Shown: in pieces, positions 1 to 64,000 of the stretch
Numbering within the stretch: position 1 is the first letter of the stretch
Layout: the number at the start of each line of letters is the position of its first letter
Assembly (NCBI GenBank): GCA_963755915.1
Contig: CAVWLP010000003.1
Location: 1,056,001 to 1,120,000 of the forward strand
Length of the DNA stretch: 64,000 nucleotides
Direction of reading: 5' to 3'
From: an uncultured Phycisphaerales bacterium
GTDB taxonomy: Bacteria; Planctomycetota; Phycisphaerae; Tepidisphaerales; Tepidisphaeraceae
Program-made: the position numbers and the translations under genes
Notes under the pieces: generated by a model
The model's database searches: none
Told to the model about the DNA's origin: nothing
Seen by the model: the letters and a program-made list of their open reading frames with translations, nothing else

Positions 1-1233
1 TGGATTTTGATTTTCTTACGCCGGTGGATCGAGTGTGTATCGCGGGGAGGGCGTTTTGGTTTTATATGGTGAAGCTCTTTTGGCCGGGGCGGTTGATGTT
101 TATTTATCCGCACTGGGTGGTGGATCCGGGGGAGAGGCCGGGGTGGTTTGTTTATCCGGTGGCTGCGATTGGGTTGATTTTGGGATTGTGGCTTCTGCGC
201 GGCGCATCGGCGCGGGCGCTCGCCGGGGTTTTGTTTTATGGGGTGACGCTCGTGCCGGCGATGGGGTTCGTGAATGTTTTTCCGATGCGGTATTCGTATG
301 TGGCGGATCATTTTCAGTATCTGGCGGGGATTGGGATTATTGTGGTGGTGGTGAGTGGTGTGGCGAGGATTGGAGCGGGGCAACGGGCGATTCATGTTGG
401 GATGGTGGCAGTGGTGATTGCGTCGCTGTGTGTTGCGAGCAATCTGCATGCGCGGATTTTTTTGGATCGGAAGACGCTTTGGGGGAATACGGTCGCGATG
501 AATCCTGGATCGCCGATGGCACATAACAACTATGGGGCGGCGCTGGTGGATGCGGGGGATTTTGCGGGGGCGATGGGGCAGTTTCGGTTGGTGATGGATC
601 GCTGGCCATCCGCGGCGGACTGGACGGGGATGGGGGAATGCTATGCGATGCGGGGGGATTATGTGACGGCGAAGGAGTTTTATCTCAAGGCGATTGAGGC
701 GGAGCCGGGGTCGGATGAAACGGTGTTTCGGCGATTGCGCGCGGGGGGGAATTTCAACTGGGGACGGCGTATCAGGGGTTGGCGGAAGAGTTTCCTGCGG
801 ATGCCGGAAATATCGGGGGCTGGCGGCGGAGGCTTATGAGCGGGCGATTGCGCTTTATCCTGAGTTCGAAACGCCGAGGATTAACCTGGCGGTGACGCTG
901 ATTGATCTGGGGGAGTATTCGCGGGCCATTCAGCAGTGTCAGGCGATATTGGATGTGAATCCGGATTCGGGGGCGGCGTATCGGAACTGGGGGATGGCGT
1001 ATTATGAGCAGGGGGAATTGGGGGAGGCGCTGGAGAGGTATCAGAGGTCGCTGGAGTTGGAGCCGGAGAATGCGGGGGCGATGGCGAGCGCGGGGGGGAT
1101 TTTGGTGCAGATGGGGAGAATTGATGAAGGGGTGGAGATGTTGCATCGGGCGATGGGGATTGATCCGAAGAATGAGATTGCGCGGCAGAATTTGGGGGCG
1201 GCGATGCAATTGAAGATGCAGACGCGGCCGTGA
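1..1233 (+). CDS. Membrane protein with C-terminal TPR repeats (TMTC-like), 5' partial, frameshifted near 750-840
   Basis: Hydrophobic N-part with YSYVADHFQY motif in ORF 24..839; TPR helices (AHNNYGAAL, AYRNWGMAY) continue in ORF 694..1233. Confidence 0.75.
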
Positions 1234-1247
1234 GGGTTGGGGGGGAA

Positions 1248-1278
1248 GAAAGCGCTCCCCTGCGGGTCGCGGCTAAAC
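1248..1278. repeat. REP-like intergenic repeat, family A copy 1
   Basis: GAAAGCGCTCCCCTGCGGGTCGCGGCTAAAC, 30/31 identical to 5979-6009; both lie between convergent genes. Confidence 0.8.
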
Positions 1279-1284
1279 AATTTG

Positions 1285-3429
1285 TCAGGCGGGTTGGAGG
1301 CCGGCGAATTCGAGGATGAGGGTTTTTCGGCCGGAGGTGGGGAAATCTACGATGGCGCGGTTGTTGGAGAGGTTGAGGATTTTGCCGACACCGAAACGGG
1401 GGTGGCGGACGGATTGGCCGACGTGGAGGTCGCCGGGAATTGGGTCGGGGTCGATTTCGCCGGGGTCGTGGGTCGTCACGTTCATGAAGTCGCGGGGCAT
1501 TTGGCCCAGGAATTGGCTGGTGACGGTTGTGCCGGAGAGGCCGCGGATGGTGCGGCGGGCGGCTTTGGAAAGAATCAGGCGCTGCTGGGCGCGGGTGATG
1601 CCTACGAAGCAGAGGCGGCGTTCTTCTTCGAGCTGGTCGACGCTCTCCATCGCGCGGGCGTGAGGGAGACACCCTTCTTCCAGGCCGATCATGGCGACCA
1701 CCGGAAACTCCAGGCCCTTGGCGGCGTGGAGGGTCATGAGGGTGACCGCCCCACCGCTGCCGTCCATGTGATCGACGTCACTGACGAGGCTGACTTCGCC
1801 GAGATATTCTTCGAGGGTTCCTTCCGGGTGCTGCTTGTCGAACTCGGCGGCGGCGGAGACGAGTTCGGCGACGTTGGCGAGCTCGTTTTCGGCGTCGGGG
1901 TCTTCCTTACGGAGCATTTCCTCGATGCCGGTGCGCTTCAGGACGGCTTCCATGAGGGTGCGCATGTTGTGGGCGACGCCGTTGGGAGGGGTTTGGAGAT
2001 TCTCGATGAGGTTGACGAAATTTGCCGTGGAATTCACCGCGCGGGTGGAGAGGCCGGGGACGACGGCGGCTTGTTTCATGGATTGCCACAGGGATTGACC
2101 GTGGCCGACGGCGTGGGTTTGGATGAGCTTGACGCTGGCGTCGCCGATGCCGCGGGTGGGGACGTTGACGATGCGGGTGAGGCTGACTTCGTCGGAGGGG
2201 TTGGAGATTAGTCTCAGGTAGGCGAGGACGTCTTTGATTTCCTTGCGGTTGTAGAACTCTACGCCGCGGGCGATCTGGTAGGGAACCTGCTTGCGGCGGA
2301 GGGCGTCTTCCATGACGCGGGAGAGGGAGTTCATGCGGTAGAAGATGGCCATTTCGCTCCAGTCGATTCCTTTCTCGTGGAGGCGGATGAGCTGTTCGGC
2401 GACGGCCCAGGCTTCGTCGTGCTCGTCGCGGCAGAGGAGGACCTGGGCTTTTTCGCCGTCGTCGTTTTCGGTCCAGAGTCGCTTTTCCTTGCGGCGGAGG
2501 TTGTGGCCGATGAGATGCTCGGCGATGGCGAGGATGACCTTGGTGGAGCGGTAGTTTTGCTCGAGGCGGATGACGGTGGCGTCGGGGTAGTCTTTTTCGA
2601 AGTCGAGGATGTTGGCGATGTCGGCGCCGCGCCAGGCGTAGATGGATTGGTCGGGGTCGCCGACGACGCAGATGTTGCGGTGCTTCATCGCCAGGGCGTG
2701 GACGAGGACGTATTGGGCGTGGTTGGTGTCCTGGTATTCGTCCACCAGGATGTAGCGGAAGCGATCCTGGAGGTCGGCCATGATTTCGGGATGGTTTTTC
2801 ATGGCGCGGACGGTGCGGAGGAGGAGGTCGTCGAAATCGAGGGCGTTGGCGGCGGTGAGGAGCTGCTGATATTTGCGGAAGATGCGGGAGACGACTTCGC
2901 TGTAGCGGTCTTTGATGGAGAGGGCATATTCTTCGGCGTCGATGAGGCGGTTTTTGGCGTTGCTGATGGTGCCGTGGATCATGCCGGGGGTGGCGTTGCC
3001 GAGGGGGATGTCGAGCATTTTGATGGCGTCTTTGATGAGCTTGGACTGGTCGGCGGAGTCGTAGACGGTGAAGTTGGGGGGCAGGCCGACGGCGGTTGCG
3101 TAGTGCTTGAGGATGCGGAGGCAGAGGGAGTGGAAGGTGCAGATGATGGGCCAGGGCTGATCGAGGCGGCCCCAGTCGCGGATGGGGCGAGGCGAGCTGG
3201 TGGAGATGCGGTGTTTCATCTCGCCGGCGGCTTTGTTGGTGAAGGTGATGGCGAGAATGGAGCGGGGGTCAATGCCGATGTTCATGAGGTAAGCGACGCG
3301 GCGGGTGATGACGCGGGTTTTGCCGCTGCCCGCGGCGGCGATGATAAGCAGAGGACCATCCACGTGGGTGACGGCTTGGAGCTGAGGGGCGGTGAGGTCG
3401 GCGAGGATTGGATCAGGTTGATCCGGCAT
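1285..3429 (-). CDS. pcrA: UvrD/PcrA family DNA helicase
   Basis: AAAGSGKT, ITFTNKAA, VDEYQD, VGDPDQSIY, TLHAAKGLEF, EERRLCFVGITRA; C-terminal VRHPRFGVG domain. Confidence 0.95.
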   Translation of the reverse strand: MPDQPDPILADLTAPQLQAVTHVDGPLLIIAAAGSGKTRVITRRVAYLMNIGIDPRSILAITFTNKAAGEMKHRISTSSPRPIRDWGRLDQPWPIICTFHSLCLRILKHYATAVGLPPNFTVYDSADQSKLIKDAIKMLDIPLGNATPGMIHGTISNAKNRLIDAEEYALSIKDRYSEVVSRIFRKYQQLLTAANALDFDDLLLRTVRAMKNHPEIMADLQDRFRYILVDEYQDTNHAQYVLVHALAMKHRNICVVGDPDQSIYAWRGADIANILDFEKDYPDATVIRLEQNYRSTKVILAIAEHLIGHNLRRKEKRLWTENDDGEKAQVLLCRDEHDEAWAVAEQLIRLHEKGIDWSEMAIFYRMNSLSRVMEDALRRKQVPYQIARGVEFYNRKEIKDVLAYLRLISNPSDEVSLTRIVNVPTRGIGDASVKLIQTHAVGHGQSLWQSMKQAAVVPGLSTRAVNSTANFVNLIENLQTPPNGVAHNMRTLMEAVLKRTGIEEMLRKEDPDAENELANVAELVSAAAEFDKQHPEGTLEEYLGEVSLVSDVDHMDGSGGAVTLMTLHAAKGLEFPVVAMIGLEEGCLPHARAMESVDQLEEERRLCFVGITRAQQRLILSKAARRTIRGLSGTTVTSQFLGQMPRDFMNVTTHDPGEIDPDPIPGDLHVGQSVRHPRFGVGKILNLSNNRAIVDFPTSGRKTLILEFAGLQPA

Positions 3430-3452
3430 GATTGAACTATAGCGGTGGAGTG

Positions 3453-3572
3453 GGGAAATTCGAAATCCGAAACTCGAATGACGAATCAAATCCGAAACTC
3501 GAATGACGAAAAAATGGGGTATTTCGTCATTCTGGTTTGAATCATCATTCTGGTTTCTGGTTTCGGGTTTCC
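3453..3572. repeat. Imperfect inverted repeat built from ~7-bp units
   Basis: Left arm GAAATTCGAAATCCGAAACTCGAATGACGAATCAAATCCGAAACTCGAATGACGAAA mirrors right arm TTTCGTCATTCTGGTTTGAATCATCATTCTGGTTTCTGGTTTCGGGTTTCC. Confidence 0.7.
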
Positions 3573-3593
3573 GCGGCGGTAAGATTTGTACGA

Positions 3594-4783
3594 ATGCCTG
3601 GACCCCGCATTAATCTCAGCTCGACTCCTGAAAAAGCAGACCGCGGCGATCCGTGGGTGACGGGATTTCTTTTGCCGGTTTGTACGGTGCGGTGTGATTC
3701 TTCGACGCTGCGATCCATCGCGCGGGTGGGGGAGAGCGTGATTCGGGAGTGGGACGATCCGCTGGAGGCGCTGGATTGGATTTCGCGGACGTTTTGGCCG
3801 GGGGAGGGGCGGTGGATTGGATTTTTGGGGTTTGATCTGGGGGGGTTGTTTGAGGAGTTGCCGAGGCGGGCTGTGGATGATTTGGGGTTGCCGCTGTTTG
3901 TGTTTACGTATTGCCGGCCGGTGGGAGAGAGAGGGGCGGGCGTGGAGGAGGATTATGGGCGGGGGGAGGAGGCGCTGTCTTCGAATTTTTCGCGCGGGGC
4001 ATATGAGAAGGCGGTGGAGCGGGCGCTGCGGTATATCGGGGAGGGGGATATTTTTCAGGTGAATCTGGCGCAGCGGTTTTCGGCGGGGTTGCGGGCGCAT
4101 CCGGGGGAAATTTATCGGAGGCTGGTAGGGGAATCGCCTGCGGCATATGGGGCGTATCTGGGGTATGAGGATTTTGCGATTATCTCGAATTCGCCGGAGC
4201 TTTTTTTGCGGGTGACGCCGGACCGGAAGGTTGTGACGCGGCCGATCAAGGGGACGCGACCTGCAATGGATGGGATGGAGGGGGAGCTGCGCGAATCGGG
4301 GAAGGATCAGGCGGAATTGAACATGATCGTCGATCTGGAGAGGAATGATCTGGGGCGGGTATGTGAAGTGGGGAGCATTGAGGTTGTTGAGGCGCGGGCG
4401 ATTGAGAGGCATGGGAGCGTGTTTCATGGGGTGGCGACGGTGCGGGGGACTTTGCGGCCGGAGGTGGGGTTTGTCGATCTGCTGCGGGCGACGTTTCCGG
4501 GGGGAGCGTGACGGGGGCGCCGAAGATTCGGGCGATTGAGATTATCGATGAGCTGGAGCCGGTGCGGAGGGGGCCGTACTGCGGGGCGATTGGGTATTTG
4601 GATTCTAGCGGGTTGATTGAATTCAATGTCGCGATTCGAACGATGGTGGCGAAGGCGGGGAAAATTTATATTCCTGTGGGGGCGGGGATTGTCGCGGATT
4701 CTGATCCGGTGCGGGAATATGAGGAGACACTGGTGAAAGCGAAGGCTATGTTTGCGGCGGCCGGTGTCGAAATGGAAATGTGA
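3594..4783 (+). CDS. pabB: Aminodeoxychorismate synthase component I (chorismate-binding family), frameshift near 4505
   Basis: GDIFQVNL, SPELFL, PIKGTRP, KDQAELNMIVDLERNDLGRVC, (S)VTGAPKIRA, FNVAIRT. Confidence 0.85.
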
Positions 4784-4801
4784 CGCCTGTTTGGTTATCG
4801 A

Positions 4802-4850
4802 CCCCCCTCCTCTACCCTCCCCCGGAGTACCGGGGGCGGGGGTTAAGAGA
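4802..4850. repeat. Palindromic intergenic repeat, family B copy 1
   Basis: CCCTCCCCCGG-AGTA-CCGGGGGCGGG core; near-identical inverted copy at 52757-52804, partial copy at 9298-9330. Confidence 0.8.
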
Positions 4851-4868
4851 AATTCGAAGGGATGAAGG

Positions 4869-5957
4869 ATGATATTGAGCACAATTTTGAGCGCGCTGGA
4901 AGAAATTGCTCCGCTGGGGCTGGCGGAATCGTGGGATAATGTGGGGCTGCTGGTAGGGGATCCGAAGCAGGAGGTCAATCGGATTTTGTTGACGATTGAT
5001 TATTCGCCTGAAGTCGCGAAGGAGGCGGCTGAACAGCGGTGCGATCTGGTGATTGCGTATCATCCGCCGATTTTTAAGGCGTTGAAAAGGATCGTGGCGG
5101 GGAGTGGGATTTTTGAGGCGGTTCGAAAAGGCATCGCGATTTATTCGCCGCATACGGCGCTGGATGTGGCGGAGGGGGGAACGAATGACATGCTGGCGGA
5201 TGTGCTGGGGTTGACGGATCGGAAGCCGCTTAGGGCGGCGGAGGGGAAGGGGGCGGAATATAAGCTGGTGGTGTTTGTGCCGATCGAGGTGGTGGACAAG
5301 GTGAGCACGGCGATGTTTGAGGCGGGGGCGGGGCATATCGGGAATTATTCATCATGCAGTTTCAGGTCGACGGGATTGGGGACTTTTTTTGGGGAGAAGG
5401 GGTCGCATCCGACGCTTGGGCAGACGGGAAGGCTGGAACATGCGGATGAGATTCGGCTGGAGACGGTCGTTCCGGTTGAGAAGACGGAAGCGGTGGTGAG
5501 CGCGATGCGGGGGAGTCATCCGTATGAGGAGCCGGCGTTTGATTTGATCGTTTTGGCGCCGAAGATGGCGGATCGGGGGCAGGGGAAAATCGGGGGGATC
5601 CCCCCTACCGCTCGGCGGGAGCTGTTTGAGCGGATCAAGCGGGGGCTGGAGATTGAGCATCTGCTGATCGCGGGGCCGATGGAGGGAGAGGTTAAACGCG
5701 GGGCGGTGTGCGCGGGGTCGTGCGGGGAGTTTCTGGAGAATGCGATCGCGGGAGGGGCGGAGGTATATCTCACGGGAGAATTGCGGCATCACGATGCGGC
5801 GCGGGCGGCGGCAGCGGGGATGACGGTGGTGTGTACACTGCATTCGAATAGCGAGCGCGGGGTTTTGAAGAGGCTGAAGAAGCGGATAGAGGAGCGGGAG
5901 GGGATGGTGGAGATTCTGGTGAGTGAGAAGGATCGGGATCCGTTTTTGGTTCGGTGA
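4869..5957 (+). CDS. Nif3-like dinuclear metal centre protein (YqfO/YbgI type with PII-like insertion)
   Basis: AESWDNVGLLVG, YHPPIF, HTALD, GHIGNYSSCSF, HPYEEPAFD, TGELRHH. Confidence 0.92.
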   Translation: MILSTILSALEEIAPLGLAESWDNVGLLVGDPKQEVNRILLTIDYSPEVAKEAAEQRCDLVIAYHPPIFKALKRIVAGSGIFEAVRKGIAIYSPHTALDVAEGGTNDMLADVLGLTDRKPLRAAEGKGAEYKLVVFVPIEVVDKVSTAMFEAGAGHIGNYSSCSFRSTGLGTFFGEKGSHPTLGQTGRLEHADEIRLETVVPVEKTEAVVSAMRGSHPYEEPAFDLIVLAPKMADRGQGKIGGIPPTARRELFERIKRGLEIEHLLIAGPMEGEVKRGAVCAGSCGEFLENAIAGGAEVYLTGELRHHDAARAAAAGMTVVCTLHSNSERGVLKRLKKRIEEREGMVEILVSEKDRDPFLVR

Positions 5958-5978
5958 CTAAGGGAATTGCACCGCACG

Positions 5979-6009
5979 GAAAGCGCTCCCCTTCGGGTCG
6001 CGGCTAAAC
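5979..6009. repeat. REP-like intergenic repeat, family A copy 2
   Basis: GAAAGCGCTCCCCTTCGGGTCGCGGCTAAAC. Confidence 0.8.
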
Positions 6010-6034
6010 GGGGAGAGGGTGGATGGGGGATTTG

Positions 6035-6799
6035 CTATTGTCCGTAGGGGCCTTCGATGACGTTCCACTCTGGGGTGGTTGGGGGGAGGGTGAAATCCTT
6101 GTCGCTGACGCCGGTGTTGAGTTTCACATTGGCCAAATCCGTCGTGCGTGTCGTCGTTTGGTTGATGTCGAGGGTTTGAATTCGGCGCGGCATGGCCGAT
6201 TGGGTTTCGACCCAGACGTCGATGGTTTTGAAATCTTTGGCCATTTCCGTGCCGTCTTTGGGGGTGAGCTGGAGATGGACGGTGCCGGGGGGATCATCTG
6301 AGGTCGGGCCTACTCGGGCGACGGTGAAAATTTTCAGGACGTCTTCGCGTTTTTGGCCGAGGGGGAGGGGGAATGGGCCTTCGCCGAGCTTGAAGAGGTC
6401 GACGTTCTGTCCCGGCTTGAGGAGCTGGCCTTTGTTTTCGTGCTTGAGCTGGTAGTCGCGGTCGTCGAGGACGCCGTTGTCGAGGACGTATTCGTGATCC
6501 TGGGGTGTTATCAGGTTATCGACCTGTTTTTTGGTGAAGGCGACGCGGATGCGGACGTCGGTGGGGCTTTTTCGCTGGAGGACGACGGAGCCGATGCTCA
6601 TGTGGGTATCGCCGGTGTCGGTGGCGGTGTCGGTGAGGGTGACGTCGGCGGAGAAATCGCGCAGGCCGGTACCGCGGGCGTCGAGGGCGTCGAGGATCTG
6701 GTCGGTGGTGGAATTGTTTGAAAGCGTCGGCTGGGTGGTTGGGCCGGCGACGGTGGTGCAGGCGGCGGTCAGGACAAAGAGGAAAATCCATTTTCGCAT
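6035..6799 (-). CDS. Exported LolA-like protein
   Basis: Signal peptide MRKWIFLFVLTAAC; DFSADV, HLQLTPK, IDVWV..MPRRI, NVKLNTGVSDKDF resemble the LolA fold. Confidence 0.6.
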   Translation of the reverse strand: MRKWIFLFVLTAACTTVAGPTTQPTLSNNSTTDQILDALDARGTGLRDFSADVTLTDTATDTGDTHMSIGSVVLQRKSPTDVRIRVAFTKKQVDNLITPQDHEYVLDNGVLDDRDYQLKHENKGQLLKPGQNVDLFKLGEGPFPLPLGQKREDVLKIFTVARVGPTSDDPPGTVHLQLTPKDGTEMAKDFKTIDVWVETQSAMPRRIQTLDINQTTTRTTDLANVKLNTGVSDKDFTLPPTTPEWNVIEGPYGQ

Positions 6800-6804
6800 G
6801 AGGG

Positions 6805-7407
6805 CTATCTCCGAATACGTTTCAATAATTCGCACAGTTCGGGCAGATTGGCGACGGTCATCCAGGGCTCGGCGTCGAAATGGCGCGGCTTGTTGTGGCT
6901 GATCCAGACGGATCGGATCCCGGCGGCCGCGGCAGATTCGATGTCGTATTGGCCGTCGCCGACCATCCATGCATCAACGGATTCTATGCCTAATCGGCGG
7001 CAGGCGAGATGGAGGGGGGCGGGGCTGGGCTTGAAGAGACCGTCGTCGCGGGTGATCCGGACGGTGATTTGCAGGCTGTGACGGCGGATGACGGTGTCGG
7101 CACATTGGCGGCAGTTGCGGGTGACGAGGGCGACGGGGATTTTTCATGCGCGAGCCAGTTGAGGAGATCGCGGCAGCCGGGGTTGAGGGTCGATTTTTCG
7201 GCGGCGAGCTCTTCGTGGCGGAGGAGAACCCGTTCCGCCTGGCGCCGGCGGGCGTCGTCGAGAAGGGCGAGGGATTCGAGGATGGGGCCGTCGCCGATGC
7301 CCATGTCGGACTTGATGCGCGGGAAATCGAGCATGGGTTCGGTGAGGGTGCCGTCCATGTCGAAGAGGATGGCGCAGGGGGAAATCGATTTTGATGGGTT
7401 TGGTCAC
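6805..7407 (-). CDS. HAD-family hydrolase, frameshifted
   Basis: ILFDMDGTL motif I, KP motif, WMVGDGQYD motif IV across frames; TAG at 6805. Confidence 0.8.
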
Positions 7408-7435
7408 GTCGGCGCGCGAGTATAACATTGCGAGG

Positions 7436-8425
7436 ATGACCCAGAAACCGGATTGGCGAAAGCTGCACGGAGATCACTTTTCCGGGCAGCCGGTTCTCGT
7501 GACTGGGGGGGCGGGGTTTATTGGGTCGCATCTGGCGATTGCACTTAACGAACTCGGCGCGAAGGTGACGGTTCTGGATGATCTTTCGGGAGGCGGGGAT
7601 CCGAAGGCGCTTGCGGGGGGGATTGAGTTTGTGCAGGGGTCGATTTTGGATTTGGGGCTGCTCGAGAAGTGTGTGCGCGGGCGGGAAGCGGTGTTTCATC
7701 AGGCGGCACTGGGGTCGGTGCCGCAGAGTATTGTGGAGCCGGTGAGGTATCAGGAGGTTAATTCTACGGGGACTTTGAATGTGCTGGAGACGGCGAGGAA
7801 GTGCGGGGTGAGGCGGGTGATGTTTGCGGCGAGCAGCAGTGCCTATGGGGATGCGCCGGAGTTGCCGAAGGTGGAGACGATGGCGGCGCAGCCGCGGAGC
7901 CCGTATGCGGCGACGAAGGTGGCGGGCGAAGCGATGTTGGGGGCGTATGCGGCGGGGATGGGGGTGGATGCGGTGAGCTTGAGGTATTTCAATATTTTTG
8001 GGCCGCGGCAGTCGGCGACCAGCGCGTATGCGGCGGTGATCGCGGCGTTTGCCAAGGCGATGCTATCGGGCAGGAGGCCGACGATTTACGGGGACGGGGA
8101 GCAATCGCGGGATTTTACGTATGTTGATAACGTGGTTCATGCGAATCTCCTTGCGGCGCGGCGAAAGGAGCCATTGGGGGGAAAGATCGTCAATATCGCG
8201 TGTGGGGTGCGGATTTCGGTGAATGAACTGGCTTTTCGGATGGGCAAATGGCTTGGGCGGGAGGATTTAAAGCCGGATTATGCGGCGGAGCGCGCGGGGG
8301 ATGTGAAACATTCGCTGGCGGAATTAACGCGTGCGAAGAATTTGCTGGGGTATGAGCCGATAGTGGATTTTGGTGCGGGGCTCGACGAGACAATGACGTG
8401 GTATCGCGCTGCGCGAGAGAGTTGA
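7436..8425 (+). CDS. NAD-dependent nucleotide-sugar 4-epimerase (extended SDR, WbpP-like)
   Basis: GGAGFIGS, HQAALGSVP, YAATK, YFNIFGPRQ, GDGEQSRDF. Confidence 0.92.
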   Translation: MTQKPDWRKLHGDHFSGQPVLVTGGAGFIGSHLAIALNELGAKVTVLDDLSGGGDPKALAGGIEFVQGSILDLGLLEKCVRGREAVFHQAALGSVPQSIVEPVRYQEVNSTGTLNVLETARKCGVRRVMFAASSSAYGDAPELPKVETMAAQPRSPYAATKVAGEAMLGAYAAGMGVDAVSLRYFNIFGPRQSATSAYAAVIAAFAKAMLSGRRPTIYGDGEQSRDFTYVDNVVHANLLAARRKEPLGGKIVNIACGVRISVNELAFRMGKWLGREDLKPDYAAERAGDVKHSLAELTRAKNLLGYEPIVDFGAGLDETMTWYRAARES

Positions 8426-8514
8426 AAGTAGAAAGTAGAAAGTGGAGGAGAACTTGGTGGGAGGTTCCGGTTCTGGGGTTTAGGAGGTATGATGGGTGAG
8501 GAAGGAGCCTGAAG

Positions 8515-9283
8515 TTGGCAAAACGAACGCCGCTTGCGGAAAAATTGGACCGGATTCGCGATCGGATCGCGGAGGCGGCGGGGAAGACCAAGCGCGAGCC
8601 GGGGGAGATTACGCTGATCGCGGTGACGAAGACGGCCGCGCCGGAGCAGATTCGGGAAGTGCTGCAGCTTGGGCGTGGTCGATCTTGGCGAGAGCCGGGT
8701 GCAGGTGCTGACGCAGCGGGCGGCGCAGCTTAACGAATTTTATCAGAGGCGGGTGATTCACGGGGACGGGCAGCCGGCACAGAAAATTCGCTGGCATATG
8801 ATCGGGCATCTTCAGCGAAACAAGGTGAAGCGCTTTTGCCGCTGGTGCAGATGATTCACAGCATCGACAGCCTGCGGCTGGCGGAAGAGCTGGATATCCA
8901 GGCGGCGCGGCTGGCGGAAAAGACTTCCGGTACTTTTGCAGGTGAATACATCGGAGGAGTCGTCGAAGTTCGGGGTGGCGGTGGGAGCGGCGGTGCATCT
9001 GGCGGAGCAGATTGATTCGATGCCGAATTTGCAGATGCGCGGGCTGATGGCGATGGGGCCGCTGGAGGCGCCGGAGAAGAAGGTTCAACATGCGTTCACC
9101 AGGGCGAGAGAGATTTTTGAGGAAATGAAGTGGCACAAGATCGGCGGGGCGGGGCTGAAGCACCTGAGCATGGGAATGAGCCATGATTTTGAGCTGGCGA
9201 TCGCGGAAGGGTCGACGATGGTGAGGATTGGGACGGAGTTGTTCGGGGGGAATGTGGTGGAGGCGGATGAGATAGCGGAGTGA
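8515..9283 (+). CDS. yggS: PLP homeostasis protein YggS, frameshifted
   Basis: LIAVTK, GESRVQ, WHMIGHLQRNK, QVNTSEESSKFG, LSMGMSHDF, VRIGTELFG. Confidence 0.9.
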
Positions 9284-9297
9284 TATCGTAAGATGCG

Positions 9298-9330
9298 CCT
9301 CCCTCCCCTCGGAGTACCGGAGGCGGGGAA
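9298..9330. repeat. Palindromic repeat family B, partial copy
   Basis: CCTCCCTCCCCTCGGAGTACCGGAGGCGGGG. Confidence 0.6.
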
Positions 9331-9336
9331 AACAAA

Positions 9337-9591
9337 ATGGACTTCTTTGAATTTTTTCGGTGGGTGCTGGGAACGGTGGTGACGATTTATGCGACGGTGA
9401 CGACGGCGCAGTCGGTATATGGGTGGTGGATTTATTTCGGCGGAGAGGGAAATATATATCACTGGTGCGGCGGTATCTTATGCTGCAGGGGTTGCGGCTG
9501 CGGATCGAACGTTTGGGGGGGATGTGCGGTGTGCATGCTGCTGTGCGGTGGTTTGGGTTTTGTTGTTGCGGGCGCACCACCTGGTGAGTGA
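9337..9591 (+). CDS. Small hypothetical membrane protein, frameshifted
   Basis: MDFFEFFRWVLGTVVTIYATV hydrophobic start, codon style like neighbours. Confidence 0.55.
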   Translation: MDFFEFFRWVLGTVVTIYATVTTAQSVYGWWIYFGGEGNIYHWCGGILCCRGCGCGSNVWGGCAVCMLLCGGLGFVVAGAPPGE

Positions 9592-9615
9592 GGATCGATC
9601 CTTATAATCACGTGG

Positions 9616-10484
9616 ATGGACGAATCGAATCGACAACTCGATGAAGGCGTCGCCGGGGACGGGAGATCGTGGTGACCGGCGCGGCAACGCCGGTCGCGGG
9701 GCAGTCGCCGGACCGGCAGCTTTCGGAGCTGCCGAAGGATGAGCTGGCGAATCTGGCGGAGACGCTGGGGCTGGATGCGACGCGATATAAGACGCAGCAA
9801 TTGCTGGTGAGCGGCAGTGCATGAGCGGCGGCAATTGATCGCGGGGATGGATCGAGCAGTCGATGCTGGATGTGGTGCGATGGGGACGTCGGCCGGTGAC
9901 GACAGATGCGCGGCAAGGAGCAGATTGCGCAGGAGATCGCGCGGATTCGGTCGATGCGGTTCGCGGGATTGTACGCGGCGGGGGCTGGTGGTGCTGGCGC
10001 GGCTGCGGGGGGTGGATGCGTCGCGAGGCGGATTCGGTGCCTGCGGTGGTTCGAAGGCTGAGGAAGCAGGAGGGATTTTTCAGCCGGCTGAATCGAAGGC
10101 GGCGGGCGGTGCTGGGGGGGATGGTGGCGACGATCGTGGGGGAGAATGTTTCCGAATTCGGATTACAAGTTTCTGCCGGACCGGCATGACGGGGGGCGCG
10201 AAGGCGGCGTCGATCAAGGAGGAGATCGAAGAGTCGGGGCTGTTTGGGGGGATCAGCAACAGGCTGAAGAAGAGCGCGGATGTTTTTCTCAACCAGAAGC
10301 TGGATGAGATCGAAGGCGCGGATCGACCGGAAGCTCGATGAGATCGACAGGCGGCTGGCGGAGTGGAGGGATAAGGAGATCGCGAATCGGATCAGGATTC
10401 TGAAGATCACGCTTTGGGCGAGCGTGATCGTGGGGATCATTTCGCTGATTTATGCGTATGTGAAGGTTTATTTGTGCGCAGTAA
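9616..10484 (+). CDS. Hypothetical protein with C-terminal coiled coil and TM anchor, multiple frameshifts, end approximate
   Basis: Fragments join into one protein ending KLDEIEARIDRKLDEIDRRLAEWRDKEIANRIRILKITLWASVIVGIISLIYAYV. Confidence 0.6.
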
Positions 10485-10489
10485 AAGAA

Positions 10490-10519
10490 AAAGCCCCAGC
10501 ATGGAAATGCTGGGGCTTT
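10490..10519. terminator. Bidirectional intrinsic terminator
   Basis: AAAGCCCCAGCAT-GGAA-ATGCTGGGGCTTT between convergent genes. Confidence 0.85.
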
Positions 10520-10546
10520 CATAAAGGGAAATTTACAACTTCCCGA

Positions 10547-12728
<2,182 letters not shown>

Positions 12729-13000
12729 GTACCATCTCCAATTGTAGATACGGTTGGTTCGACCGTGCGAGCGGGCCGAATGATTGCAAAACGATCAAAA
12801 AATGTCCAGCACGAAAGTAAAAAATGTGGGTTGAAAAATGGCATGTTCACGGAAAGCAGCATGATCTCGAAAGGAGGAAAAATTTGTTTGCTTTTTGCAA
12901 ACGCCGACGCCGGATGTCGAATGGTTGATGTTTTCGCGTAGGTCTTTAGCTCACAAGAAATTGCGCACCCAAACGACCACTACGCCGATACCCAGCAAAG

Positions 13001-13029
13001 AAAAACGCCGCCCTCATGAGGGCGGCGTT
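13001..13029 (-). terminator. Intrinsic terminator of the GSII gene
   Basis: AACGCCGCCCTC-AT-GAGGGCGGCGTT with T run on the minus strand. Confidence 0.8.
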
Positions 13030-13063
13030 GGATTGACTGCTTGAACGGATCGATCGACGGCAA

Positions 13064-14125
13064 TCAAACGGCAGCCAAAACCGGGTTGCTGTCCAGCGAT
13101 TTTTTGGATGGAAGCGGTACGGTTTGGATGGTCTGGAGAATCCGGCTGGCGATCTTGTAGGGATCGCCCTGCGAGTTGGGACGACGGTCTTCCAAATAGC
13201 CTTTGTAGCCGTTCTTGGGCATGCTGTTGGGAACGCGGATGGAAGCACCGCGATCGGCAACCCCGTAGTTGAACTTATCGATGGACTGAGTCTCGTGGAG
13301 GCCCGTGAGGCGCAAGTGATTGTCGGGTCCATAGACAGCGATGTGCTCCGCCTTGTATTTGTCGAAGGCGGCCATGAGCGCCTCGAAGTATTCTTTGCCG
13401 CCGACTTCGCGAAGGTATTTGGTGGAGAAGTTGGAGTGCATGCCCGAGCCATTCCAGTCGCTCTTGCCGAGCGGCTTGCAATGGTAATTCACGTCCACAC
13501 CATATCTTTCGCAAAGCCGCTGGAGAAGATAGCGGGCAACCCACATTTCGTCGGCGGCTTTTTTGGAGCCTTTGCCGAAGATCTGGAATTCCCACTGACC
13601 TTTGGCCACTTCGGAGTTGATGCCTTCGTGGTTGATGCCGGCGTCGAGGCAAAGATCGAGATGTTTGTTGACGATCTCGCGGGCGATGGGGCCCATAAGG
13701 CCGTAACCGACGCCGCAGTAATATCTTCCCTGGCCTTCCTTCGGGAAGCCTTCCGAGGGAAAGCCGAGCGGCAGGCCGTCTTTATAGAGGAAGTACTCCT
13801 GCTCAAAGCCGAACCAGGTCTCCGGGTCATCCAGAATGGTGGCGCGGGCGTTGGTGGAATGGGGCGTGAGATCGTGATGGAGAACCTCGCAGAGAACGAT
13901 CACGCCGTTTTTGACGGTGCTGTCGAGATACCTTGCCACGGGTTTGAGAACACAGTCGGAGTTGTGGCCCTCCGCCTGCCGGGTCGAACTGCCGTCAAAA
14001 CCCCAGTTTGGGAGCTGGTCAAGTGACGGGAATGACTCAAAATCTTTGACAAGGGTTTTACCGCGGATGTTGGGGACGGGCTCATAGCCGTCCAGCCAGA
14101 TATACTCGAGTTTATACTTTGCCAT
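13064..14125 (-). CDS. glnII: Glutamine synthetase type II
   Basis: 353 aa; EYIWLDG, WGFDGSST, WFGFEQEY, GQWEFQI, DWNGSGMH, RLTGLHET, DRGASIRVP, GYLEDRRP. Confidence 0.95.
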   Translation of the reverse strand: MAKYKLEYIWLDGYEPVPNIRGKTLVKDFESFPSLDQLPNWGFDGSSTRQAEGHNSDCVLKPVARYLDSTVKNGVIVLCEVLHHDLTPHSTNARATILDDPETWFGFEQEYFLYKDGLPLGFPSEGFPKEGQGRYYCGVGYGLMGPIAREIVNKHLDLCLDAGINHEGINSEVAKGQWEFQIFGKGSKKAADEMWVARYLLQRLCERYGVDVNYHCKPLGKSDWNGSGMHSNFSTKYLREVGGKEYFEALMAAFDKYKAEHIAVYGPDNHLRLTGLHETQSIDKFNYGVADRGASIRVPNSMPKNGYKGYLEDRRPNSQGDPYKIASRILQTIQTVPLPSKKSLDSNPVLAAV

Positions 14126-14197
14126 GTGCGTCTACATCTCCATTTTTCTGTGCGGTAATTGCGGATCACAAAAAATGATCCGTGGCCCATGGGAGTT

Positions 14198-14226
14198 ATG
14201 TTGCCGGATATTTGGGCAGGAGTCAA
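14198..14226 (-). promoter_or_regulatory. Possible sigma70 promoter of glnII
   Basis: TTGACT-17 bp-CAACAT on minus strand; spacer carries TGCC-N9-GGCA palindrome. Confidence 0.35.
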
Positions 14227-14429
14227 AAAAATCTCAGGCTCTCCACAGGCGCCATTTTTCTGACTGAAACCGTCCTGATCATCCGAAATGAGGTAAATAT
14301 CGGACCACCAACATGCGATATGATTAGAAGATGGGCAACTGACTTTAGGCATGATGCTGTTGCCTATAAACTAGGCGACAAGAGGCGGCTTTTTGTGATT
14401 AGACTGCGGCATGTGAGAGTTGGTGCGAA

Positions 14430-16695
14430 GTGAAACCGAAAACAGATTTCATTATTGAGGTACGCCGTAATGCCAAAAGCGCGCCGGATGGCGCTGTCGA
14501 GAAGTTTCTGAGCCGAGTTGGGCCAGACTATCTGGCAGCGTTCGATGCGCGGCATCGCGAGCCAGTTGCTCGCGCTGATGAAGCTCAGCGATGAGAAACC
14601 CGTGCAGCTTATATTTGGCCGCCGCGACGATGGTTCGATCGAATGCTCGGTTCTGGCGTTCGATCATCTGTTTGAGTTCTCAATTATCTGCGGCGTGATG
14701 GCCGGCACGGGCTTCAGCATCACGGACAGCAATGCCTTTACGCTGCCGGCAGTGAGGTCGCCTGGCCTCAAAAGATCGGTGAACAGGCGGCAACTGATCG
14801 AGCGGCCGCGCGATCCGATGAGCGATCCGGTCATTCTTGATCATTTCGTCGGAAAACTGATCGGACCGCTGACGGATTTCCGCGCGTGGGTTAGTGTCTT
14901 CGCGCCGGCGATCGAGGAAACGATTGCGCTGCTGAATCAAGGACGGGAAGAATCAACCAATCGCGCCAAGCGCATCGTGAACGAGCGCGTGACGCAGTGG
15001 CTGAAATCACGGCGGGGTGATGATGAAACGCATTCGCCAATCGTGCGGCTGGAGGCGGATGTCGAGCAATCGCCCGGCGCCACGCGGCTGCGCCTGCAGG
15101 CGCCCGACACACCGGCGTTTTTGTATGCCCTCAGCACGGCACTTTCGCTGCACGGATTGCAGATCGAAAAGACGCGGGCGCGGACGGTGGAGGAGAAGGC
15201 GATCAATGAAATCGACGTGGTTGATGGAGGGGGGAAGCCGCTGGGCGAGGCCGACCAAGTGCGGCAGATTCAGCGGTCGGTGCTGCTGACGCTTCAGTTT
15301 TGTTATTTTTTGGATCGTGCACCGGATCCGTTTTCGGCGTTGCAGAGGTTTGAGGAATTGGCGCGGCAGGTTGTGCAAATACCAGACGCCGGCGGCTGGC
15401 TGGAGCTGCTGGCAAATCCGCTGAGCTTGGCGGACCTGGCGAGGATTTTGGGGGCGAGCGATTTTTTGTGGGAGGATTTCATCCGGTGGAATGCGGATGC
15501 GCTCCTGCCGCTGCTTCAGCGGCGATTGAGGGGGGAGCAGATTTGCCCGCTGATGGGAACGCTGCCGCGGCGGTTGGAAGATTGTCTGGCAGGGGCGAAG
15601 AATTTTGATGAGCAGAGGAAAAGGCTCAATACGTTCAAGGACCATGAACTTTTCCTGATCGATCTGGATCACATTCTGAGCGACCAAAGCCCGGATGTGG
15701 CGTTTCAAATCCTTTCGCAGCGGCTGGTTTTGCTGGCGGAAAACCTTGTCGGCGTGGCGTCGAAGCTGGTGTATGGGGAACTGGTGAGGCTTTATGGCAG
15801 GCCGCGCGATGAGAAGAGACGCGATACCGATTATGCGATTTTTGGACTGGGGAAATTGGGGGGCGTGGCGCTGGGGTATGCTTCGGATATCGAGCTGCTG
15901 TTTTTATACGGGGAAGATGGGGACACCGCCGGCGGGAGCCGGGGGTCGCTGAAGAATGGGGAATTCTTTGCCATCCTGGCGAAGGAAACGTGCGACTACA
16001 TTCAGGCGAAGCGCGAGGGGATATTCGAGGTCGACCTGCGTTTGCGGCCGTATGGAAAGAACGGTCCGCTGGCAAGCAGCGGGGGCGATTTCGCGCAATA
16101 TTATGGTGGAAAGGGGGACGCGCATCCGTTTGAACGATTGGCGCTGGGGCGGCTGCGATGGATCGCGGGGGATCCGGGGTTGGGATTTGAGATTGAGCGG
16201 GTGCGCGATGAGATTCTGTATGAGGGACGGCCGCTGGATTTGGGGGCGATCCGGGAAATTTCGGAGAAGATGCGGCGGCAGCATTGTCCGCCGGGGCAAA
16301 AGAATTCCAAGCACAGCGATGGGGCGCTGGCGGATTTGGAGGAGATGGTGCAGTTGCTCCAGGTGGCCAATGCGCGGGCGGCGCCGCAATTACGGACGCC
16401 TAGGCTGATCGACGCGATGGATGCGCTGCACCGGGCGGGGATTTTTTCGGCGCGGGAATTTGAGCGGGTGATGTGTGCTTACCAATTTTTCCGGCGGTTG
16501 ATCAATGCGCAGCGGATGCTGCGGGGGTCGGCGAAGGATTTGGTTCTGCCGGCGGAGGGGGCGGATGAGCTGGTGCACCTGGGGCGGAGAATGCAGTTTA
16601 GATCGGACGATCCAGGGGGGGAGTTGCTGCGGGAATTCGGCGAGCATACCGAGGCAGTCCGGAGGCTGATGAAGAAGCGGTTTGGGGGGAAATGA
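14430..16695 (+). CDS. glnE: GlnE-like glutamine synthetase adenylyltransferase with ACT domains and one NTase domain; start inferred across a frameshift near 14550
   Basis: GLGKLGGVALGYASDIELLF, VDLRLRPYG, HPFERLAL; ACT-like segments AFDHLFEFSIICG and APDTPAFLYALST. Confidence 0.8.
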
Positions 16696-16721
16696 AAAAC
16701 CGCCGGTGGGGACACCGGCGG
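16696..16721. terminator. Terminator between convergent glnE and glnA
   Basis: AAAA-CCGCCGGTG-GGGA-CACCGGCGG. Confidence 0.75.
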
Positions 16722-16750
16722 CATTAGCGAATGAATATTTGCTGCTCGAA

Positions 16751-18184
<1,434 letters not shown>

Positions 18185-18493
18185 TCGTGACCTACTTTCC
18201 GCGATGGATGCGATTTGGTTGATCGTGCATCTAAGCGAAAATTCGATGCAGAGTCAATTTGATCTTGCGTTAAAAACAGGTTTGCGCAAAGCAATCAAAT
18301 CTGCCGGTGATCGCCGGCGAAGACACTCACCCCAGCACTGTTCCGGCGCCGGGATACGGGGAGAGGGCGGAAAGAGGGCACAGACGATTGCCGCACCCGT
18401 TGGCCCGCGATGGTTTTGACGGTGGGAATCGAGGCCGCTAGCATACGCCGCTCACCAAACGGTCCCGCAGTCAAAACCTGAGGAGAAATACTA

Positions 18494-19906
18494 ATGTCGC
18501 CTTCCGATGTTCTGAAGCTCTGCAAAGAAAACAAGGTGGAGTTCGTCGATCTGCGTTTCATGGATTTTCCGGGACTGTGGCAACATACGACGTGTCCAGT
18601 CAACGAGTTAACGCTCGAAAACTTCGGGCATGGATTTGGATTTGACGGCAGCAGTATCCGCGGCTGGCAGGCCATCAACGAATCCGACATGCTGCTGGTG
18701 CCTGTTGCCAGTACGGCAAAAATCGACCCGTTTCTGACGCACCCCACCTTGTCGATCATCTGTGACGTGCGCGATCCGATCACCAAGAAAGAGTACTCGC
18801 GGGACCCGCGCTCGATCGCCCGGAAGACGGGTGAGTATCTGAAGAAAACGAAAATCGCCGACACGGCTTATTTCGGGCCGGAGCTGGAATTCTTCGTGTT
18901 CGATACTGCGTTCTACGATCAGGGGATCAATTTCGGAAAATACTTCGTGGGAAGCCGGGAGGGGATCTGGACGCGCGGCGAGGAGGACCCGACCAATCTC
19001 GGGTACAAGATGCGCTTGAAGGAGGGTTATTTCCCGACGCCGCCGATGGACACCATGCAGAACGTCCGCAGCGAGATGGTGGCGACGCTGATCGACCTGG
19101 GAATCCCCGTAGAGGCGCATCATCACGAGGTTGCCACGGGCGGTCAGTGCGAAATCGACATGCGCTACCAGGATCTGGTGACGATGTCGGACAACGTGAT
19201 GATGTACAAATATGTCTGCAAGAACGTGGCGGCGAGGCATGGGAAAGTGGTGACGTTCATGCCAAAGCCGTTGTTTCAGGACAATGGCTCGGGGATGCAC
19301 GTCCATTTCAGCCTGTGGAAGGGGAACAAGCCGCTGTTCGCGGGGAATAAATATGCGGGGCTGAGCACGATGGGGTTGCACGCCATCGGGGGAATTCTGA
19401 AGCACGCGAAAGCTTTGTGTGCGCTTTGCAATCCTACGACCAACAGCTACAAGCGGCTGGTGCCGGGATATGAAGCGCCGGTGAACCTGGTTTACAGCAG
19501 CCGGAACCGGTCGGCGGCGATTCGGATTCCGATGTACAGCGAAAATCCCAAGACCAAGCGGATCGAATTCCGCTGCCCGGACAGTTCGTGCAATCCGTAT
19601 CTGGCATTCAGCGCGATAACAATGGCGGCGATCGATGGGATTGAGAATGAACTCGATCCGGGTGAGCCGCTGGATAAGAATATGTATCACCTGACTGAGG
19701 AGGAGTACGAAAAGATTTCCTCGGCACCGGGATCGCTGGAGGAGGCGCTGCTGGCGTTAGAGGAGGATCATGAGTTTCTGCTGAAAGGGGATGTTTTTAC
19801 CGCAGACGTTGTGCATTACTGGGTGAAATATAAGCGGGAGAATGAGGTGGATGCGATTCGGCAGAGGCCGCATCCGTATGAGTTTTGCATGTATTTCGAT
19901 ATATAA
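18494..19906 (+). CDS. glnA: Glutamine synthetase type I-beta, copy 2
   Basis: Same motifs as copy 1; adenylylation loop NMYHL; SD GAGGAG upstream. Confidence 0.97.
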   Translation: MSPSDVLKLCKENKVEFVDLRFMDFPGLWQHTTCPVNELTLENFGHGFGFDGSSIRGWQAINESDMLLVPVASTAKIDPFLTHPTLSIICDVRDPITKKEYSRDPRSIARKTGEYLKKTKIADTAYFGPELEFFVFDTAFYDQGINFGKYFVGSREGIWTRGEEDPTNLGYKMRLKEGYFPTPPMDTMQNVRSEMVATLIDLGIPVEAHHHEVATGGQCEIDMRYQDLVTMSDNVMMYKYVCKNVAARHGKVVTFMPKPLFQDNGSGMHVHFSLWKGNKPLFAGNKYAGLSTMGLHAIGGILKHAKALCALCNPTTNSYKRLVPGYEAPVNLVYSSRNRSAAIRIPMYSENPKTKRIEFRCPDSSCNPYLAFSAITMAAIDGIENELDPGEPLDKNMYHLTEEEYEKISSAPGSLEEALLALEEDHEFLLKGDVFTADVVHYWVKYKRENEVDAIRQRPHPYEFCMYFDI

Positions 19907-19924
19907 TCGGCGTTGGAGACGTTC

Positions 19925-20589
19925 ATGACGGTTGCCGCAATTCGCCAGCCTCTGATTGATGTTGAAGAGCAGCCCCAATTTATGGAGCTGGACAACATCA
20001 GTTGGGATCTTTACATGCGGCTGCATCGCGCCATCGACGCGAGCGCACGGTATTTTCGGATCACCTACGATGAAGGAAGGATGGTGCTGACGTCGCCGAT
20101 CGGCCGAACACACGAAAGAGTGAAGACACTGGTAAGGCACTTATTGAGAACCTAACGCTCGAATTGGATATTCCTATCGAAGGGCTGGGAGCGCTCACAC
20201 AAAAGCGGAAAAGCTTGCGAAAGGGCCTTGAGCCGGATGAATGCTATTACATCCAGCACTGTGCCGAAGCGGTGCGGCAGAGGAAATCGGAAGTGCGGAA
20301 GGATCTGCCGCCTGATCTGGCGATTGAAATTGACGTGACTCATTATCCGATAGATCGAGAGGCAATTTATGCCGCGCTTGGGGTCGGCGAGTTATGGCGA
20401 TATAGGAAGAATCGGGTCGAGTTTTTTAAGTTGTCGGCAAAAAAGCGGTATGAGAAGATTTCTACCAGCCGGGCGCTGCCGATCAGTGCAGAGGACGTGA
20501 ACCGATTTGTGGCGATGCTCGATTCAACGCTCGATCAGACCGCAATCATCAGAGCGTTTCGGGATTGGGTGCGATCGAACCAGAAATGA
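19925..20589 (+). CDS. Uma2 (DUF820) family protein, frameshift near 20150
   Basis: ISWDLY, RITYDEG, GLEPDECYYI, PPDLAIEID, IYAALGVGELWRY. Confidence 0.85.
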
Positions 20590-20620
20590 TGCCGCCCAAA
20601 TCCGCCAAATTTGATTGCCC

Positions 20621-21466
20621 GTGATTTTCCCCGCGCTTATTCCATATCCGCAGATCGACCCCGTGATGGTGCACATCGGGCCGATCAAAATCCGCTGGTA
20701 TGGGATGGCCTATCTGACGGGGTTCGTGCTGGCGTACCTGGTTCTGGGCAGGCTGATCAAAAACGGCGTGCTGAGAATTTCGAAGGATGCGATGAGCGAT
20801 CTCGTCGGCTGGCTGGCGCTGGGCGTCGTCGCGGGCGGGAGAACGGGGTGGTGGCTTTTTTATCACAAGCCCGATCCGATGGTCGTTGAGCCATGGTGGG
20901 AGCCGGTCGCGATCTGGCACGGCGGGATGTCGTTTCACGGCGGGCTCTGCGGCGTGCTGCTGGTTCTTTATATCTGGTCGAGAACTCATCGAGCGCCGCT
21001 GCTTAACATCGCGGATTGCCTGGCCCTGGTGACGCCCATCGGGCTTTGCCTGGGACGGCTCGCGAATTTTATTAATGGGGAGCTGGTCGGGCGGGAAACC
21101 AATGTTCCCTGGGCGATGATTTTTCCGGGCTACACGACGCCGCGGCATCCTTCGCAGATTTATGAGTCGTTTCTGGAAGGGCCGGTGCTTATGGCCGTTC
21201 TGTGGACGATCAAGGCGGTGAAGAAAAACCGCATCGACGGCCAGATCGCGGCAGCGTTTGTCATCTTTTATGCGATCTTCCGCTTCCTGGTCGAGTTTAC
21301 CCGCGAGCCGGATTCGCAGCTTGGGTTCATCGCCTTCGGGTGGCTGACGATGGGGCAACTGCTGAGCTTTGCGATCGGGGTGGCGGGGGTGGTGTGGTGG
21401 GTTATGCTGAGCAGGGCGAAATCATCTGAGCCGCCAGCGCTAACGCGGGTTAAAAATATAAAATAG
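20621..21466 (+). CDS. lgt: Prolipoprotein diacylglyceryl transferase
   Basis: IRWYG, GGMSFHGG, GRLANFINGELVGR, RHPSQIYE, EFTREPD, LTMGQLLS. Confidence 0.97.
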   Translation: MIFPALIPYPQIDPVMVHIGPIKIRWYGMAYLTGFVLAYLVLGRLIKNGVLRISKDAMSDLVGWLALGVVAGGRTGWWLFYHKPDPMVVEPWWEPVAIWHGGMSFHGGLCGVLLVLYIWSRTHRAPLLNIADCLALVTPIGLCLGRLANFINGELVGRETNVPWAMIFPGYTTPRHPSQIYESFLEGPVLMAVLWTIKAVKKNRIDGQIAAAFVIFYAIFRFLVEFTREPDSQLGFIAFGWLTMGQLLSFAIGVAGVVWWVMLSRAKSSEPPALTRVKNIK

Positions 21467-21660
21467 CGTCTGCGGCCCGGATACGGGGGATTCGGCGAGA
21501 TGAACTTCTCGTTTGGGGAATCGATTGTCGCAAATCAGGAATCGACCAATCGCGCCGGCGGGTCATTTTTTTCTTTATCTACGAGCGTAGCGTCTGTTAG
21601 CATGCGTGCTCGAAAAAGGGCAGGCGGCTCAATTCTCTCATTTTCAGCGGTGGAGGAATA

Positions 21661-24600
21661 GTGCGGATACTGAACTGCGAGGTGAATCCCCCCTCAAGGC
21701 GGGCACGCAGAATTTTGGGAATCGCGGTCTGCGCCGCGGTGGGCGGGTGGGCGATGGTGGGCCGGGCTGACACGACGGCCACGTGGGTTTCGGAGACGAG
21801 CGGGGATTGGGCCAATGCAGCGCTCTGGTCGACGTCGCCGAATTATCCGGATAATGGTTCACCGGCGGGAGTGAACTACCAGGCACTCCTCAATGCGACC
21901 GGAGGCACCAGCTACACCACAACCATTGATTCAGACGTCACTGTAGATGGAATCACAATCGATTCGGCCGATGCGACTGTGGACCAAACATCAGGCACGG
22001 TGCAGGCCGGGACGATTGCGGTAAGCAATGGGAACTATCAGATGGATGGGGGGACGCTGGCCAATACATCGCTCAACATCTCCGGAGGGTCGATCGCCAT
22101 TTCCAATGGAACGCTTAACAATGTTGTAGTATCGAGTGGCACGCTTTCGGTAGGCGATCTTAGCGCCAGAACCCTGCAACCTTGACCGTTGAGAATGGCT
22201 TGTTCACGACGGGCAGCGCCGCGCTCATGCTGGCCCCGCCACCCGGTGGCCTGACGATGGTTTTCGATGGCCCCAGCCAGACGGAAAATTCGCTGAACCT
22301 GGCGGGACTAACAAATTGGGGCAACGGCACTACGATCCAAATCAGCGGGGCAAGTTCTTCGGGGCCGACCACGCTGACGCTGGGCGAACAAGCGTCGCTG
22401 AGCGGTTGGCTGACGATCACAGACGGAGCGCAGCCGGGCGATACCCTCATCAACAACGGGACCATCGACAGCAACTACTCTTTGGAAATCGACGTGACCA
22501 ATTTTACGAACAACGGCCTTGCCGAAGCCAACGGCGGAGTGCTTTACATAAAATCCCCGCACTGGACCAACACAGGGCAGTTTTCCGCATCAAACGGCGG
22601 CGCTTTGGAGCTCGGCGGCGCGTTTTCCTCCGCACAGTTGGCGAATATCTCGCTTGATGCAACCAGCTCGCTCGAAATCTCCGGTACGATGGATAACACC
22701 AACAGCACCCTCGCTATGCCCAGCGCCGGATCGTTTGTCCTGCAAGGGGGAACTATCATTGGCGGCACTCTCGATGCAACCGCCAGCGCTCCCACTGTTG
22801 CCGCGGGCATACTCGATAACGTCCACATCGCCAACGGCGACCTGAATGTGATCAATCATCTATATGACTATCGGGGGTCCGTTTCCGAAACGATCGTTCA
22901 GGGCAATTTGACGCTCGATTTCGGCTATCAGGTCAATATGACCTCGGATGATTCCTACGGCGCGGTCAATGTGATTGAATTCGACGGCGCCACCCGCACC
23001 GTCGACAACCTCACGATCCAGGCGACGCCGAGCATGGGTAACAGCAATCCGGCCCTCGGCGAAATTGCCGCCGGTGGTCCGGACACGACCGGTCCGGCTA
23101 CGCTCACCCTCGGAACCAATTTCCTGATGCACGGACTTTTTGGCGTCATTGACGGCACAACCCTGGGATGCACGGTGATAAACAATGGCACTATTTCTTC
23201 GGACGATAACACGACGCCTTACTTCAATACCGGAGTATCGTCACTCATCAGCGTTGACAATTTTACCAACGACGCCACTGCACAGGCGATCAATGGGGCG
23301 ACCCTTACCATCGATTCGCCGAGCTGGACTAACGCCGGAACCCTCAAAGCCGCCAACGGGGGACTGCTGATATTAAGCGGGGTATTCACAAATACCGGGG
23401 CGATCTCGGCCGACTCGACCAGCTCTGTGCGAATCAACGGAACCTTCGATAACGCCAGTAGTACGTTTGTCGTTCCAGGTGTCGGGAACTATAGCTTGAA
23501 CGGCGGAACTGTCATTGGCGGAACGATCGACGAAAGCTCGGGCAACCTGTTGAAAGTAGAAGGATTCTCAGTCTTAAACGGGGTTGACGTTTCAAACGGT
23601 GATTTGGACGTTAATGGAACCCTCACCGTCGAAAATTACATGGCCCTGGACGCGGGACGCACGCTCGACCTGGAAGCGGGCGCAAGCTTTTCAATTTCGG
23701 GCTTGAATGAATACTGGACTTCCACCGTCGCGCTCGATGTGCCGGCTTTTACGGTTGACGGTTTTAACATCAATGGTAAATCGAACTTTGAAGAGCAGGT
23801 CAATACCCTCTACGTCGGCGGCCCCGATTCCGGTCCGACACCAACCCTGACGATCGGCTCCAGCGCGGTGGTCGTCGGAGCTATCGCGTTAAATAATGGG
23901 TTGGTCCCGGACGACAACGACCCCTTCCAGCCCTACGGAACCCCTCTGCCGGCGACGGTCATTAACAACGGCACGATGAACGCCGATCTGAACTTTGTCG
24001 GCATGACGATTAGCGTTTCGAATTTCTTTAACAATAGCACCCTAAAGGCAACCAACGGCGCAAACCTGCTGATCGCTTCGCCGAATTTCGTTAATGACGG
24101 CACGGCGCAGGGAAACGCCGGCATCCTCACAATCAATTCCCAAAACCTGACCAACGCCGGAACCATTGCCGCATTGAACGGGGGTACGGTTGTCATCAAC
24201 AGCAATCTAACAATCGCCGCCCTCGGCAATTGGACGGTCGATGCCACTTCGACTTTCCAATTCGGGGGAACAATTAATAATGCCAATTCGACTCTGGTGC
24301 TTCCGGCCACGGGAACAATCGAGCTGACGGGAGCCATCGTCGGCGGCACCGTCGACGAGACGTCGGGAAACACACTCTACACCGGCGGCACCGTCACTTT
24401 GGATGGTGTCCACATCGCAGGCGGCAATCTCAACGAAGGAGCAACCCCTCTCGTTTCCTCTTCCCTTATCCACCGTTCAGCCTCACCCGATGGGGGGATC
24501 ATAACGATCGGCGAGTCGTACTCTGATAATACCATTAACGTCGACAACGGGTTGATCGTCGACCCTGGGTTTCAGTTGATTTTGGCACAGAACTCGAACT

Positions 24601-25351
24601 CTCCAAGCCTTGTCTTTGACGGGCCAAGCCAAACTCTGAATCAAATAACCATTCTGGGAACCGACGTAGTTCAAAATTACGACGCCTTCAACTTCGTGAA
24701 CGGGGTTCAGATTGGAGGAGCAAATACCACTTCTTCACCGACCCTTACACTGGGACCCAATTCAGACATGCACGGCGCTAGACATCGAAAACGGCTCGAA
24801 CGCGACCCAGGAATTCAGCTCCGAACTGATCAACAACGGCACCATCAGCGCCGATCTCAGCGGCGCCACCCTGGAAATTGGCGTGACCTATTTCCTGAAC
24901 AATGGCACGCTCAAAGCGATCAACGGTGCAACGCTGCAAATCACCTCCCCGAATTTCGATAACGAGGGCACGTTGTCCATCGATGGAGGCACGCTTTCAC
25001 TCGCACAGGATAAAACAGTTTTCAACCCCGGCACACCGGGAACATTCGACGTGGGCAACGGAACGCTCTCGGGGTCAGGAACCATCGACGGCAACGTGGT
25101 CCTCCAATCCGATCCATCAACCCTCGCGTTCGATTTGCGATCCGAAGGCGACTTCGACAGCCTTGCGATCGACGGAAATCTCACCCTTGCCGGAAACCTG
25201 GAAATTTCGCTCGCCAATGGTTTTGATCCACCAGGCAGCGATGTTTTCACGGTCCTCACGGTCAACAGCCAGGACACCATGTCTGGCAGTTTTGATGACG
25301 TGGCCGATGGCGGCAGGCTTTTGACGGCTGACGGACTTGGCTCTTTCCTTG
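21661..25351 (+). pseudogene. Large exported beta-repeat PEP-CTERM protein, 5' part, interrupted by IS21 (also indels near 22180 and 24780)
   Basis: Signal peptide, GDWANAALWS, G/N/T-rich repeats (INNGTI, NAGTL); frame continues after the IS. Confidence 0.8.
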
Positions 25352-25467
25352 TGTCATGGGCGCGCAAAACCGGCCAATTGAGGGCGCGCCAAAACCGGCC
25401 ATTTTGAGGCACAGGAGATTGGGTTATCGACCTTGGCTTTCGGCGGTTGCCGCAAGCCAATGGTGGG

Positions 25468-27035
25468 ATGGCCAATCAACTCAAGATGGCGGAAGTACAA
25501 GCAATTTTGGCACTTGCGCAGCGGCTGGTCCAATCGGAACATCGCCCGCCAACTCGGCGTTCACCGGGAGACCGTTGGACGCCACATCCGGTTGTCGGGC
25601 GGCGATCCTGCGGCGCCCGGATCGGATTCAAAACCGGCCAGCGCCCCATCGGGTCGGTCAGTACGGCATCGCCCTGGCGTGAGGTCATTGTTCAGAAGTT
25701 GGAAGCCGGGCTGACGGCCCAGCGGATTTATCAAGACATCTCCAGCGATCACGGCTATGCCGGCAGCTATTACAGCGTGCGCCGGTTCATCAAGAAGCTC
25801 TCGGCTGCCGCGCCGGCGCCCTTTCGCCGGATGGAATGCGAGCCGGGAGCCGAGGCGCAGGTGGACTTCGGCCGGGGTGCGCCCCTGGTCGGTCCTGACG
25901 GCAAACGCAAAGCAACCTGGGTCTTCCGCATTGTGCTGAGCCACAGCCGCAAGGGGTACGCCGAGGCGGTGGAGCGGCAGACGACCGATGATTTTCTGCG
26001 TTGTCTGGAAAATGCCTTTACGCACTTCGGCGGGATGCCGTCAGCGCTGGTGATCGACAATCTTCGCGCGGCGGTGACGCGGGCGGACTGGTTCGAGGCG
26101 GAGTTGTGTCCCAAGGTCCGGTCGTTCGCCGAACATTATGGAATCGCCATTCTGCCCACCAAGCCGTACACGCCGCGGCACAAGGGGAAGATCGAGCGGG
26201 GCATCGGCTATGTGAAGAGCAATGCTCTCAAAGGCCGGCAATTCGCCTCGCTCTCGGATCAGAACGCGCATCTGCTGACGTGGGAGAAGAGCGTGGCCGA
26301 CACGCGCATCCACGGCACGACGCGGCGGCAGGTGAAGGAAGTCTTCGAGCAGGTAGAGAAGCCGGCACTGTTGGCTCTGCCGCCGGTGCGATTCGATCTT
26401 TTCACCGAGGCGTTGCGCAGTGTTCACCGCGACGGGCACGTGGAGATCAAGGGGGCGTACTATTCGGTCCCGCCGGAGTTTTTGGGCCAGCGGGTCTGGG
26501 CGCGGTGGGACGGCGCACGGTCCGGCTGTTCGATCAGAAGATGCGTGCGATCGCTCTGCACGCGCAGCGTCCGCCGGGCAGGTTCTCGACGCAAGACGCC
26601 CATATCCTGCCGGAGAAGATCAGCGGCATCGAGCGTGGAACGACCTGGCTTCTCCAGCGGATCGAATGCATCGGGCCGCACGCCACGCAGTGGGCGCAGT
26701 CAATGCTTCAGCATCGCGGCATCGAAGGCGTGCGCGTGTTGATGGGGCTGCTGTCGCTGGCCAATCAGCAGCCGCGACCGGCCGTGGAACGAGCCTGCGA
26801 GATTGCTCTGGGGCATGGCGCGTATCACCTGCGCTCCCTGCGGCAGCTCATCGAACACCAAAACGGCGCGCCGGTTCAACAACACTTCGAGTTTGTTCAG
26901 GAACATCCAATCATCCGCGGACTGGCCGATTACGGACAGTTCGTACGCGACGCAATCACCCAAGCGGAGGCTTTGCCTGCCGCACAACCTTTACAGGCCT
27001 GCCCTGAGCAGAGCCGAAGGGAGTCCACCCCATGA
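25468..27035 (+). CDS. istA: IS21 transposase IstA, apparent frameshifts
   Basis: N-terminal HTH (GWSNRNIARQLGVHRETV), PGAEAQVDFG, IDNLRAAV, PRHKGKIERGIGYVK, YSVP. Confidence 0.92.
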
Positions 27036-27922
27036 GACCTTCGTTGATGCAGACGCTCAAGCAACTTCGGCTTTCAGGTCTGGCGAGCAGCCTTGAAGTT
27101 CGCCTGAGCGAGGCGGCCGGCAATCGGCTCGACCACAGTGAGTTTTTGGAACTGATCCTTCAGGATGAACTGAACGTCCGATCCAGCCGGCAGATCGGCC
27201 GGCGCGTCAAGGCGGCGATGTTCCGCGACACCAAAAACCTCGACGAGTTCGACTTCTCCTTCAACACCTCCATCAAACGCAAACAGATTCACGATCTGGC
27301 CGCCGGCCAGTTCATTCGTGACAAACGTGACGTGCTCTTGCTGGGTCCGCCCGGCGTGGGCAAATCGTTTTTGGCCCAGGCCATCGGACACCAGGCGATC
27401 AAGAGCGGCTTGGTGGTCCTGTACCGATCCATCTTCGACCTGGCCCGCGACTTTTTAGGCGACGAGGATCTGGGAGCCCAGGACAAGACGCTGGCCCGGT
27501 ATCTCAAGCCTGATCTGCTTATCATCGACGACATGGGAATGAAGCAGCTTCCGCGGCGCAGCGGCGAATGCCTGCTGGAGATCGTCATGCGCCGGCACGA
27601 GAACCGCTCGACGATGATGACCAGCAACCGTCCACTGGAGGACTGGGCCAAGCTGATCGGCGACGTGCCGGCGGCCACGGCCATTCTGGATCGGTTCCTG
27701 CAGCACGCCACGATCATCAACATCACCGGCAAGAGCTACCGCCTTCGGCATGGGGGCCATTCGACTTCGCTCACGGCAGGCCAATCCGGGACACCGGAAA
27801 AGACAAATCCAAAAGGACGGCGGAGTACCGCCGGCGATGAAGGGTGCTCCCCCCCGGAAGACACCGTGACAGAGCCGCCGTTGTCTTCTGATGTGGGGGT
27901 ATCCGCCGGCCAGACGGCGTGA
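27032..27922 (+). CDS. istB: IS21 AAA+ ATPase IstB
   Basis: GPPGVGKS, LLIIDD, TSNRP, AILDRFL, GKSYRL; ATGA coupling with istA. Confidence 0.95.
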   Translation: MRPSLMQTLKQLRLSGLASSLEVRLSEAAGNRLDHSEFLELILQDELNVRSSRQIGRRVKAAMFRDTKNLDEFDFSFNTSIKRKQIHDLAAGQFIRDKRDVLLLGPPGVGKSFLAQAIGHQAIKSGLVVLYRSIFDLARDFLGDEDLGAQDKTLARYLKPDLLIIDDMGMKQLPRRSGECLLEIVMRRHENRSTMMTSNRPLEDWAKLIGDVPAATAILDRFLQHATIINITGKSYRLRHGGHSTSLTAGQSGTPEKTNPKGRRSTAGDEGCSPPEDTVTEPPLSSDVGVSAGQTA

Positions 27923-28044
27923 ACGGGGACCAATAACTCAAGGAACAGTTGCGTCGGATAGAACGGATGCGGTATAGAATACGTCAGCACATTGGCCGGT
28001 TTTGAAGCGCCCCGCCCTGGCTGGTTTTGGTGCGCCCCGTGACA

Positions 28045-28188
28045 CTTGTGAACTACGGCTCCGGCCCATACACCAACGAGATCGTCCTCAGCGATTTCGA
28101 GGCAGTCCCCGAACCGGCCACCGGCGGATTAGCCGTCATGGCCCTGGCAGGACTGCTCGCCCGCCGCCGACGCGCGATCCCAAAGTGA
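28045..28188 (+). pseudogene. Detached PEP-CTERM C-terminus of the interrupted gene
   Basis: LVNYGSGPYTNEIVLSDFEAVPEPATGGLAVMALAGLLARRRRAIPK*, in frame with ...GSF after removing the IS and one CTTG copy. Confidence 0.9.
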
Positions 28189-28221
28189 TATCATTGATAT
28201 CAACGATATCATTCATATCAC
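28185..28221. repeat. Four tandem 9-bp units around GATATC
   Basis: TGATATCAT TGATATCAA CGATATCAT TCATATCAC. Confidence 0.75.
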
Positions 28222-28304
28222 GAAAACCGGGGTCCTATCTTATCCATTCCCCCCAGCTTGTTATGGAGTGAACCTTTTGTATCGCATGCCCCCGCTCAAA
28301 AACA

Positions 28305-29096
28305 CTACTGATCGCTCGGAGTCGTCGTTGCGTCGCTGTCGGATTGCGGCTTCTGATCCGAATCGTCGAAGATTGTGTTCGTGGCTTCCACCTCAACCCG
28401 GCGGTTCAGCGTCTGGGAATCGATCGTATATTCGCGTTCGGTCAGCGGTTCGAATGTCGAGCATCCCTGGACGCGAATCAGATGGGGATCGACGCCCTTA
28501 CTGACCAGAAAATTCGCGGACGCCTGGGCGCGGCGGAGAGAGAGGTCCATCTTCTGCCCGTCGGTCGCGCCGTCGGGGAGATCGTCGAGGGAGGTGTGGC
28601 CTTTGACCAGGATGATGTTGCGGTGGCCGCGGATCACCTCGGCAAGCTGGGCCAGCTCAAGCTTGGTTTCATCGGAGAGGTCGGCACTGCCTTTGTCGAA
28701 GAGCATTTTGCCGCCCTCGGTGGCGTGATTGGCGGGACGGATGTTGGTGACTTCGGGCTCGGTGCCGACGGCGCCTTTGGGCTCGCTCTCGGCTTTTCCG
28801 CGTTTGCCCTGGCCGGGGGGGTGAATCTTGGAAAGGCCGTTGATGATCATCTGCATGTCGACGGGGTCTCGGCTCTGGGGGTTGGGGACGTAGCCGAACC
28901 CGCCGCGGATGGCGGCGGCGATTTTTACGACGTAGTCGTCGGTTTCGCTGTTCCCTTTTTTGCCGGGCTGGGGCTTGAGGACCCAGAGGATGACGAAGAA
29001 CCCCATCATGAGCATGACGAGGTCGGCGAAGGTGAAGATCCACTCGGGGCATTCTTCGCATTCGGTCTTTTTGCATTTGCAGGCTTTGGCGGCCAT
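28305..29096 (-). CDS. motB: MotB-like stator protein (OmpA-like domain)
   Basis: WIFTFADLVMLMMGFFVILW plug/TM motif, KGHTS, LSLRRA, NRRVEV. Confidence 0.88.
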   Translation of the reverse strand: MAAKACKCKKTECEECPEWIFTFADLVMLMMGFFVILWVLKPQPGKKGNSETDDYVVKIAAAIRGGFGYVPNPQSRDPVDMQMIINGLSKIHPPGQGKRGKAESEPKGAVGTEPEVTNIRPANHATEGGKMLFDKGSADLSDETKLELAQLAEVIRGHRNIILVKGHTSLDDLPDGATDGQKMDLSLRRAQASANFLVSKGVDPHLIRVQGCSTFEPLTEREYTIDSQTLNRRVEVEATNTIFDDSDQKPQSDSDATTTPSDQ

Positions 29097-29120
29097 AGGA
29101 CACGTTTCGGATAATCCATC

Positions 29121-29284
29121 TCACCGCGGAGCACGCGGAGAGCGCAGAGAAATTGAATTTGGTTTTTCTTGCGCTCTTGGCGTCTTGGCGGTTATAAGAT
29201 TTTTAACCGCCAAGACGCCAAGAGTGCCAAGAAATGCAATCAAGATTTTAATACTCTTTCATTCTCTGCGATCTCTGCGGTGAA
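29121..29284. repeat. Nested inverted repeats in the motA-motB spacer
   Basis: Perfect 21-bp IR 29174-29194 / 29204-29224; outer imperfect IR TCACCGCGGAG... / ...CTCTGCGGTGA. Confidence 0.85.
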
Positions 29285-29291
29285 TCATTCA

Positions 29292-30072
29292 TTATGCGGC
29301 CTTGGGGATGGCGGCTTGTTGCTTGCTGCTGAGGAAGCTCATGAGCTGCATTTCGACGACGCGGGGATTGTTGCCGGCCTGGATGCTGAGGACGCCTTGA
29401 AGCATGATTTCCTTGGCGAAGGCTTCTTCGTGCGCTTCGGAAGCCGAGCTTTTCGGCGATGGGGCCGGCGACGAGGTTTTGGAGCATGCAGCCATACAGC
29501 GTGCCGGTGAGGGCGATGGCCAGGGCCTGGCCGATGACGGAGGCGTCGCCCGCGAGGTTACGGAACATGGCGACCTGGGCGATGAGCGTTGCCATCAGTC
29601 CGAAGCCGGGGCCGAATTTGGCCAGGGTTCCGAAGAGGTGTTTGCCGTGCTTGTGGCGTTCGACCATGGATTCGATTTCGATGCGGAGGATTCGCTCGAT
29701 GATTTCGGGGTCGGTGCCGTCGATGGTGAGCTGCAAGTCCGCGGCGGAGAAACGGATCGGGGGCCTCGCGGGCGACCGTTTCCAGGGCAAGCACACCGTC
29801 GCGCCGCGCGGTTTCGGCGTATTGCACCATCTCCTTGATGATGTGCTCGATGTGGGCTTCCTTGTTCATCGCCCATTTTTTGATGTAGGAGACGATGCCG
29901 GTGACCGTATGCAGCGGCATCGAGAGCATGGCCGCGCCGAGAGAACCGCCGAACACCAGGAACATTTCCGGCGGCTTGAGGTAGGCGCCAATGCGCCTTC
30001 GGAAGCATGATACATCGAAAAGAGAACCGCGCCCCAGGCGACAACCAGACCGATGACCGTTGCGAGGTCCAT
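29292..30072 (-). CDS. motA: MotA-like stator protein, frameshifted
   Basis: MDLATVIG, ARRDGVLALE, DGTDPE, PGFGLMATL, ALTGTLYG, GPIAEKL, IQAGNNPR. Confidence 0.88.
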
Positions 30073-30287
30073 AGTCCGTTATTTCGGCATATATCGGGCG
30101 TTGCGATGAATGTTATTGGACTGTGGTAAGCGAGCCGAATGCGGCTCGATGAAAGAAGCGAAACGACTCAGGGGGAATTCGGGTGCTGGTAGTTCGTTCA
30201 GCCAAGTCGCGCAAGTATCTTTTGCTCGGCATCTTACAATTTCTCCTCCTTGAAGCTTTCCAGCGATTGCAAGAGGAGGCGCAAGGG

Positions 30288-31403
30288 TCAGGCTTGACTC
30301 ACTTGGCCAAACCCCGACTTGCGCTCGAATGGTTTCTGCCGCTGAAATGCGTGCATGACCAATGCCGTCAATTTCTGTAGAACTACCGCTCCCGTCAGAG
30401 TAATCGTCCAGAAGGCAAGCAGGCGAACAGGCCACGGCCAAGTGACGGTTCCAAGGCGCGGCCAGATAAACCCCTGAACGACATAAATTTCGAGTGTCAA
30501 TCCAGCCAGCACTGCGACGGCGGCGCCAACATATTTGAGGCGGCTAAAGAGGGCGTGAAGTTCGTCGGATGCGGAAATTCGGAGGATGAACAGGGAAAGA
30601 ATTACGGCAAAAACGTGGAGGAGGAAGAAGTAACGGGCTCCATGCCCATGGTCCATTTCGAACTTCACCGCAAAATAAACGACAAAGATTGCAAAAAAAG
30701 CGGCAATGTCCCGCGGCAGGGCATTCAAGGGTCGGCCAGTGATTGGCGCCAAGACGGTTCCGAGGAGCGCGACGAAAGAAAAATACGCAATATGCACCCA
30801 GCCCAGTTCGCCAAGAACCAGGGGCTGCCGCGGCGCCAACTGGCCGGCGGAGTTTACAGTGGCCACCACATACCCGACGAGCAGCGCCCCCAGAACCAGC
30901 AGATTCAGGGTGGCCGATCGGATTCGACCTACCAAATAAATCGGCATGTAAATGATCATGATGATCGTGACATAGAAATACGGCGTGGGCCAGACGAAGG
31001 TGGACAAATAGTCAAGCGGGTGGGCATAGCGCCACTGGCCGCCGAAAATAAACACAAAAAAAATGGTGCAGAGAGTGCAGGCGGGATAGATACGGTTGAC
31101 GCGTCGCAGATACCATTTGAAGAATCCGAGGCGCAGCGATTTGCCCGAGAGCGCGATGCCAAATCCCGAAAGAAAAAAGAAGAGGGAATTGCCGATAAGC
31201 CCGTCGCCGGCAAGCCAGGTGTGGGGATAGATCTGCTTAAGATGGGAATTGCAGATCAGCAGAGCGGCGGCAGCGCGCATGAAGTCCGTATCGTGGGGCC
31301 GCCAATTTCCGGCGGTCATGGGAGGCAGGGAAGCGATCTGTTCGAGATTTGGCGGCGGGGATTGCCGGCCAACGGTTGGCGTATCAAACCCAGGTTGCAC
31401 CAT
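30288..31403 (-). CDS. Acyltransferase-3 family membrane protein
   Basis: DFMRAAAALLICNSH, GNSLFFFLSGFG, RRVNRIYP, about 10 TM segments. Confidence 0.8.
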   Translation of the reverse strand: MVQPGFDTPTVGRQSPPPNLEQIASLPPMTAGNWRPHDTDFMRAAAALLICNSHLKQIYPHTWLAGDGLIGNSLFFFLSGFGIALSGKSLRLGFFKWYLRRVNRIYPACTLCTIFFVFIFGGQWRYAHPLDYLSTFVWPTPYFYVTIIMIIYMPIYLVGRIRSATLNLLVLGALLVGYVVATVNSAGQLAPRQPLVLGELGWVHIAYFSFVALLGTVLAPITGRPLNALPRDIAAFFAIFVVYFAVKFEMDHGHGARYFFLLHVFAVILSLFILRISASDELHALFSRLKYVGAAVAVLAGLTLEIYVVQGFIWPRLGTVTWPWPVRLLAFWTITLTGAVVLQKLTALVMHAFQRQKPFERKSGFGQVSQA

Positions 31404-31496
31404 CGTTCTCTCCCCAAAAGGCAATTGGGCGCTCCAAATGATAACGGAATTGCTCGGAATTGCATCAAAATCTTTATTAGTGCTGGTGCATCGCCG

Positions 31497-32240
31497 TCAG
31501 AAGCGACGGGGGCGCAGTGCGCGGATCATTTTGTTGACCCGGGCCTTGGCGGTGTCGTCATCGGCGGATGCGAGGGCATCGCGAAGGGTGGGAATGGCCT
31601 TGGGGCCCATGTCTTGAATGGCCTGCTCGGCCTGGGATTCTTCGGTGTCGTCGGCGGCGTTGATCATGGTCTGGACCTGGAGCTTGGCGTCGTCGGGCTT
31701 GAACTGGGCCTCGGCGGCGCGGACGTTGGAAATCTCATACTTGGCGTCGTCGAGGCCTTCGCTGCCGAGGTCGTAGGCGAGGTCAAGATGGACGACCACA
31801 AATGCTTTCAGATCGTGGAGTTGCGGCGTTCTGGGGTCGGAGTTGGAGTCGCTTTCGCTCCAGCGGAGATCGGCCTCGGGACGAAGCAGGAGGAGGAACT
31901 CTTTTCCGACCTGCTTGTCTGTGAACGCCTGGCCACAGATTGAGCTTTTTTGCGAATTGGGGCCGGAGATGAAGCGGACAACGGAGACGGCGTCGCCGGC
32001 CTTGGCTGAGCCGTCGAGGGTGGAGGTGATCTGGAAGTCGTAAAGCTGGTACTGGAAGGGGCCGGTGAGGGCCTGCGGGTCGTGAATTGCGGAGAGTTTG
32101 GCCATTGCGATGAGGCTGGACCACTGGACGGCGCGGTCGTCAAGGGAGTCCCGCAAACATCCGAAAGCTGGGAGGGGAGCGATTGCGAGCAGCAGCGCAA
32201 CCAAATTGGTGACAACCGTTAAGGAAGGATTCATTCGCAT
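31497..32240 (-). CDS. Hypothetical exported protein
   Basis: Signal-like N-terminus, C-ending codon bias, helical C-terminus MGPKAIPTLRDAL. Confidence 0.65.
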   Translation of the reverse strand: MRMNPSLTVVTNLVALLLAIAPLPAFGCLRDSLDDRAVQWSSLIAMAKLSAIHDPQALTGPFQYQLYDFQITSTLDGSAKAGDAVSVVRFISGPNSQKSSICGQAFTDKQVGKEFLLLLRPEADLRWSESDSNSDPRTPQLHDLKAFVVVHLDLAYDLGSEGLDDAKYEISNVRAAEAQFKPDDAKLQVQTMINAADDTEESQAEQAIQDMGPKAIPTLRDALASADDDTAKARVNKMIRALRPRRF

Positions 32241-32362
32241 GTTAAGCTCCGATGGCACATGGACTAATGTACATTGACTCAAACGCTCGAAACAGAAATT
32301 TATTGATTTTGATCGATCATATTCGGTAACCTAGCTGCGACCTGTCTTGCACGGATTCGTTC

Positions 32363-32722
32363 ATGGAAAATGATAACAAGTCAGAACCCGGTGGGTCGGT
32401 TGTCGCCCCAGAGAAGAAGGTGTCGCCGTCAAAAAAGGGGAAACCGGCCCAATTGCCTCCGTACAACGTGATTTTGCTGAATGATGACGATCATACCTAT
32501 GAGTATGTGATCGAGATGCTGAAGGCGATTTTCGCCTATCCTGACGAGAAGGGGTTTGAGCTGGCGAAGGAAGTGGATAAGTCCGGGCGGGTGATTCTGA
32601 TGACGACGCACCGTGAGCGTGCGGAGCTGAAGCGGGATCAAATTCATGCGTATGGGGCGGATCATCGGGTGGCCACGTGCCAGGGGTCGATGTCGGCGAC
32701 GATTGAGCCGGCTGAGGGGTAA
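32363..32722 (+). CDS. clpS: Clp protease adaptor ClpS
   Basis: YNVILLNDDDHTYEYV, EVDKSGR. Confidence 0.93.
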   Translation: MENDNKSEPGGSVVAPEKKVSPSKKGKPAQLPPYNVILLNDDDHTYEYVIEMLKAIFAYPDEKGFELAKEVDKSGRVILMTTHRERAELKRDQIHAYGADHRVATCQGSMSATIEPAEG

Positions 32723-32733
32723 TCGAAAAGTTG

Positions 32734-33651
32734 TCAGGGCAAGGCAAGATACGCTCGCAAAGCGGCGGAGAGGGCCTGTGCGCCGGCGGTTTTTACGGCG
32801 GCGGGGTCGAGCTGTACCGGCGGGGTTTCGGCGGCGTCCATTGGGGCGGCGAATTGCGGGGTTGCCCCCCCTGCCGTTGGCTTGTGGTTGGTCATCAGAA
32901 GCGCGAGAAAACCAACCCAGACCATGCTGACCATCAGGTGCAGGGGCGGCATCGGGCGGGGCTTCTTTGCGGGCTTGGGGGGCGGCGTTGTCGCGACCGG
33001 GACGGGCTCTACCTGGAGGGAAAAGTCGGTGGGGCTTGAGGGGCGGACGCGTCGGCGGGGCTGGGAATCTTCTTCGGCAAATTGCGAATCGCCGACGAGT
33101 TCGGCTGAGCGGAGGGGCTGCCTGGCCTCGGCATAAACCGAATCCCAACTGCTGGAGGCGATGGCGGTGAGGAGGGTTTGGAGTTCTTCATGATCGTAAG
33201 CGGGCGGATCTTTGGGGCGAGGGCGCGGGCAGGGCATGTCGCCGGGGGCTTCGGTTTCGCCGGGGAGAAGAAGGGAGAATCCGGAGAGAGTTCCGGCGAG
33301 GGAATCGCCGGGATCGGCCGGGCGGGCGGGGGACATCAGCTCCTGGGCAAAGTCGTCGTCGAGGAGGCCGGCGTGGAAGATGATCTTGGATCGGCCGAGG
33401 CGGATGACGTCGTTGTCGTTGAGGAGGCGCGGGACGCGGAGGCGTTCGCCGTTGATGAAGGTGCCGTTTTTGCTTTGGAGGTCCTGGATTTTCCAGCCGT
33501 CGTCGGAGGGAACGAATCGGCAATGGCGACGGGAAAGAAGGATGTCGCGGATGACGATGTCGGAATCGGGGGCGCGGCCGACGACGACGCCGATTTCGAG
33601 CTCGCGGCGGGCGAGGTCCTGGTCGTTGGATTTCACGACGATGAAAGGCAC
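32734..33651 (-). CDS. FHA-domain membrane protein
   Basis: VGR, LSRRHC, DLQSKNGTFING; TM segment near C-terminus. Confidence 0.85.
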   Translation of the reverse strand: MPFIVVKSNDQDLARRELEIGVVVGRAPDSDIVIRDILLSRRHCRFVPSDDGWKIQDLQSKNGTFINGERLRVPRLLNDNDVIRLGRSKIIFHAGLLDDDFAQELMSPARPADPGDSLAGTLSGFSLLLPGETEAPGDMPCPRPRPKDPPAYDHEELQTLLTAIASSSWDSVYAEARQPLRSAELVGDSQFAEEDSQPRRRVRPSSPTDFSLQVEPVPVATTPPPKPAKKPRPMPPLHLMVSMVWVGFLALLMTNHKPTAGGATPQFAAPMDAAETPPVQLDPAAVKTAGAQALSAALRAYLALP

Positions 33652-33771
33652 TTCAATGTTATCGAACCTTCGGGGGGATAAGCCGCAATTTTCGCGGGTG
33701 GGCGGTTTTGGTATCATTGCTTGGTGGCAAGGGTTAGCGGGATTGGGGGTTTTCAAGAGGGTTCCAGCGTC

Positions 33772-36325
33772 ATGAAAGGAGGTTTGCGGGCGATGGGATT
33801 TCGTATTGGGATTGTTTGTGCGCTCGTGATGGGGCTTGGATCCGGGGCATTGGCGGATAGCGTGGTTTTCACGGCGCCAAGCTCGCCGCGGCAACGATAT
33901 GGCTTTGACGATGACTGGAAATTTGTCCGGAAGGATGTGCCGGGGGCGGATGCGGCGCAGTTTGATGATTCGAGCTGGGGGGATGTCAGTACGCCTCATA
34001 CCTATAACGATGTGGATACGTTCAATAAGATCATCTCGCATGCGCAGGGGCAGCGCGGGGCGTATATGGGGGTGGCTTGGTATCGGAAGCATTTTTCGCT
34101 GCCTGCGAGCGCGCGGGGGAATCGGGTGATCTTGGAATTCGAGGGGATGCGACAGGCGGGGCAGTTTTATCTGAATGGGAAATCTGTGGGGTTGTATGAA
34201 AACGGAGTCACAGCTTATGGGATCGATATCACCGACAGCGTGAATTTCACGGGCGAGAACGTGCTGGCGGTGCGGATCGACAATAGCGCGAATTATGCGG
34301 AGAAATCGAGCGGGACGGTTTTTGAGTGGGAATCGAAGGATTTCAACCCGAACTACGGCGGAATCAATCGGCATGTGTGGCTCGATATCCTGGGGCCGAT
34401 TCATCAGACGCTGCCGATTTATGATGGGCTGGGGACGACGGGGATTTATGTTTATCCGTCCAACATCTCTTTAGGCGACGAATCTCTGGATGTGAACGTT
34501 CAATCGCAGGTGGCGAATCAATCGGGCGATCAGGCTTCGGTGAGTTTGTCGGCGATGGTGGTGGATGCGGATGGGCATGTGCAGGGGAAGTTTGACGGGG
34601 ATACGGTGGACCTGGTCGCGGAGGAGAAGACGGACATGCAGGCGAGCGGGCATTTGAATCGGGCTCGCCTGTGGAGTCCGGATGATCCATATCTTTACAG
34701 CGTTTATACGGTGCTGACCGTGGACAACCAGGTGGTTGACGTGGCGAAGACGACGACGGGTTTTCGGCTGGCGGAGTTTAAGGGGGGGGCGGGGACGGGG
34801 GGCGTTTATGTGAATGGGAAGTTTGTTTATCTGCGCGGGTATTCGCAGCGATCGACCAATGAATGGGCGGGGCTGGGGCAGGCTTATCCGGATTGGATGC
34901 ACGACATCACGGCGAGATTGATCCGGGACAGCCATGCGAATTATGTGCGATGGATGCATATTTCGCCGCAGCGGGTGGATGTGGATGCGTTCGACCGGTT
35001 CGGCATCATCGAGGTTTGTCCGGCGGGGGATAAAGAGAAAGACGCGACCGGGCGGCAGTGGGAGCAGCGAAAGGAAGTGATGCGGGACTCGATGATTTAC
35101 TATCGCAACAGCCCGAGCATTTTTTTCTGGGAGGCGGGGAATAATGGGATCACGGCGGACCATATGAAGGAGATGGTCGATCTGAAATCGCAGTGGGACC
35201 CTTCGGGCGGGCGGGTGATTGGATGCAGGACGCTGGACGATCCGAAGGCGACGCCGGTCGCAGAATATTTTGGGGTGATGATCGGGCAGGATGCGCGGAC
35301 GGATGCGCTGAAGTCCCCTACCGCGATGTTCCGGGCGTACAGCGCGGAGCGGCGGGACCGGGCGCCGATCATTGAAACGGAGGATTTTCGGGATGAGGCG
35401 GCGCGGCGGTTCTGGGATGATTATTCGCCGCCGGCTTTTGGGTTTAAGCCGGGGCCGAACGACGTTTATCACTGGAACAGTGAGACGTTCTGCCTGGCGG
35501 CCGCGGGGCGATATTGGGCTTATTGGAACAATCGGATTTCGAATACCGATCCGGCGCATTCGAAGTGGTCGGGGTATGCGTCGATTTATTTTTCGGATTC
35601 CAACGCCGATGGACGGCAGGATTCGAGCGAGGTCTGCCGGGTGAGCGGGAAGGTGGACGCGGTGCGGCTGGAGAAAGAGGCGTATTTTACATATCGCGTG
35701 ATGCAGAATGAAAAGCCGGATATTCATATCATCGGGCATTGGACTTATCCGGCGGGGACGAAGAAATCCGTCTATGTTGTGTCCAATTGTCAGGCGGTGG
35801 AGCTGAGCATCAATGGAAAGACAATCGGGCGCGTGGATCATCCAAGCAACGGCTTTATCTTCGCGTTTCCCGATGTGGCGTGGACCGCGGGGACAATCAA
35901 GGCAATGGGGTATAACGAGGGTAGGGCTGTTTGCGATCACGAGCTGACCACCGCGGGGCCGGCGGTGGCGATCAAGCTTACGCCGATCGTGGGGCCGGAT
36001 GGGTTGCGCGGATGGGGAGGAGGTGGCGCTTTTCGATGTTGAGGTGGTCGATGCGCAGGGGAGAAGGTGCCCTACCGATGAGGGTCGCGTCGACTTCGCG
36101 GTTTCGGGCCCAGGCGTATGGCGCGGGGGGTATAACAGCGGGATTGTGGACTCGACGAATAACCTTTATCTGAACACTGAGTGCGGGATCAATCGCGTGG
36201 CGATCCGCTCGACGCGGACGGCAGGAGCGATCACGCTCATCGCGACGCGCCAGGGGCTGGCGATGGGGAAGGCGACGGTGAATTCCGCGGCGGTGAAAGT
36301 GGTGGGTGGGGTTGGCGATGGATGA
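33772..36325 (+). CDS. Exported glycoside hydrolase family 2, frameshift near 36015, end approximate
   Basis: WYRKHF, LEFEGM, NVLAVRIDN, YGGINR, LWSPDDPYLY, RNSPSIFFWEAGN, HIIGHW. Confidence 0.88.
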
Positions 36326-36340
36326 TGGTGGGCGGTGGTA

Positions 36341-36658
36341 TCAGTGGCTATCCGGTGAAGTAGGCCCTGACGAATCGCCAATTGACCACACCTCAGTTCC
36401 GATAGGCACGTCCTCTTTTTTGAATGTTTCCGCCAGCAAAATGACAAAAGCTCGACTTGGAGGGATTGGCGAGAGGATCTCAATGCCCTTAATTTTGGTC
36501 CGAACAACGGTGGCATCCGGCTTTCGAAGTTCCACCGTATCACCAACGCGAAACCGTTCGTCCCCCTCTGGACTAATTCCTGGGGCCAAGGCAATGCCGC
36601 GACCTTTCACTGCGAAGGTGGCCGCAATCACAAAGAGACATCTGGGGGAGGCCGGCAT
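36341..36658 (-). CDS. Small hypothetical protein resembling the EF-Tu domain-2 beta barrel
   Basis: TFAVKGRG, VGDTVEL, IKGIE. Confidence 0.55.
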   Translation of the reverse strand: MPASPRCLFVIAATFAVKGRGIALAPGISPEGDERFRVGDTVELRKPDATVVRTKIKGIEILSPIPPSRAFVILLAETFKKEDVPIGTEVWSIGDSSGPTSPDSH

Positions 36659-36752
36659 CAGCTTGATTTTACGCTGGTGAATGCTCGCACGGAACCCTCA
36701 TGTCTACCGGGGATTGGCTAGCTTACACCCCTCGCTATAGACTCCCGCGGCT

Positions 36753-37456
36753 ATGGCAATCGCGGACATGCGACGGGAATTTGACGCCGGAGGGATCGAC
36801 CGGGGGGACATGGATGCCGATCCGCTGCGGCAGTTTCAGGTCTGGTTCGATGCGGCGGCCGCGACCAGCGGAGGGAGATTCCGAAAATTCTGCGTCGATA
36901 TATATAAGGCTTTCGGGGCGCTGTTTGGGGCCAAGTCGATCGAAGCGAATGCGATGGCGCTGGCGACGGCGAACCGCGAGGGGCAGCCTTCAGTTCGGAC
37001 GGTTTTGCTGAAGGGCGTCGATTCGCGGGGGTTTATTTTTTTTACGAATTATGGGAGCCGGAAGGGCGCGAGCTGACGGACAATCCGCGGGCGGCGCTGG
37101 TGTTTTACTGGCCCGAACTGGAGCGGCAGGTTTGTGTGGCGGGGATCGTGACGCAAATTTCACGGGAGGAATCGGAGGCGTATTTTCGCACTCGGCCGCG
37201 CAAAAGCCAGATTGGCGCGGCGGCATCGGATCAAAGCGCGGTGGTGAAAGGGAGGAAGGAGCTGGAGGAGAGGTTTGCGGAGATTGAAAAGCGGTTTGAG
37301 GGGAAGGAGATTCCGATTCCGGAGAACTGGGGGGGGTATCAACTCAAGCCGCAACGGATTGAGTTTTGGCAGGGGAGGCGAAGCCGGATGCATGATCGGA
37401 TTTGCTACACGCGCGATGAAAAGGGTCAATGGCGAATCGAACGCCTCTCGCCGTGA
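36753..37456 (+). CDS. pdxH: Pyridoxamine 5'-phosphate oxidase, frameshift near 37070
   Basis: [53 protein letters not shown]. Confidence 0.93.
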
Positions 37457-38070
37457 GCGCGCCTCCGGCGCATTGCCAACCCTGCCATGCCGATGCCAAT
37501 CAGGGAAATCGTGCCCGGCTCCGGCACGGCGGTCACCAGCAGATTGAAGACATCGGACTGTGAGCTCGTCGGTTGATTGAAGAGCGTGAGATAAGTCGTA
37601 GAAGTCCCGGTCGAGCCCAGAGGCGGATTGCGAACATCGAGGTAGTCCTCATCCACCGTGGTTCCGAGGGGGTCTTGAACGCCCATATAGCTCTGGTATT
37701 CCCACGTGCTCGCGCGAGAGCCGACGGTCTGGATCCAGGGATTGACGCTGTAGCCCAACGTTGAAGCGAGGAGATTGCCCGGGGTCGTGTCGGTGATGGA
37801 GCCGTTCGGCACATCGGCGGCGGGAATCCCGGCGTCTTCGAGCAGCGAATCGAGCTGCGGGCCGGTGGCAAGCGTGAACTGGGGATAATCGGCCAGGGAG
37901 GTGTCGACCGATTGCCCGAGCGTGGCGCTGGCGTTGAGATAGGCCAGGTTGGTGGCGGTATCGATTGCCACGGATTGGCCGTCATATGTACCGGCAATGA
38001 TGGATGCGCGGGCCGCGCCAGCAAGGGCAAGCATAGCCACAGCATAAGCAAAAGTTCGATAGTTTCTCAC
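37426..38070 (-). CDS. PEP-CTERM sorting-domain protein
   Basis: Signal peptide; VPEPGTISLIGIGMAGLAMRRRR. Confidence 0.88.
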   Translation of the reverse strand: MRNYRTFAYAVAMLALAGAARASIIAGTYDGQSVAIDTATNLAYLNASATLGQSVDTSLADYPQFTLATGPQLDSLLEDAGIPAADVPNGSITDTTPGNLLASTLGYSVNPWIQTVGSRASTWEYQSYMGVQDPLGTTVDEDYLDVRNPPLGSTGTSTTYLTLFNQPTSSQSDVFNLLVTAVPEPGTISLIGIGMAGLAMRRRRAHGERRSIRH

Positions 38071-38276
38071 AACCTTGCTTCTACCTTTCCCAAAATCGCG
38101 TCAATCGCTTCGCAAAACACGTAATAGCGTTAAACGCATTACCCCTGCGGGCTCAGACACTTATGCTAAAATCTCGATTTCCCCAAATACAAGATTAGTG
38201 TTCGAAGTATGACGGTTTCTGATACCGCCGTCAATCGCAAAATTCGTCTGGCAATAAATAGCAATAAATGCGGGAT

Positions 38277-39772
38277 CTAAAACCCCTGCTGGGCGATCTC
38301 GACCGCTTTGAGCAGCGCCTTCGCCTTGTTCATGGTTTCTTCGTATTCGTTTTCGGGGACGGAATCGGCGACTACGCCTGCGCCGACCTGCACGTCGAAG
38401 ATGCTGTTTTTCCAGACGATGGTGCGGAGGGCGATGCAGGTGTCCATGTTGCCGGCGAAAGTCGAGGTATCCGACGGCACCGCCATAGGGGCCGCGGCGG
38501 GTGGGCTCGAGCTCGTCGATGATCTGCATGGCGCGGATTTTGGGGGCGCCGCTGACGGTGCCGACGGGGAGGCTTACACGAAGGGCGTCGAGGGCCGTTA
38601 AACCGTCGGCGAGCTCGCCGGTGACATTGCTGGTGATGTGCATGACGTGGCTGTAGCGCTCCACCGTCATCACGTCGCTGATTTTGACGGTGCCGACCTT
38701 GGCGACTCTGCCGACGTCGTTGCGATGCAAGTCGACGAGCATGATGTGTTCGGCGCGTTCCTTGGGGTCGGCGAGGAGCTCGCGTTCGAGGGCGGCGTCT
38801 TCGGCGTCGGTGCCCCCCCGCCGGCGGGTGCCGGCAAGCGGGCGGCTGGTGACGATTCCATCCGAGACGCGGCAGAGGATTTCCGGGCTGGAGCCGATCA
38901 GGGTGCAGGCGGGGCTCTTCAGGATAGAACATGAACGGGGAGGGATTGATGATCCGCAGGGCGCGGTAGACATCCAGCGGATCGACGGGGGAGATGACTC
39001 GAAGGCGCTGGCTGGGGACGAACTGGAAGATATCGCCGGCCTTGATGAATTCTTTTCCCGCCCGGACCATCTGCTCGAACTGATCGCGGGTGCAGTTGGG
39101 GGTAAATTTCAGGGACATGGGAGCGGTGGGGTCGATCTCGCCGAGGCCGGAGCTGGGAGGCTGATGGAGGCGGGAGACGATTTCGTCGATCCGCCGGCAG
39201 GCATCGCGATAGGCCGACTCGATTCCGGCGGGGCCGATCTGGGCGTTGGCGACGACCTTGATGGTCTTATCGACATGATCGAAGATCACGATCTCGCTGT
39301 AGAGGGCGAAGAGAAGATCGGGGAGCTTTCGGTCGTCGAAGGGAGGGGAGGCGAGCTTTTCGCCCTCGTAATAGCGGATCGTGTCGTAGCCGGCGTAGCC
39401 GACGAGGCCGCCGGTGAAGGCGGGGAGATGCTTGTCGCGGAAATATTTTTCGGCGGGGAGGAGTTTTTGCAGGTCGGCGAGGGGATCGGTGGTGTTGAAT
39501 TCGCGCGGGGGCTGGCCGAATTCCTGGATCGAGGCTTTGCCGCCGGCGACCTGGTAGACCGATCGCGGTCCGGCGGCGATGAAGCTGAAGCGGCCGATTT
39601 TTTCGCCGCCGATCACGCTTTCGAGGAGAAAGGCGTGCTGCTCGCGGCCGAGGACTTCGAAGGCGGAGACGGGAGTGAGGTGGTCGGCGAGGAGCTGGCG
39701 GTAAACGGGGATGATGTGCGCGGTGGCGGCGGCGGCCTTGAATTCGTCGAGGGTGGGGAAATAGCGGCGCAT
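38277..39772 (-). CDS. trpE: Anthranilate synthase component I, frameshifted
   Basis: [74 protein letters not shown]. Confidence 0.93.
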
Positions 39773-39822
39773 GGGCTAGTGCAAAGGTAAGAGCGGTGGG
39801 GGAAAAGTCAAAATCAGCCCTG

Positions 39823-40256
39823 CTAAAGGTCGGCCAGTTTCGCGCCCATGAGGCCGACCCTGATTCCACTGCTTTCCAACATGTGCGTCGCCTTCTGATT
39901 GATTTTCAGCAGAAAAAACAGGTTGGCCAGGGGGATAATCATTCCAAATGCGCAAAGAAGTCGCATGGCTGCACTGTAGCCCAAGGCCGCCGCCATTCGA
40001 TAACTGAAAACCGCCATAAAAATGGGGAAAGCCAACTCGACCAGCAACAAGAGGAAAAAGATGATCAGGCCTCGAAGGTTGGGAGAGGAAGGAGTCATGC
40101 CAATGCGGATAAGCACACAAAGCGACTTGTAGCGCACCTGCGACGATGGCCCACACAAGCTGGCGCTGGGCCAGCCCGATCGCCCGAAGCGGTGGATTGC
40201 CGCGCAAGGGGGGTTGCGTATTGCAGGGGCATTGCGGGTGGGATCTGGTCGGACAT
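39823..40256 (-). CDS. Small membrane protein, paralog 1, frameshifted
   Basis: MSDQIPPAMPLQYATP ... NQKATHMLESSGIRVGLMGAKLADL. Confidence 0.7.
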
Positions 40257-40288
40257 GAGGCCCCCCGGGGGCACTAAAAAGCGACGGA

Positions 40289-40725
40289 TCATTTGCCCTC
40301 TAAGTCCGCCAGCTTGGCGCCCATCAGCCCTACGCGAATTCCCTGACTCTTGAGCAATTTGGTGGCTTTCTGATTGACGACAAGCAAAATGATCAGGCTG
40401 ACGAGCGGAATGATCATGCCGATCACAAGCAATACGCGCTTGGTGCTGCCATCCCCAAGGGCGGCGGATAATTGATAGACGCAAACCATCATAAAGATGA
40501 TAAATCCGAACCGCACGACGTAGAGCAGAAAGAGGGTCAGGTCCAGCCCCAGCGGCGAATTGGCGGTGATGGCTGCTCCCATCGCCGCGGAAATGCCGAC
40601 CAGGAATGCGCAAGAATGGCCCACATCATCCGTCGCTGCGCCATGGCGACGGCGCGGACTGTCGAAGTGCCGCTTCCAGGAGTGGAATATTCCAGGGAAA
40701 CCGAGGGGGGAATCTGCTGTGACAT
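40289..40725 (-). CDS. Small membrane protein, paralog 2, frameshifted
   Basis: MSQQIPPSVSLEYSTP ... NQKATKLLKSQGIRVGLMGAKLADL; SD GGAGG. Confidence 0.7.
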
Positions 40726-40856
40726 TTAACCTCCGCAAGAATTGAGTGAAAGCGATGCTACTCGCCGATTTCCGTGGTTGCAAAAAACTGTAAGGTTCCC
40801 GACGCCAGGGTGCCCTCAAGGGGGAATGGCGTTTGGGAGGGTTTGGGTTTACCGCG

Positions 40857-40914
40857 AATGATGCGCACCGCGGCGGCGGTGAACTCGGGGAGGGTGGGGA
40901 AATAGCGGCGCATG
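40857..40914 (-). pseudogene. Relic duplicate of the trpE 5' end
   Basis: [19 protein letters not shown] vs Trp[22 protein letters not shown]; 25-bp exact repeat 39749-39773 / 40890-40914. Confidence 0.8.
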
Positions 40915-40915
40915 A

Positions 40916-41377
40916 CTATGGACTTCCGGTCATTGGCGGCGGAAGCCGCGCCGGGTCAATCAGATTGATTCCCGCAAACCGGGAAAAATCCTGGCCATTG
41001 AAGGTCAGGATTCGATCCAGCCGGTGCACCCGCATGGCCGCAACCAATCGAGCATCGTGAGCGATTTTGCCGTGGCAGTCGCCATCGAGAACGATGCGTC
41101 GCCACTCGGCAAAAATTTGCGCGGTGTCCGGAAGCAGTACGAATACTTTGGTCAATTCATCAACTTTCGCGCTCGCTTCACCGGTCGTCATGGCAAGACC
41201 ATTGTTGGCAACCGGCCGGGTTGCCACGACCCAGAATTCGTAGACGCACTGCGGAACGATATTCAGGACTTCACCCCGCGACAGCAACGACCGAACAGCG
41301 TCGGCTGCCATCATACTTTGTTGTTGGTTTGGCTCAGCAATTCGGGTCAGAACGTTCGTGTCCACCAGAACGCTCAT
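40916..41377 (-). CDS. PIN-domain (VapC-like) toxin
   Basis: VLVDTNVL, EFW, HDARLVA, ILTFNGQDF. Confidence 0.9.
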   Translation of the reverse strand: MSVLVDTNVLTRIAEPNQQQSMMAADAVRSLLSRGEVLNIVPQCVYEFWVVATRPVANNGLAMTTGEASAKVDELTKVFVLLPDTAQIFAEWRRIVLDGDCHGKIAHDARLVAAMRVHRLDRILTFNGQDFSRFAGINLIDPARLPPPMTGSP

Positions 41378-41678
41378 AAGCCGCGACCTTCATAGATGCT
41401 TTCGCGACTGTCATCCACCTTATGGCCGGGTGGCAGATTCTGGCGCCCCACTCGCGCATTTTGGCAACCCATGCATCCCACATCGCGACGCGATTCGGGA
41501 TTGAATCGCTGCCGCCGTTGCCCGATCGGGATGCGATCGCCTGCTCCAGAAGATCGGACGCGACGGACCCCAAATCCTGGCCGGTTTCGGCTGCGCGATG
41601 GGCGAGCTCGTCGCTTGCGTCTCTGGAGAGCCGGATTCGAAGCTCCAATTCGGTTTTTTGCCCGGGGATGGCGGCCAT
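41374..41678 (-). CDS. Putative antitoxin, frameshifted
   Basis: RHH-like N-terminus, C-terminal VDDSRESIYEGRGL, ATGA overlap with PIN gene. Confidence 0.75.
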
Positions 41679-41791
41679 GGCTCACTCCTATTACGAATGA
41701 TAGCAGCCTGGATTCGGACCGCATAGTGCGCGGCGCCCTGCCCTTGAGGGGGATGGCAATCGCCCGGGTTTACGTTTACGGTACCGGGCCG

Positions 41792-42154
41792 ATGGCCTTT
41801 GAGATCACAATCACGCGTCAGTTCTCGGCCAGCCATCAGCTTCGGCTCTATGATGGCTCGCTGGAGCCGCTACATGGGCATAACTGGGTGGCGAAGGTGA
41901 CGGTGGCGAGCCCGAAGCTCGACGCCATCGGCGTGGTGATGGATTTTCACGAACTTGAGCGGCTCGTGGATGAGATCGTTGGGCCGATGAACAACCGCCA
42001 TCTCAACGAACTTCCTGCATTCGCGAAGCGGAATCCCTCGGCAGAGGGAGTGGCGCTTCACCTGGCGGAAAGGCTCTCACTGCCGGAGGGAATTAAGCTG
42101 GCGGCGGTGGAAGTGTGGGAGACGGTGGGGTGCTTGGCGGTTTATCGGCCTTGA
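41792..42154 (+). CDS. queD: 6-carboxytetrahydropterin synthase family protein
   Basis: FSASHQL, EPLHGHNW, VMDF, NPSAE, VWET. Confidence 0.85.
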   Translation: MAFEITITRQFSASHQLRLYDGSLEPLHGHNWVAKVTVASPKLDAIGVVMDFHELERLVDEIVGPMNNRHLNELPAFAKRNPSAEGVALHLAERLSLPEGIKLAAVEVWETVGCLAVYRP

Positions 42155-42225
42155 ACTATCAAGCGTATGGGGGGTTAATATATGTTTGACCCGCGCTAAG
42201 CCGACTAATAGGATTAAGCATTGAA

Positions 42226-42726
42226 ATGAAGTGCGAAAAGTGCAACAGGCTGGCGACGGTTCACCTTACCGAAATCCGCAACGGGAAGCAGATCGTTAAA
42301 CATCTCTGTGAGCAGTGCGCCGCCGCGACGGAGGGGATTCCCTCCAAGTCCCATACGCCGATCAATGAATTGCTGACCAACTTCGTGATGCTGCACAGCG
42401 GGATGGCGAAGGAGCAGTCGACGTCCTGTCCGCATTGCCAGATGGCGTGGGCAGATTTCCGGCAGACGGGGCTGCTGGGATGCGAGCACGATTACACCGC
42501 TTTCGAAAAAGACCTGACCCCCCTGCTGCAGCGGGCTCACGATGGGGCGACGCATCACCTGGGCAAGGTTCCCACCCGGCGCGGCGGGACGAGCGTGCCG
42601 ATGAAGCGGCAAATCGACATCAACCGCTTGCGGAAGGAATTGAGCCGGGCGGTGGAATCTGAGGATTACGAGAAGGCTGCGAAATTGCGCGATCAAATCC
42701 GGGAAGCTGAGACACAGCAAGGCTGA
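42226..42726 (+). CDS. mcsA: Protein-arginine kinase activator McsA
   Basis: CEKC, CEQC, CPHC, GCEHDY, HHLGKVP, UVR motif EDYEKAAKLRD. Confidence 0.9.
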   Translation: MKCEKCNRLATVHLTEIRNGKQIVKHLCEQCAAATEGIPSKSHTPINELLTNFVMLHSGMAKEQSTSCPHCQMAWADFRQTGLLGCEHDYTAFEKDLTPLLQRAHDGATHHLGKVPTRRGGTSVPMKRQIDINRLRKELSRAVESEDYEKAAKLRDQIREAETQQG

Positions 42727-42735
42727 GAAGCTGGC

Positions 42736-43790
42736 ATGAAATTAAGCGATCTGACGAGTCAGGCGGGGGAATGGCTCCGCGGCAGCGGGCCCATGAGCGA
42801 GATCGTGATCTCCTCGCGCATCCGCCTGGCAAGGAATGTATCCGGGTATCCGTTCCTGGCCCGGTGTCCGAAATCCAAGCGGCAGGAGCTGGAGCAGAAG
42901 GTTCGAGACACGATTTTGCAGGGACGGCTTTCGCCGCGGATGCTTTACGTCGATCTGGAATCGGCACCGGAAATCGACCGGCTGCTGCTGGTGGAACGGC
43001 ATCTGATCAGCCGGCCGCATAAGGACGCGCAGGGGCGCGCGGGGTGGCGATCGGGGAAAACGAAACGCTAGCGATCATGGTCAATGAGGAAGACCATCTT
43101 CGCATCCAGGTTCTTCGCAGCGGGCTCCAGCTTGAAGAGGCGTGGGAACAGATTAACGCGGTGGACGATCAGCTCGAGTCGTCACTGGATTTCGCGTTCA
43201 ATCCGCGGTTTGGATATCTGACGGCGTGCCCGACGAACGTGGGGACGGGAATTCGCGTGAGCGTGATGCTGCATCTGCCGGCGCTGAAGCTTACCAGCGA
43301 AATTGAAAAGGTATTCAGGGCGGCGAAGGAGATGCGTCTGGCGGTGCGCGGGCTGTATGGCGAGGGAACCGAAGCGACGGGGGATTTTTACCAGATTTCC
43401 AACCAGACGACGCTGGGGAAGAGCGAAGATGAGATCATTCGCGATTTCAAGGACGTGGTGATTCCCAAGATCATCGACTATGAGCACCACGCCAGGCGGG
43501 CGCTGCTCAGCGAGAGGCCGCTGGCGCTGGATGACAAGGTTTACCGGGCGCTGGGGCTGTTGCGGACGGCGCGGCTGATGGAGACCGAGGAGACGCTGGT
43601 GGCGCTGAGCCACGTGCGGCTGGGGGTGAACCTCAAGCGGGTGAAAGACATCGACATTAACAAGGTCAATGAGCTATTCCTGCTGACGCAGGAGGCACAT
43701 CTTCAACGGATGGTGGGGAAGAAGCTGGATGGGGAAGCGCGGAAAGCGGCGCGGGCGGAGTTCATTCGGCAGAAATTGTCGGCAAATTAA
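42736..43790 (+). CDS. mcsB: Protein arginine kinase McsB, frameshift near 43040
   Basis: SSRIRLARN, ERHLIS, NEEDHLRIQ, GYLTACPTNVGTG, YQISNQTTLG. Confidence 0.93.
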
Positions 43791-45037
43791 AAAATAGCTA
43801 TTTCAAGCCAGAACGTGCTCGGGCGGCGCTTCGGAGATGCCGGCGGGATGGGGGGGTGTTTGAATCTGCGGCGATAGAATCGGCGCAGGCGCTTGTAGCC
43901 CAACCGAATGAAATCGGTGTAGAAGAAAAGGATCAGGCCGGCGTCGTTCCAGGGCATGTCGGTCTTGAGGGCGCCCGAGGTCCATTTCGCCAGGCCGACC
44001 AGGTCGTATTCGGTGACGCAGCGGCGGATTTCCTGGGGAAACATGTGAACGATCGGCGCTTCGCCGGGGGGGAGGGTTGGCTCCTGGACCGTTTCTTCGC
44101 CGTGGAGGAAATCGGCGATGGCGCACTCGTAGTCGACGTTGACGTATTTGCCGAGGTGGTAGGTGGCGATGGTGCGGCCGTTGAATTCGATGACGACGAA
44201 TTCGCCGGTTTTTTCGTTTTGTATCCAGTCGAACCCGCAGAGGCCGTGGAAGCCGGTGAGCTTGCCGACATCGGCGGCGATCTTCTGGAGGCGGTGGTCG
44301 CAGAAATATTTGCGCACACAGGAGGGACCGAATTTTCCGGGCCAGGTGCGGACGGCGTAGGCGCTGGTGTGGCACATGAGCCGGCCATGGCTGTAGAGGG
44401 CGTTGGTCTTGCCGACGGCGCCGTGAACCATTTCCTGGATGACGACGGGGCCGGTGTCGCTGAGTTTCTGGAAGGTGGCAGCAACATTGGCCTTGCTCGC
44501 GACGAGGACCACGCCGGCGCCGGCGCAGTCGACGTCGCGCTTGAAGAAGAGGGGAAAGTTGAGGTCGTCGGCGGCTTTTTTGGCCTCGGCCTGCGTGCGG
44601 CAGACGCGCATGGGGGGGATTGGAATTCCGGCGGCGGCGGCGGATTCCATGAACGCGGCCTTGCGGAAGATCATGTCGGCGTGCGTGAAGGGATCGACGG
44701 GGAAGATTTTGGGAAGCCATTTCTGATCGCGGCAGAGGATGCCGGCCTGGAGCGCCAGTTCATCGCCGAAGACGACCCAGGGGAGGTTGCGGCCATATTG
44801 CCAGATGAGGCTGGAGAGGGCTTTGGCGGCGGAGCGAGGATCGATAGGGCACGGGATGACTTTATCGACGAACCTGGAGGAGCAGACGGGCGTATTGGGA
44901 TCGCCGAGGACGACGATGCGGCAGCCGGCGCCGTAGAGGAGGGAGGGAATGCGGGCGAGGCTGAAGCGATCCTCAAGTGCGATCAGGATCACCTCACGCC
45001 GGTGGGCGTGGTGCAGCTTATGTGCTCCAGCGGACAT
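43787..45037 (-). CDS. ATP-grasp domain protein
   Basis: AAGIPIP, FPLFFK, GAGVVLV, VIQEMVHG, GFDWI, IEFNGR. Confidence 0.8.
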   Translation of the reverse strand: MSAGAHKLHHAHRREVILIALEDRFSLARIPSLLYGAGCRIVVLGDPNTPVCSSRFVDKVIPCPIDPRSAAKALSSLIWQYGRNLPWVVFGDELALQAGILCRDQKWLPKIFPVDPFTHADMIFRKAAFMESAAAAGIPIPPMRVCRTQAEAKKAADDLNFPLFFKRDVDCAGAGVVLVASKANVAATFQKLSDTGPVVIQEMVHGAVGKTNALYSHGRLMCHTSAYAVRTWPGKFGPSCVRKYFCDHRLQKIAADVGKLTGFHGLCGFDWIQNEKTGEFVVIEFNGRTIATYHLGKYVNVDYECAIADFLHGEETVQEPTLPPGEAPIVHMFPQEIRRCVTEYDLVGLAKWTSGALKTDMPWNDAGLILFFYTDFIRLGYKRLRRFYRRRFKHPPIPPASPKRRPSTFWLEIAIF

Positions 45038-45449
45038 AGATCAATTGTCGGCCGACGACCGCTTAAAATTGAAGTGACGGTCGGCAAACTTCCTCGGGGG
45101 GGAGGCACCCATTGCTTTCCCGGAGGATTTTCCCGCCTGACACCCACAATGTCCAGCCGGAGGGAGCAGAACCGGCAGCCGAAATTGTCGTATGTTATGA
45201 GACGAGAGTTGTGGGAAGGGGCTTTGGCAGGCCCGGAATTCAGGGGATAGAAAAAAGGCGAAAAAGTTGACCGTGATTAACTTCACAATGTTTCTGTCGT
45301 TTTATTAATAGGAAAACAGCGGGTCATTCAGAATCTGCCGGGAATTTAAACACGCCGCCTGGGGTTTTCTGAGTGAGTCGCGCATGCATCGGCACATGGG
45401 TTGCTCATTGTATTAAAGCGACCTCAGACGCTGATGGCGGAGCAAGGCA

Positions 45450-45823
45450 ATGATTACGATCAAGCACTTTATGGACCCTGTCGAGAAGGAGGACGGGAAT
45501 CGGATCTGGGTGGAACCGATTGGGCTGACGCTGGACCTGAAGAAATGGTGCAAGGTGAATCACACCCTGTGCCATGTCGCGCCCCGCGCGATCTGTGGGA
45601 CTGGTTCCTGGAACATCCCGATGGCTACGCCTACTTTCGTGGGCGGTATCACGATTGGCTTCGAAAGAGCCCGTACAAACCGGCGCTGCAGCAGCTCGCT
45701 TTGGCGGCGATGAGGGAGAATATCGCGCTGCTGCATCAGTCGGACGATCCGGCGCATAATTCTGCGACTGCTCTGTATGAATTCCTGTCGGAGCTGGAAG
45801 CGTATTGCGAGCCTGAGTTGTAG
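45450..45823 (+). CDS. DUF488/YeaO-like protein, frameshifted
   Basis: EDGNRIWV, VAP..LWDWF, HNSATAL. Confidence 0.7.
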
Positions 45824-45906
45824 GGCGAAATCTCCCGGGCGTAATTCGCAAGTCGCGGGGCTGACATCTTTCCACTATGATCGGCGGGCGCTGGCGTCGA
45901 TCTTCG

Positions 45907-47292
45907 GTGGCAAAGATTTCATCTGAAAAATCATCAACGAGCGGTGCGGAGCCGGTCTCCTTCTGGCAGGGATTCCGCGCCCTTCGCCATCCCAATTACC
46001 GCCTGTTCTTCGGTGGGCAGCTCATCTCCGTCATCGGGACGTTTCTCACCAACACCGCGATGGGCTGGCTGGCGAGCACCCTTACCAGCGATCCGCGGCA
46101 GAAGGCGATCTACATCAGCATCGTCCTCTTCGCGTCGCAGATTCCGCTGTTCGTGCTGGGCCCCATCGGCGGAGTGTGGGTCGATCGGCTCAATCGCCAG
46201 AAGCTGATTGTGGCAACACAAATATTGTCGATGGTGCAATCGTTTGTGCTGGCGGGGCTGTCGCTTACCGGCAATATCAATGTTTACTGGGCAGTCGGGC
46301 TGGCGCTTTTTCAGGGGCTGATCAACGCGATCGATATCCCCGGCCGGCAGGCGTTTCTGGTGGAAATGGTCACCGATCGGGGTGATCTGGCCAATGCAAT
46401 TGCGCTGAATTCGACGATGGTCCATGGCGCGCGGCTGATCGGGCCGGCGTGCGCGGGGCTGCTAATCCACTGGGTGGGGATGGGATACTGCTTTCTGTTC
46501 GACGGCTTCAGTTACCTGGCGGTGATCGCCGCCCTGCTGGCAATGCACATCGTGCCACGTCCGCGCAAGCAGCGGCAAACGGTGCTGCGTGAATTGCGCG
46601 AAGGTTTCCGCTATGTCGCCCATTTTCCTCCGGCGCGGGAGCTGTTGATGCTCATGGCCATATTCAGCCTCTCCGGCGTCCCCGCCATGATGGTGCTGAT
46701 GCCGCTGTTTGGCCTGCGCTTTGGCGGAACGGCGCGTGGGGACCTGGTTTACGGGTTTCTCAGCGCCGCTTCGGGGCTGGGGGCGCTCTTTGGGGCGATT
46801 CGCCTGGCGCTGCGCAAGACGGTGCTGGGGCTGGGGCGGATCATCGCCCTTTCGTCGCTCCTGTTTGCGCTGGGAATCGCGTGCTTTGCGTTCTCGCCCC
46901 ACCTGGCGATTTCACTGCTGATTCTGCCGTTTTGCGGGTGGGGAATGATCACCAATTTCGCCGCTTCGAATACGATTCTGCAGACGATCGTCGACGACGA
47001 CAAACGGGGAAGGGTGATGAGCCTCTTCGCGATGTCGTTCATGGGGATGACGCCGTTCGGGGTTTTGATCGCGGGAGGACTGGCGTCGCACCTGGCGGTC
47101 GATCCGTTCGTCGGGGCGTCGCGCACGCTGCTGATCATGTCGGCGGTTTGCATCGCGGCGACGGTGCATTACTGGGCGAAACTGCCGAGGATTCGCGAGT
47201 TCATCCGGCCGATTTACATCAAGCAGGGGATTCTGCCTCAAATCGCCGAAGGCTTGCAGATCGCAGCGGCGCAGGTGCCCACCGAGTCGTAA
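45907..47292 (+). CDS. MFS transporter
   Basis: ALRHPNYRLFF, GVWVDRLNR, PGRQAF, NAIALNS, RGRVMS. Confidence 0.9.
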   Translation: MAKISSEKSSTSGAEPVSFWQGFRALRHPNYRLFFGGQLISVIGTFLTNTAMGWLASTLTSDPRQKAIYISIVLFASQIPLFVLGPIGGVWVDRLNRQKLIVATQILSMVQSFVLAGLSLTGNINVYWAVGLALFQGLINAIDIPGRQAFLVEMVTDRGDLANAIALNSTMVHGARLIGPACAGLLIHWVGMGYCFLFDGFSYLAVIAALLAMHIVPRPRKQRQTVLRELREGFRYVAHFPPARELLMLMAIFSLSGVPAMMVLMPLFGLRFGGTARGDLVYGFLSAASGLGALFGAIRLALRKTVLGLGRIIALSSLLFALGIACFAFSPHLAISLLILPFCGWGMITNFAASNTILQTIVDDDKRGRVMSLFAMSFMGMTPFGVLIAGGLASHLAVDPFVGASRTLLIMSAVCIAATVHYWAKLPRIREFIRPIYIKQGILPQIAEGLQIAAAQVPTES

Positions 47293-47305
47293 CGTCGAGA
47301 CAAAT

Positions 47306-48798
47306 TTGACCACCCCGCTTATAAACCCATCCAACGTGTCCCCCGAGTCGCTGGAAAAACTTTTGCGCGATCTGCCGCGGATCGGCACGCTCGTCAGGGA
47401 CCGCGGCTACCGGCAGATCTGGCGGTTCGAATTCGAGGGGCGGGGGTATTACCTGAAATATTATCCGCGCCGGGGATCGGCGCTGAAGCGGCTGGTTCGC
47501 GGCAGTCCGGCGCTGCGGGAATTCGTGCGGCTCCAGGCGCTGCAACGCGCCGGCATCAACGCGCCGCGCGCGGTGGCGCAACTTTCGGGATTCCAGTTGC
47601 GCGGCGACTTGGGAGACGCGGTGATTCTTGAGGCGATCGAGCCGGCGGTGCAGCTCGATCAATATGTCACCGATCTTGCGATGCAGGGGGATCCGATCCC
47701 CAATCGGGTGGAGCTTGGCGACAAAATCATCGGGCTGTGCGCAGTCTCGGCGAAGCCCGGCTCGGACACGACGATCTCCACCTGGGAAACATGCTGCTTC
47801 AGGATGGGGAAGTCTTTTTGCTCGACGGATATGCGGTTCGATTCGGCGGCCTGCGTCTCAAAAACGTGATGAAGCTGGCGCACAGCGTTCGCGGATTGGC
47901 GACGCGGACCGACCTTTGGCGCGCCTGGAACGAGCTTGGCCCGGGCGGACCGATGCCGTTGCGCAATCCCCTCAGCGACCCGCAGTGGCGGAAATTCCTC
48001 CAGCGCACGCATGGCGAAAATGAATATTTCGGAAAATTGAGTTTCGGCGCCTGGCGCGGGCACTTCTTCAAGAGATATAAATATCCGCGCCGCTGGGCGC
48101 CGGTCAGCGAACTTCAGTTCAAACGGGAAGACTGGGAGAGATCGTGGCCGCAGCTTCTGCAGAAAATCGAAGCCGGCGAATTCGAGGCGATCAAGCGCGG
48201 CCCCAGCGGGGAAGTCCTTTCGGGGCAGATACAGCTTGGCGAAAAATCAATTTCGGTGATCCTGAAGCGGCCATTCAAGAGATATTGGTATCGCTATCTG
48301 AATGAGATCGGCCGGGGCAGCCGGGCGTGGCGGGCGTGGTACAAGGCGTGGACGCTGATCGTGCGCGATCTTCCCACGGCGTGGCCCCTGGCGGTGATGC
48401 AGAAGCGGGTGATGGGGTACATCACCGACAGCGTGATCGTGCTGGAACGGGTTGAGGGGCCGGTCCTGGCCCACGCGGACCTGGACGCGATGAATCCCAC
48501 TCAGCGCGACATGCTTTTTCGCCGGACGGGCAAAATACTTCGGCAGATCGACGACCTTGGTCTTTCGCATTTCGACGCGAAGGCGAGCAATTGGATCGTT
48601 CAGGAGGACCCAAAACTCGGCCCGCGTCCGATCATCGTTGACGCCGACGCGATCAGGTTCCGCCGCTGGCGGGCGCTGGGGATTGAGCGTTTGTTAAGGG
48701 CCATGCGCGATCACCCGCAGTACACTCCGGCCGATTCCCTGGCCCTTTGCCAGGGATATGCCCCCTTCTCGCGAATCGGTCGCGAACGACCGGCGTGA
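47306..48798 (+). CDS. Tandem LPS-kinase (Kdo/WaaP/InaA-like) domain protein, frameshift near 47735
   Basis: YYLK, ALREF, HDDLHLGNML..LLD; second domain HFDAKASNW..IVD. Confidence 0.75.
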
Positions 48799-48906
48799 CA
48801 ACTTGTCGCATATTTTATTAAGATTTGGTTAGTTCTGTTCGAGGGTTTGTTCAATTGAGGACGAAGGGATAGAGTGGGGGGACCAGGACGTACCGGGAAG
48901 GCAAAT

Positions 48907-49323
48907 ATGACAGCGCAAATGCGGGCCGCATTTCGAGCGGTCGTTCTACCTGCCAGCGAACCCCCTCCGACTTACGACACCCCAACGCGCAGGCTGCTTG
49001 GGGAGCTTGGCCATGATGTGGCACGCGCGGCTTCGCCCGATCATGCGATGCAATTGATCGCCTCCGACCACACCGACCTTCTGGTCGTCGATATCAGCAA
49101 CAGCAACAATCGGGAATTGTTAGATTCGCTTGAGGATCTGCCTGAATCGCAGCGCCCCGATCAGGTAGCGGTCTTCAGCGATACCGGTGATGTGTCGCTG
49201 CGAGATCTGCGCCGAAAGGCAGCCCCCTCCCACGTTCACGTCTTCTTGAAGCCGCTGCACATGCACGGACTTCTGGGCGTGCTCCGGCAGATGGAACGCC
49301 GGCAGACGACGCCCGACGCGTGA
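48907..49323 (+). CDS. Stand-alone receiver-like domain protein
   Basis: DLLVVDI and FLKP motifs, degenerate acidic pocket. Confidence 0.65.
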   Translation: MTAQMRAAFRAVVLPASEPPPTYDTPTRRLLGELGHDVARAASPDHAMQLIASDHTDLLVVDISNSNNRELLDSLEDLPESQRPDQVAVFSDTGDVSLRDLRRKAAPSHVHVFLKPLHMHGLLGVLRQMERRQTTPDA

Positions 49324-49354
49324 ATACTCTCGACGCCTGAATAGCTCTCTCTCT

Positions 49355-50764
49355 TCAAAGCGACAACTGAAATTGCGCCCGCAGAAGGAACTCGTTGCGC
49401 CCGTTGTCCTGGAGGATATCGAGGTAGTTCACGTCTGTCGGGCAGCCATTGGGCAGCCATGTGCCGTCGAGGGTGAATTTGGCTTCCTTGGCCATGAAGT
49501 AGTAATTGGCCCCGATGGTGATCTCGTTGAGATTGTCCTGCACGACGCCGGGAATCGCTTTGCCGTCGAGGTGGGTGTAGTCGTAGCGGAAGAAGGGCTC
49601 AATGTAAGGCGTCAGCATATACGCGACCTGGACCATGACGCCGTTGTCGTAATAGCTCCCGGGCGCCACGCCGCGATTGGTTTTGATTTCGCGATAGACG
49701 CCCAGGTATGCGCCATAGATTGACCACCCGCTGGCGGTGGAGAATTGGGCATCGACGGTGTGGAAGAGGATATTGTTGGCGCCGGATTCGGAGTAATCGA
49801 CTCCGGCGCCAGGGACCAAAATATCCTGGCTGTCGCCGCGGGCGGTGAAATGGTCGTACTCCGAAAATGGATTGAACGACGGTTCGCGGTCGCCAATGGC
49901 AAGATATTCAACCCGCCCGCTGGCCCCCCAGTTGGTCGGCTGAAGCCCCGCCGACGCCGACACGGCCGATCCCAGACCACTCGAACTGTAAAACGGCTGG
50001 TTCAATCCATCGTACCCATCGTGCACCGCCAACTGCCCGCGCAAGCGGTCCTGATCGTAAATAATCGCCGCCCCCTGCACGCGATCCAGCTCGCCCCCAC
50101 CCACCAGCGCGCTTGCCAGCGACCGATCGGCGGCCATCAGTTGGCTCGGCAACAGGTTCTGTTCGTGCCAGACCGGATCCTTAAACTGCCCGACTTTGAT
50201 CGCCAGCGGCGATTGCAGCCCCACGCGATACATCGCGTAGGCGTCGAGGAGGGTCAACTGCCTCATGCTCGCGTCGTCGGCAAGCTGGATGTAGTAAGTC
50301 AGCAACTGGGAAAAGAGATTTCCGTCCAAGGTCAGACGAAACCGGGTCATCTCAAAACCGTTTTGGGTGTCGTCGCCCTGCTTGCCGGTGACTCCGCCGT
50401 CGCCGGTGGGGATGCGGGTGCGGTAGTCGGTGACGTTGCGGAACTGCATCAGGATGCCGGGGTGGGCGGAGAAATTTCCGTCGTCGCTTTGGATGATGAA
50501 ACCGACATCAGGGTCGTAGCCGCTGAAGAATGGTACGTCGGAGATGAATTTGGAATGGGCGTCGGCGTCGTCCTGGATTTGATTCATCACGGCGCTTTGC
50601 CGGGCGGCGGACTGGGACTGGAGGCGATCGATCCGCGCGTCAAGGTCGGCGATTTTCTGCCGCAGCGCCGCATCCGACGGCCGCGAGGTCGGCTCCGCCC
50701 CCCGCGCGGTTGATCCGATCGATGCGAAAATCAGACCGGCGGCGAGGAGGATCTTTCGCAGCAT
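49355..50764 (-). CDS. OprO/OprP-like porin, paralog 1
   Basis: Signal peptide, coiled coil, RFRLTLDG, LLDAY, GQFKDP, C-terminal RAQFQLSL. Confidence 0.75.
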   Translation of the reverse strand: MLRKILLAAGLIFASIGSTARGAEPTSRPSDAALRQKIADLDARIDRLQSQSAARQSAVMNQIQDDADAHSKFISDVPFFSGYDPDVGFIIQSDDGNFSAHPGILMQFRNVTDYRTRIPTGDGGVTGKQGDDTQNGFEMTRFRLTLDGNLFSQLLTYYIQLADDASMRQLTLLDAYAMYRVGLQSPLAIKVGQFKDPVWHEQNLLPSQLMAADRSLASALVGGGELDRVQGAAIIYDQDRLRGQLAVHDGYDGLNQPFYSSSGLGSAVSASAGLQPTNWGASGRVEYLAIGDREPSFNPFSEYDHFTARGDSQDILVPGAGVDYSESGANNILFHTVDAQFSTASGWSIYGAYLGVYREIKTNRGVAPGSYYDNGVMVQVAYMLTPYIEPFFRYDYTHLDGKAIPGVVQDNLNEITIGANYYFMAKEAKFTLDGTWLPNGCPTDVNYLDILQDNGRNEFLLRAQFQLSL

Positions 50765-50803
50765 TCTGGTTCGATCGCGCCAGGCGCGCCGTAAGGAGAT
50801 TCG

Positions 50804-52282
50804 TCAGATCGCCAACTGGAATTGCACCCGACCGACCCATTCCGTGTGGTTCTGATTCGCCAGGATGCCCAGGCCGGGCGCGTCGACGGTCGACCCGCTG
50901 GGCAGGAAACTGATGTCGCCTGAAATCTTGGCGTTGTAGCCGTAGATGTAATAATTCACGCCGGCGGTGAACTCGTTGTTGTTGTTGGTAGCGCCGGCGT
51001 TGCCCCCGGGTTTCTTGTTCCCAAACGCCAGGATGTCGGCGTATCGGCTGTCGAGCACGGCCACGTCGTAACGCCCAAACACTTCCACCTGGGGCCTGAT
51101 TTTGTACGCCGCCTGAATGATGAACCCGTAGTTCGGATAACTGCCGGCTACGTCGCGCTCCAGGATGGACGTCGAGTCGTTGTTGTCCGACCAATCGTTG
51201 TAATCCAGCAGAAATGCGCCGTAGAGGCTCAAACCGCAGCGAGAGATGTATGAACCGTCGAGGGTGAGATAAATGTTGTCGAGGTTCGACGCTTCGGCCC
51301 ACTCGAAACCACCGCCGACGAAAGCCGCATCGGTCTTCGCGTTGAGGGAGGAGAACGAGTTGTAGGCGTCCCACGCCGTCTGGTTCCCCTTGATCTTGTA
51401 ATCCACTCGCCCGCCGATGCCGAAATTCTGCGCCGGAAATCCCGTGACGGCCGGCACATCATAGAACGGCGTATTGGCGGTGTTTTTCCCGTCGGTCAGA
51501 TCGACTTCATCGTGCATGCACTGGTTCTGATACTGCAGCGCCACGCCCTGCACCCGCTCGGCGATGTTGTTGAGCCCATTGTTGCCGCCCAGAATCGCGC
51601 CGGCGAGGGAGCGATCGACCATCGCCTGGTGGGCGTCGTCGACGTTTGACTCGTGCCAGATCGGATCGACGTATTGCCCGGCCTTGACGATCCAGGGGCA
51701 ATCGTTGTTGAAGCGATAGGTGGCATAGGCGTCCTGGAGAGTGACGCCCCCGCCGCTGGAGGGGACGTCGATCATGACGTAATACTGGAGGTTGGGGCCG
51801 CCGATGTGTCCATCGAGGCCGATCATGAGATTGTGGACTTCAAAGCCGTCGGTCTCGTGGCTTCCGAGCACGGGATGGGCGGTTCCGCCGCCGGTGTCGC
51901 CGTTGCTGAATTCGCGGACGCCCTGGCGGTCGTTGATGTCTCCGCGAAACTGTCCGAGCAGCCAGGGATTGAGCATGAAATTGCCGTCGTCGCTGGAGAG
52001 ATAGAACCCGATGTTGGGGTCATATCCCGCGGCGATGTTGCCGACATCGCTCGACATGAATTTGCTGTTCTGGTCGGCGTTGGATTGGATCGCCTGCATC
52101 GTGTTCGAGTCGTTGTTCTGCTGCTGGTTTTCCAGCGCCTGCACCTTGGCCTCAAGCTGATCGACCTTCTGCTGAAGCTGCTGGTTGTTCTGCGAGTCGT
52201 CGGCGCGGGCGATGTCCACTCCGCAGGCGATCGCTGCAACCGCGAGAGCAACATAAATTCTATTTTTACCTGTAACGTGCAT
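50804..52282 (-). CDS. OprO/OprP-like porin, paralog 2
   Basis: Signal peptide, coiled coil, LQDAY, GQYVDP, GVNYY, C-terminal RVQFQLAI. Confidence 0.75.
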   Translation of the reverse strand: MHVTGKNRIYVALAVAAIACGVDIARADDSQNNQQLQQKVDQLEAKVQALENQQQNNDSNTMQAIQSNADQNSKFMSSDVGNIAAGYDPNIGFYLSSDDGNFMLNPWLLGQFRGDINDRQGVREFSNGDTGGGTAHPVLGSHETDGFEVHNLMIGLDGHIGGPNLQYYVMIDVPSSGGGVTLQDAYATYRFNNDCPWIVKAGQYVDPIWHESNVDDAHQAMVDRSLAGAILGGNNGLNNIAERVQGVALQYQNQCMHDEVDLTDGKNTANTPFYDVPAVTGFPAQNFGIGGRVDYKIKGNQTAWDAYNSFSSLNAKTDAAFVGGGFEWAEASNLDNIYLTLDGSYISRCGLSLYGAFLLDYNDWSDNNDSTSILERDVAGSYPNYGFIIQAAYKIRPQVEVFGRYDVAVLDSRYADILAFGNKKPGGNAGATNNNNEFTAGVNYYIYGYNAKISGDISFLPSGSTVDAPGLGILANQNHTEWVGRVQFQLAI

Positions 52283-52407
52283 TCTGATTCCTTTCCTGTT
52301 CCGCCACGTTCAGATTCGGTCAGCGCAGGGCGCGGGGATGATTTTTTCGGGGACGTGAATGCGTCCGATAAACGCGCGCGGCAAAACGCCGCAACGTCAA
52401 TCGGACG

Positions 52408-52602
52408 TCACGACAATCCGTCCCAGCGCTCCGCGTCTTCGTCGTTGCGAATGGGAATGTCGGTGGCCCATCTCCGCGCTGTCTGCGACGGAAGATCAAA
52501 CAAGCTCGGACCCGGCAACTCGCGCTTGAAAACCCTTCGCGATGCGACCGGCGAGCGCGCCCGCTCCAGCAAATCCTCGGCAAGTGCAACCGTGCAACTC
52601 AT
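52408..52602 (-). CDS. Small hypothetical protein (64 aa)
   Basis: Strong SD GGAAGGAG 7 nt before ATG; ends DEDAERWDGLS. Confidence 0.55.
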   Translation of the reverse strand: MSCTVALAEDLLERARSPVASRRVFKRELPGPSLFDLPSQTARRWATDIPIRNDEDAERWDGLS

Positions 52603-52756
52603 ACTCTGGCTCCTTCCGCGGCGATCACGTCCGTGCGTGAACCATCCGTTAAAATTTCCAGCGGTCGGATCGGACCAGAACCCCTTCCACCATTAGTTGT
52701 GGCATCTGAATTTTCTGCGTCTGATAATCCAATCTCCATCAACTCCGATAATCGCT

Positions 52757-52804
52757 CTCTTACCCCCGCCCCCGGTAATCCGGGGGAGGGCAGGGGAGGG
52801 GGTT
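52757..52804. repeat. Palindromic repeat family B, inverted copy
   Basis: Reverse complement closely matches 4802-4850. Confidence 0.8.
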
Positions 52805-52856
52805 GAGGCGCGAGCTTAGTTGCGTCCCGCGCCGCGCATTGTTACCACTTGCGGAA

Positions 52857-53429
52857 ATGTCCATCCTCTCTGACATCCAGGAACACAACCGGCTATTCGT
52901 TGAACGCCGCGAGTACGAGCCATTTCGCACGGATGTCTTTCCGGACAAAAAGCTCGTGGTGCTGACCTGCATGGACACCCGGCTTGTCGAGCTTTTGCCG
53001 CGAGCGATGAATCTGAAGAACGGCGACGCCAAGATCATCAAAAACGCCGGGGCGATCGTTTCCCACCCGTTCGGCAGCGTCATGCGCAGCGTGCTGGTGG
53101 CAGTGTATGAGCTGACGGCCGCGGAAGTGGCCGTGGTTGGGCATTTTAACTGCGGCATGACCGGCCTAAGTTGCGAGCGCGTCATGCAGAAGGTGCTGGC
53201 ACGCGGCATTGAGCCGAGCATCATCAAGACGCTCGAACATTCCGGCATCAATCTCCCGGAGTGGTTGCGCGGCTTCAATTCCCCGGAAGACGGCGTTCGA
53301 CGCAGCGTCGATGTCATTCGAAATCACCCGCTGCTGCCGAAGGATATTCCCGTGCATGGGTTGATGATCTCGCCGGAGACGGGGAAGCTGGATTTATTGA
53401 TCGACGGGTACAAGGCGGTTAAGTCTTAG
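52857..53429 (+). CDS. Beta-class carbonic anhydrase
   Basis: TCMDTRL, KNAGA, GHFNCGM. Confidence 0.9.
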   Translation: MSILSDIQEHNRLFVERREYEPFRTDVFPDKKLVVLTCMDTRLVELLPRAMNLKNGDAKIIKNAGAIVSHPFGSVMRSVLVAVYELTAAEVAVVGHFNCGMTGLSCERVMQKVLARGIEPSIIKTLEHSGINLPEWLRGFNSPEDGVRRSVDVIRNHPLLPKDIPVHGLMISPETGKLDLLIDGYKAVKS

Positions 53430-53561
53430 TCGGGGGCGCGTGGGGCCTGTGAGTCCGAGTATCAAACGAAAATTCGCGGCCGCTTTCGGTGCATCGTTTC
53501 AATGTTTGCCTCTTGAAATACCGAAGAAATAGGTATACCGATTGCGCAAGGAGACAGCGGA

Positions 53562-54850
53562 ATGAAGCGAATCTGGGTGATTCCGGGGACAATCGCCGCG
53601 ATCGGGCTCACTCTGAGCGCGTACTTCTGCGCGGACGATCTGCAATTCCGCTTGCCAAGGGGGATACGGCTGTTGTTGCGCGGCGCGGCGATATTTCCCA
53701 GGTTATTTCCGCCAGCGGAACCGTTTGCGGCAATTGTGAGCAGGTCGTGAATTGCCTCGCCAGCGGGGAAGTCGTCAGGCTTCCGTTTGCCCTGGGTGAT
53801 GGCGTGAAAAAAGGGCAGGTGGTCTGCCAACTCGATCCGAGCCAGGAGCAGGGCGCACTCGATCAGGCGAGGATGGCGCTCTCCCAGGCGACGCACAAGC
53901 TGGAGGAGACGGAGCAATCTGCCAAGCTCGCGGAAGATGACATGGCCATCTCCATTCAGCAGGCGGACGACAACATCGCCTCGCTGCGCGTGAAGGCGAC
54001 CAACACGCAGAACAAAGCCGACCGGCAAAACACGCTGCTGTCGCAATCGCTTTCGTCCCAGGAAGAGTATGAGACGGCCCAGACCGAGGCGTCGCAGGCG
54101 GCCACCGAATTTCGCAATGCCGAGCTGGATAAGCAGGAATTGAAAGACCGCAGCGTTATGCTCAAGACCGAAAAGGCAATGGATATCGAGGCGGTTGAAG
54201 AAGAGGTCAGGAAGGACGAAGTCGCGGTGAAGCAGGCGGACGATCGGCTCGCGGCAACGACGATCTCAGCGCCGATGGATGGGGTGATCTCCGATCTGAA
54301 GACAACCCTCAATTCCTGGATCGAGCAATCGGGCGGCGAGTATTCGCGCCAGCCGGTGATGACCATTTCCGATCTGTCACGGATTTTTGTGTGCGTCGCG
54401 ATCGGCGAGAAGAAGATCGGCTGGGTTCATGTGGGGATGCCGGCCGAAATTGTTGCCGATACCTATCCGGGGAAGAGTTTTGCCGGCACGGTAGTGGCGG
54501 TGGCGCCGACGGGAACGGTTAGCAATAATGCCGCGAGTTTTGGGGTGAAGATTGAGTTGACGGGAGGAGATAAGTCGCTGCTCAAGCCGCCCATGACGGC
54601 GACGGCGCGAATTATTCAGCAGACGACGGCCGATGCGCTCCTGGTTCCCAACCGGGCCGTCGAGAAGCGGGGGCAGGGGGCATTTGTGACTGTTGTCGGC
54701 AAGGATGGGCATGTGCAGGATCGAGCCGTGCTCGTGGGGATTTGCGATGGAGTGAATGACCAAATCATCGGCGGCCTGACCGCGGGCGATCGCGTGGTGG
54801 TTCGCGGGCCCAGCGCGGGAACGGAAGTGGCGCAGAGTGTGGATGAGTGA
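53562..54850 (+). CDS. Efflux periplasmic adaptor (MacA/HlyD-like), frameshift near 5' end
   Basis: RGDISQVISASG, GDGVKKGQ, APMDGVI, DTYPGKSF, KPPMTA, GLTAGDRVV. Confidence 0.85.
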
Positions 54851-54869
54851 AAAGTGTGAAAGTGTGAAC

Positions 54870-54947
54870 GCGCCGGAAAATTTGCCCGGCCATGGATTGC
54901 GAGATTGAACAGGTGGTCGTCGCTGGGGCACCCCGCGAGGCGGTCAC
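54870..54947 (-). pseudogene. Probable remnant of a PIN-family toxin gene
   Basis: GTG overlapping the antitoxin stop, then PSDDHLFNLAIHGRANF in another frame. Confidence 0.45.
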
Positions 54948-55225
54948 GCCGATTTCGCTTTCTTTTCGCGCCGCTGCGCATTCAGTTCACGATGCAGGAG
55001 ATCGTCGAGCTGCTCATCGGTCATGCCGCTGTCTATGAATTGCTTTCGCACCGGCGCCATAATCTCCTCGATGCTGGGACGGGTGACAGCCTGTTCGATG
55101 AGTTCCGACGCAACGGCGGAGATATCCTGCCCGGAGCTTTTGGCTTGCTCGGCGAGCTTGGCGCGAGCCCGTTCCGAAAGATGCAGGGTTATAGACGTGT
55201 CAGTTGTCTGGCCGGGTGTTGCCAT
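54944..55225 (-). CDS. Putative antitoxin (RHH-like)
   Basis: ITLHLSERARAKLAEQAKSSGQDISAVASELIEQA, similar to the 41374-41678 protein. Confidence 0.7.
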   Translation of the reverse strand: MATPGQTTDTSITLHLSERARAKLAEQAKSSGQDISAVASELIEQAVTRPSIEEIMAPVRKQFIDSGMTDEQLDDLLHRELNAQRREKKAKSA

Positions 55226-55292
55226 GGTGCACTCCTAATTGCGATTATAATCCGCCAACGGAGAATTGGCGCTGGTTTTGGCCAAACTTGAT

Positions 55293-55837
55293 ATGCATGA
55301 CGAAGACATATTGAAATTCGCAAGAGAGCACGTCGAACCATTGCCGGCTGTGGGGCCAAATAGCGAGCGATACCGCGTGGCGGCAACTCTCAAGGACGGC
55401 ACGCATCTTCCGTGCGTGGTTGTCGAAAGCGCGTCAAAGCGAGTGGAATTGGCGCTGCGCCGCTTTGACGAGACGCGTGCGTCGTCACATCCGATGATGG
55501 GATACCAGGCGATTGTCGAATCATTTGTTACTCACGGGAACAGCGTAAGCCCATACGACATCAAGGAATTGTCCGAAAGCCCATTCGCGATTCCTCTGCC
55601 GCGAATGAGCGAAATCCGGGGCGAAACATCCATGAGCTGGACACAGTTCACCGCAATAATGGCAGACGGAAAAGAGTTTCGCTTTGGTACTGCCTTTTCA
55701 CGGGAATTCTTTGAAATGCCCAGGGCTATACCGCTGGGGAGATTCGAAAGATCATGCCGGCGGTGCGCGGAGAAAGAAAAGTCGAAGGAACCTACCGGGA
55801 GAAACCTTTTTTCACGTGCTATGTCCTGGGCATTTAG
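55293..55837 (+). CDS. Hypothetical protein, frameshift near 3' end
   Basis: Long ORF YRVAATLKDGTHLPCVV..GETSMSWTQF. Confidence 0.6.
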
Positions 55838-55959
55838 ATGAAACGGATCACACGCACAATGAACCGCTATCCCAATCCCCCCATCCCGCCCAGTTTGTTG
55901 CCGACTGTCCAATTTTGTATTTAATGGGAACGACCAGAAAAAATATTCGAGAGCACCCC

Positions 55960-56619
55960 TCACGCCGTATGCAAATGCCGAATGATATGCCCCGTATGGA
56001 TGTAAACTACATCCTCGGCAATGTTCGTGCAGTGATCCGCAATCCGCTCCAGGTTCTTCGCGATCATGATGTTCCCGAGCTCGGTGTTCGCCTTCTGCCC
56101 GTCGCTTTCCATCAGGCAGATCATGTCCTGAACGATCTGGTGATAGAGCGCATCCACCACGTCGTCGCTCTTCAGAACATGGCGGGCCAGGGCTTCATCC
56201 TGGAGATTAAACGCCTTGATCGTGTCGCGCAAAGTTGTCAGCACCGAATTGGCCATCAATTTCAGATCCGGCGGCGGCTCATAATCCGGTAGCTGTGAAA
56301 GCGGCAGCACCCGCTGGGCAATATTCACCGCGCAGTCGGCAATCCGCTCAAAATCCGCATTGACCTTGATGATCGTGGTCACGGTCCGCAGATCGACGGC
56401 CGCCGGCTGCTGCAGGGCGAGGAGGTCGATGGCGCTCTTTTCCACCCGCACTTCCTCTTCGTCGATACGCTGGTCGAGACTGATCGTGGTCTGGGCGAGC
56501 TTGGCATCCGCGGTGAAGAGGGCCTCGCACGAGTGCTCCACCGACTGGAGCACCAGCGCGGTCATTCGCGCGACCTGCGTCCTGAGGCTCTCCAGAAGAT
56601 CGGCCAGATGATGCGACAT
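55960..56619 (-). CDS. phoU: Phosphate signalling protein PhoU
   Basis: QPAAVDLR, ERIAD twice, NIAEDVVY. Confidence 0.95.
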   Translation of the reverse strand: MSHHLADLLESLRTQVARMTALVLQSVEHSCEALFTADAKLAQTTISLDQRIDEEEVRVEKSAIDLLALQQPAAVDLRTVTTIIKVNADFERIADCAVNIAQRVLPLSQLPDYEPPPDLKLMANSVLTTLRDTIKAFNLQDEALARHVLKSDDVVDALYHQIVQDMICLMESDGQKANTELGNIMIAKNLERIADHCTNIAEDVVYIHTGHIIRHLHTA

Positions 56620-56666
56620 TGGAATACTATCGGCTATCCGAGACGCCGGGCGAGGATTGAGGGCGA

Positions 56667-57536
56667 TCAGCCGAACCGGCCGGTAATGTAATCCTCAGTC
56701 TGCTTGCGGAGCGGGTTCGTGAACATAGCCGATGTGGCATTATACTCGACGAGCGACCCCATATAGAAAAAAGCCGTAAAATCGCTCACTCTTGCCGCCT
56801 GCTGCATGTTGTGGGTGACGATCACAATTGTGTACTTGTCGCTGAGAGCAGTGATCAGGTCCTCGATCTTCGTTGAAGCAATCGGATCCAACGCGCTGCA
56901 CGGCTCGTCCATGAGAAGCACGGTTGGGCGAGTCGCCAGGGCGCGGGCGATGCAGAGCCGCTGCTGCTGCCCGCCAGACATTCCCAATGCGCTGGTCTTG
57001 AGGCGGTCCTTCACCTCGTCCCAGAGTGCGGCTTTCTGGAGGCAATCCTGCACGATGGCATCGAGCTCGGAGCGGCGATGGATGCCCTGGAGCCGGGGGC
57101 CGTAGGCGATGTTATCGAAGATCGATTTGGGGAAGGGGTTGGGCTTCTGGAAGACAAGGCCGACCTGCTGGCGAAGGGCGACGAGGTCGACCTTGGGCTC
57201 GTAGACATCCTGGCCGGAGATGAGGAGCTGGCCTTCGACCCGGCAGCCGGGGATCAGGTCGTTGAGGCGGTTGATGGAGCGCAGGAAGGTGCTTTTTCCG
57301 CATCCGCTGGGTCCGATCATGGCGATGACGCGGTTGCGGGGCATGGCCATGGAGGCGGATTTAATGGCCGGATGAGCCCCGTAGAAGACGCTGAGGCCGC
57401 GGGCTTCGATGAGGACGTCGCCGGCGGCAACGAGTTCGGCGGGGGTAGCGGTCGCCAGGGGCGGGGCAGGCGCCGCCTTTTCCGGCCTGGCGGATGTACC
57501 CAGGGGAGTCGTTGTCCGCAGCGCCGTCCGGCTCAT
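56667..57536 (-). CDS. pstB: Phosphate ABC transporter ATPase PstB
   Basis: [52 protein letters not shown]. Confidence 0.97.
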
Positions 57537-57798
57537 AGTTTGTTATTGCTCCAAGATTTCCAGAGTTTAAGGGGCATGGCCGTGCCTTCAAGGGCATTAA
57601 GAAAGATTAACAGAACACGCCAGTAGGTTTACCCAAATTGCCGTCCGATAAAAGTGGTCGCAATTCGCAATTTTCTATTGAACCGGACACAAGATCAAAT
57701 TATACTCCAGAAATCGGGCTCCCATTTGTACATAGGAATAGCCAGACCATTATAACGCCAACGGCAGAATCGTTGGATTTCAGAAGGAAGGGAAGAAA

Positions 57799-58584
57799 AT
57801 GTTTCGCAAGCTTGCAGCAGTGGCAATGTTGGGGATTTTGGGGGCCATGGCGTCTTCGAGCCGGGCGGATACTTATGTAGCCGCTAACCTGACAGGCGTG
57901 TCGCCGTCATTAAGTTCTGCCACTCTGAATGGCGGTGGCGGTTTTTATGCCGGCCTGTTGAATTGGAACGTGGTTGCGACGAGCAATAGCTCGGTTTTCG
58001 CAGTCGGCTCCAACTTCAACACGTACTGCGTCGATATCAGTCATGATATTGGGATCGGCGGCACCTACCAATACGATTTGACTTCCCTTGGCAATGCTGC
58101 CGCCCTGCAAGGCACTTACAACTATGGCACTGGCACGGTTTCGATGGTAACCGCCATCGATACCCTGTATAGCGAATTTTATGGGGGAAGCACCACCGCC
58201 ACGATAACCTACAGTGCCGATCAGGAGGCGGCGGCATTTCAGGGTGCGGTGTGGACGGTACTCTTTACGCCACCGAACTCAATCGGTTTAGGTGACGGCG
58301 GCGCGACCACCCTTGAGGGTGACGAATTGGCGGCCTTGGATACTCAATTGGCCACTGTCGGCGGTCTTGACGCGTACAACGTCATGGCGCTGGTGGCCGA
58401 TCCGAATGGTCCGCTTCCGTACAATGTACAAGGCCAGGATCAAGCGCTGGTCGTGATGCCGACCTTCGGGTCAGTTCCGGCGCCGCTTCCGAGCACAAGC
58501 ATGGGTGGTTGCGTGCTGCTGGGTTTGTTTGGCCTTGGAGTTGCCTCAAAGAAGCGGTTGAGTTTGGCCCACCAGAAGATTTGA
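57799..58584 (+). CDS. Exported protein with PEP-CTERM-variant (PLP) sorting signal
   Basis: Signal peptide, TYCVD, AAAFQGAVW, VPAPLPSTSMGGCVLLGLFGLGVASKKR. Confidence 0.75.
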   Translation: MFRKLAAVAMLGILGAMASSSRADTYVAANLTGVSPSLSSATLNGGGGFYAGLLNWNVVATSNSSVFAVGSNFNTYCVDISHDIGIGGTYQYDLTSLGNAAALQGTYNYGTGTVSMVTAIDTLYSEFYGGSTTATITYSADQEAAAFQGAVWTVLFTPPNSIGLGDGGATTLEGDELAALDTQLATVGGLDAYNVMALVADPNGPLPYNVQGQDQALVVMPTFGSVPAPLPSTSMGGCVLLGLFGLGVASKKRLSLAHQKI

Positions 58585-58619
58585 AATTCCTGAGAGATTT
58601 GAAATTCAACGATCAATTC

Positions 58620-58651
58620 AACCGCCGGGCACTGCCCGGCGGTTTTTGTTT
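58620..58651 (+). terminator. Intrinsic terminator
   Basis: AACCGCCGGGCA-C-TGCCCGGCGGTT followed by TTTGTTTT. Confidence 0.85.
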
Positions 58652-58690
58652 TGCCTCAAAAATGCTGATTTTTCTGGTATATAGTTCTTT

Positions 58691-59878
58691 ATGAAGTTGG
58701 TTCTGGCCGGGGCTTTTCTTATTGCCGGGGCGGTCCTTTCCGGGTGCGCATCGGCGCCGGTTGCCGTGGTCTCGGCGCCGCAGCGGTTGGACGCACGTCC
58801 CTCGATCCCAATTGCCGAATTCCAGGGGACGCCTGCTGAGATCGGCAGCGAGCACGGGACGCGATTTCGATCGCAGATCGGCGAGCTTCACGACAAGTAT
58901 CTGCTGGTTGAGCTCCAGGGCCAGAGCCTGGTGCAGGCAAGGCTGGCGGCGGCAAGCTTCGAGATTTTTATGCCGCCCGATGACCGGGCGGAAATTGAGG
59001 GTTTGGCGCAGGGGTCGGGGCTAAATGTCTATGACGCGGTCCTCGCGCAGTGTTTCCTCGATCTGATGCCGGTGGCGGGGTGCTCGACGATTTCATTGCC
59101 GGCGTCGGCGTCGCCGGACGGGGTGGCGCGGTTTGGGCGGAACCTGGACTTCGATTCCCTGAATGTGCTGGATAAGAATTCGGTTTTGATCGTTTATCAC
59201 CCGAGGAGGAAGTATCAGTTCGCGACGATTGGATGGCCGGGGATGATCGGGGCGGTTTCGGGGATGAATGAATATGGGCTGTGCCTGGCGAACATGGAAG
59301 TGCCGCGCGGGTTTCGGCCGCCGATGGCGATGCCATATACGCTGCTTTATCGGGAGATATTGGAGCGGTGCCGGACAGTGAAGGAGGCAATCGATCTGCT
59401 CAATCGCGAGCCGCGGCAGACGGCGAATAATCTGATGCTGATGGACGCCGCCGGCAATCGCGCGGTGGCGGAGATTCGGCCGGAAGCGGTGACGGTGCGA
59501 TGGGGCCAGGCAGACGCGGCGCTGATCAGCACCAACCATCAGCGCGGGCTCGATACGGCGACGCCGGGATTTTGCTGGCGGTATGACTCGCTCCATGCGG
59601 AATCGGGGCCGGAGATGGGGCATATTGATTTGCCGCACCTGGAGAGGATGCTTGGTGGTGTTGTTCAGGGGGAGGGGGGAAGCATGACGATTGAGTCGAT
59701 GGTGTTTGAGCCGGCAAACCGTGTGGTTTATCTGGCTACGGGGGCGAATGCACCGGCGAATGGGTATGGGAGGATCGATCTTAAGAGTTATTTCCGCGCG
59801 GCGGGCGGCGCTCGGCCAATCTGCCTGAAGGCAGGTGATGATTTCCACATCTTTTGCACCGGTATATGTGGCGCGTAA
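58691..59878 (+). CDS. Peptidase C45 (Ntn-hydrolase) lipoprotein
   Basis: Lipobox LSGC, GCST, GRNLDF, SGMNEYGL, STNH. Confidence 0.85.
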   Translation: MKLVLAGAFLIAGAVLSGCASAPVAVVSAPQRLDARPSIPIAEFQGTPAEIGSEHGTRFRSQIGELHDKYLLVELQGQSLVQARLAAASFEIFMPPDDRAEIEGLAQGSGLNVYDAVLAQCFLDLMPVAGCSTISLPASASPDGVARFGRNLDFDSLNVLDKNSVLIVYHPRRKYQFATIGWPGMIGAVSGMNEYGLCLANMEVPRGFRPPMAMPYTLLYREILERCRTVKEAIDLLNREPRQTANNLMLMDAAGNRAVAEIRPEAVTVRWGQADAALISTNHQRGLDTATPGFCWRYDSLHAESGPEMGHIDLPHLERMLGGVVQGEGGSMTIESMVFEPANRVVYLATGANAPANGYGRIDLKSYFRAAGGARPICLKAGDDFHIFCTGICGA

Positions 59879-59978
59879 GTTGTTTTTTGAACTGCGCTTA
59901 GACGTTGGTCGCAAAATCCGATATGAAGCGGTGCAAATTCGCCCTTGCTTTTTGGTCGGATACCGTTAATATCTTAAG

Positions 59979-60141
59979 AGCGTATCGGGCGTTGAGCCGC
60001 CGATGCGGTTGGAAAAGAAAAGAGCGTTTGGGGGAAGGGGTCCCAAACGATTTACAATCCTCAACCGTCCAAGCACCCCCTTGGACGACCTCCCTTCCTA
60101 AAGGGAGTTACGCCCCGGATCCCCCCGTCCGGGGCCTTTTT
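59979..60141 (+). ncRNA. Candidate multi-hairpin small RNA
   Basis: Five consecutive stem-loops, last followed by T run; TTGCTT-16 bp-TAATAT upstream. Confidence 0.55.
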
Positions 60142-60272
60142 ATGCGCCGAGCGGGGAGAGAGTTGAGGGGAATGCGGAGACACGGCGAGCCGTTCGGCGA
60201 CGCTCACGGCGAGCAAGCCCGCCGGCTACACGCGCGGGATGCGGAAATCAGATTTTTATTTGATCGCGGGTG

Positions 60273-62288
60273 CTATTTGTGTGACGGTGACGGCGCCGGG
60301 GCTTCGCTGAAATTCCAATAGCGTTTCATCTGGACGATCGCGGAATCCTGGCCGCCGGATCGCTTGTCGGAGTTTTCGAGCCACTGGGCGGCTTGTCCGA
60401 GATGGTGGGAATTGTAATAGACGTAGGTTAGCAGGAACGAGTGGAGGGTGTCGTCGGGGGCATCCTGGGAAATCTGCTTCAAATCGGTAATCAGAGATTT
60501 GAGGCGATCGGCGCCGAGATGCTTCTGAAGGTCGTACTGTCCGAGGAGAACGGCGGGGTCCTGAGCGACGGCGACGTGAATGTCGGCGTTGGCCTGGGCG
60601 TAATAGCCGCCGCCAAGCTCCGCGGTGGCGCGGGCCATGAGAATCAGTGGATTGTTGGGGGCGGCGTCGATGGCCTCGTTGTAATTGGTAATGGCTTTGT
60701 CGTAGCGCTGGCTCTGGACGTTTTGCTCGGCGGTGCCGATCAGGTCGGCCAAACCCTTGGACCTGATTCCGTTGGCATAGCTGTCGATTGGAATGGGGGC
60801 CGGGGAGGCGGGCGGGGCAGTCAGGGGCGCCGGCCCGCCAAGATTGGTCGGGAGCTTGCTGAAATCGGGAGCGGCTCTATTGGGTTCAGCCTGGCTTGGT
60901 ACGGCTTCCTGTGGCGATCCGCCGTTGGCGTTGTTTTGATCGGGACTTGGAATACCGCTGGGCAGACCACCCGGCAACTGCGTGGGGGCGGCTGTCTTTC
61001 CGGCGAGAACATCGGCGCCGCTCTCGGCGTTGGTTTGCGCCAATTGCTGAAGGCGGCGAATCTCCTGGAACTTGCGGTTGGCCTGTTCGTCGGTCATGGA
61101 ATGCGAGCTGTCATAATCCTCCATGTTTTGACGCAGCTTGGCGTACAAGGCGCTCTGCTGCGTGGGGGGTGGGAGGCTCGCGTCGCTGGGCAAATACGTG
61201 CGATTCGACTGATCGGTGGAAACGTCCCCGGCCGCGGGGGTGAGACTGGAGGACTGCAACTGCGAGTTATTTGAGTTCACATCGGTAAGCGGCTGATTGA
61301 AGCTCGAGGTTTGGCTGCCGGGCTGCAACGGCTGAAGCAGGGAGGCTCCGGAGCCATTTGCAATGCTGCCAGTTGTGCCACTTTGTGCGGAGTTGGCGGC
61401 GGAGGGGATTGGATTCTGCAGCGTGAGTTCCTGGCGAATCTGACGAATGCGCGCCTGGACCGGCATGGGTCCGACGGAGGTGGAACTTCCCTGCGTCTGG
61501 TTGGGACCGAAGACGGAGGATTGCTGGTTTGCCTGGCTGTTGTTGGGATTGTAAAGGTTTTGACCGCTGTTTTGCGTGAGTTGGGAGTTGTCGGTGTTGA
61601 GCTGGACGGTTCCCCAAAGGGCGGAGCCGGAGAGCAACTGCTGAGCGCTTTCGGAGGGATTTACGCTGGAATCCACAGGGCCCGGAACGACGATCTGATC
61701 GGGCTTGGGTAGAACCTGGGTCTGTCCACTGAAGTCGATGGTGCCCAGACGCACGTCCTGAGGGGACTGGGCGAGGGGCTGCTGAAGCGTGAATCCGGGG
61801 GTTCCGGAAGTCGCCGCGGTTCCGTTTAAGCTGGTGTCGGGCGGGGCCTGGATGTGATTCGACAAGCCGTAATAAATCTGCGAAGGCGAAGAGCCCTGGG
61901 CATAGTTGCCGGAGGAGGCCGTTGGGTTGGCCATGGTGGGGACGCCAGTGGAGTTTGCGATGAACTGGTCGACTCCCTGTCCCGGGATAAGTCCGCGGAA
62001 GGCGAAGGGATCGGTGTACCCTACGCCAAGGTTAACGCCGTCAATTTCCGGGCCGCGGAAAGAATAGCCGTTGCGGGCGTTGCCGGTCGCGATGGCATTG
62101 TTGTACTGCGTCCAGCTCTGGACGGTGTTTGCAGGGTTATTGAACCCCCCGCTGCCGACCTGGGGGTTGGCGTCCATGGCCTGACCATTGGTGTTGACGC
62201 GCATCTGGCCGATTGCCGGAGCGGCGGCGAAAGCGGCGCCGCCCAGCGCCGCGAGCATTACGACATACGAGCGTTTACCACACTTCAT
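60273..62288 (-). CDS. Exported Q/N/P-rich protein with C-terminal TPR
   Basis: Signal peptide, low-complexity middle, YDKAITNYNEAIDAAPNNPL. Confidence 0.75.
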   Translation of the reverse strand: MKCGKRSYVVMLAALGGAAFAAAPAIGQMRVNTNGQAMDANPQVGSGGFNNPANTVQSWTQYNNAIATGNARNGYSFRGPEIDGVNLGVGYTDPFAFRGLIPGQGVDQFIANSTGVPTMANPTASSGNYAQGSSPSQIYYGLSNHIQAPPDTSLNGTAATSGTPGFTLQQPLAQSPQDVRLGTIDFSGQTQVLPKPDQIVVPGPVDSSVNPSESAQQLLSGSALWGTVQLNTDNSQLTQNSGQNLYNPNNSQANQQSSVFGPNQTQGSSTSVGPMPVQARIRQIRQELTLQNPIPSAANSAQSGTTGSIANGSGASLLQPLQPGSQTSSFNQPLTDVNSNNSQLQSSSLTPAAGDVSTDQSNRTYLPSDASLPPPTQQSALYAKLRQNMEDYDSSHSMTDEQANRKFQEIRRLQQLAQTNAESGADVLAGKTAAPTQLPGGLPSGIPSPDQNNANGGSPQEAVPSQAEPNRAAPDFSKLPTNLGGPAPLTAPPASPAPIPIDSYANGIRSKGLADLIGTAEQNVQSQRYDKAITNYNEAIDAAPNNPLILMARATAELGGGYYAQANADIHVAVAQDPAVLLGQYDLQKHLGADRLKSLITDLKQISQDAPDDTLHSFLLTYVYYNSHHLGQAAQWLENSDKRSGGQDSAIVQMKRYWNFSEAPAPSPSHK

Positions 62289-62621
62289 TGGCGATCCTTG
62301 TTTGAATCTGAATTATATCATTCCCCATACCGCCTCACGGCACAAAAACGCGATTTGTATCCTTATAGATGGCCGGGATGGGCTAAAAGTTGCAGTTTTT
62401 CGCTGTTTTGGGCGATCTGGCCGCCTATACAGCTATATCGGTAGATAAACTAGGGGAGATGTGGAGCGGACACAAGCGGTGTGGCGGCGGGCGGGGTTTT
62501 TGCCCTCACGGCCGCTAAAAACCGTAAACTTGGACTGATTTTTGGGGGCTGAGGTGTGCGAAAGCGCTCCCCTGCATTAGATCGCGCTTTGGGGAGGGAA
62601 CTGGTTTTGCAGTTAGTACGG

Positions 62622-62791
62622 CGGATCCGCCTAAATCGTGTGAGAGCGGTTGATCAAACCCTGAAAGTAAGTGGGTGATTGTCCGAAGCAGGAGGGTTCT
62701 CCTGTTACCCGGCGGGACAGGCTTCCCATCTTTAAAACTCGACGCGTGAGCATCAAGTGCGGGCGTGCCATTTCGCCGGCGGCTATCCCCA
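62622..62791 (-). ncRNA. ssrS: Probable 6S RNA
   Basis: ~170 nt rod: closing stem GGAT(AG)CCGCC/GGCGGATCC, central bubble, inner stem with GGGAAGCC..CACCCACTT..GGGTTTGA; TATAAT at 62799-62804 on minus strand. Confidence 0.6.
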
Positions 62792-62920
62792 AGGGTTGAT
62801 TATAGGTTTAACCAATATGGCTCTCCAATCACCTAGAAAAGCAGAACATCCGTACGTTGGAAATAATATCGGTCGTCGGCGCGCGGGCAATGAAAGAATT
62901 GGTTAAAAAGGCGCTGGCGG

Positions 62921-62952
62921 AAAAAAATAAAACGGCCTGAAAAATCAGGCCG
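62921..62952 (-). terminator. Intrinsic terminator of response regulator gene
   Basis: CGGCCTGA-AAAA-TCAGGCCG with long T run on the minus strand. Confidence 0.75.
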
Positions 62953-62996
62953 ATTTGGCGCACTTTTTTCTTGACTATTGAAACGGATAACGATCG

Positions 62997-64000
62997 TCAA
63001 AACGGGGGCGGTTCGCCGCGTTTCCACCAGTCGGCGTCGTCCTTTTTCTTGCGGCGGGGCGAGGAATCGTCGGGCCCGTCCATGAGGGGTCCGTCGAACT
63101 TTTCGTCGTCTTGCTCATCATCGCCATAGTCGTTGCCATCTTCGCCGCGAACCATGGTCGCCAGCGTCACCGCGAAGACGGGGGCGATGGCGCGAAGCGT
63201 GGCGGCATCTTCGGGAGAAAACGGCTTGGACCCCTCCCGGAAAAGCACGATGCTGGCTAGCGATTCGCCCAGGTACGTGCAGTGAATTCCCAGGACGGTC
63301 TGGTTGCGCAGCAGTTGGGCTTCGGCGGGGCTCATGACCTTCATCGCTTCGCTGGCCTCCAGGTGCATCATGCCGTCCCGGCGGATGATCTGGAGCAGCC
63401 CGCCCCGCATCGCTTCGGTGAGCGCAGGGTCGCCGGGAATGGTGTATTTCATGTAAGCGCCGAGCTGAAAATCGGGGTCCGGCCCCGCCAGCCAGATGGC
63501 GACGTTGGAATACCCGATCTGGCGGAGGATCCAGTCCATCGCATGGCAGAGCATCTGCTCCAGGTCTTCGGAGGCGACGATCACCCCCCGGAAGGATTCG
63601 ACGATCCTGACGAGATCGAGCTGACGGGAGAGATCGCCGTAGGCGGCGACCAGATCGTTGCACAGCAGGTCGACCTTGCGGGTGACGAGCCTGCGGGCGT
63701 CGTTGAGCCGGCGGACGGCCAGGCGGAGCCGCTCGACGCGGTTTTCCGACTTCACCCGCTGTGCGTTGCGGTGCAGTGCCGAGCGAACCCGGTGGACGAA
63801 ATCATCCGGCATGAGCGGTTTGCTCATGAAATCGACGGCGCCGTGACGCAGGGCGGAAATGGCGGTATCCACCGTGGGGGCGCCGGTGACGACGATGGCG
63901 CTGGCCAGCGGCTGGCGAGCCTTGAGGGTGGCGAGCAGCTCGCTCCCGTCCCCGTCGGGAAGATTCAGATCGACGATGAGCAGATCGACCGGCTGGGTTT
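62997..64000 (-). CDS. Response regulator with coiled coil and GAF-like domain, 5' partial
   Basis: VDLLIVDLNLPDGDG, IVVTG, GAVDFMSKP; acidic tail ending DWWKRGEPPPF. Confidence 0.85.
   Translation of the reverse strand, partial: TQPVDLLIVDLNLPDGDGSELLATLKARQPLASAIVVTGAPTVDTAISALRHGAVDFMSKPLMPDDFVHRVRSALHRNAQRVKSENRVERLRLAVRRLNDARRLVTRKVDLLCNDLVAAYGDLSRQLDLVRIVESFRGVIVASEDLEQMLCHAMDWILRQIGYSNVAIWLAGPDPDFQLGAYMKYTIPGDPALTEAMRGGLLQIIRRDGMMHLEASEAMKVMSPAEAQLLRNQTVLGIHCTYLGESLASIVLFREGSKPFSPEDAATLRAIAPVFAVTLATMVRGEDGNDYGDDEQDDEKFDGPLMDGPDDSSPRRKKKDDADWWKRGEPPPF

Follow-up and report, generated by a model that had tools for sequence, protein, structure and literature searches.

Which signal is read, and which reaction is catalyzed, by a GlnE-type enzyme that possesses a single nucleotidyltransferase module behind a pair of ACT domains? 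The adenylylation of glutamine synthetase (GS) is a textbook covalent-modification cascade, but nearly all detailed work on it concerns Proteobacteria and Actinobacteria. The gene considered here (short ACT-GlnE) originates from a soil planctomycete and sits amid four glutamine synthetase genes in a DNA stretch of 64,000 nucleotides, referred to below as the window. We are inclined, with clear reservations, to regard its product as an amino-acid-sensing, probably glutamine-sensing, GS adenylyltransferase that acts independently of GlnD.

Reading frame and domain composition

The gene and its catalytic part comprise the following features:

14430..16695, + strand: complete ACT-ACT-NT* gene (short ACT-GlnE); 755 codons, given three units in the (GC) repeat
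14547..14550, + strand: frame break; the assembly reads (GC)2, a single short-read contig (GC)3, and the N-terminal parts of relatives align over the site
15430..16197, + strand: GlnE nucleotidyltransferase domain of the NT* type (PF03710; Foldseek matches 1v4a and 3k7d)
15844..15903, + strand: GLGKLGG and SDIELLF, the catalytic motifs; all modules of the NT* clade have DxE
16030..16050, + strand: VDLRLRP motif with the third acidic residue (motif inspection)
16297..16677, + strand: GlnD_UR_UTase helical domain closing the module (PF08335)

As assembled, the longest open reading frame starts with a TTG and covers 14518-16695 of the + strand (725 aa), and the public gene call (P0001, 716 aa) starts from the ATG at 14545. 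A GTG is located at 14430, and 39 codons in its frame align to the N-termini of relatives before the frame is lost at 14547-14550. This site is spanned by one short-read contig only, of low depth (run X2; 228 nt, 14496-14721, depth 2.3), which carries GC inserted behind 14546 and is otherwise identical to the assembly. The extra GC yields one continuous frame of 755 codons, and the (GC)2 of the assembly is probably an indel. The length of about 750 aa proposed in the preliminary description thus agrees with the frame after the 2-nt correction, but not with the frame as assembled.

A single PF03710 match was found in the window protein (aa 305-560, 133 bits, cut-off 24), and PF08335 follows the nucleotidyltransferase core (aa 594-720, 41.8 bits, cut-off 21). 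The core motifs GxGKLGG, SDx[DE] and VDxRLRP are all present, with GLGKLGG at 15844-15864 and SDIE at 15883-15894, so that E replaces D as the second acidic residue. The one GKLGG-type module with DIE replacing the usual motif, as first described, is therefore real. In Foldseek searches, the window protein, for which the full-length AF2 model has a pLDDT of 89.9 and a pTM of 0.88, matched both halves of E. coli GlnE (1v4a, E 3.1e-18; 3k7d, E 5.5e-17).

Two ACT folds were assigned upstream of this module:

14602..14937, + strand: ACT fold 1 (TIGR01693, AF2 model, 9c7o_B)
15052..15312, + strand: ACT fold 2 (TIGR01693, AF2 model, 2nyi_B; PF01842 matches relatives here)

Residues 20-253 of the window protein align to positions 647-843 of the 850 positions of the GlnD model TIGR01693 (E 4.5e-6), and five other GlnD models also align to its N-terminal 250 aa. 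Two beta-alpha-beta-beta-alpha units are seen in an AF2 model of the first 290 residues (pLDDT 90.4). Their structural assignment rests on VIA-align, where aspartate kinase from Synechocystis gives the top match with its tandem ACT region (3l76_B; Z 11.6, rmsd 3.2), and the alignment of 145 residues between model residues 19 and 256 spans both ACT folds. ACT fold 1, which carries an inserted low-confidence loop (about aa 68-95 of the 716-aa numbering), matches 9c7o_B (Z 7.4, rmsd 2.0, 79/79 residues, model 19-127), and ACT fold 2 matches 2nyi_B (Z 4.7, model 177-253); together with 2nyi, the matches 1zpv, 1u8s and 6lxg have Z of 4.7-4.9. Foldseek returned only low-TM global matches for the N-terminal model (7jsr, E 3.8e-4; 3l76, probability 0.97).

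The Pfam ACT model PF01842 has no match in the window protein even at E<=10. At the second ACT of relatives it passes the cut-off of 27 in P0037 (27.8 bits) and P0059 (30.6 bits) and stays below it in P0112 (24.8 bits), P0075 and P0045, and relatives reach E 5e-15 on TIGR01693 (positions 612-842). Of the domain parsing suggested beforehand, structure prediction recovered the ACT fold in the window protein, whereas the Pfam ACT model passed its cut-off in some relatives only. The two upstream ACT-like segments are upheld by the GlnD-model alignment, the AF2 model and the match to 3l76_B, and the PF03710/PF08335, GlnD-model and AF2 evidence together supports the general description, in which the protein is an atypical GlnE that combines a GlnD-like ACT pair with a single catalytic module.

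The ACT-GlnE lineage and the type of its module

ACT-GlnE is a large, apparently undescribed GlnE lineage with the window protein as its short member. Its many sequence clusters are distributed over Planctomycetota, Spirochaetota, Thermodesulfobacteriota, the wider PVC group and other phyla, and no description of the architecture was found in a full-text literature search, with subscription journals outside its reach. Typing of 271 sequences with local HMMs placed the ACT pair immediately before NT* in every case. After merging of split matches, a partner module follows NT* in 126 modules, precedes it in 30 and is absent from 107; the two long forms are ACT-ACT-NT*-partner (~1260 aa) and partner-ACT-ACT-NT* (~1230 aa). 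DxE was found in all NT* modules (263/263), whereas DxD is present in 150/150 partner modules and likewise in both E. coli GlnE halves. In the family of the source organism, the domain was found in 8/101 genomes, each time with one module. One short-form locus (L011) has frameshifts that split its one module.

Is the short form an intact enzyme or debris? To the reading that it is a functionless fragment of a two-module GlnE, decaying or misassembled, we give almost no credence. The assembly does have a frameshift at 14547-14550, long relatives do exist, and a relic of the lost module is retained in 12 of the 16 C-terminal tails of at least 40 aa among the 107 short-form sequences. However, the frame is restored by one read contig, and similar breaks affect other genes of the window; the short form is kept at 60-75% identity on many contigs with all motifs intact; ten fully short forms constitute one clade (SH-aLRT 100); and a GS gene begins 59 bp past the stop codon, so that no module is hidden downstream. 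Every other short-form genome searched (14/14; 15/15 with the source genome) has a single module. The suspicion of truncation voiced in the preliminary description was right in that long two-module relatives exist and wrong in that the form is conserved: judging by these sequences, the short ACT-GlnE is a truncated derivative in evolutionary terms, yet a conserved form and not a fragment.

The tree and profile scores favor the assignment of NT* as adenylyltransferase-like and of the partner as adenylyl-removase-like. In a tree of 86 modules (IQ-TREE PMSF), NT* is a separate clade with 100/100 support (42 NT* and 44 other modules). A branch with 99/92 support has on one side NT* and the proteobacterial adenylyltransferase modules and on the other the partner modules located after NT* (A2) or before it (B1), together with the canonical removase modules, among which two actinobacterial transferase modules also fall. 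AU tests under a simpler model (iqtree2 --fast, LG+F+G4) left three alternative module placements unrejected (p-AU 0.069, 0.161 and 0.154). Nor are the removase and transferase halves told apart by pairwise and fold scores. The canonical GlnE sequences were 9 of 30 matches, taken from chromosomes filed in a plasmid collection. Two discriminator HMMs, one based on 8 removase modules and the other on 8 adenylyltransferase modules, all proteobacterial, classed 4/4 held-out actinobacterial modules correctly. The transferase HMM outscores the removase HMM in 247/263 NT* modules, including that of the window (162.1 vs 119.7 bits), and the removase HMM scores higher in 143/150 partner modules. The module order of the partner-first form is that of canonical GlnE, and two equivalog models (NF008292 and NF010706) align the window module to their C-terminal halves.

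By these data it is very improbable that the short ACT-GlnE is an adenylyl-removing enzyme only. Such a role would agree with the position of NT*, which is N-terminal in the relatives with the partner after it, with the alignment of the module to the N-terminal half of NF010707, and with a pairwise score slightly higher for 1v4a (104 bits) than for 3k7d (97.8 bits). However, the module tree and HMM discriminator put NT* on the transferase side, and a genome without a transferase would leave such an enzyme nothing to remove.

Glutamine synthetase neighbors and missing partners

The four GS genes around the short ACT-GlnE gene are:

10550..12979, - strand: glutamine synthetase of the GSIII type with a broken frame as assembled; its upstream position is conserved in Tepidisphaeraceae
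13067..14125, - strand: GlnII-type glutamine synthetase, divergent upstream neighbor (NF041605, 356 bits, below the cut-off of 500)
16754..18184, - strand: GSI-beta (GSI_a), convergent neighbor; codon of the adenylylation-site Tyr405 at 16970-16972
18494..19906, + strand: second GSI-beta (GSI_b); Tyr398 codon at 19685-19687

The frame breaks of the GSIII gene (about 12400-12540) lie outside all short-read contigs. When the window was scanned for the sigma-54 consensus, 24 matches were obtained (27.7 expected), with none in the intergenic regions flanking the short ACT-GlnE gene. The E. coli adenylylation tyrosine (Tyr397/398) is kept in both GSI_a and GSI_b, and the synteny recurs in relatives, as expected if the adjoining GSI pair is the target that was initially proposed. 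The order GSIII / ACT-GlnE / GSI_a is common to five Tepidisphaeraceae loci (L010 to L013 and L016), and in another, cut at its 5' end (L015), only ACT-GlnE / GSI_a / GSI_b is visible. A GSI gene lies at most 700 bp away at 29/80 related loci, and GSI_a orthologues adjoin ACT-GlnE genes in other phyla. GSI_a is likely a substrate of the short ACT-GlnE.

The genome search suggested with the first description found neither a second GlnE module, the source genome having one PF03710 match in all, nor GlnD; for glnB/K, it found two PII genes, and the PII independence considered at first is not supported in that form. With completeness rated at 81%, the unassembled part of the genome could still contain a separate removase gene. 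Some Planctomycetota have a third PF03710 match; these were considered as extra short forms but rejected, being weak (20-32 bits) and located in GlnD-sized frames. GlnD scored above the cut-off in 0/14 other short-form genomes vs 7/15 long-form genomes.

The two PII proteins raise the possibility that the short ACT-GlnE is a rearranged GlnD-like enzyme that modifies PII or another protein instead of GS, which we judge to be quite improbable. The ACT pair and PF08335 are common to both enzymes, and the source genome combines the lack of GlnD with two PII proteins that each carry a T-loop-like stretch, GH(T/N)ERYRG, whose tyrosine we take to correspond to E. coli Tyr51. Moreover, a PII gene is located at 12/80 related loci, all with long forms, and directly upstream in 8 spirochaete loci. 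On the other hand, the catalytic domain is of the GlnE type by its PF03710 score, while the GlnD model TIGR01693 reaches 24.5 bits against a cut-off of 519.4 and aligns only the ACT region; the gene lies amid GS genes, whereas both PII genes are on another contig; and true GlnD also occurs in 7 of the 15 long-form genomes, which argues against the lineage being a simple GlnD replacement.

Proposed mechanism and comparison with known systems

If the short ACT-GlnE is a glutamine-responsive GS adenylyltransferase, its GlnD-type ACT pair would bind an amino-acid signal, most likely glutamine, and the ligand-bound pair would gate the sole, adenylyltransferase-like NT* module with its DxE active site. 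With ATP as the AMP donor, NT* would presumably adenylylate the neighboring GSI enzymes at their conserved tyrosine, and this would lower GS activity under nitrogen abundance. On this reading, the module that removes AMP in the two-module relatives has been lost. In a genome without GlnD, the enterobacterial relay from GlnD to PII-UMP cannot operate, and the nitrogen signal would be read by the ACT-GlnE enzyme directly. According to a preprint, a laboratory truncation of the Herbaspirillum seropedicae GlnE that comprises aa 438-928 acts as an adenylyltransferase, responds to glutamine and does not require GlnB (10.64898/2026.09.02.748916). Later removal of AMP may proceed by dilution and turnover, in the same active site or by an unrelated enzyme. 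A transferase without a removase would make GS inactivation irreversible save by turnover, which is an odd design.

No second module would be needed if NT* is a one-site bifunctional switch that adds AMP in an ATP-dependent reaction and removes it by phosphorolysis or pyrophosphorolysis, the occupancy of the ACT pair setting the direction; we consider such a switch unlikely. A second module is missing from all 15 short-form genomes, although GS adenylylation serves to control the enzyme reversibly; the two canonical halves share their ancestry and their core motifs, which brings both reactions within the reach of one site; and the invariant DxE points to a changed active site. Against it, the long relatives retain a removase-like partner, which suggests that removal in them is not left to NT*, and we know of no precedent for a GlnE-type switch of this kind. 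In its fullest version, which is likewise doubtful, a single NT* site gated by the GlnD-type ACT glutamine sensor would both AMPylate and deAMPylate GSI, with DxE enabling the two directions, and would replace the whole cascade of GlnD, PII-UMP and two-module GlnE in GlnD-less Planctomycetota.

Whether it works in one direction, as we favor, or in two, the ACT-GlnE lineage appears to couple a GlnD-type sensor straight to GlnE across several phyla, and its short form is a natural experiment, in which a transferase half occurs alone, without removase and without GlnD. On one small protein it becomes testable how, and at which site, glutamine is sensed by GlnE-type enzymes, whether one module suffices for both directions of the cycle, and how GS is controlled in GlnD-less bacteria.

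Known systems resemble the short ACT-GlnE in different parts. For the N-terminus, the best structural matches are tandem-ACT regulators, namely aspartate kinase (3l76) and threonine deaminase (9d2s, Z 8.3); at only 10-11% identity and with other catalytic partners, they do not allow a shared ligand to be inferred. GlnD has its ACT pair at the C-terminus, whereas that of the short ACT-GlnE is N-terminal; PF08335 is common to both, but the nucleotidyltransferase is GlnE-type, and no HD domain was matched in the window protein (Pfam at E<=0.01 gave PF03710 and PF08335 only). Among single-module enzymes, C-terminal constructs of E. coli GlnE are laboratory N-terminal truncations, as is the deltaNT-GlnE of H. 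seropedicae; both are artificial and devoid of the ACT pair, whereas the short ACT-GlnE occurs naturally and has gained a sensor. The long ACT-GlnE relatives are 42-48% identical over the whole query, with the same ACT pair and an NT* with DxE, and are often located beside GSI; they differ in keeping the removase-like DxD partner, and some have PII directly upstream.

Canonical GlnE (E. coli, 946 aa; 1v4a, 3k7d) shares the fold, the motifs and the order of PF03710 and PF08335 with the window module at 23% identity (TM-score 0.73-0.81, target-normalized, for both halves), and its likely type of substrate, a GSI with the loop tyrosine, adjoins the short ACT-GlnE. The window protein scores far below the cut-offs of the bifunctional GlnE equivalogs (NF008292, 160.4 of 487 bits; NF010706, 131.9 of 724; NF010707, 126.2 of 625). 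The E. coli enzyme has two modules, DxD and no ACT pair, whereas the short ACT-GlnE has one module, DxE and an N-terminal ACT pair.

Domain architecture and reading frame

Within the interval 14430-16695 (+) of the preliminary description, the longest ORF (14518-16695, +) encodes 725 aa and contains two single domain matches:

aa 305-560 of the 725-aa ORF, +: GlnE domain PF03710 (Pfam, 133 bits, single match)
aa 594-720 of the 725-aa ORF, +: GlnD_UR_UTase PF08335 (Pfam, single match)

The protein thus has the one nucleotidyltransferase module originally described, and DIE is present at its second catalytic motif. Residues 20-253 align with positions 647-843 of the 850-position GlnD model TIGR01693 (E 4.5e-6; NCBIfam) and with five other NCBIfam GlnD models; among relatives, E values for this region go down to 5e-15, on positions 612-842 of TIGR01693. 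The Pfam ACT model has no match in the window protein and scores above the cut-off at the second ACT domain of two relatives. A full-length AF2 model from 68 aligned sequences (pLDDT 89.9, pTM 0.88) matches one half of E. coli GlnE (1v4a; E 3.1e-18, TM 0.81) and the other (3k7d; E 5.5e-17, TM 0.73). A separate AF2 model of the first 290 aa (pLDDT 90.4) forms two beta-alpha-beta-beta-alpha units and was compared against 48,161 PDB representatives. It matched best to Synechocystis aspartate kinase at its tandem ACT region (3l76_B; Z 11.6, rmsd 3.2 over 145 residues, model residues 19-256), with further matches to the regulatory domain of threonine deaminase (9d2s; Z 8.3) and to the single ACT domains 9c7o (Z 7.4, rmsd 2.0, 79 of 79 residues) and 1zpv, 1u8s, 6lxg and 2nyi (Z 4.7-4.9). 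The two ACT-like segments are therefore borne out by GlnD-model alignment, predicted fold and PDB matches, and the Pfam, NCBIfam, AF2 and PDB results together confirm the atypical ACT-ACT-GlnE architecture.

The public gene call has 716 aa (start ATG 14545). Position 14430 is a GTG, and the frame read from it (VKPKTDFIIEV...FLSRVGPDYLAAFDA) matches the N-termini of 750-770 aa relatives and then breaks off. Logan contigs from four soil-metagenome runs were compared over 12300-15200; a 228-nt contig of one run (X2; 14496-14721, depth 2.3) has an extra GC behind 14546 and is otherwise identical, and (GC)3 at the break gives one uninterrupted frame of 755 codons. The proposed length of about 750 aa thus holds with the GC of this single contig added, but not for the assembled ORF of 725 aa. 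Frames are also broken in other genes of the window, namely GSIII and the genes of a chorismate-binding enzyme and of an Ala_racemase_N protein:

14547-14550, +: frame break of the gene at a (GC)2 repeat
12350-12640, -: two compensating GSIII frame shifts, near 12400-12540
3507-4508, +: chorismate-binding enzyme ORF, ending at profile position 180 of 257
8936-9283, +: Ala_racemase_N ORF, only profile positions 119-219 covered

Since the X2 contig restores the frame and other window genes are frame-broken, the break at 14547-14550 is read as an assembly indel, with one low-depth contig as read support. The two compensating GSIII indels are probably assembly errors; there the frame exits after '...KTIHEG' and resumes about 50 codons on, the correct-frame stretch being 27 residues. 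At position 12690, one base is absent from a read contig; this difference and the cut-short ORFs at 3507-4508 and 8936-9283 suggest an indel-prone assembly.

Elsewhere in the window, GC skew over 1-12000 is +0.29 to +0.41 (+ strand), far above the remainder, and spans genes of both strands (UvrD, -; NIF3 and epimerase, +). An IS21-type pair (an rve/Mu-transposase C-terminal protein, then an IstB-like ATPase) lies at 25408-27919 (+), and a 932-aa ORF without a Pfam match at E<=0.001 at 22164-24959 (+).

The ACT-GlnE lineage and its short form

A word-indexed search returned relatives of 750-770 aa labelled Tepidisphaeraceae (60-75% identity) and, at 42-48% identity over the full query, longer proteins (about 1260 aa) under the labels Deltaproteobacteria, Chitinivibrionales and Kiritimatiellae. 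When the 50%-identity representatives were searched exhaustively, there were 7618 matches with E<=1e-3, of which 1751 had E<=1e-30; some of the matched proteins, about 1230 aa long, align with the whole query through their C-terminal half. Source annotations read 'glutamate-ammonia-ligase adenylyltransferase' or 'hypothetical protein', and full-text literature searches, with subscription journals outside their coverage, returned no paper on ACT-domain GlnE or Planctomycetes GlnE. The gene belongs to a large ACT-GlnE lineage with three layouts.

Layouts among 268 proteins and three references, typed with our own local HMMs (ACT2, ACT pair; NT, module)
ACT2-NT-NT: 114
ACT2-NT: 105
NT-ACT2-NT: 26
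Split-hit variants of these three: 21
NT only, without ACT2 match: 3
NT-NT: 1 (E. coli GlnE)
ACT2 alone: 1 (E. coli GlnD)

In every case, the module that immediately follows the ACT pair scores 440-690 bits on the local HMM, and the other (partner) module 100-160 bits, comparable to the E. coli halves (172 each). DxE is found in 263/263 ACT-adjacent modules; DxD occurs in all 150 partner modules and in the two halves of E. coli GlnE.

The short form is a conserved state and not a truncated fragment of a two-module GlnE. In the window's own genome, an assembly of 6.63 Mb in 3 contigs (81% complete, 8% contamination), PF03710 matches once, and a search for the second glnE half and glnD, as proposed earlier, found no second PF08335 and no GlnD in this 81% complete assembly. 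The domain occurs in 8 of 101 same-family genomes, with one module each (one of the eight frameshift-split), and all 14 further short-form genomes likewise have one module each; GlnD is above cut-off in none of these 14, versus 7 of 15 long-form genomes. Among 17 same-class genomes listed, only two had a match, both single-module, and across a Planctomycetota sample the domain was found in 113 of 301 genomes, most of which have two modules, with frame lengths of 970-1280 aa. In a 79-row tree of the ACT and ACT-adjacent module region, a branch with SH-aLRT 97 sets apart the 14 complete short forms, all Planctomycetota; ten of them are fully short and form a clade (support 100), and the four basal members bear a tail. 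Long forms have a region behind the ACT-adjacent module whose first 100-177 positions are matched by twelve of the 16 tails of at least 40 aa, so that, by sequence, such tails appear to be remnants of the lost module. In the wider sample (86-module tree), at least four changes are needed for the short state.

Identity of the retained module

Pairwise and fold scores did not separate removase from transferase identity for the window module. It aligns to the C-terminal halves of NF008292 and NF010706 and to the N-terminal half of NF010707. A PMSF IQ-TREE phylogeny of 86 modules combined a random sample of ACT-family representatives with a canonical set of E. coli and nine further GlnE genes (9 of 30 matches, on chromosomes filed in a plasmid collection). 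The 42 ACT-adjacent modules (those of the two long layouts labelled A1 and B2) are separated from all others by a 100/100 branch. A 99/92 branch places them with eight proteobacterial transferase modules; on its other side are the partners after (A2) and before (B1) the ACT-adjacent module, all ten canonical removase modules and two actinobacterial transferase modules. In the two actinobacterial GlnE proteins, removase and transferase modules cluster together (99/97) inside the removase-side group, which could reflect gene conversion, separate duplication or artefact. Three alternatives were not rejected by AU tests under LG+F+G4, a simpler model than that of the tree: a single clade of the ACT-adjacent modules, A2 and B1 (p 0.069), a grouping of the partners with the transferase modules of Proteobacteria (p 0.161) and one of the ACT-adjacent modules with the proteobacterial removase modules (p 0.154).

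As an independent check, HMMs were built from eight removase and eight transferase modules. The transferase HMM scored higher for 247 of 263 ACT-adjacent modules (window module, 162.1 versus 119.7 bits) and the removase HMM for 143 of 150 partners; held-out actinobacterial modules were assigned correctly in 4/4 cases. The module order of the NT-ACT2-NT layout is that of canonical GlnE. With moderate confidence, the ACT-adjacent module is predicted to be of adenylyltransferase type throughout the lineage, the removase-type module having been lost from the short form.

Genomic context and a possible mode of action

The gene is flanked by a divergent GlnII-type glutamine synthetase (GS) gene and a convergent GSI gene 59 bp past its stop, with GSIII farther upstream and a second GSI downstream. 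In all, 10550-19906 holds four GS paralogues of three types (GSIII, GlnII-type, two GSI-beta) in 9.4 kb around the regulator gene. The tyrosine aligned to E. coli Tyr398 is retained in both GSI proteins:

16970-16972, -: loop tyrosine codon of the first GSI
19685-19687, +: loop tyrosine codon of the second GSI

The order GSIII, gene, first GSI is common to five Tepidisphaeraceae loci with upstream sequence, and a sixth, cut at its 5' end, retains the order gene, first GSI, second GSI. The adjacent GSI pair of the preliminary description is upheld. Among 80 related loci, 29 have a GSI gene within 700 bp.

Related loci with a GSI gene <=700 bp away
Thermodesulfobacteriota: 9/10
Myxococcota-labelled: 6/8
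Planctomycetota: 9/18
Spirochaetota: 1/30

A PII gene is present in 12 of the 80 loci. In eight Spirochaetota loci it lies directly 5' of a long gene (ACT pair, ACT-adjacent module, partner) on the same strand, and most of these eight have no GS gene within 10 kb. In three other loci, one strand carries a cluster of a GlnD-sized ORF, PII, GSI and a long ACT-GlnE, so the lineage and the classical relay occur together in those genomes. The window's own genome has two PII genes away from this locus, each with a tyrosine in a T-loop-like GH(T/N)ERYRG, which we take to be the Tyr51 counterpart. The PII independence raised in the preliminary description is therefore at most a possibility.

The ACT domains of GlnD act as a sensor. 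Because the ACT pair is homologous to it, the pair may sense an amino acid, most likely glutamine. The pair would activate the adenylyltransferase-type module, which would AMPylate both neighbouring GSI enzymes at their loop tyrosine in a scheme lacking the GlnD to PII-UMP relay. A preprint (10.64898/2026.09.02.748916) describes a laboratory truncation of H. seropedicae GlnE that lacks the removase half and acts as a transferase, responding to glutamine and independent of GlnB; a lone transferase half is therefore workable. AMP might be removed by turnover, by an unrelated enzyme or by the same site in reverse, the last being the boldest option that the data allow. E. coli GlnE has an NT-NT layout with DxD twice and no ACT pair, whereas the window protein combines an ACT pair with one DxE module.
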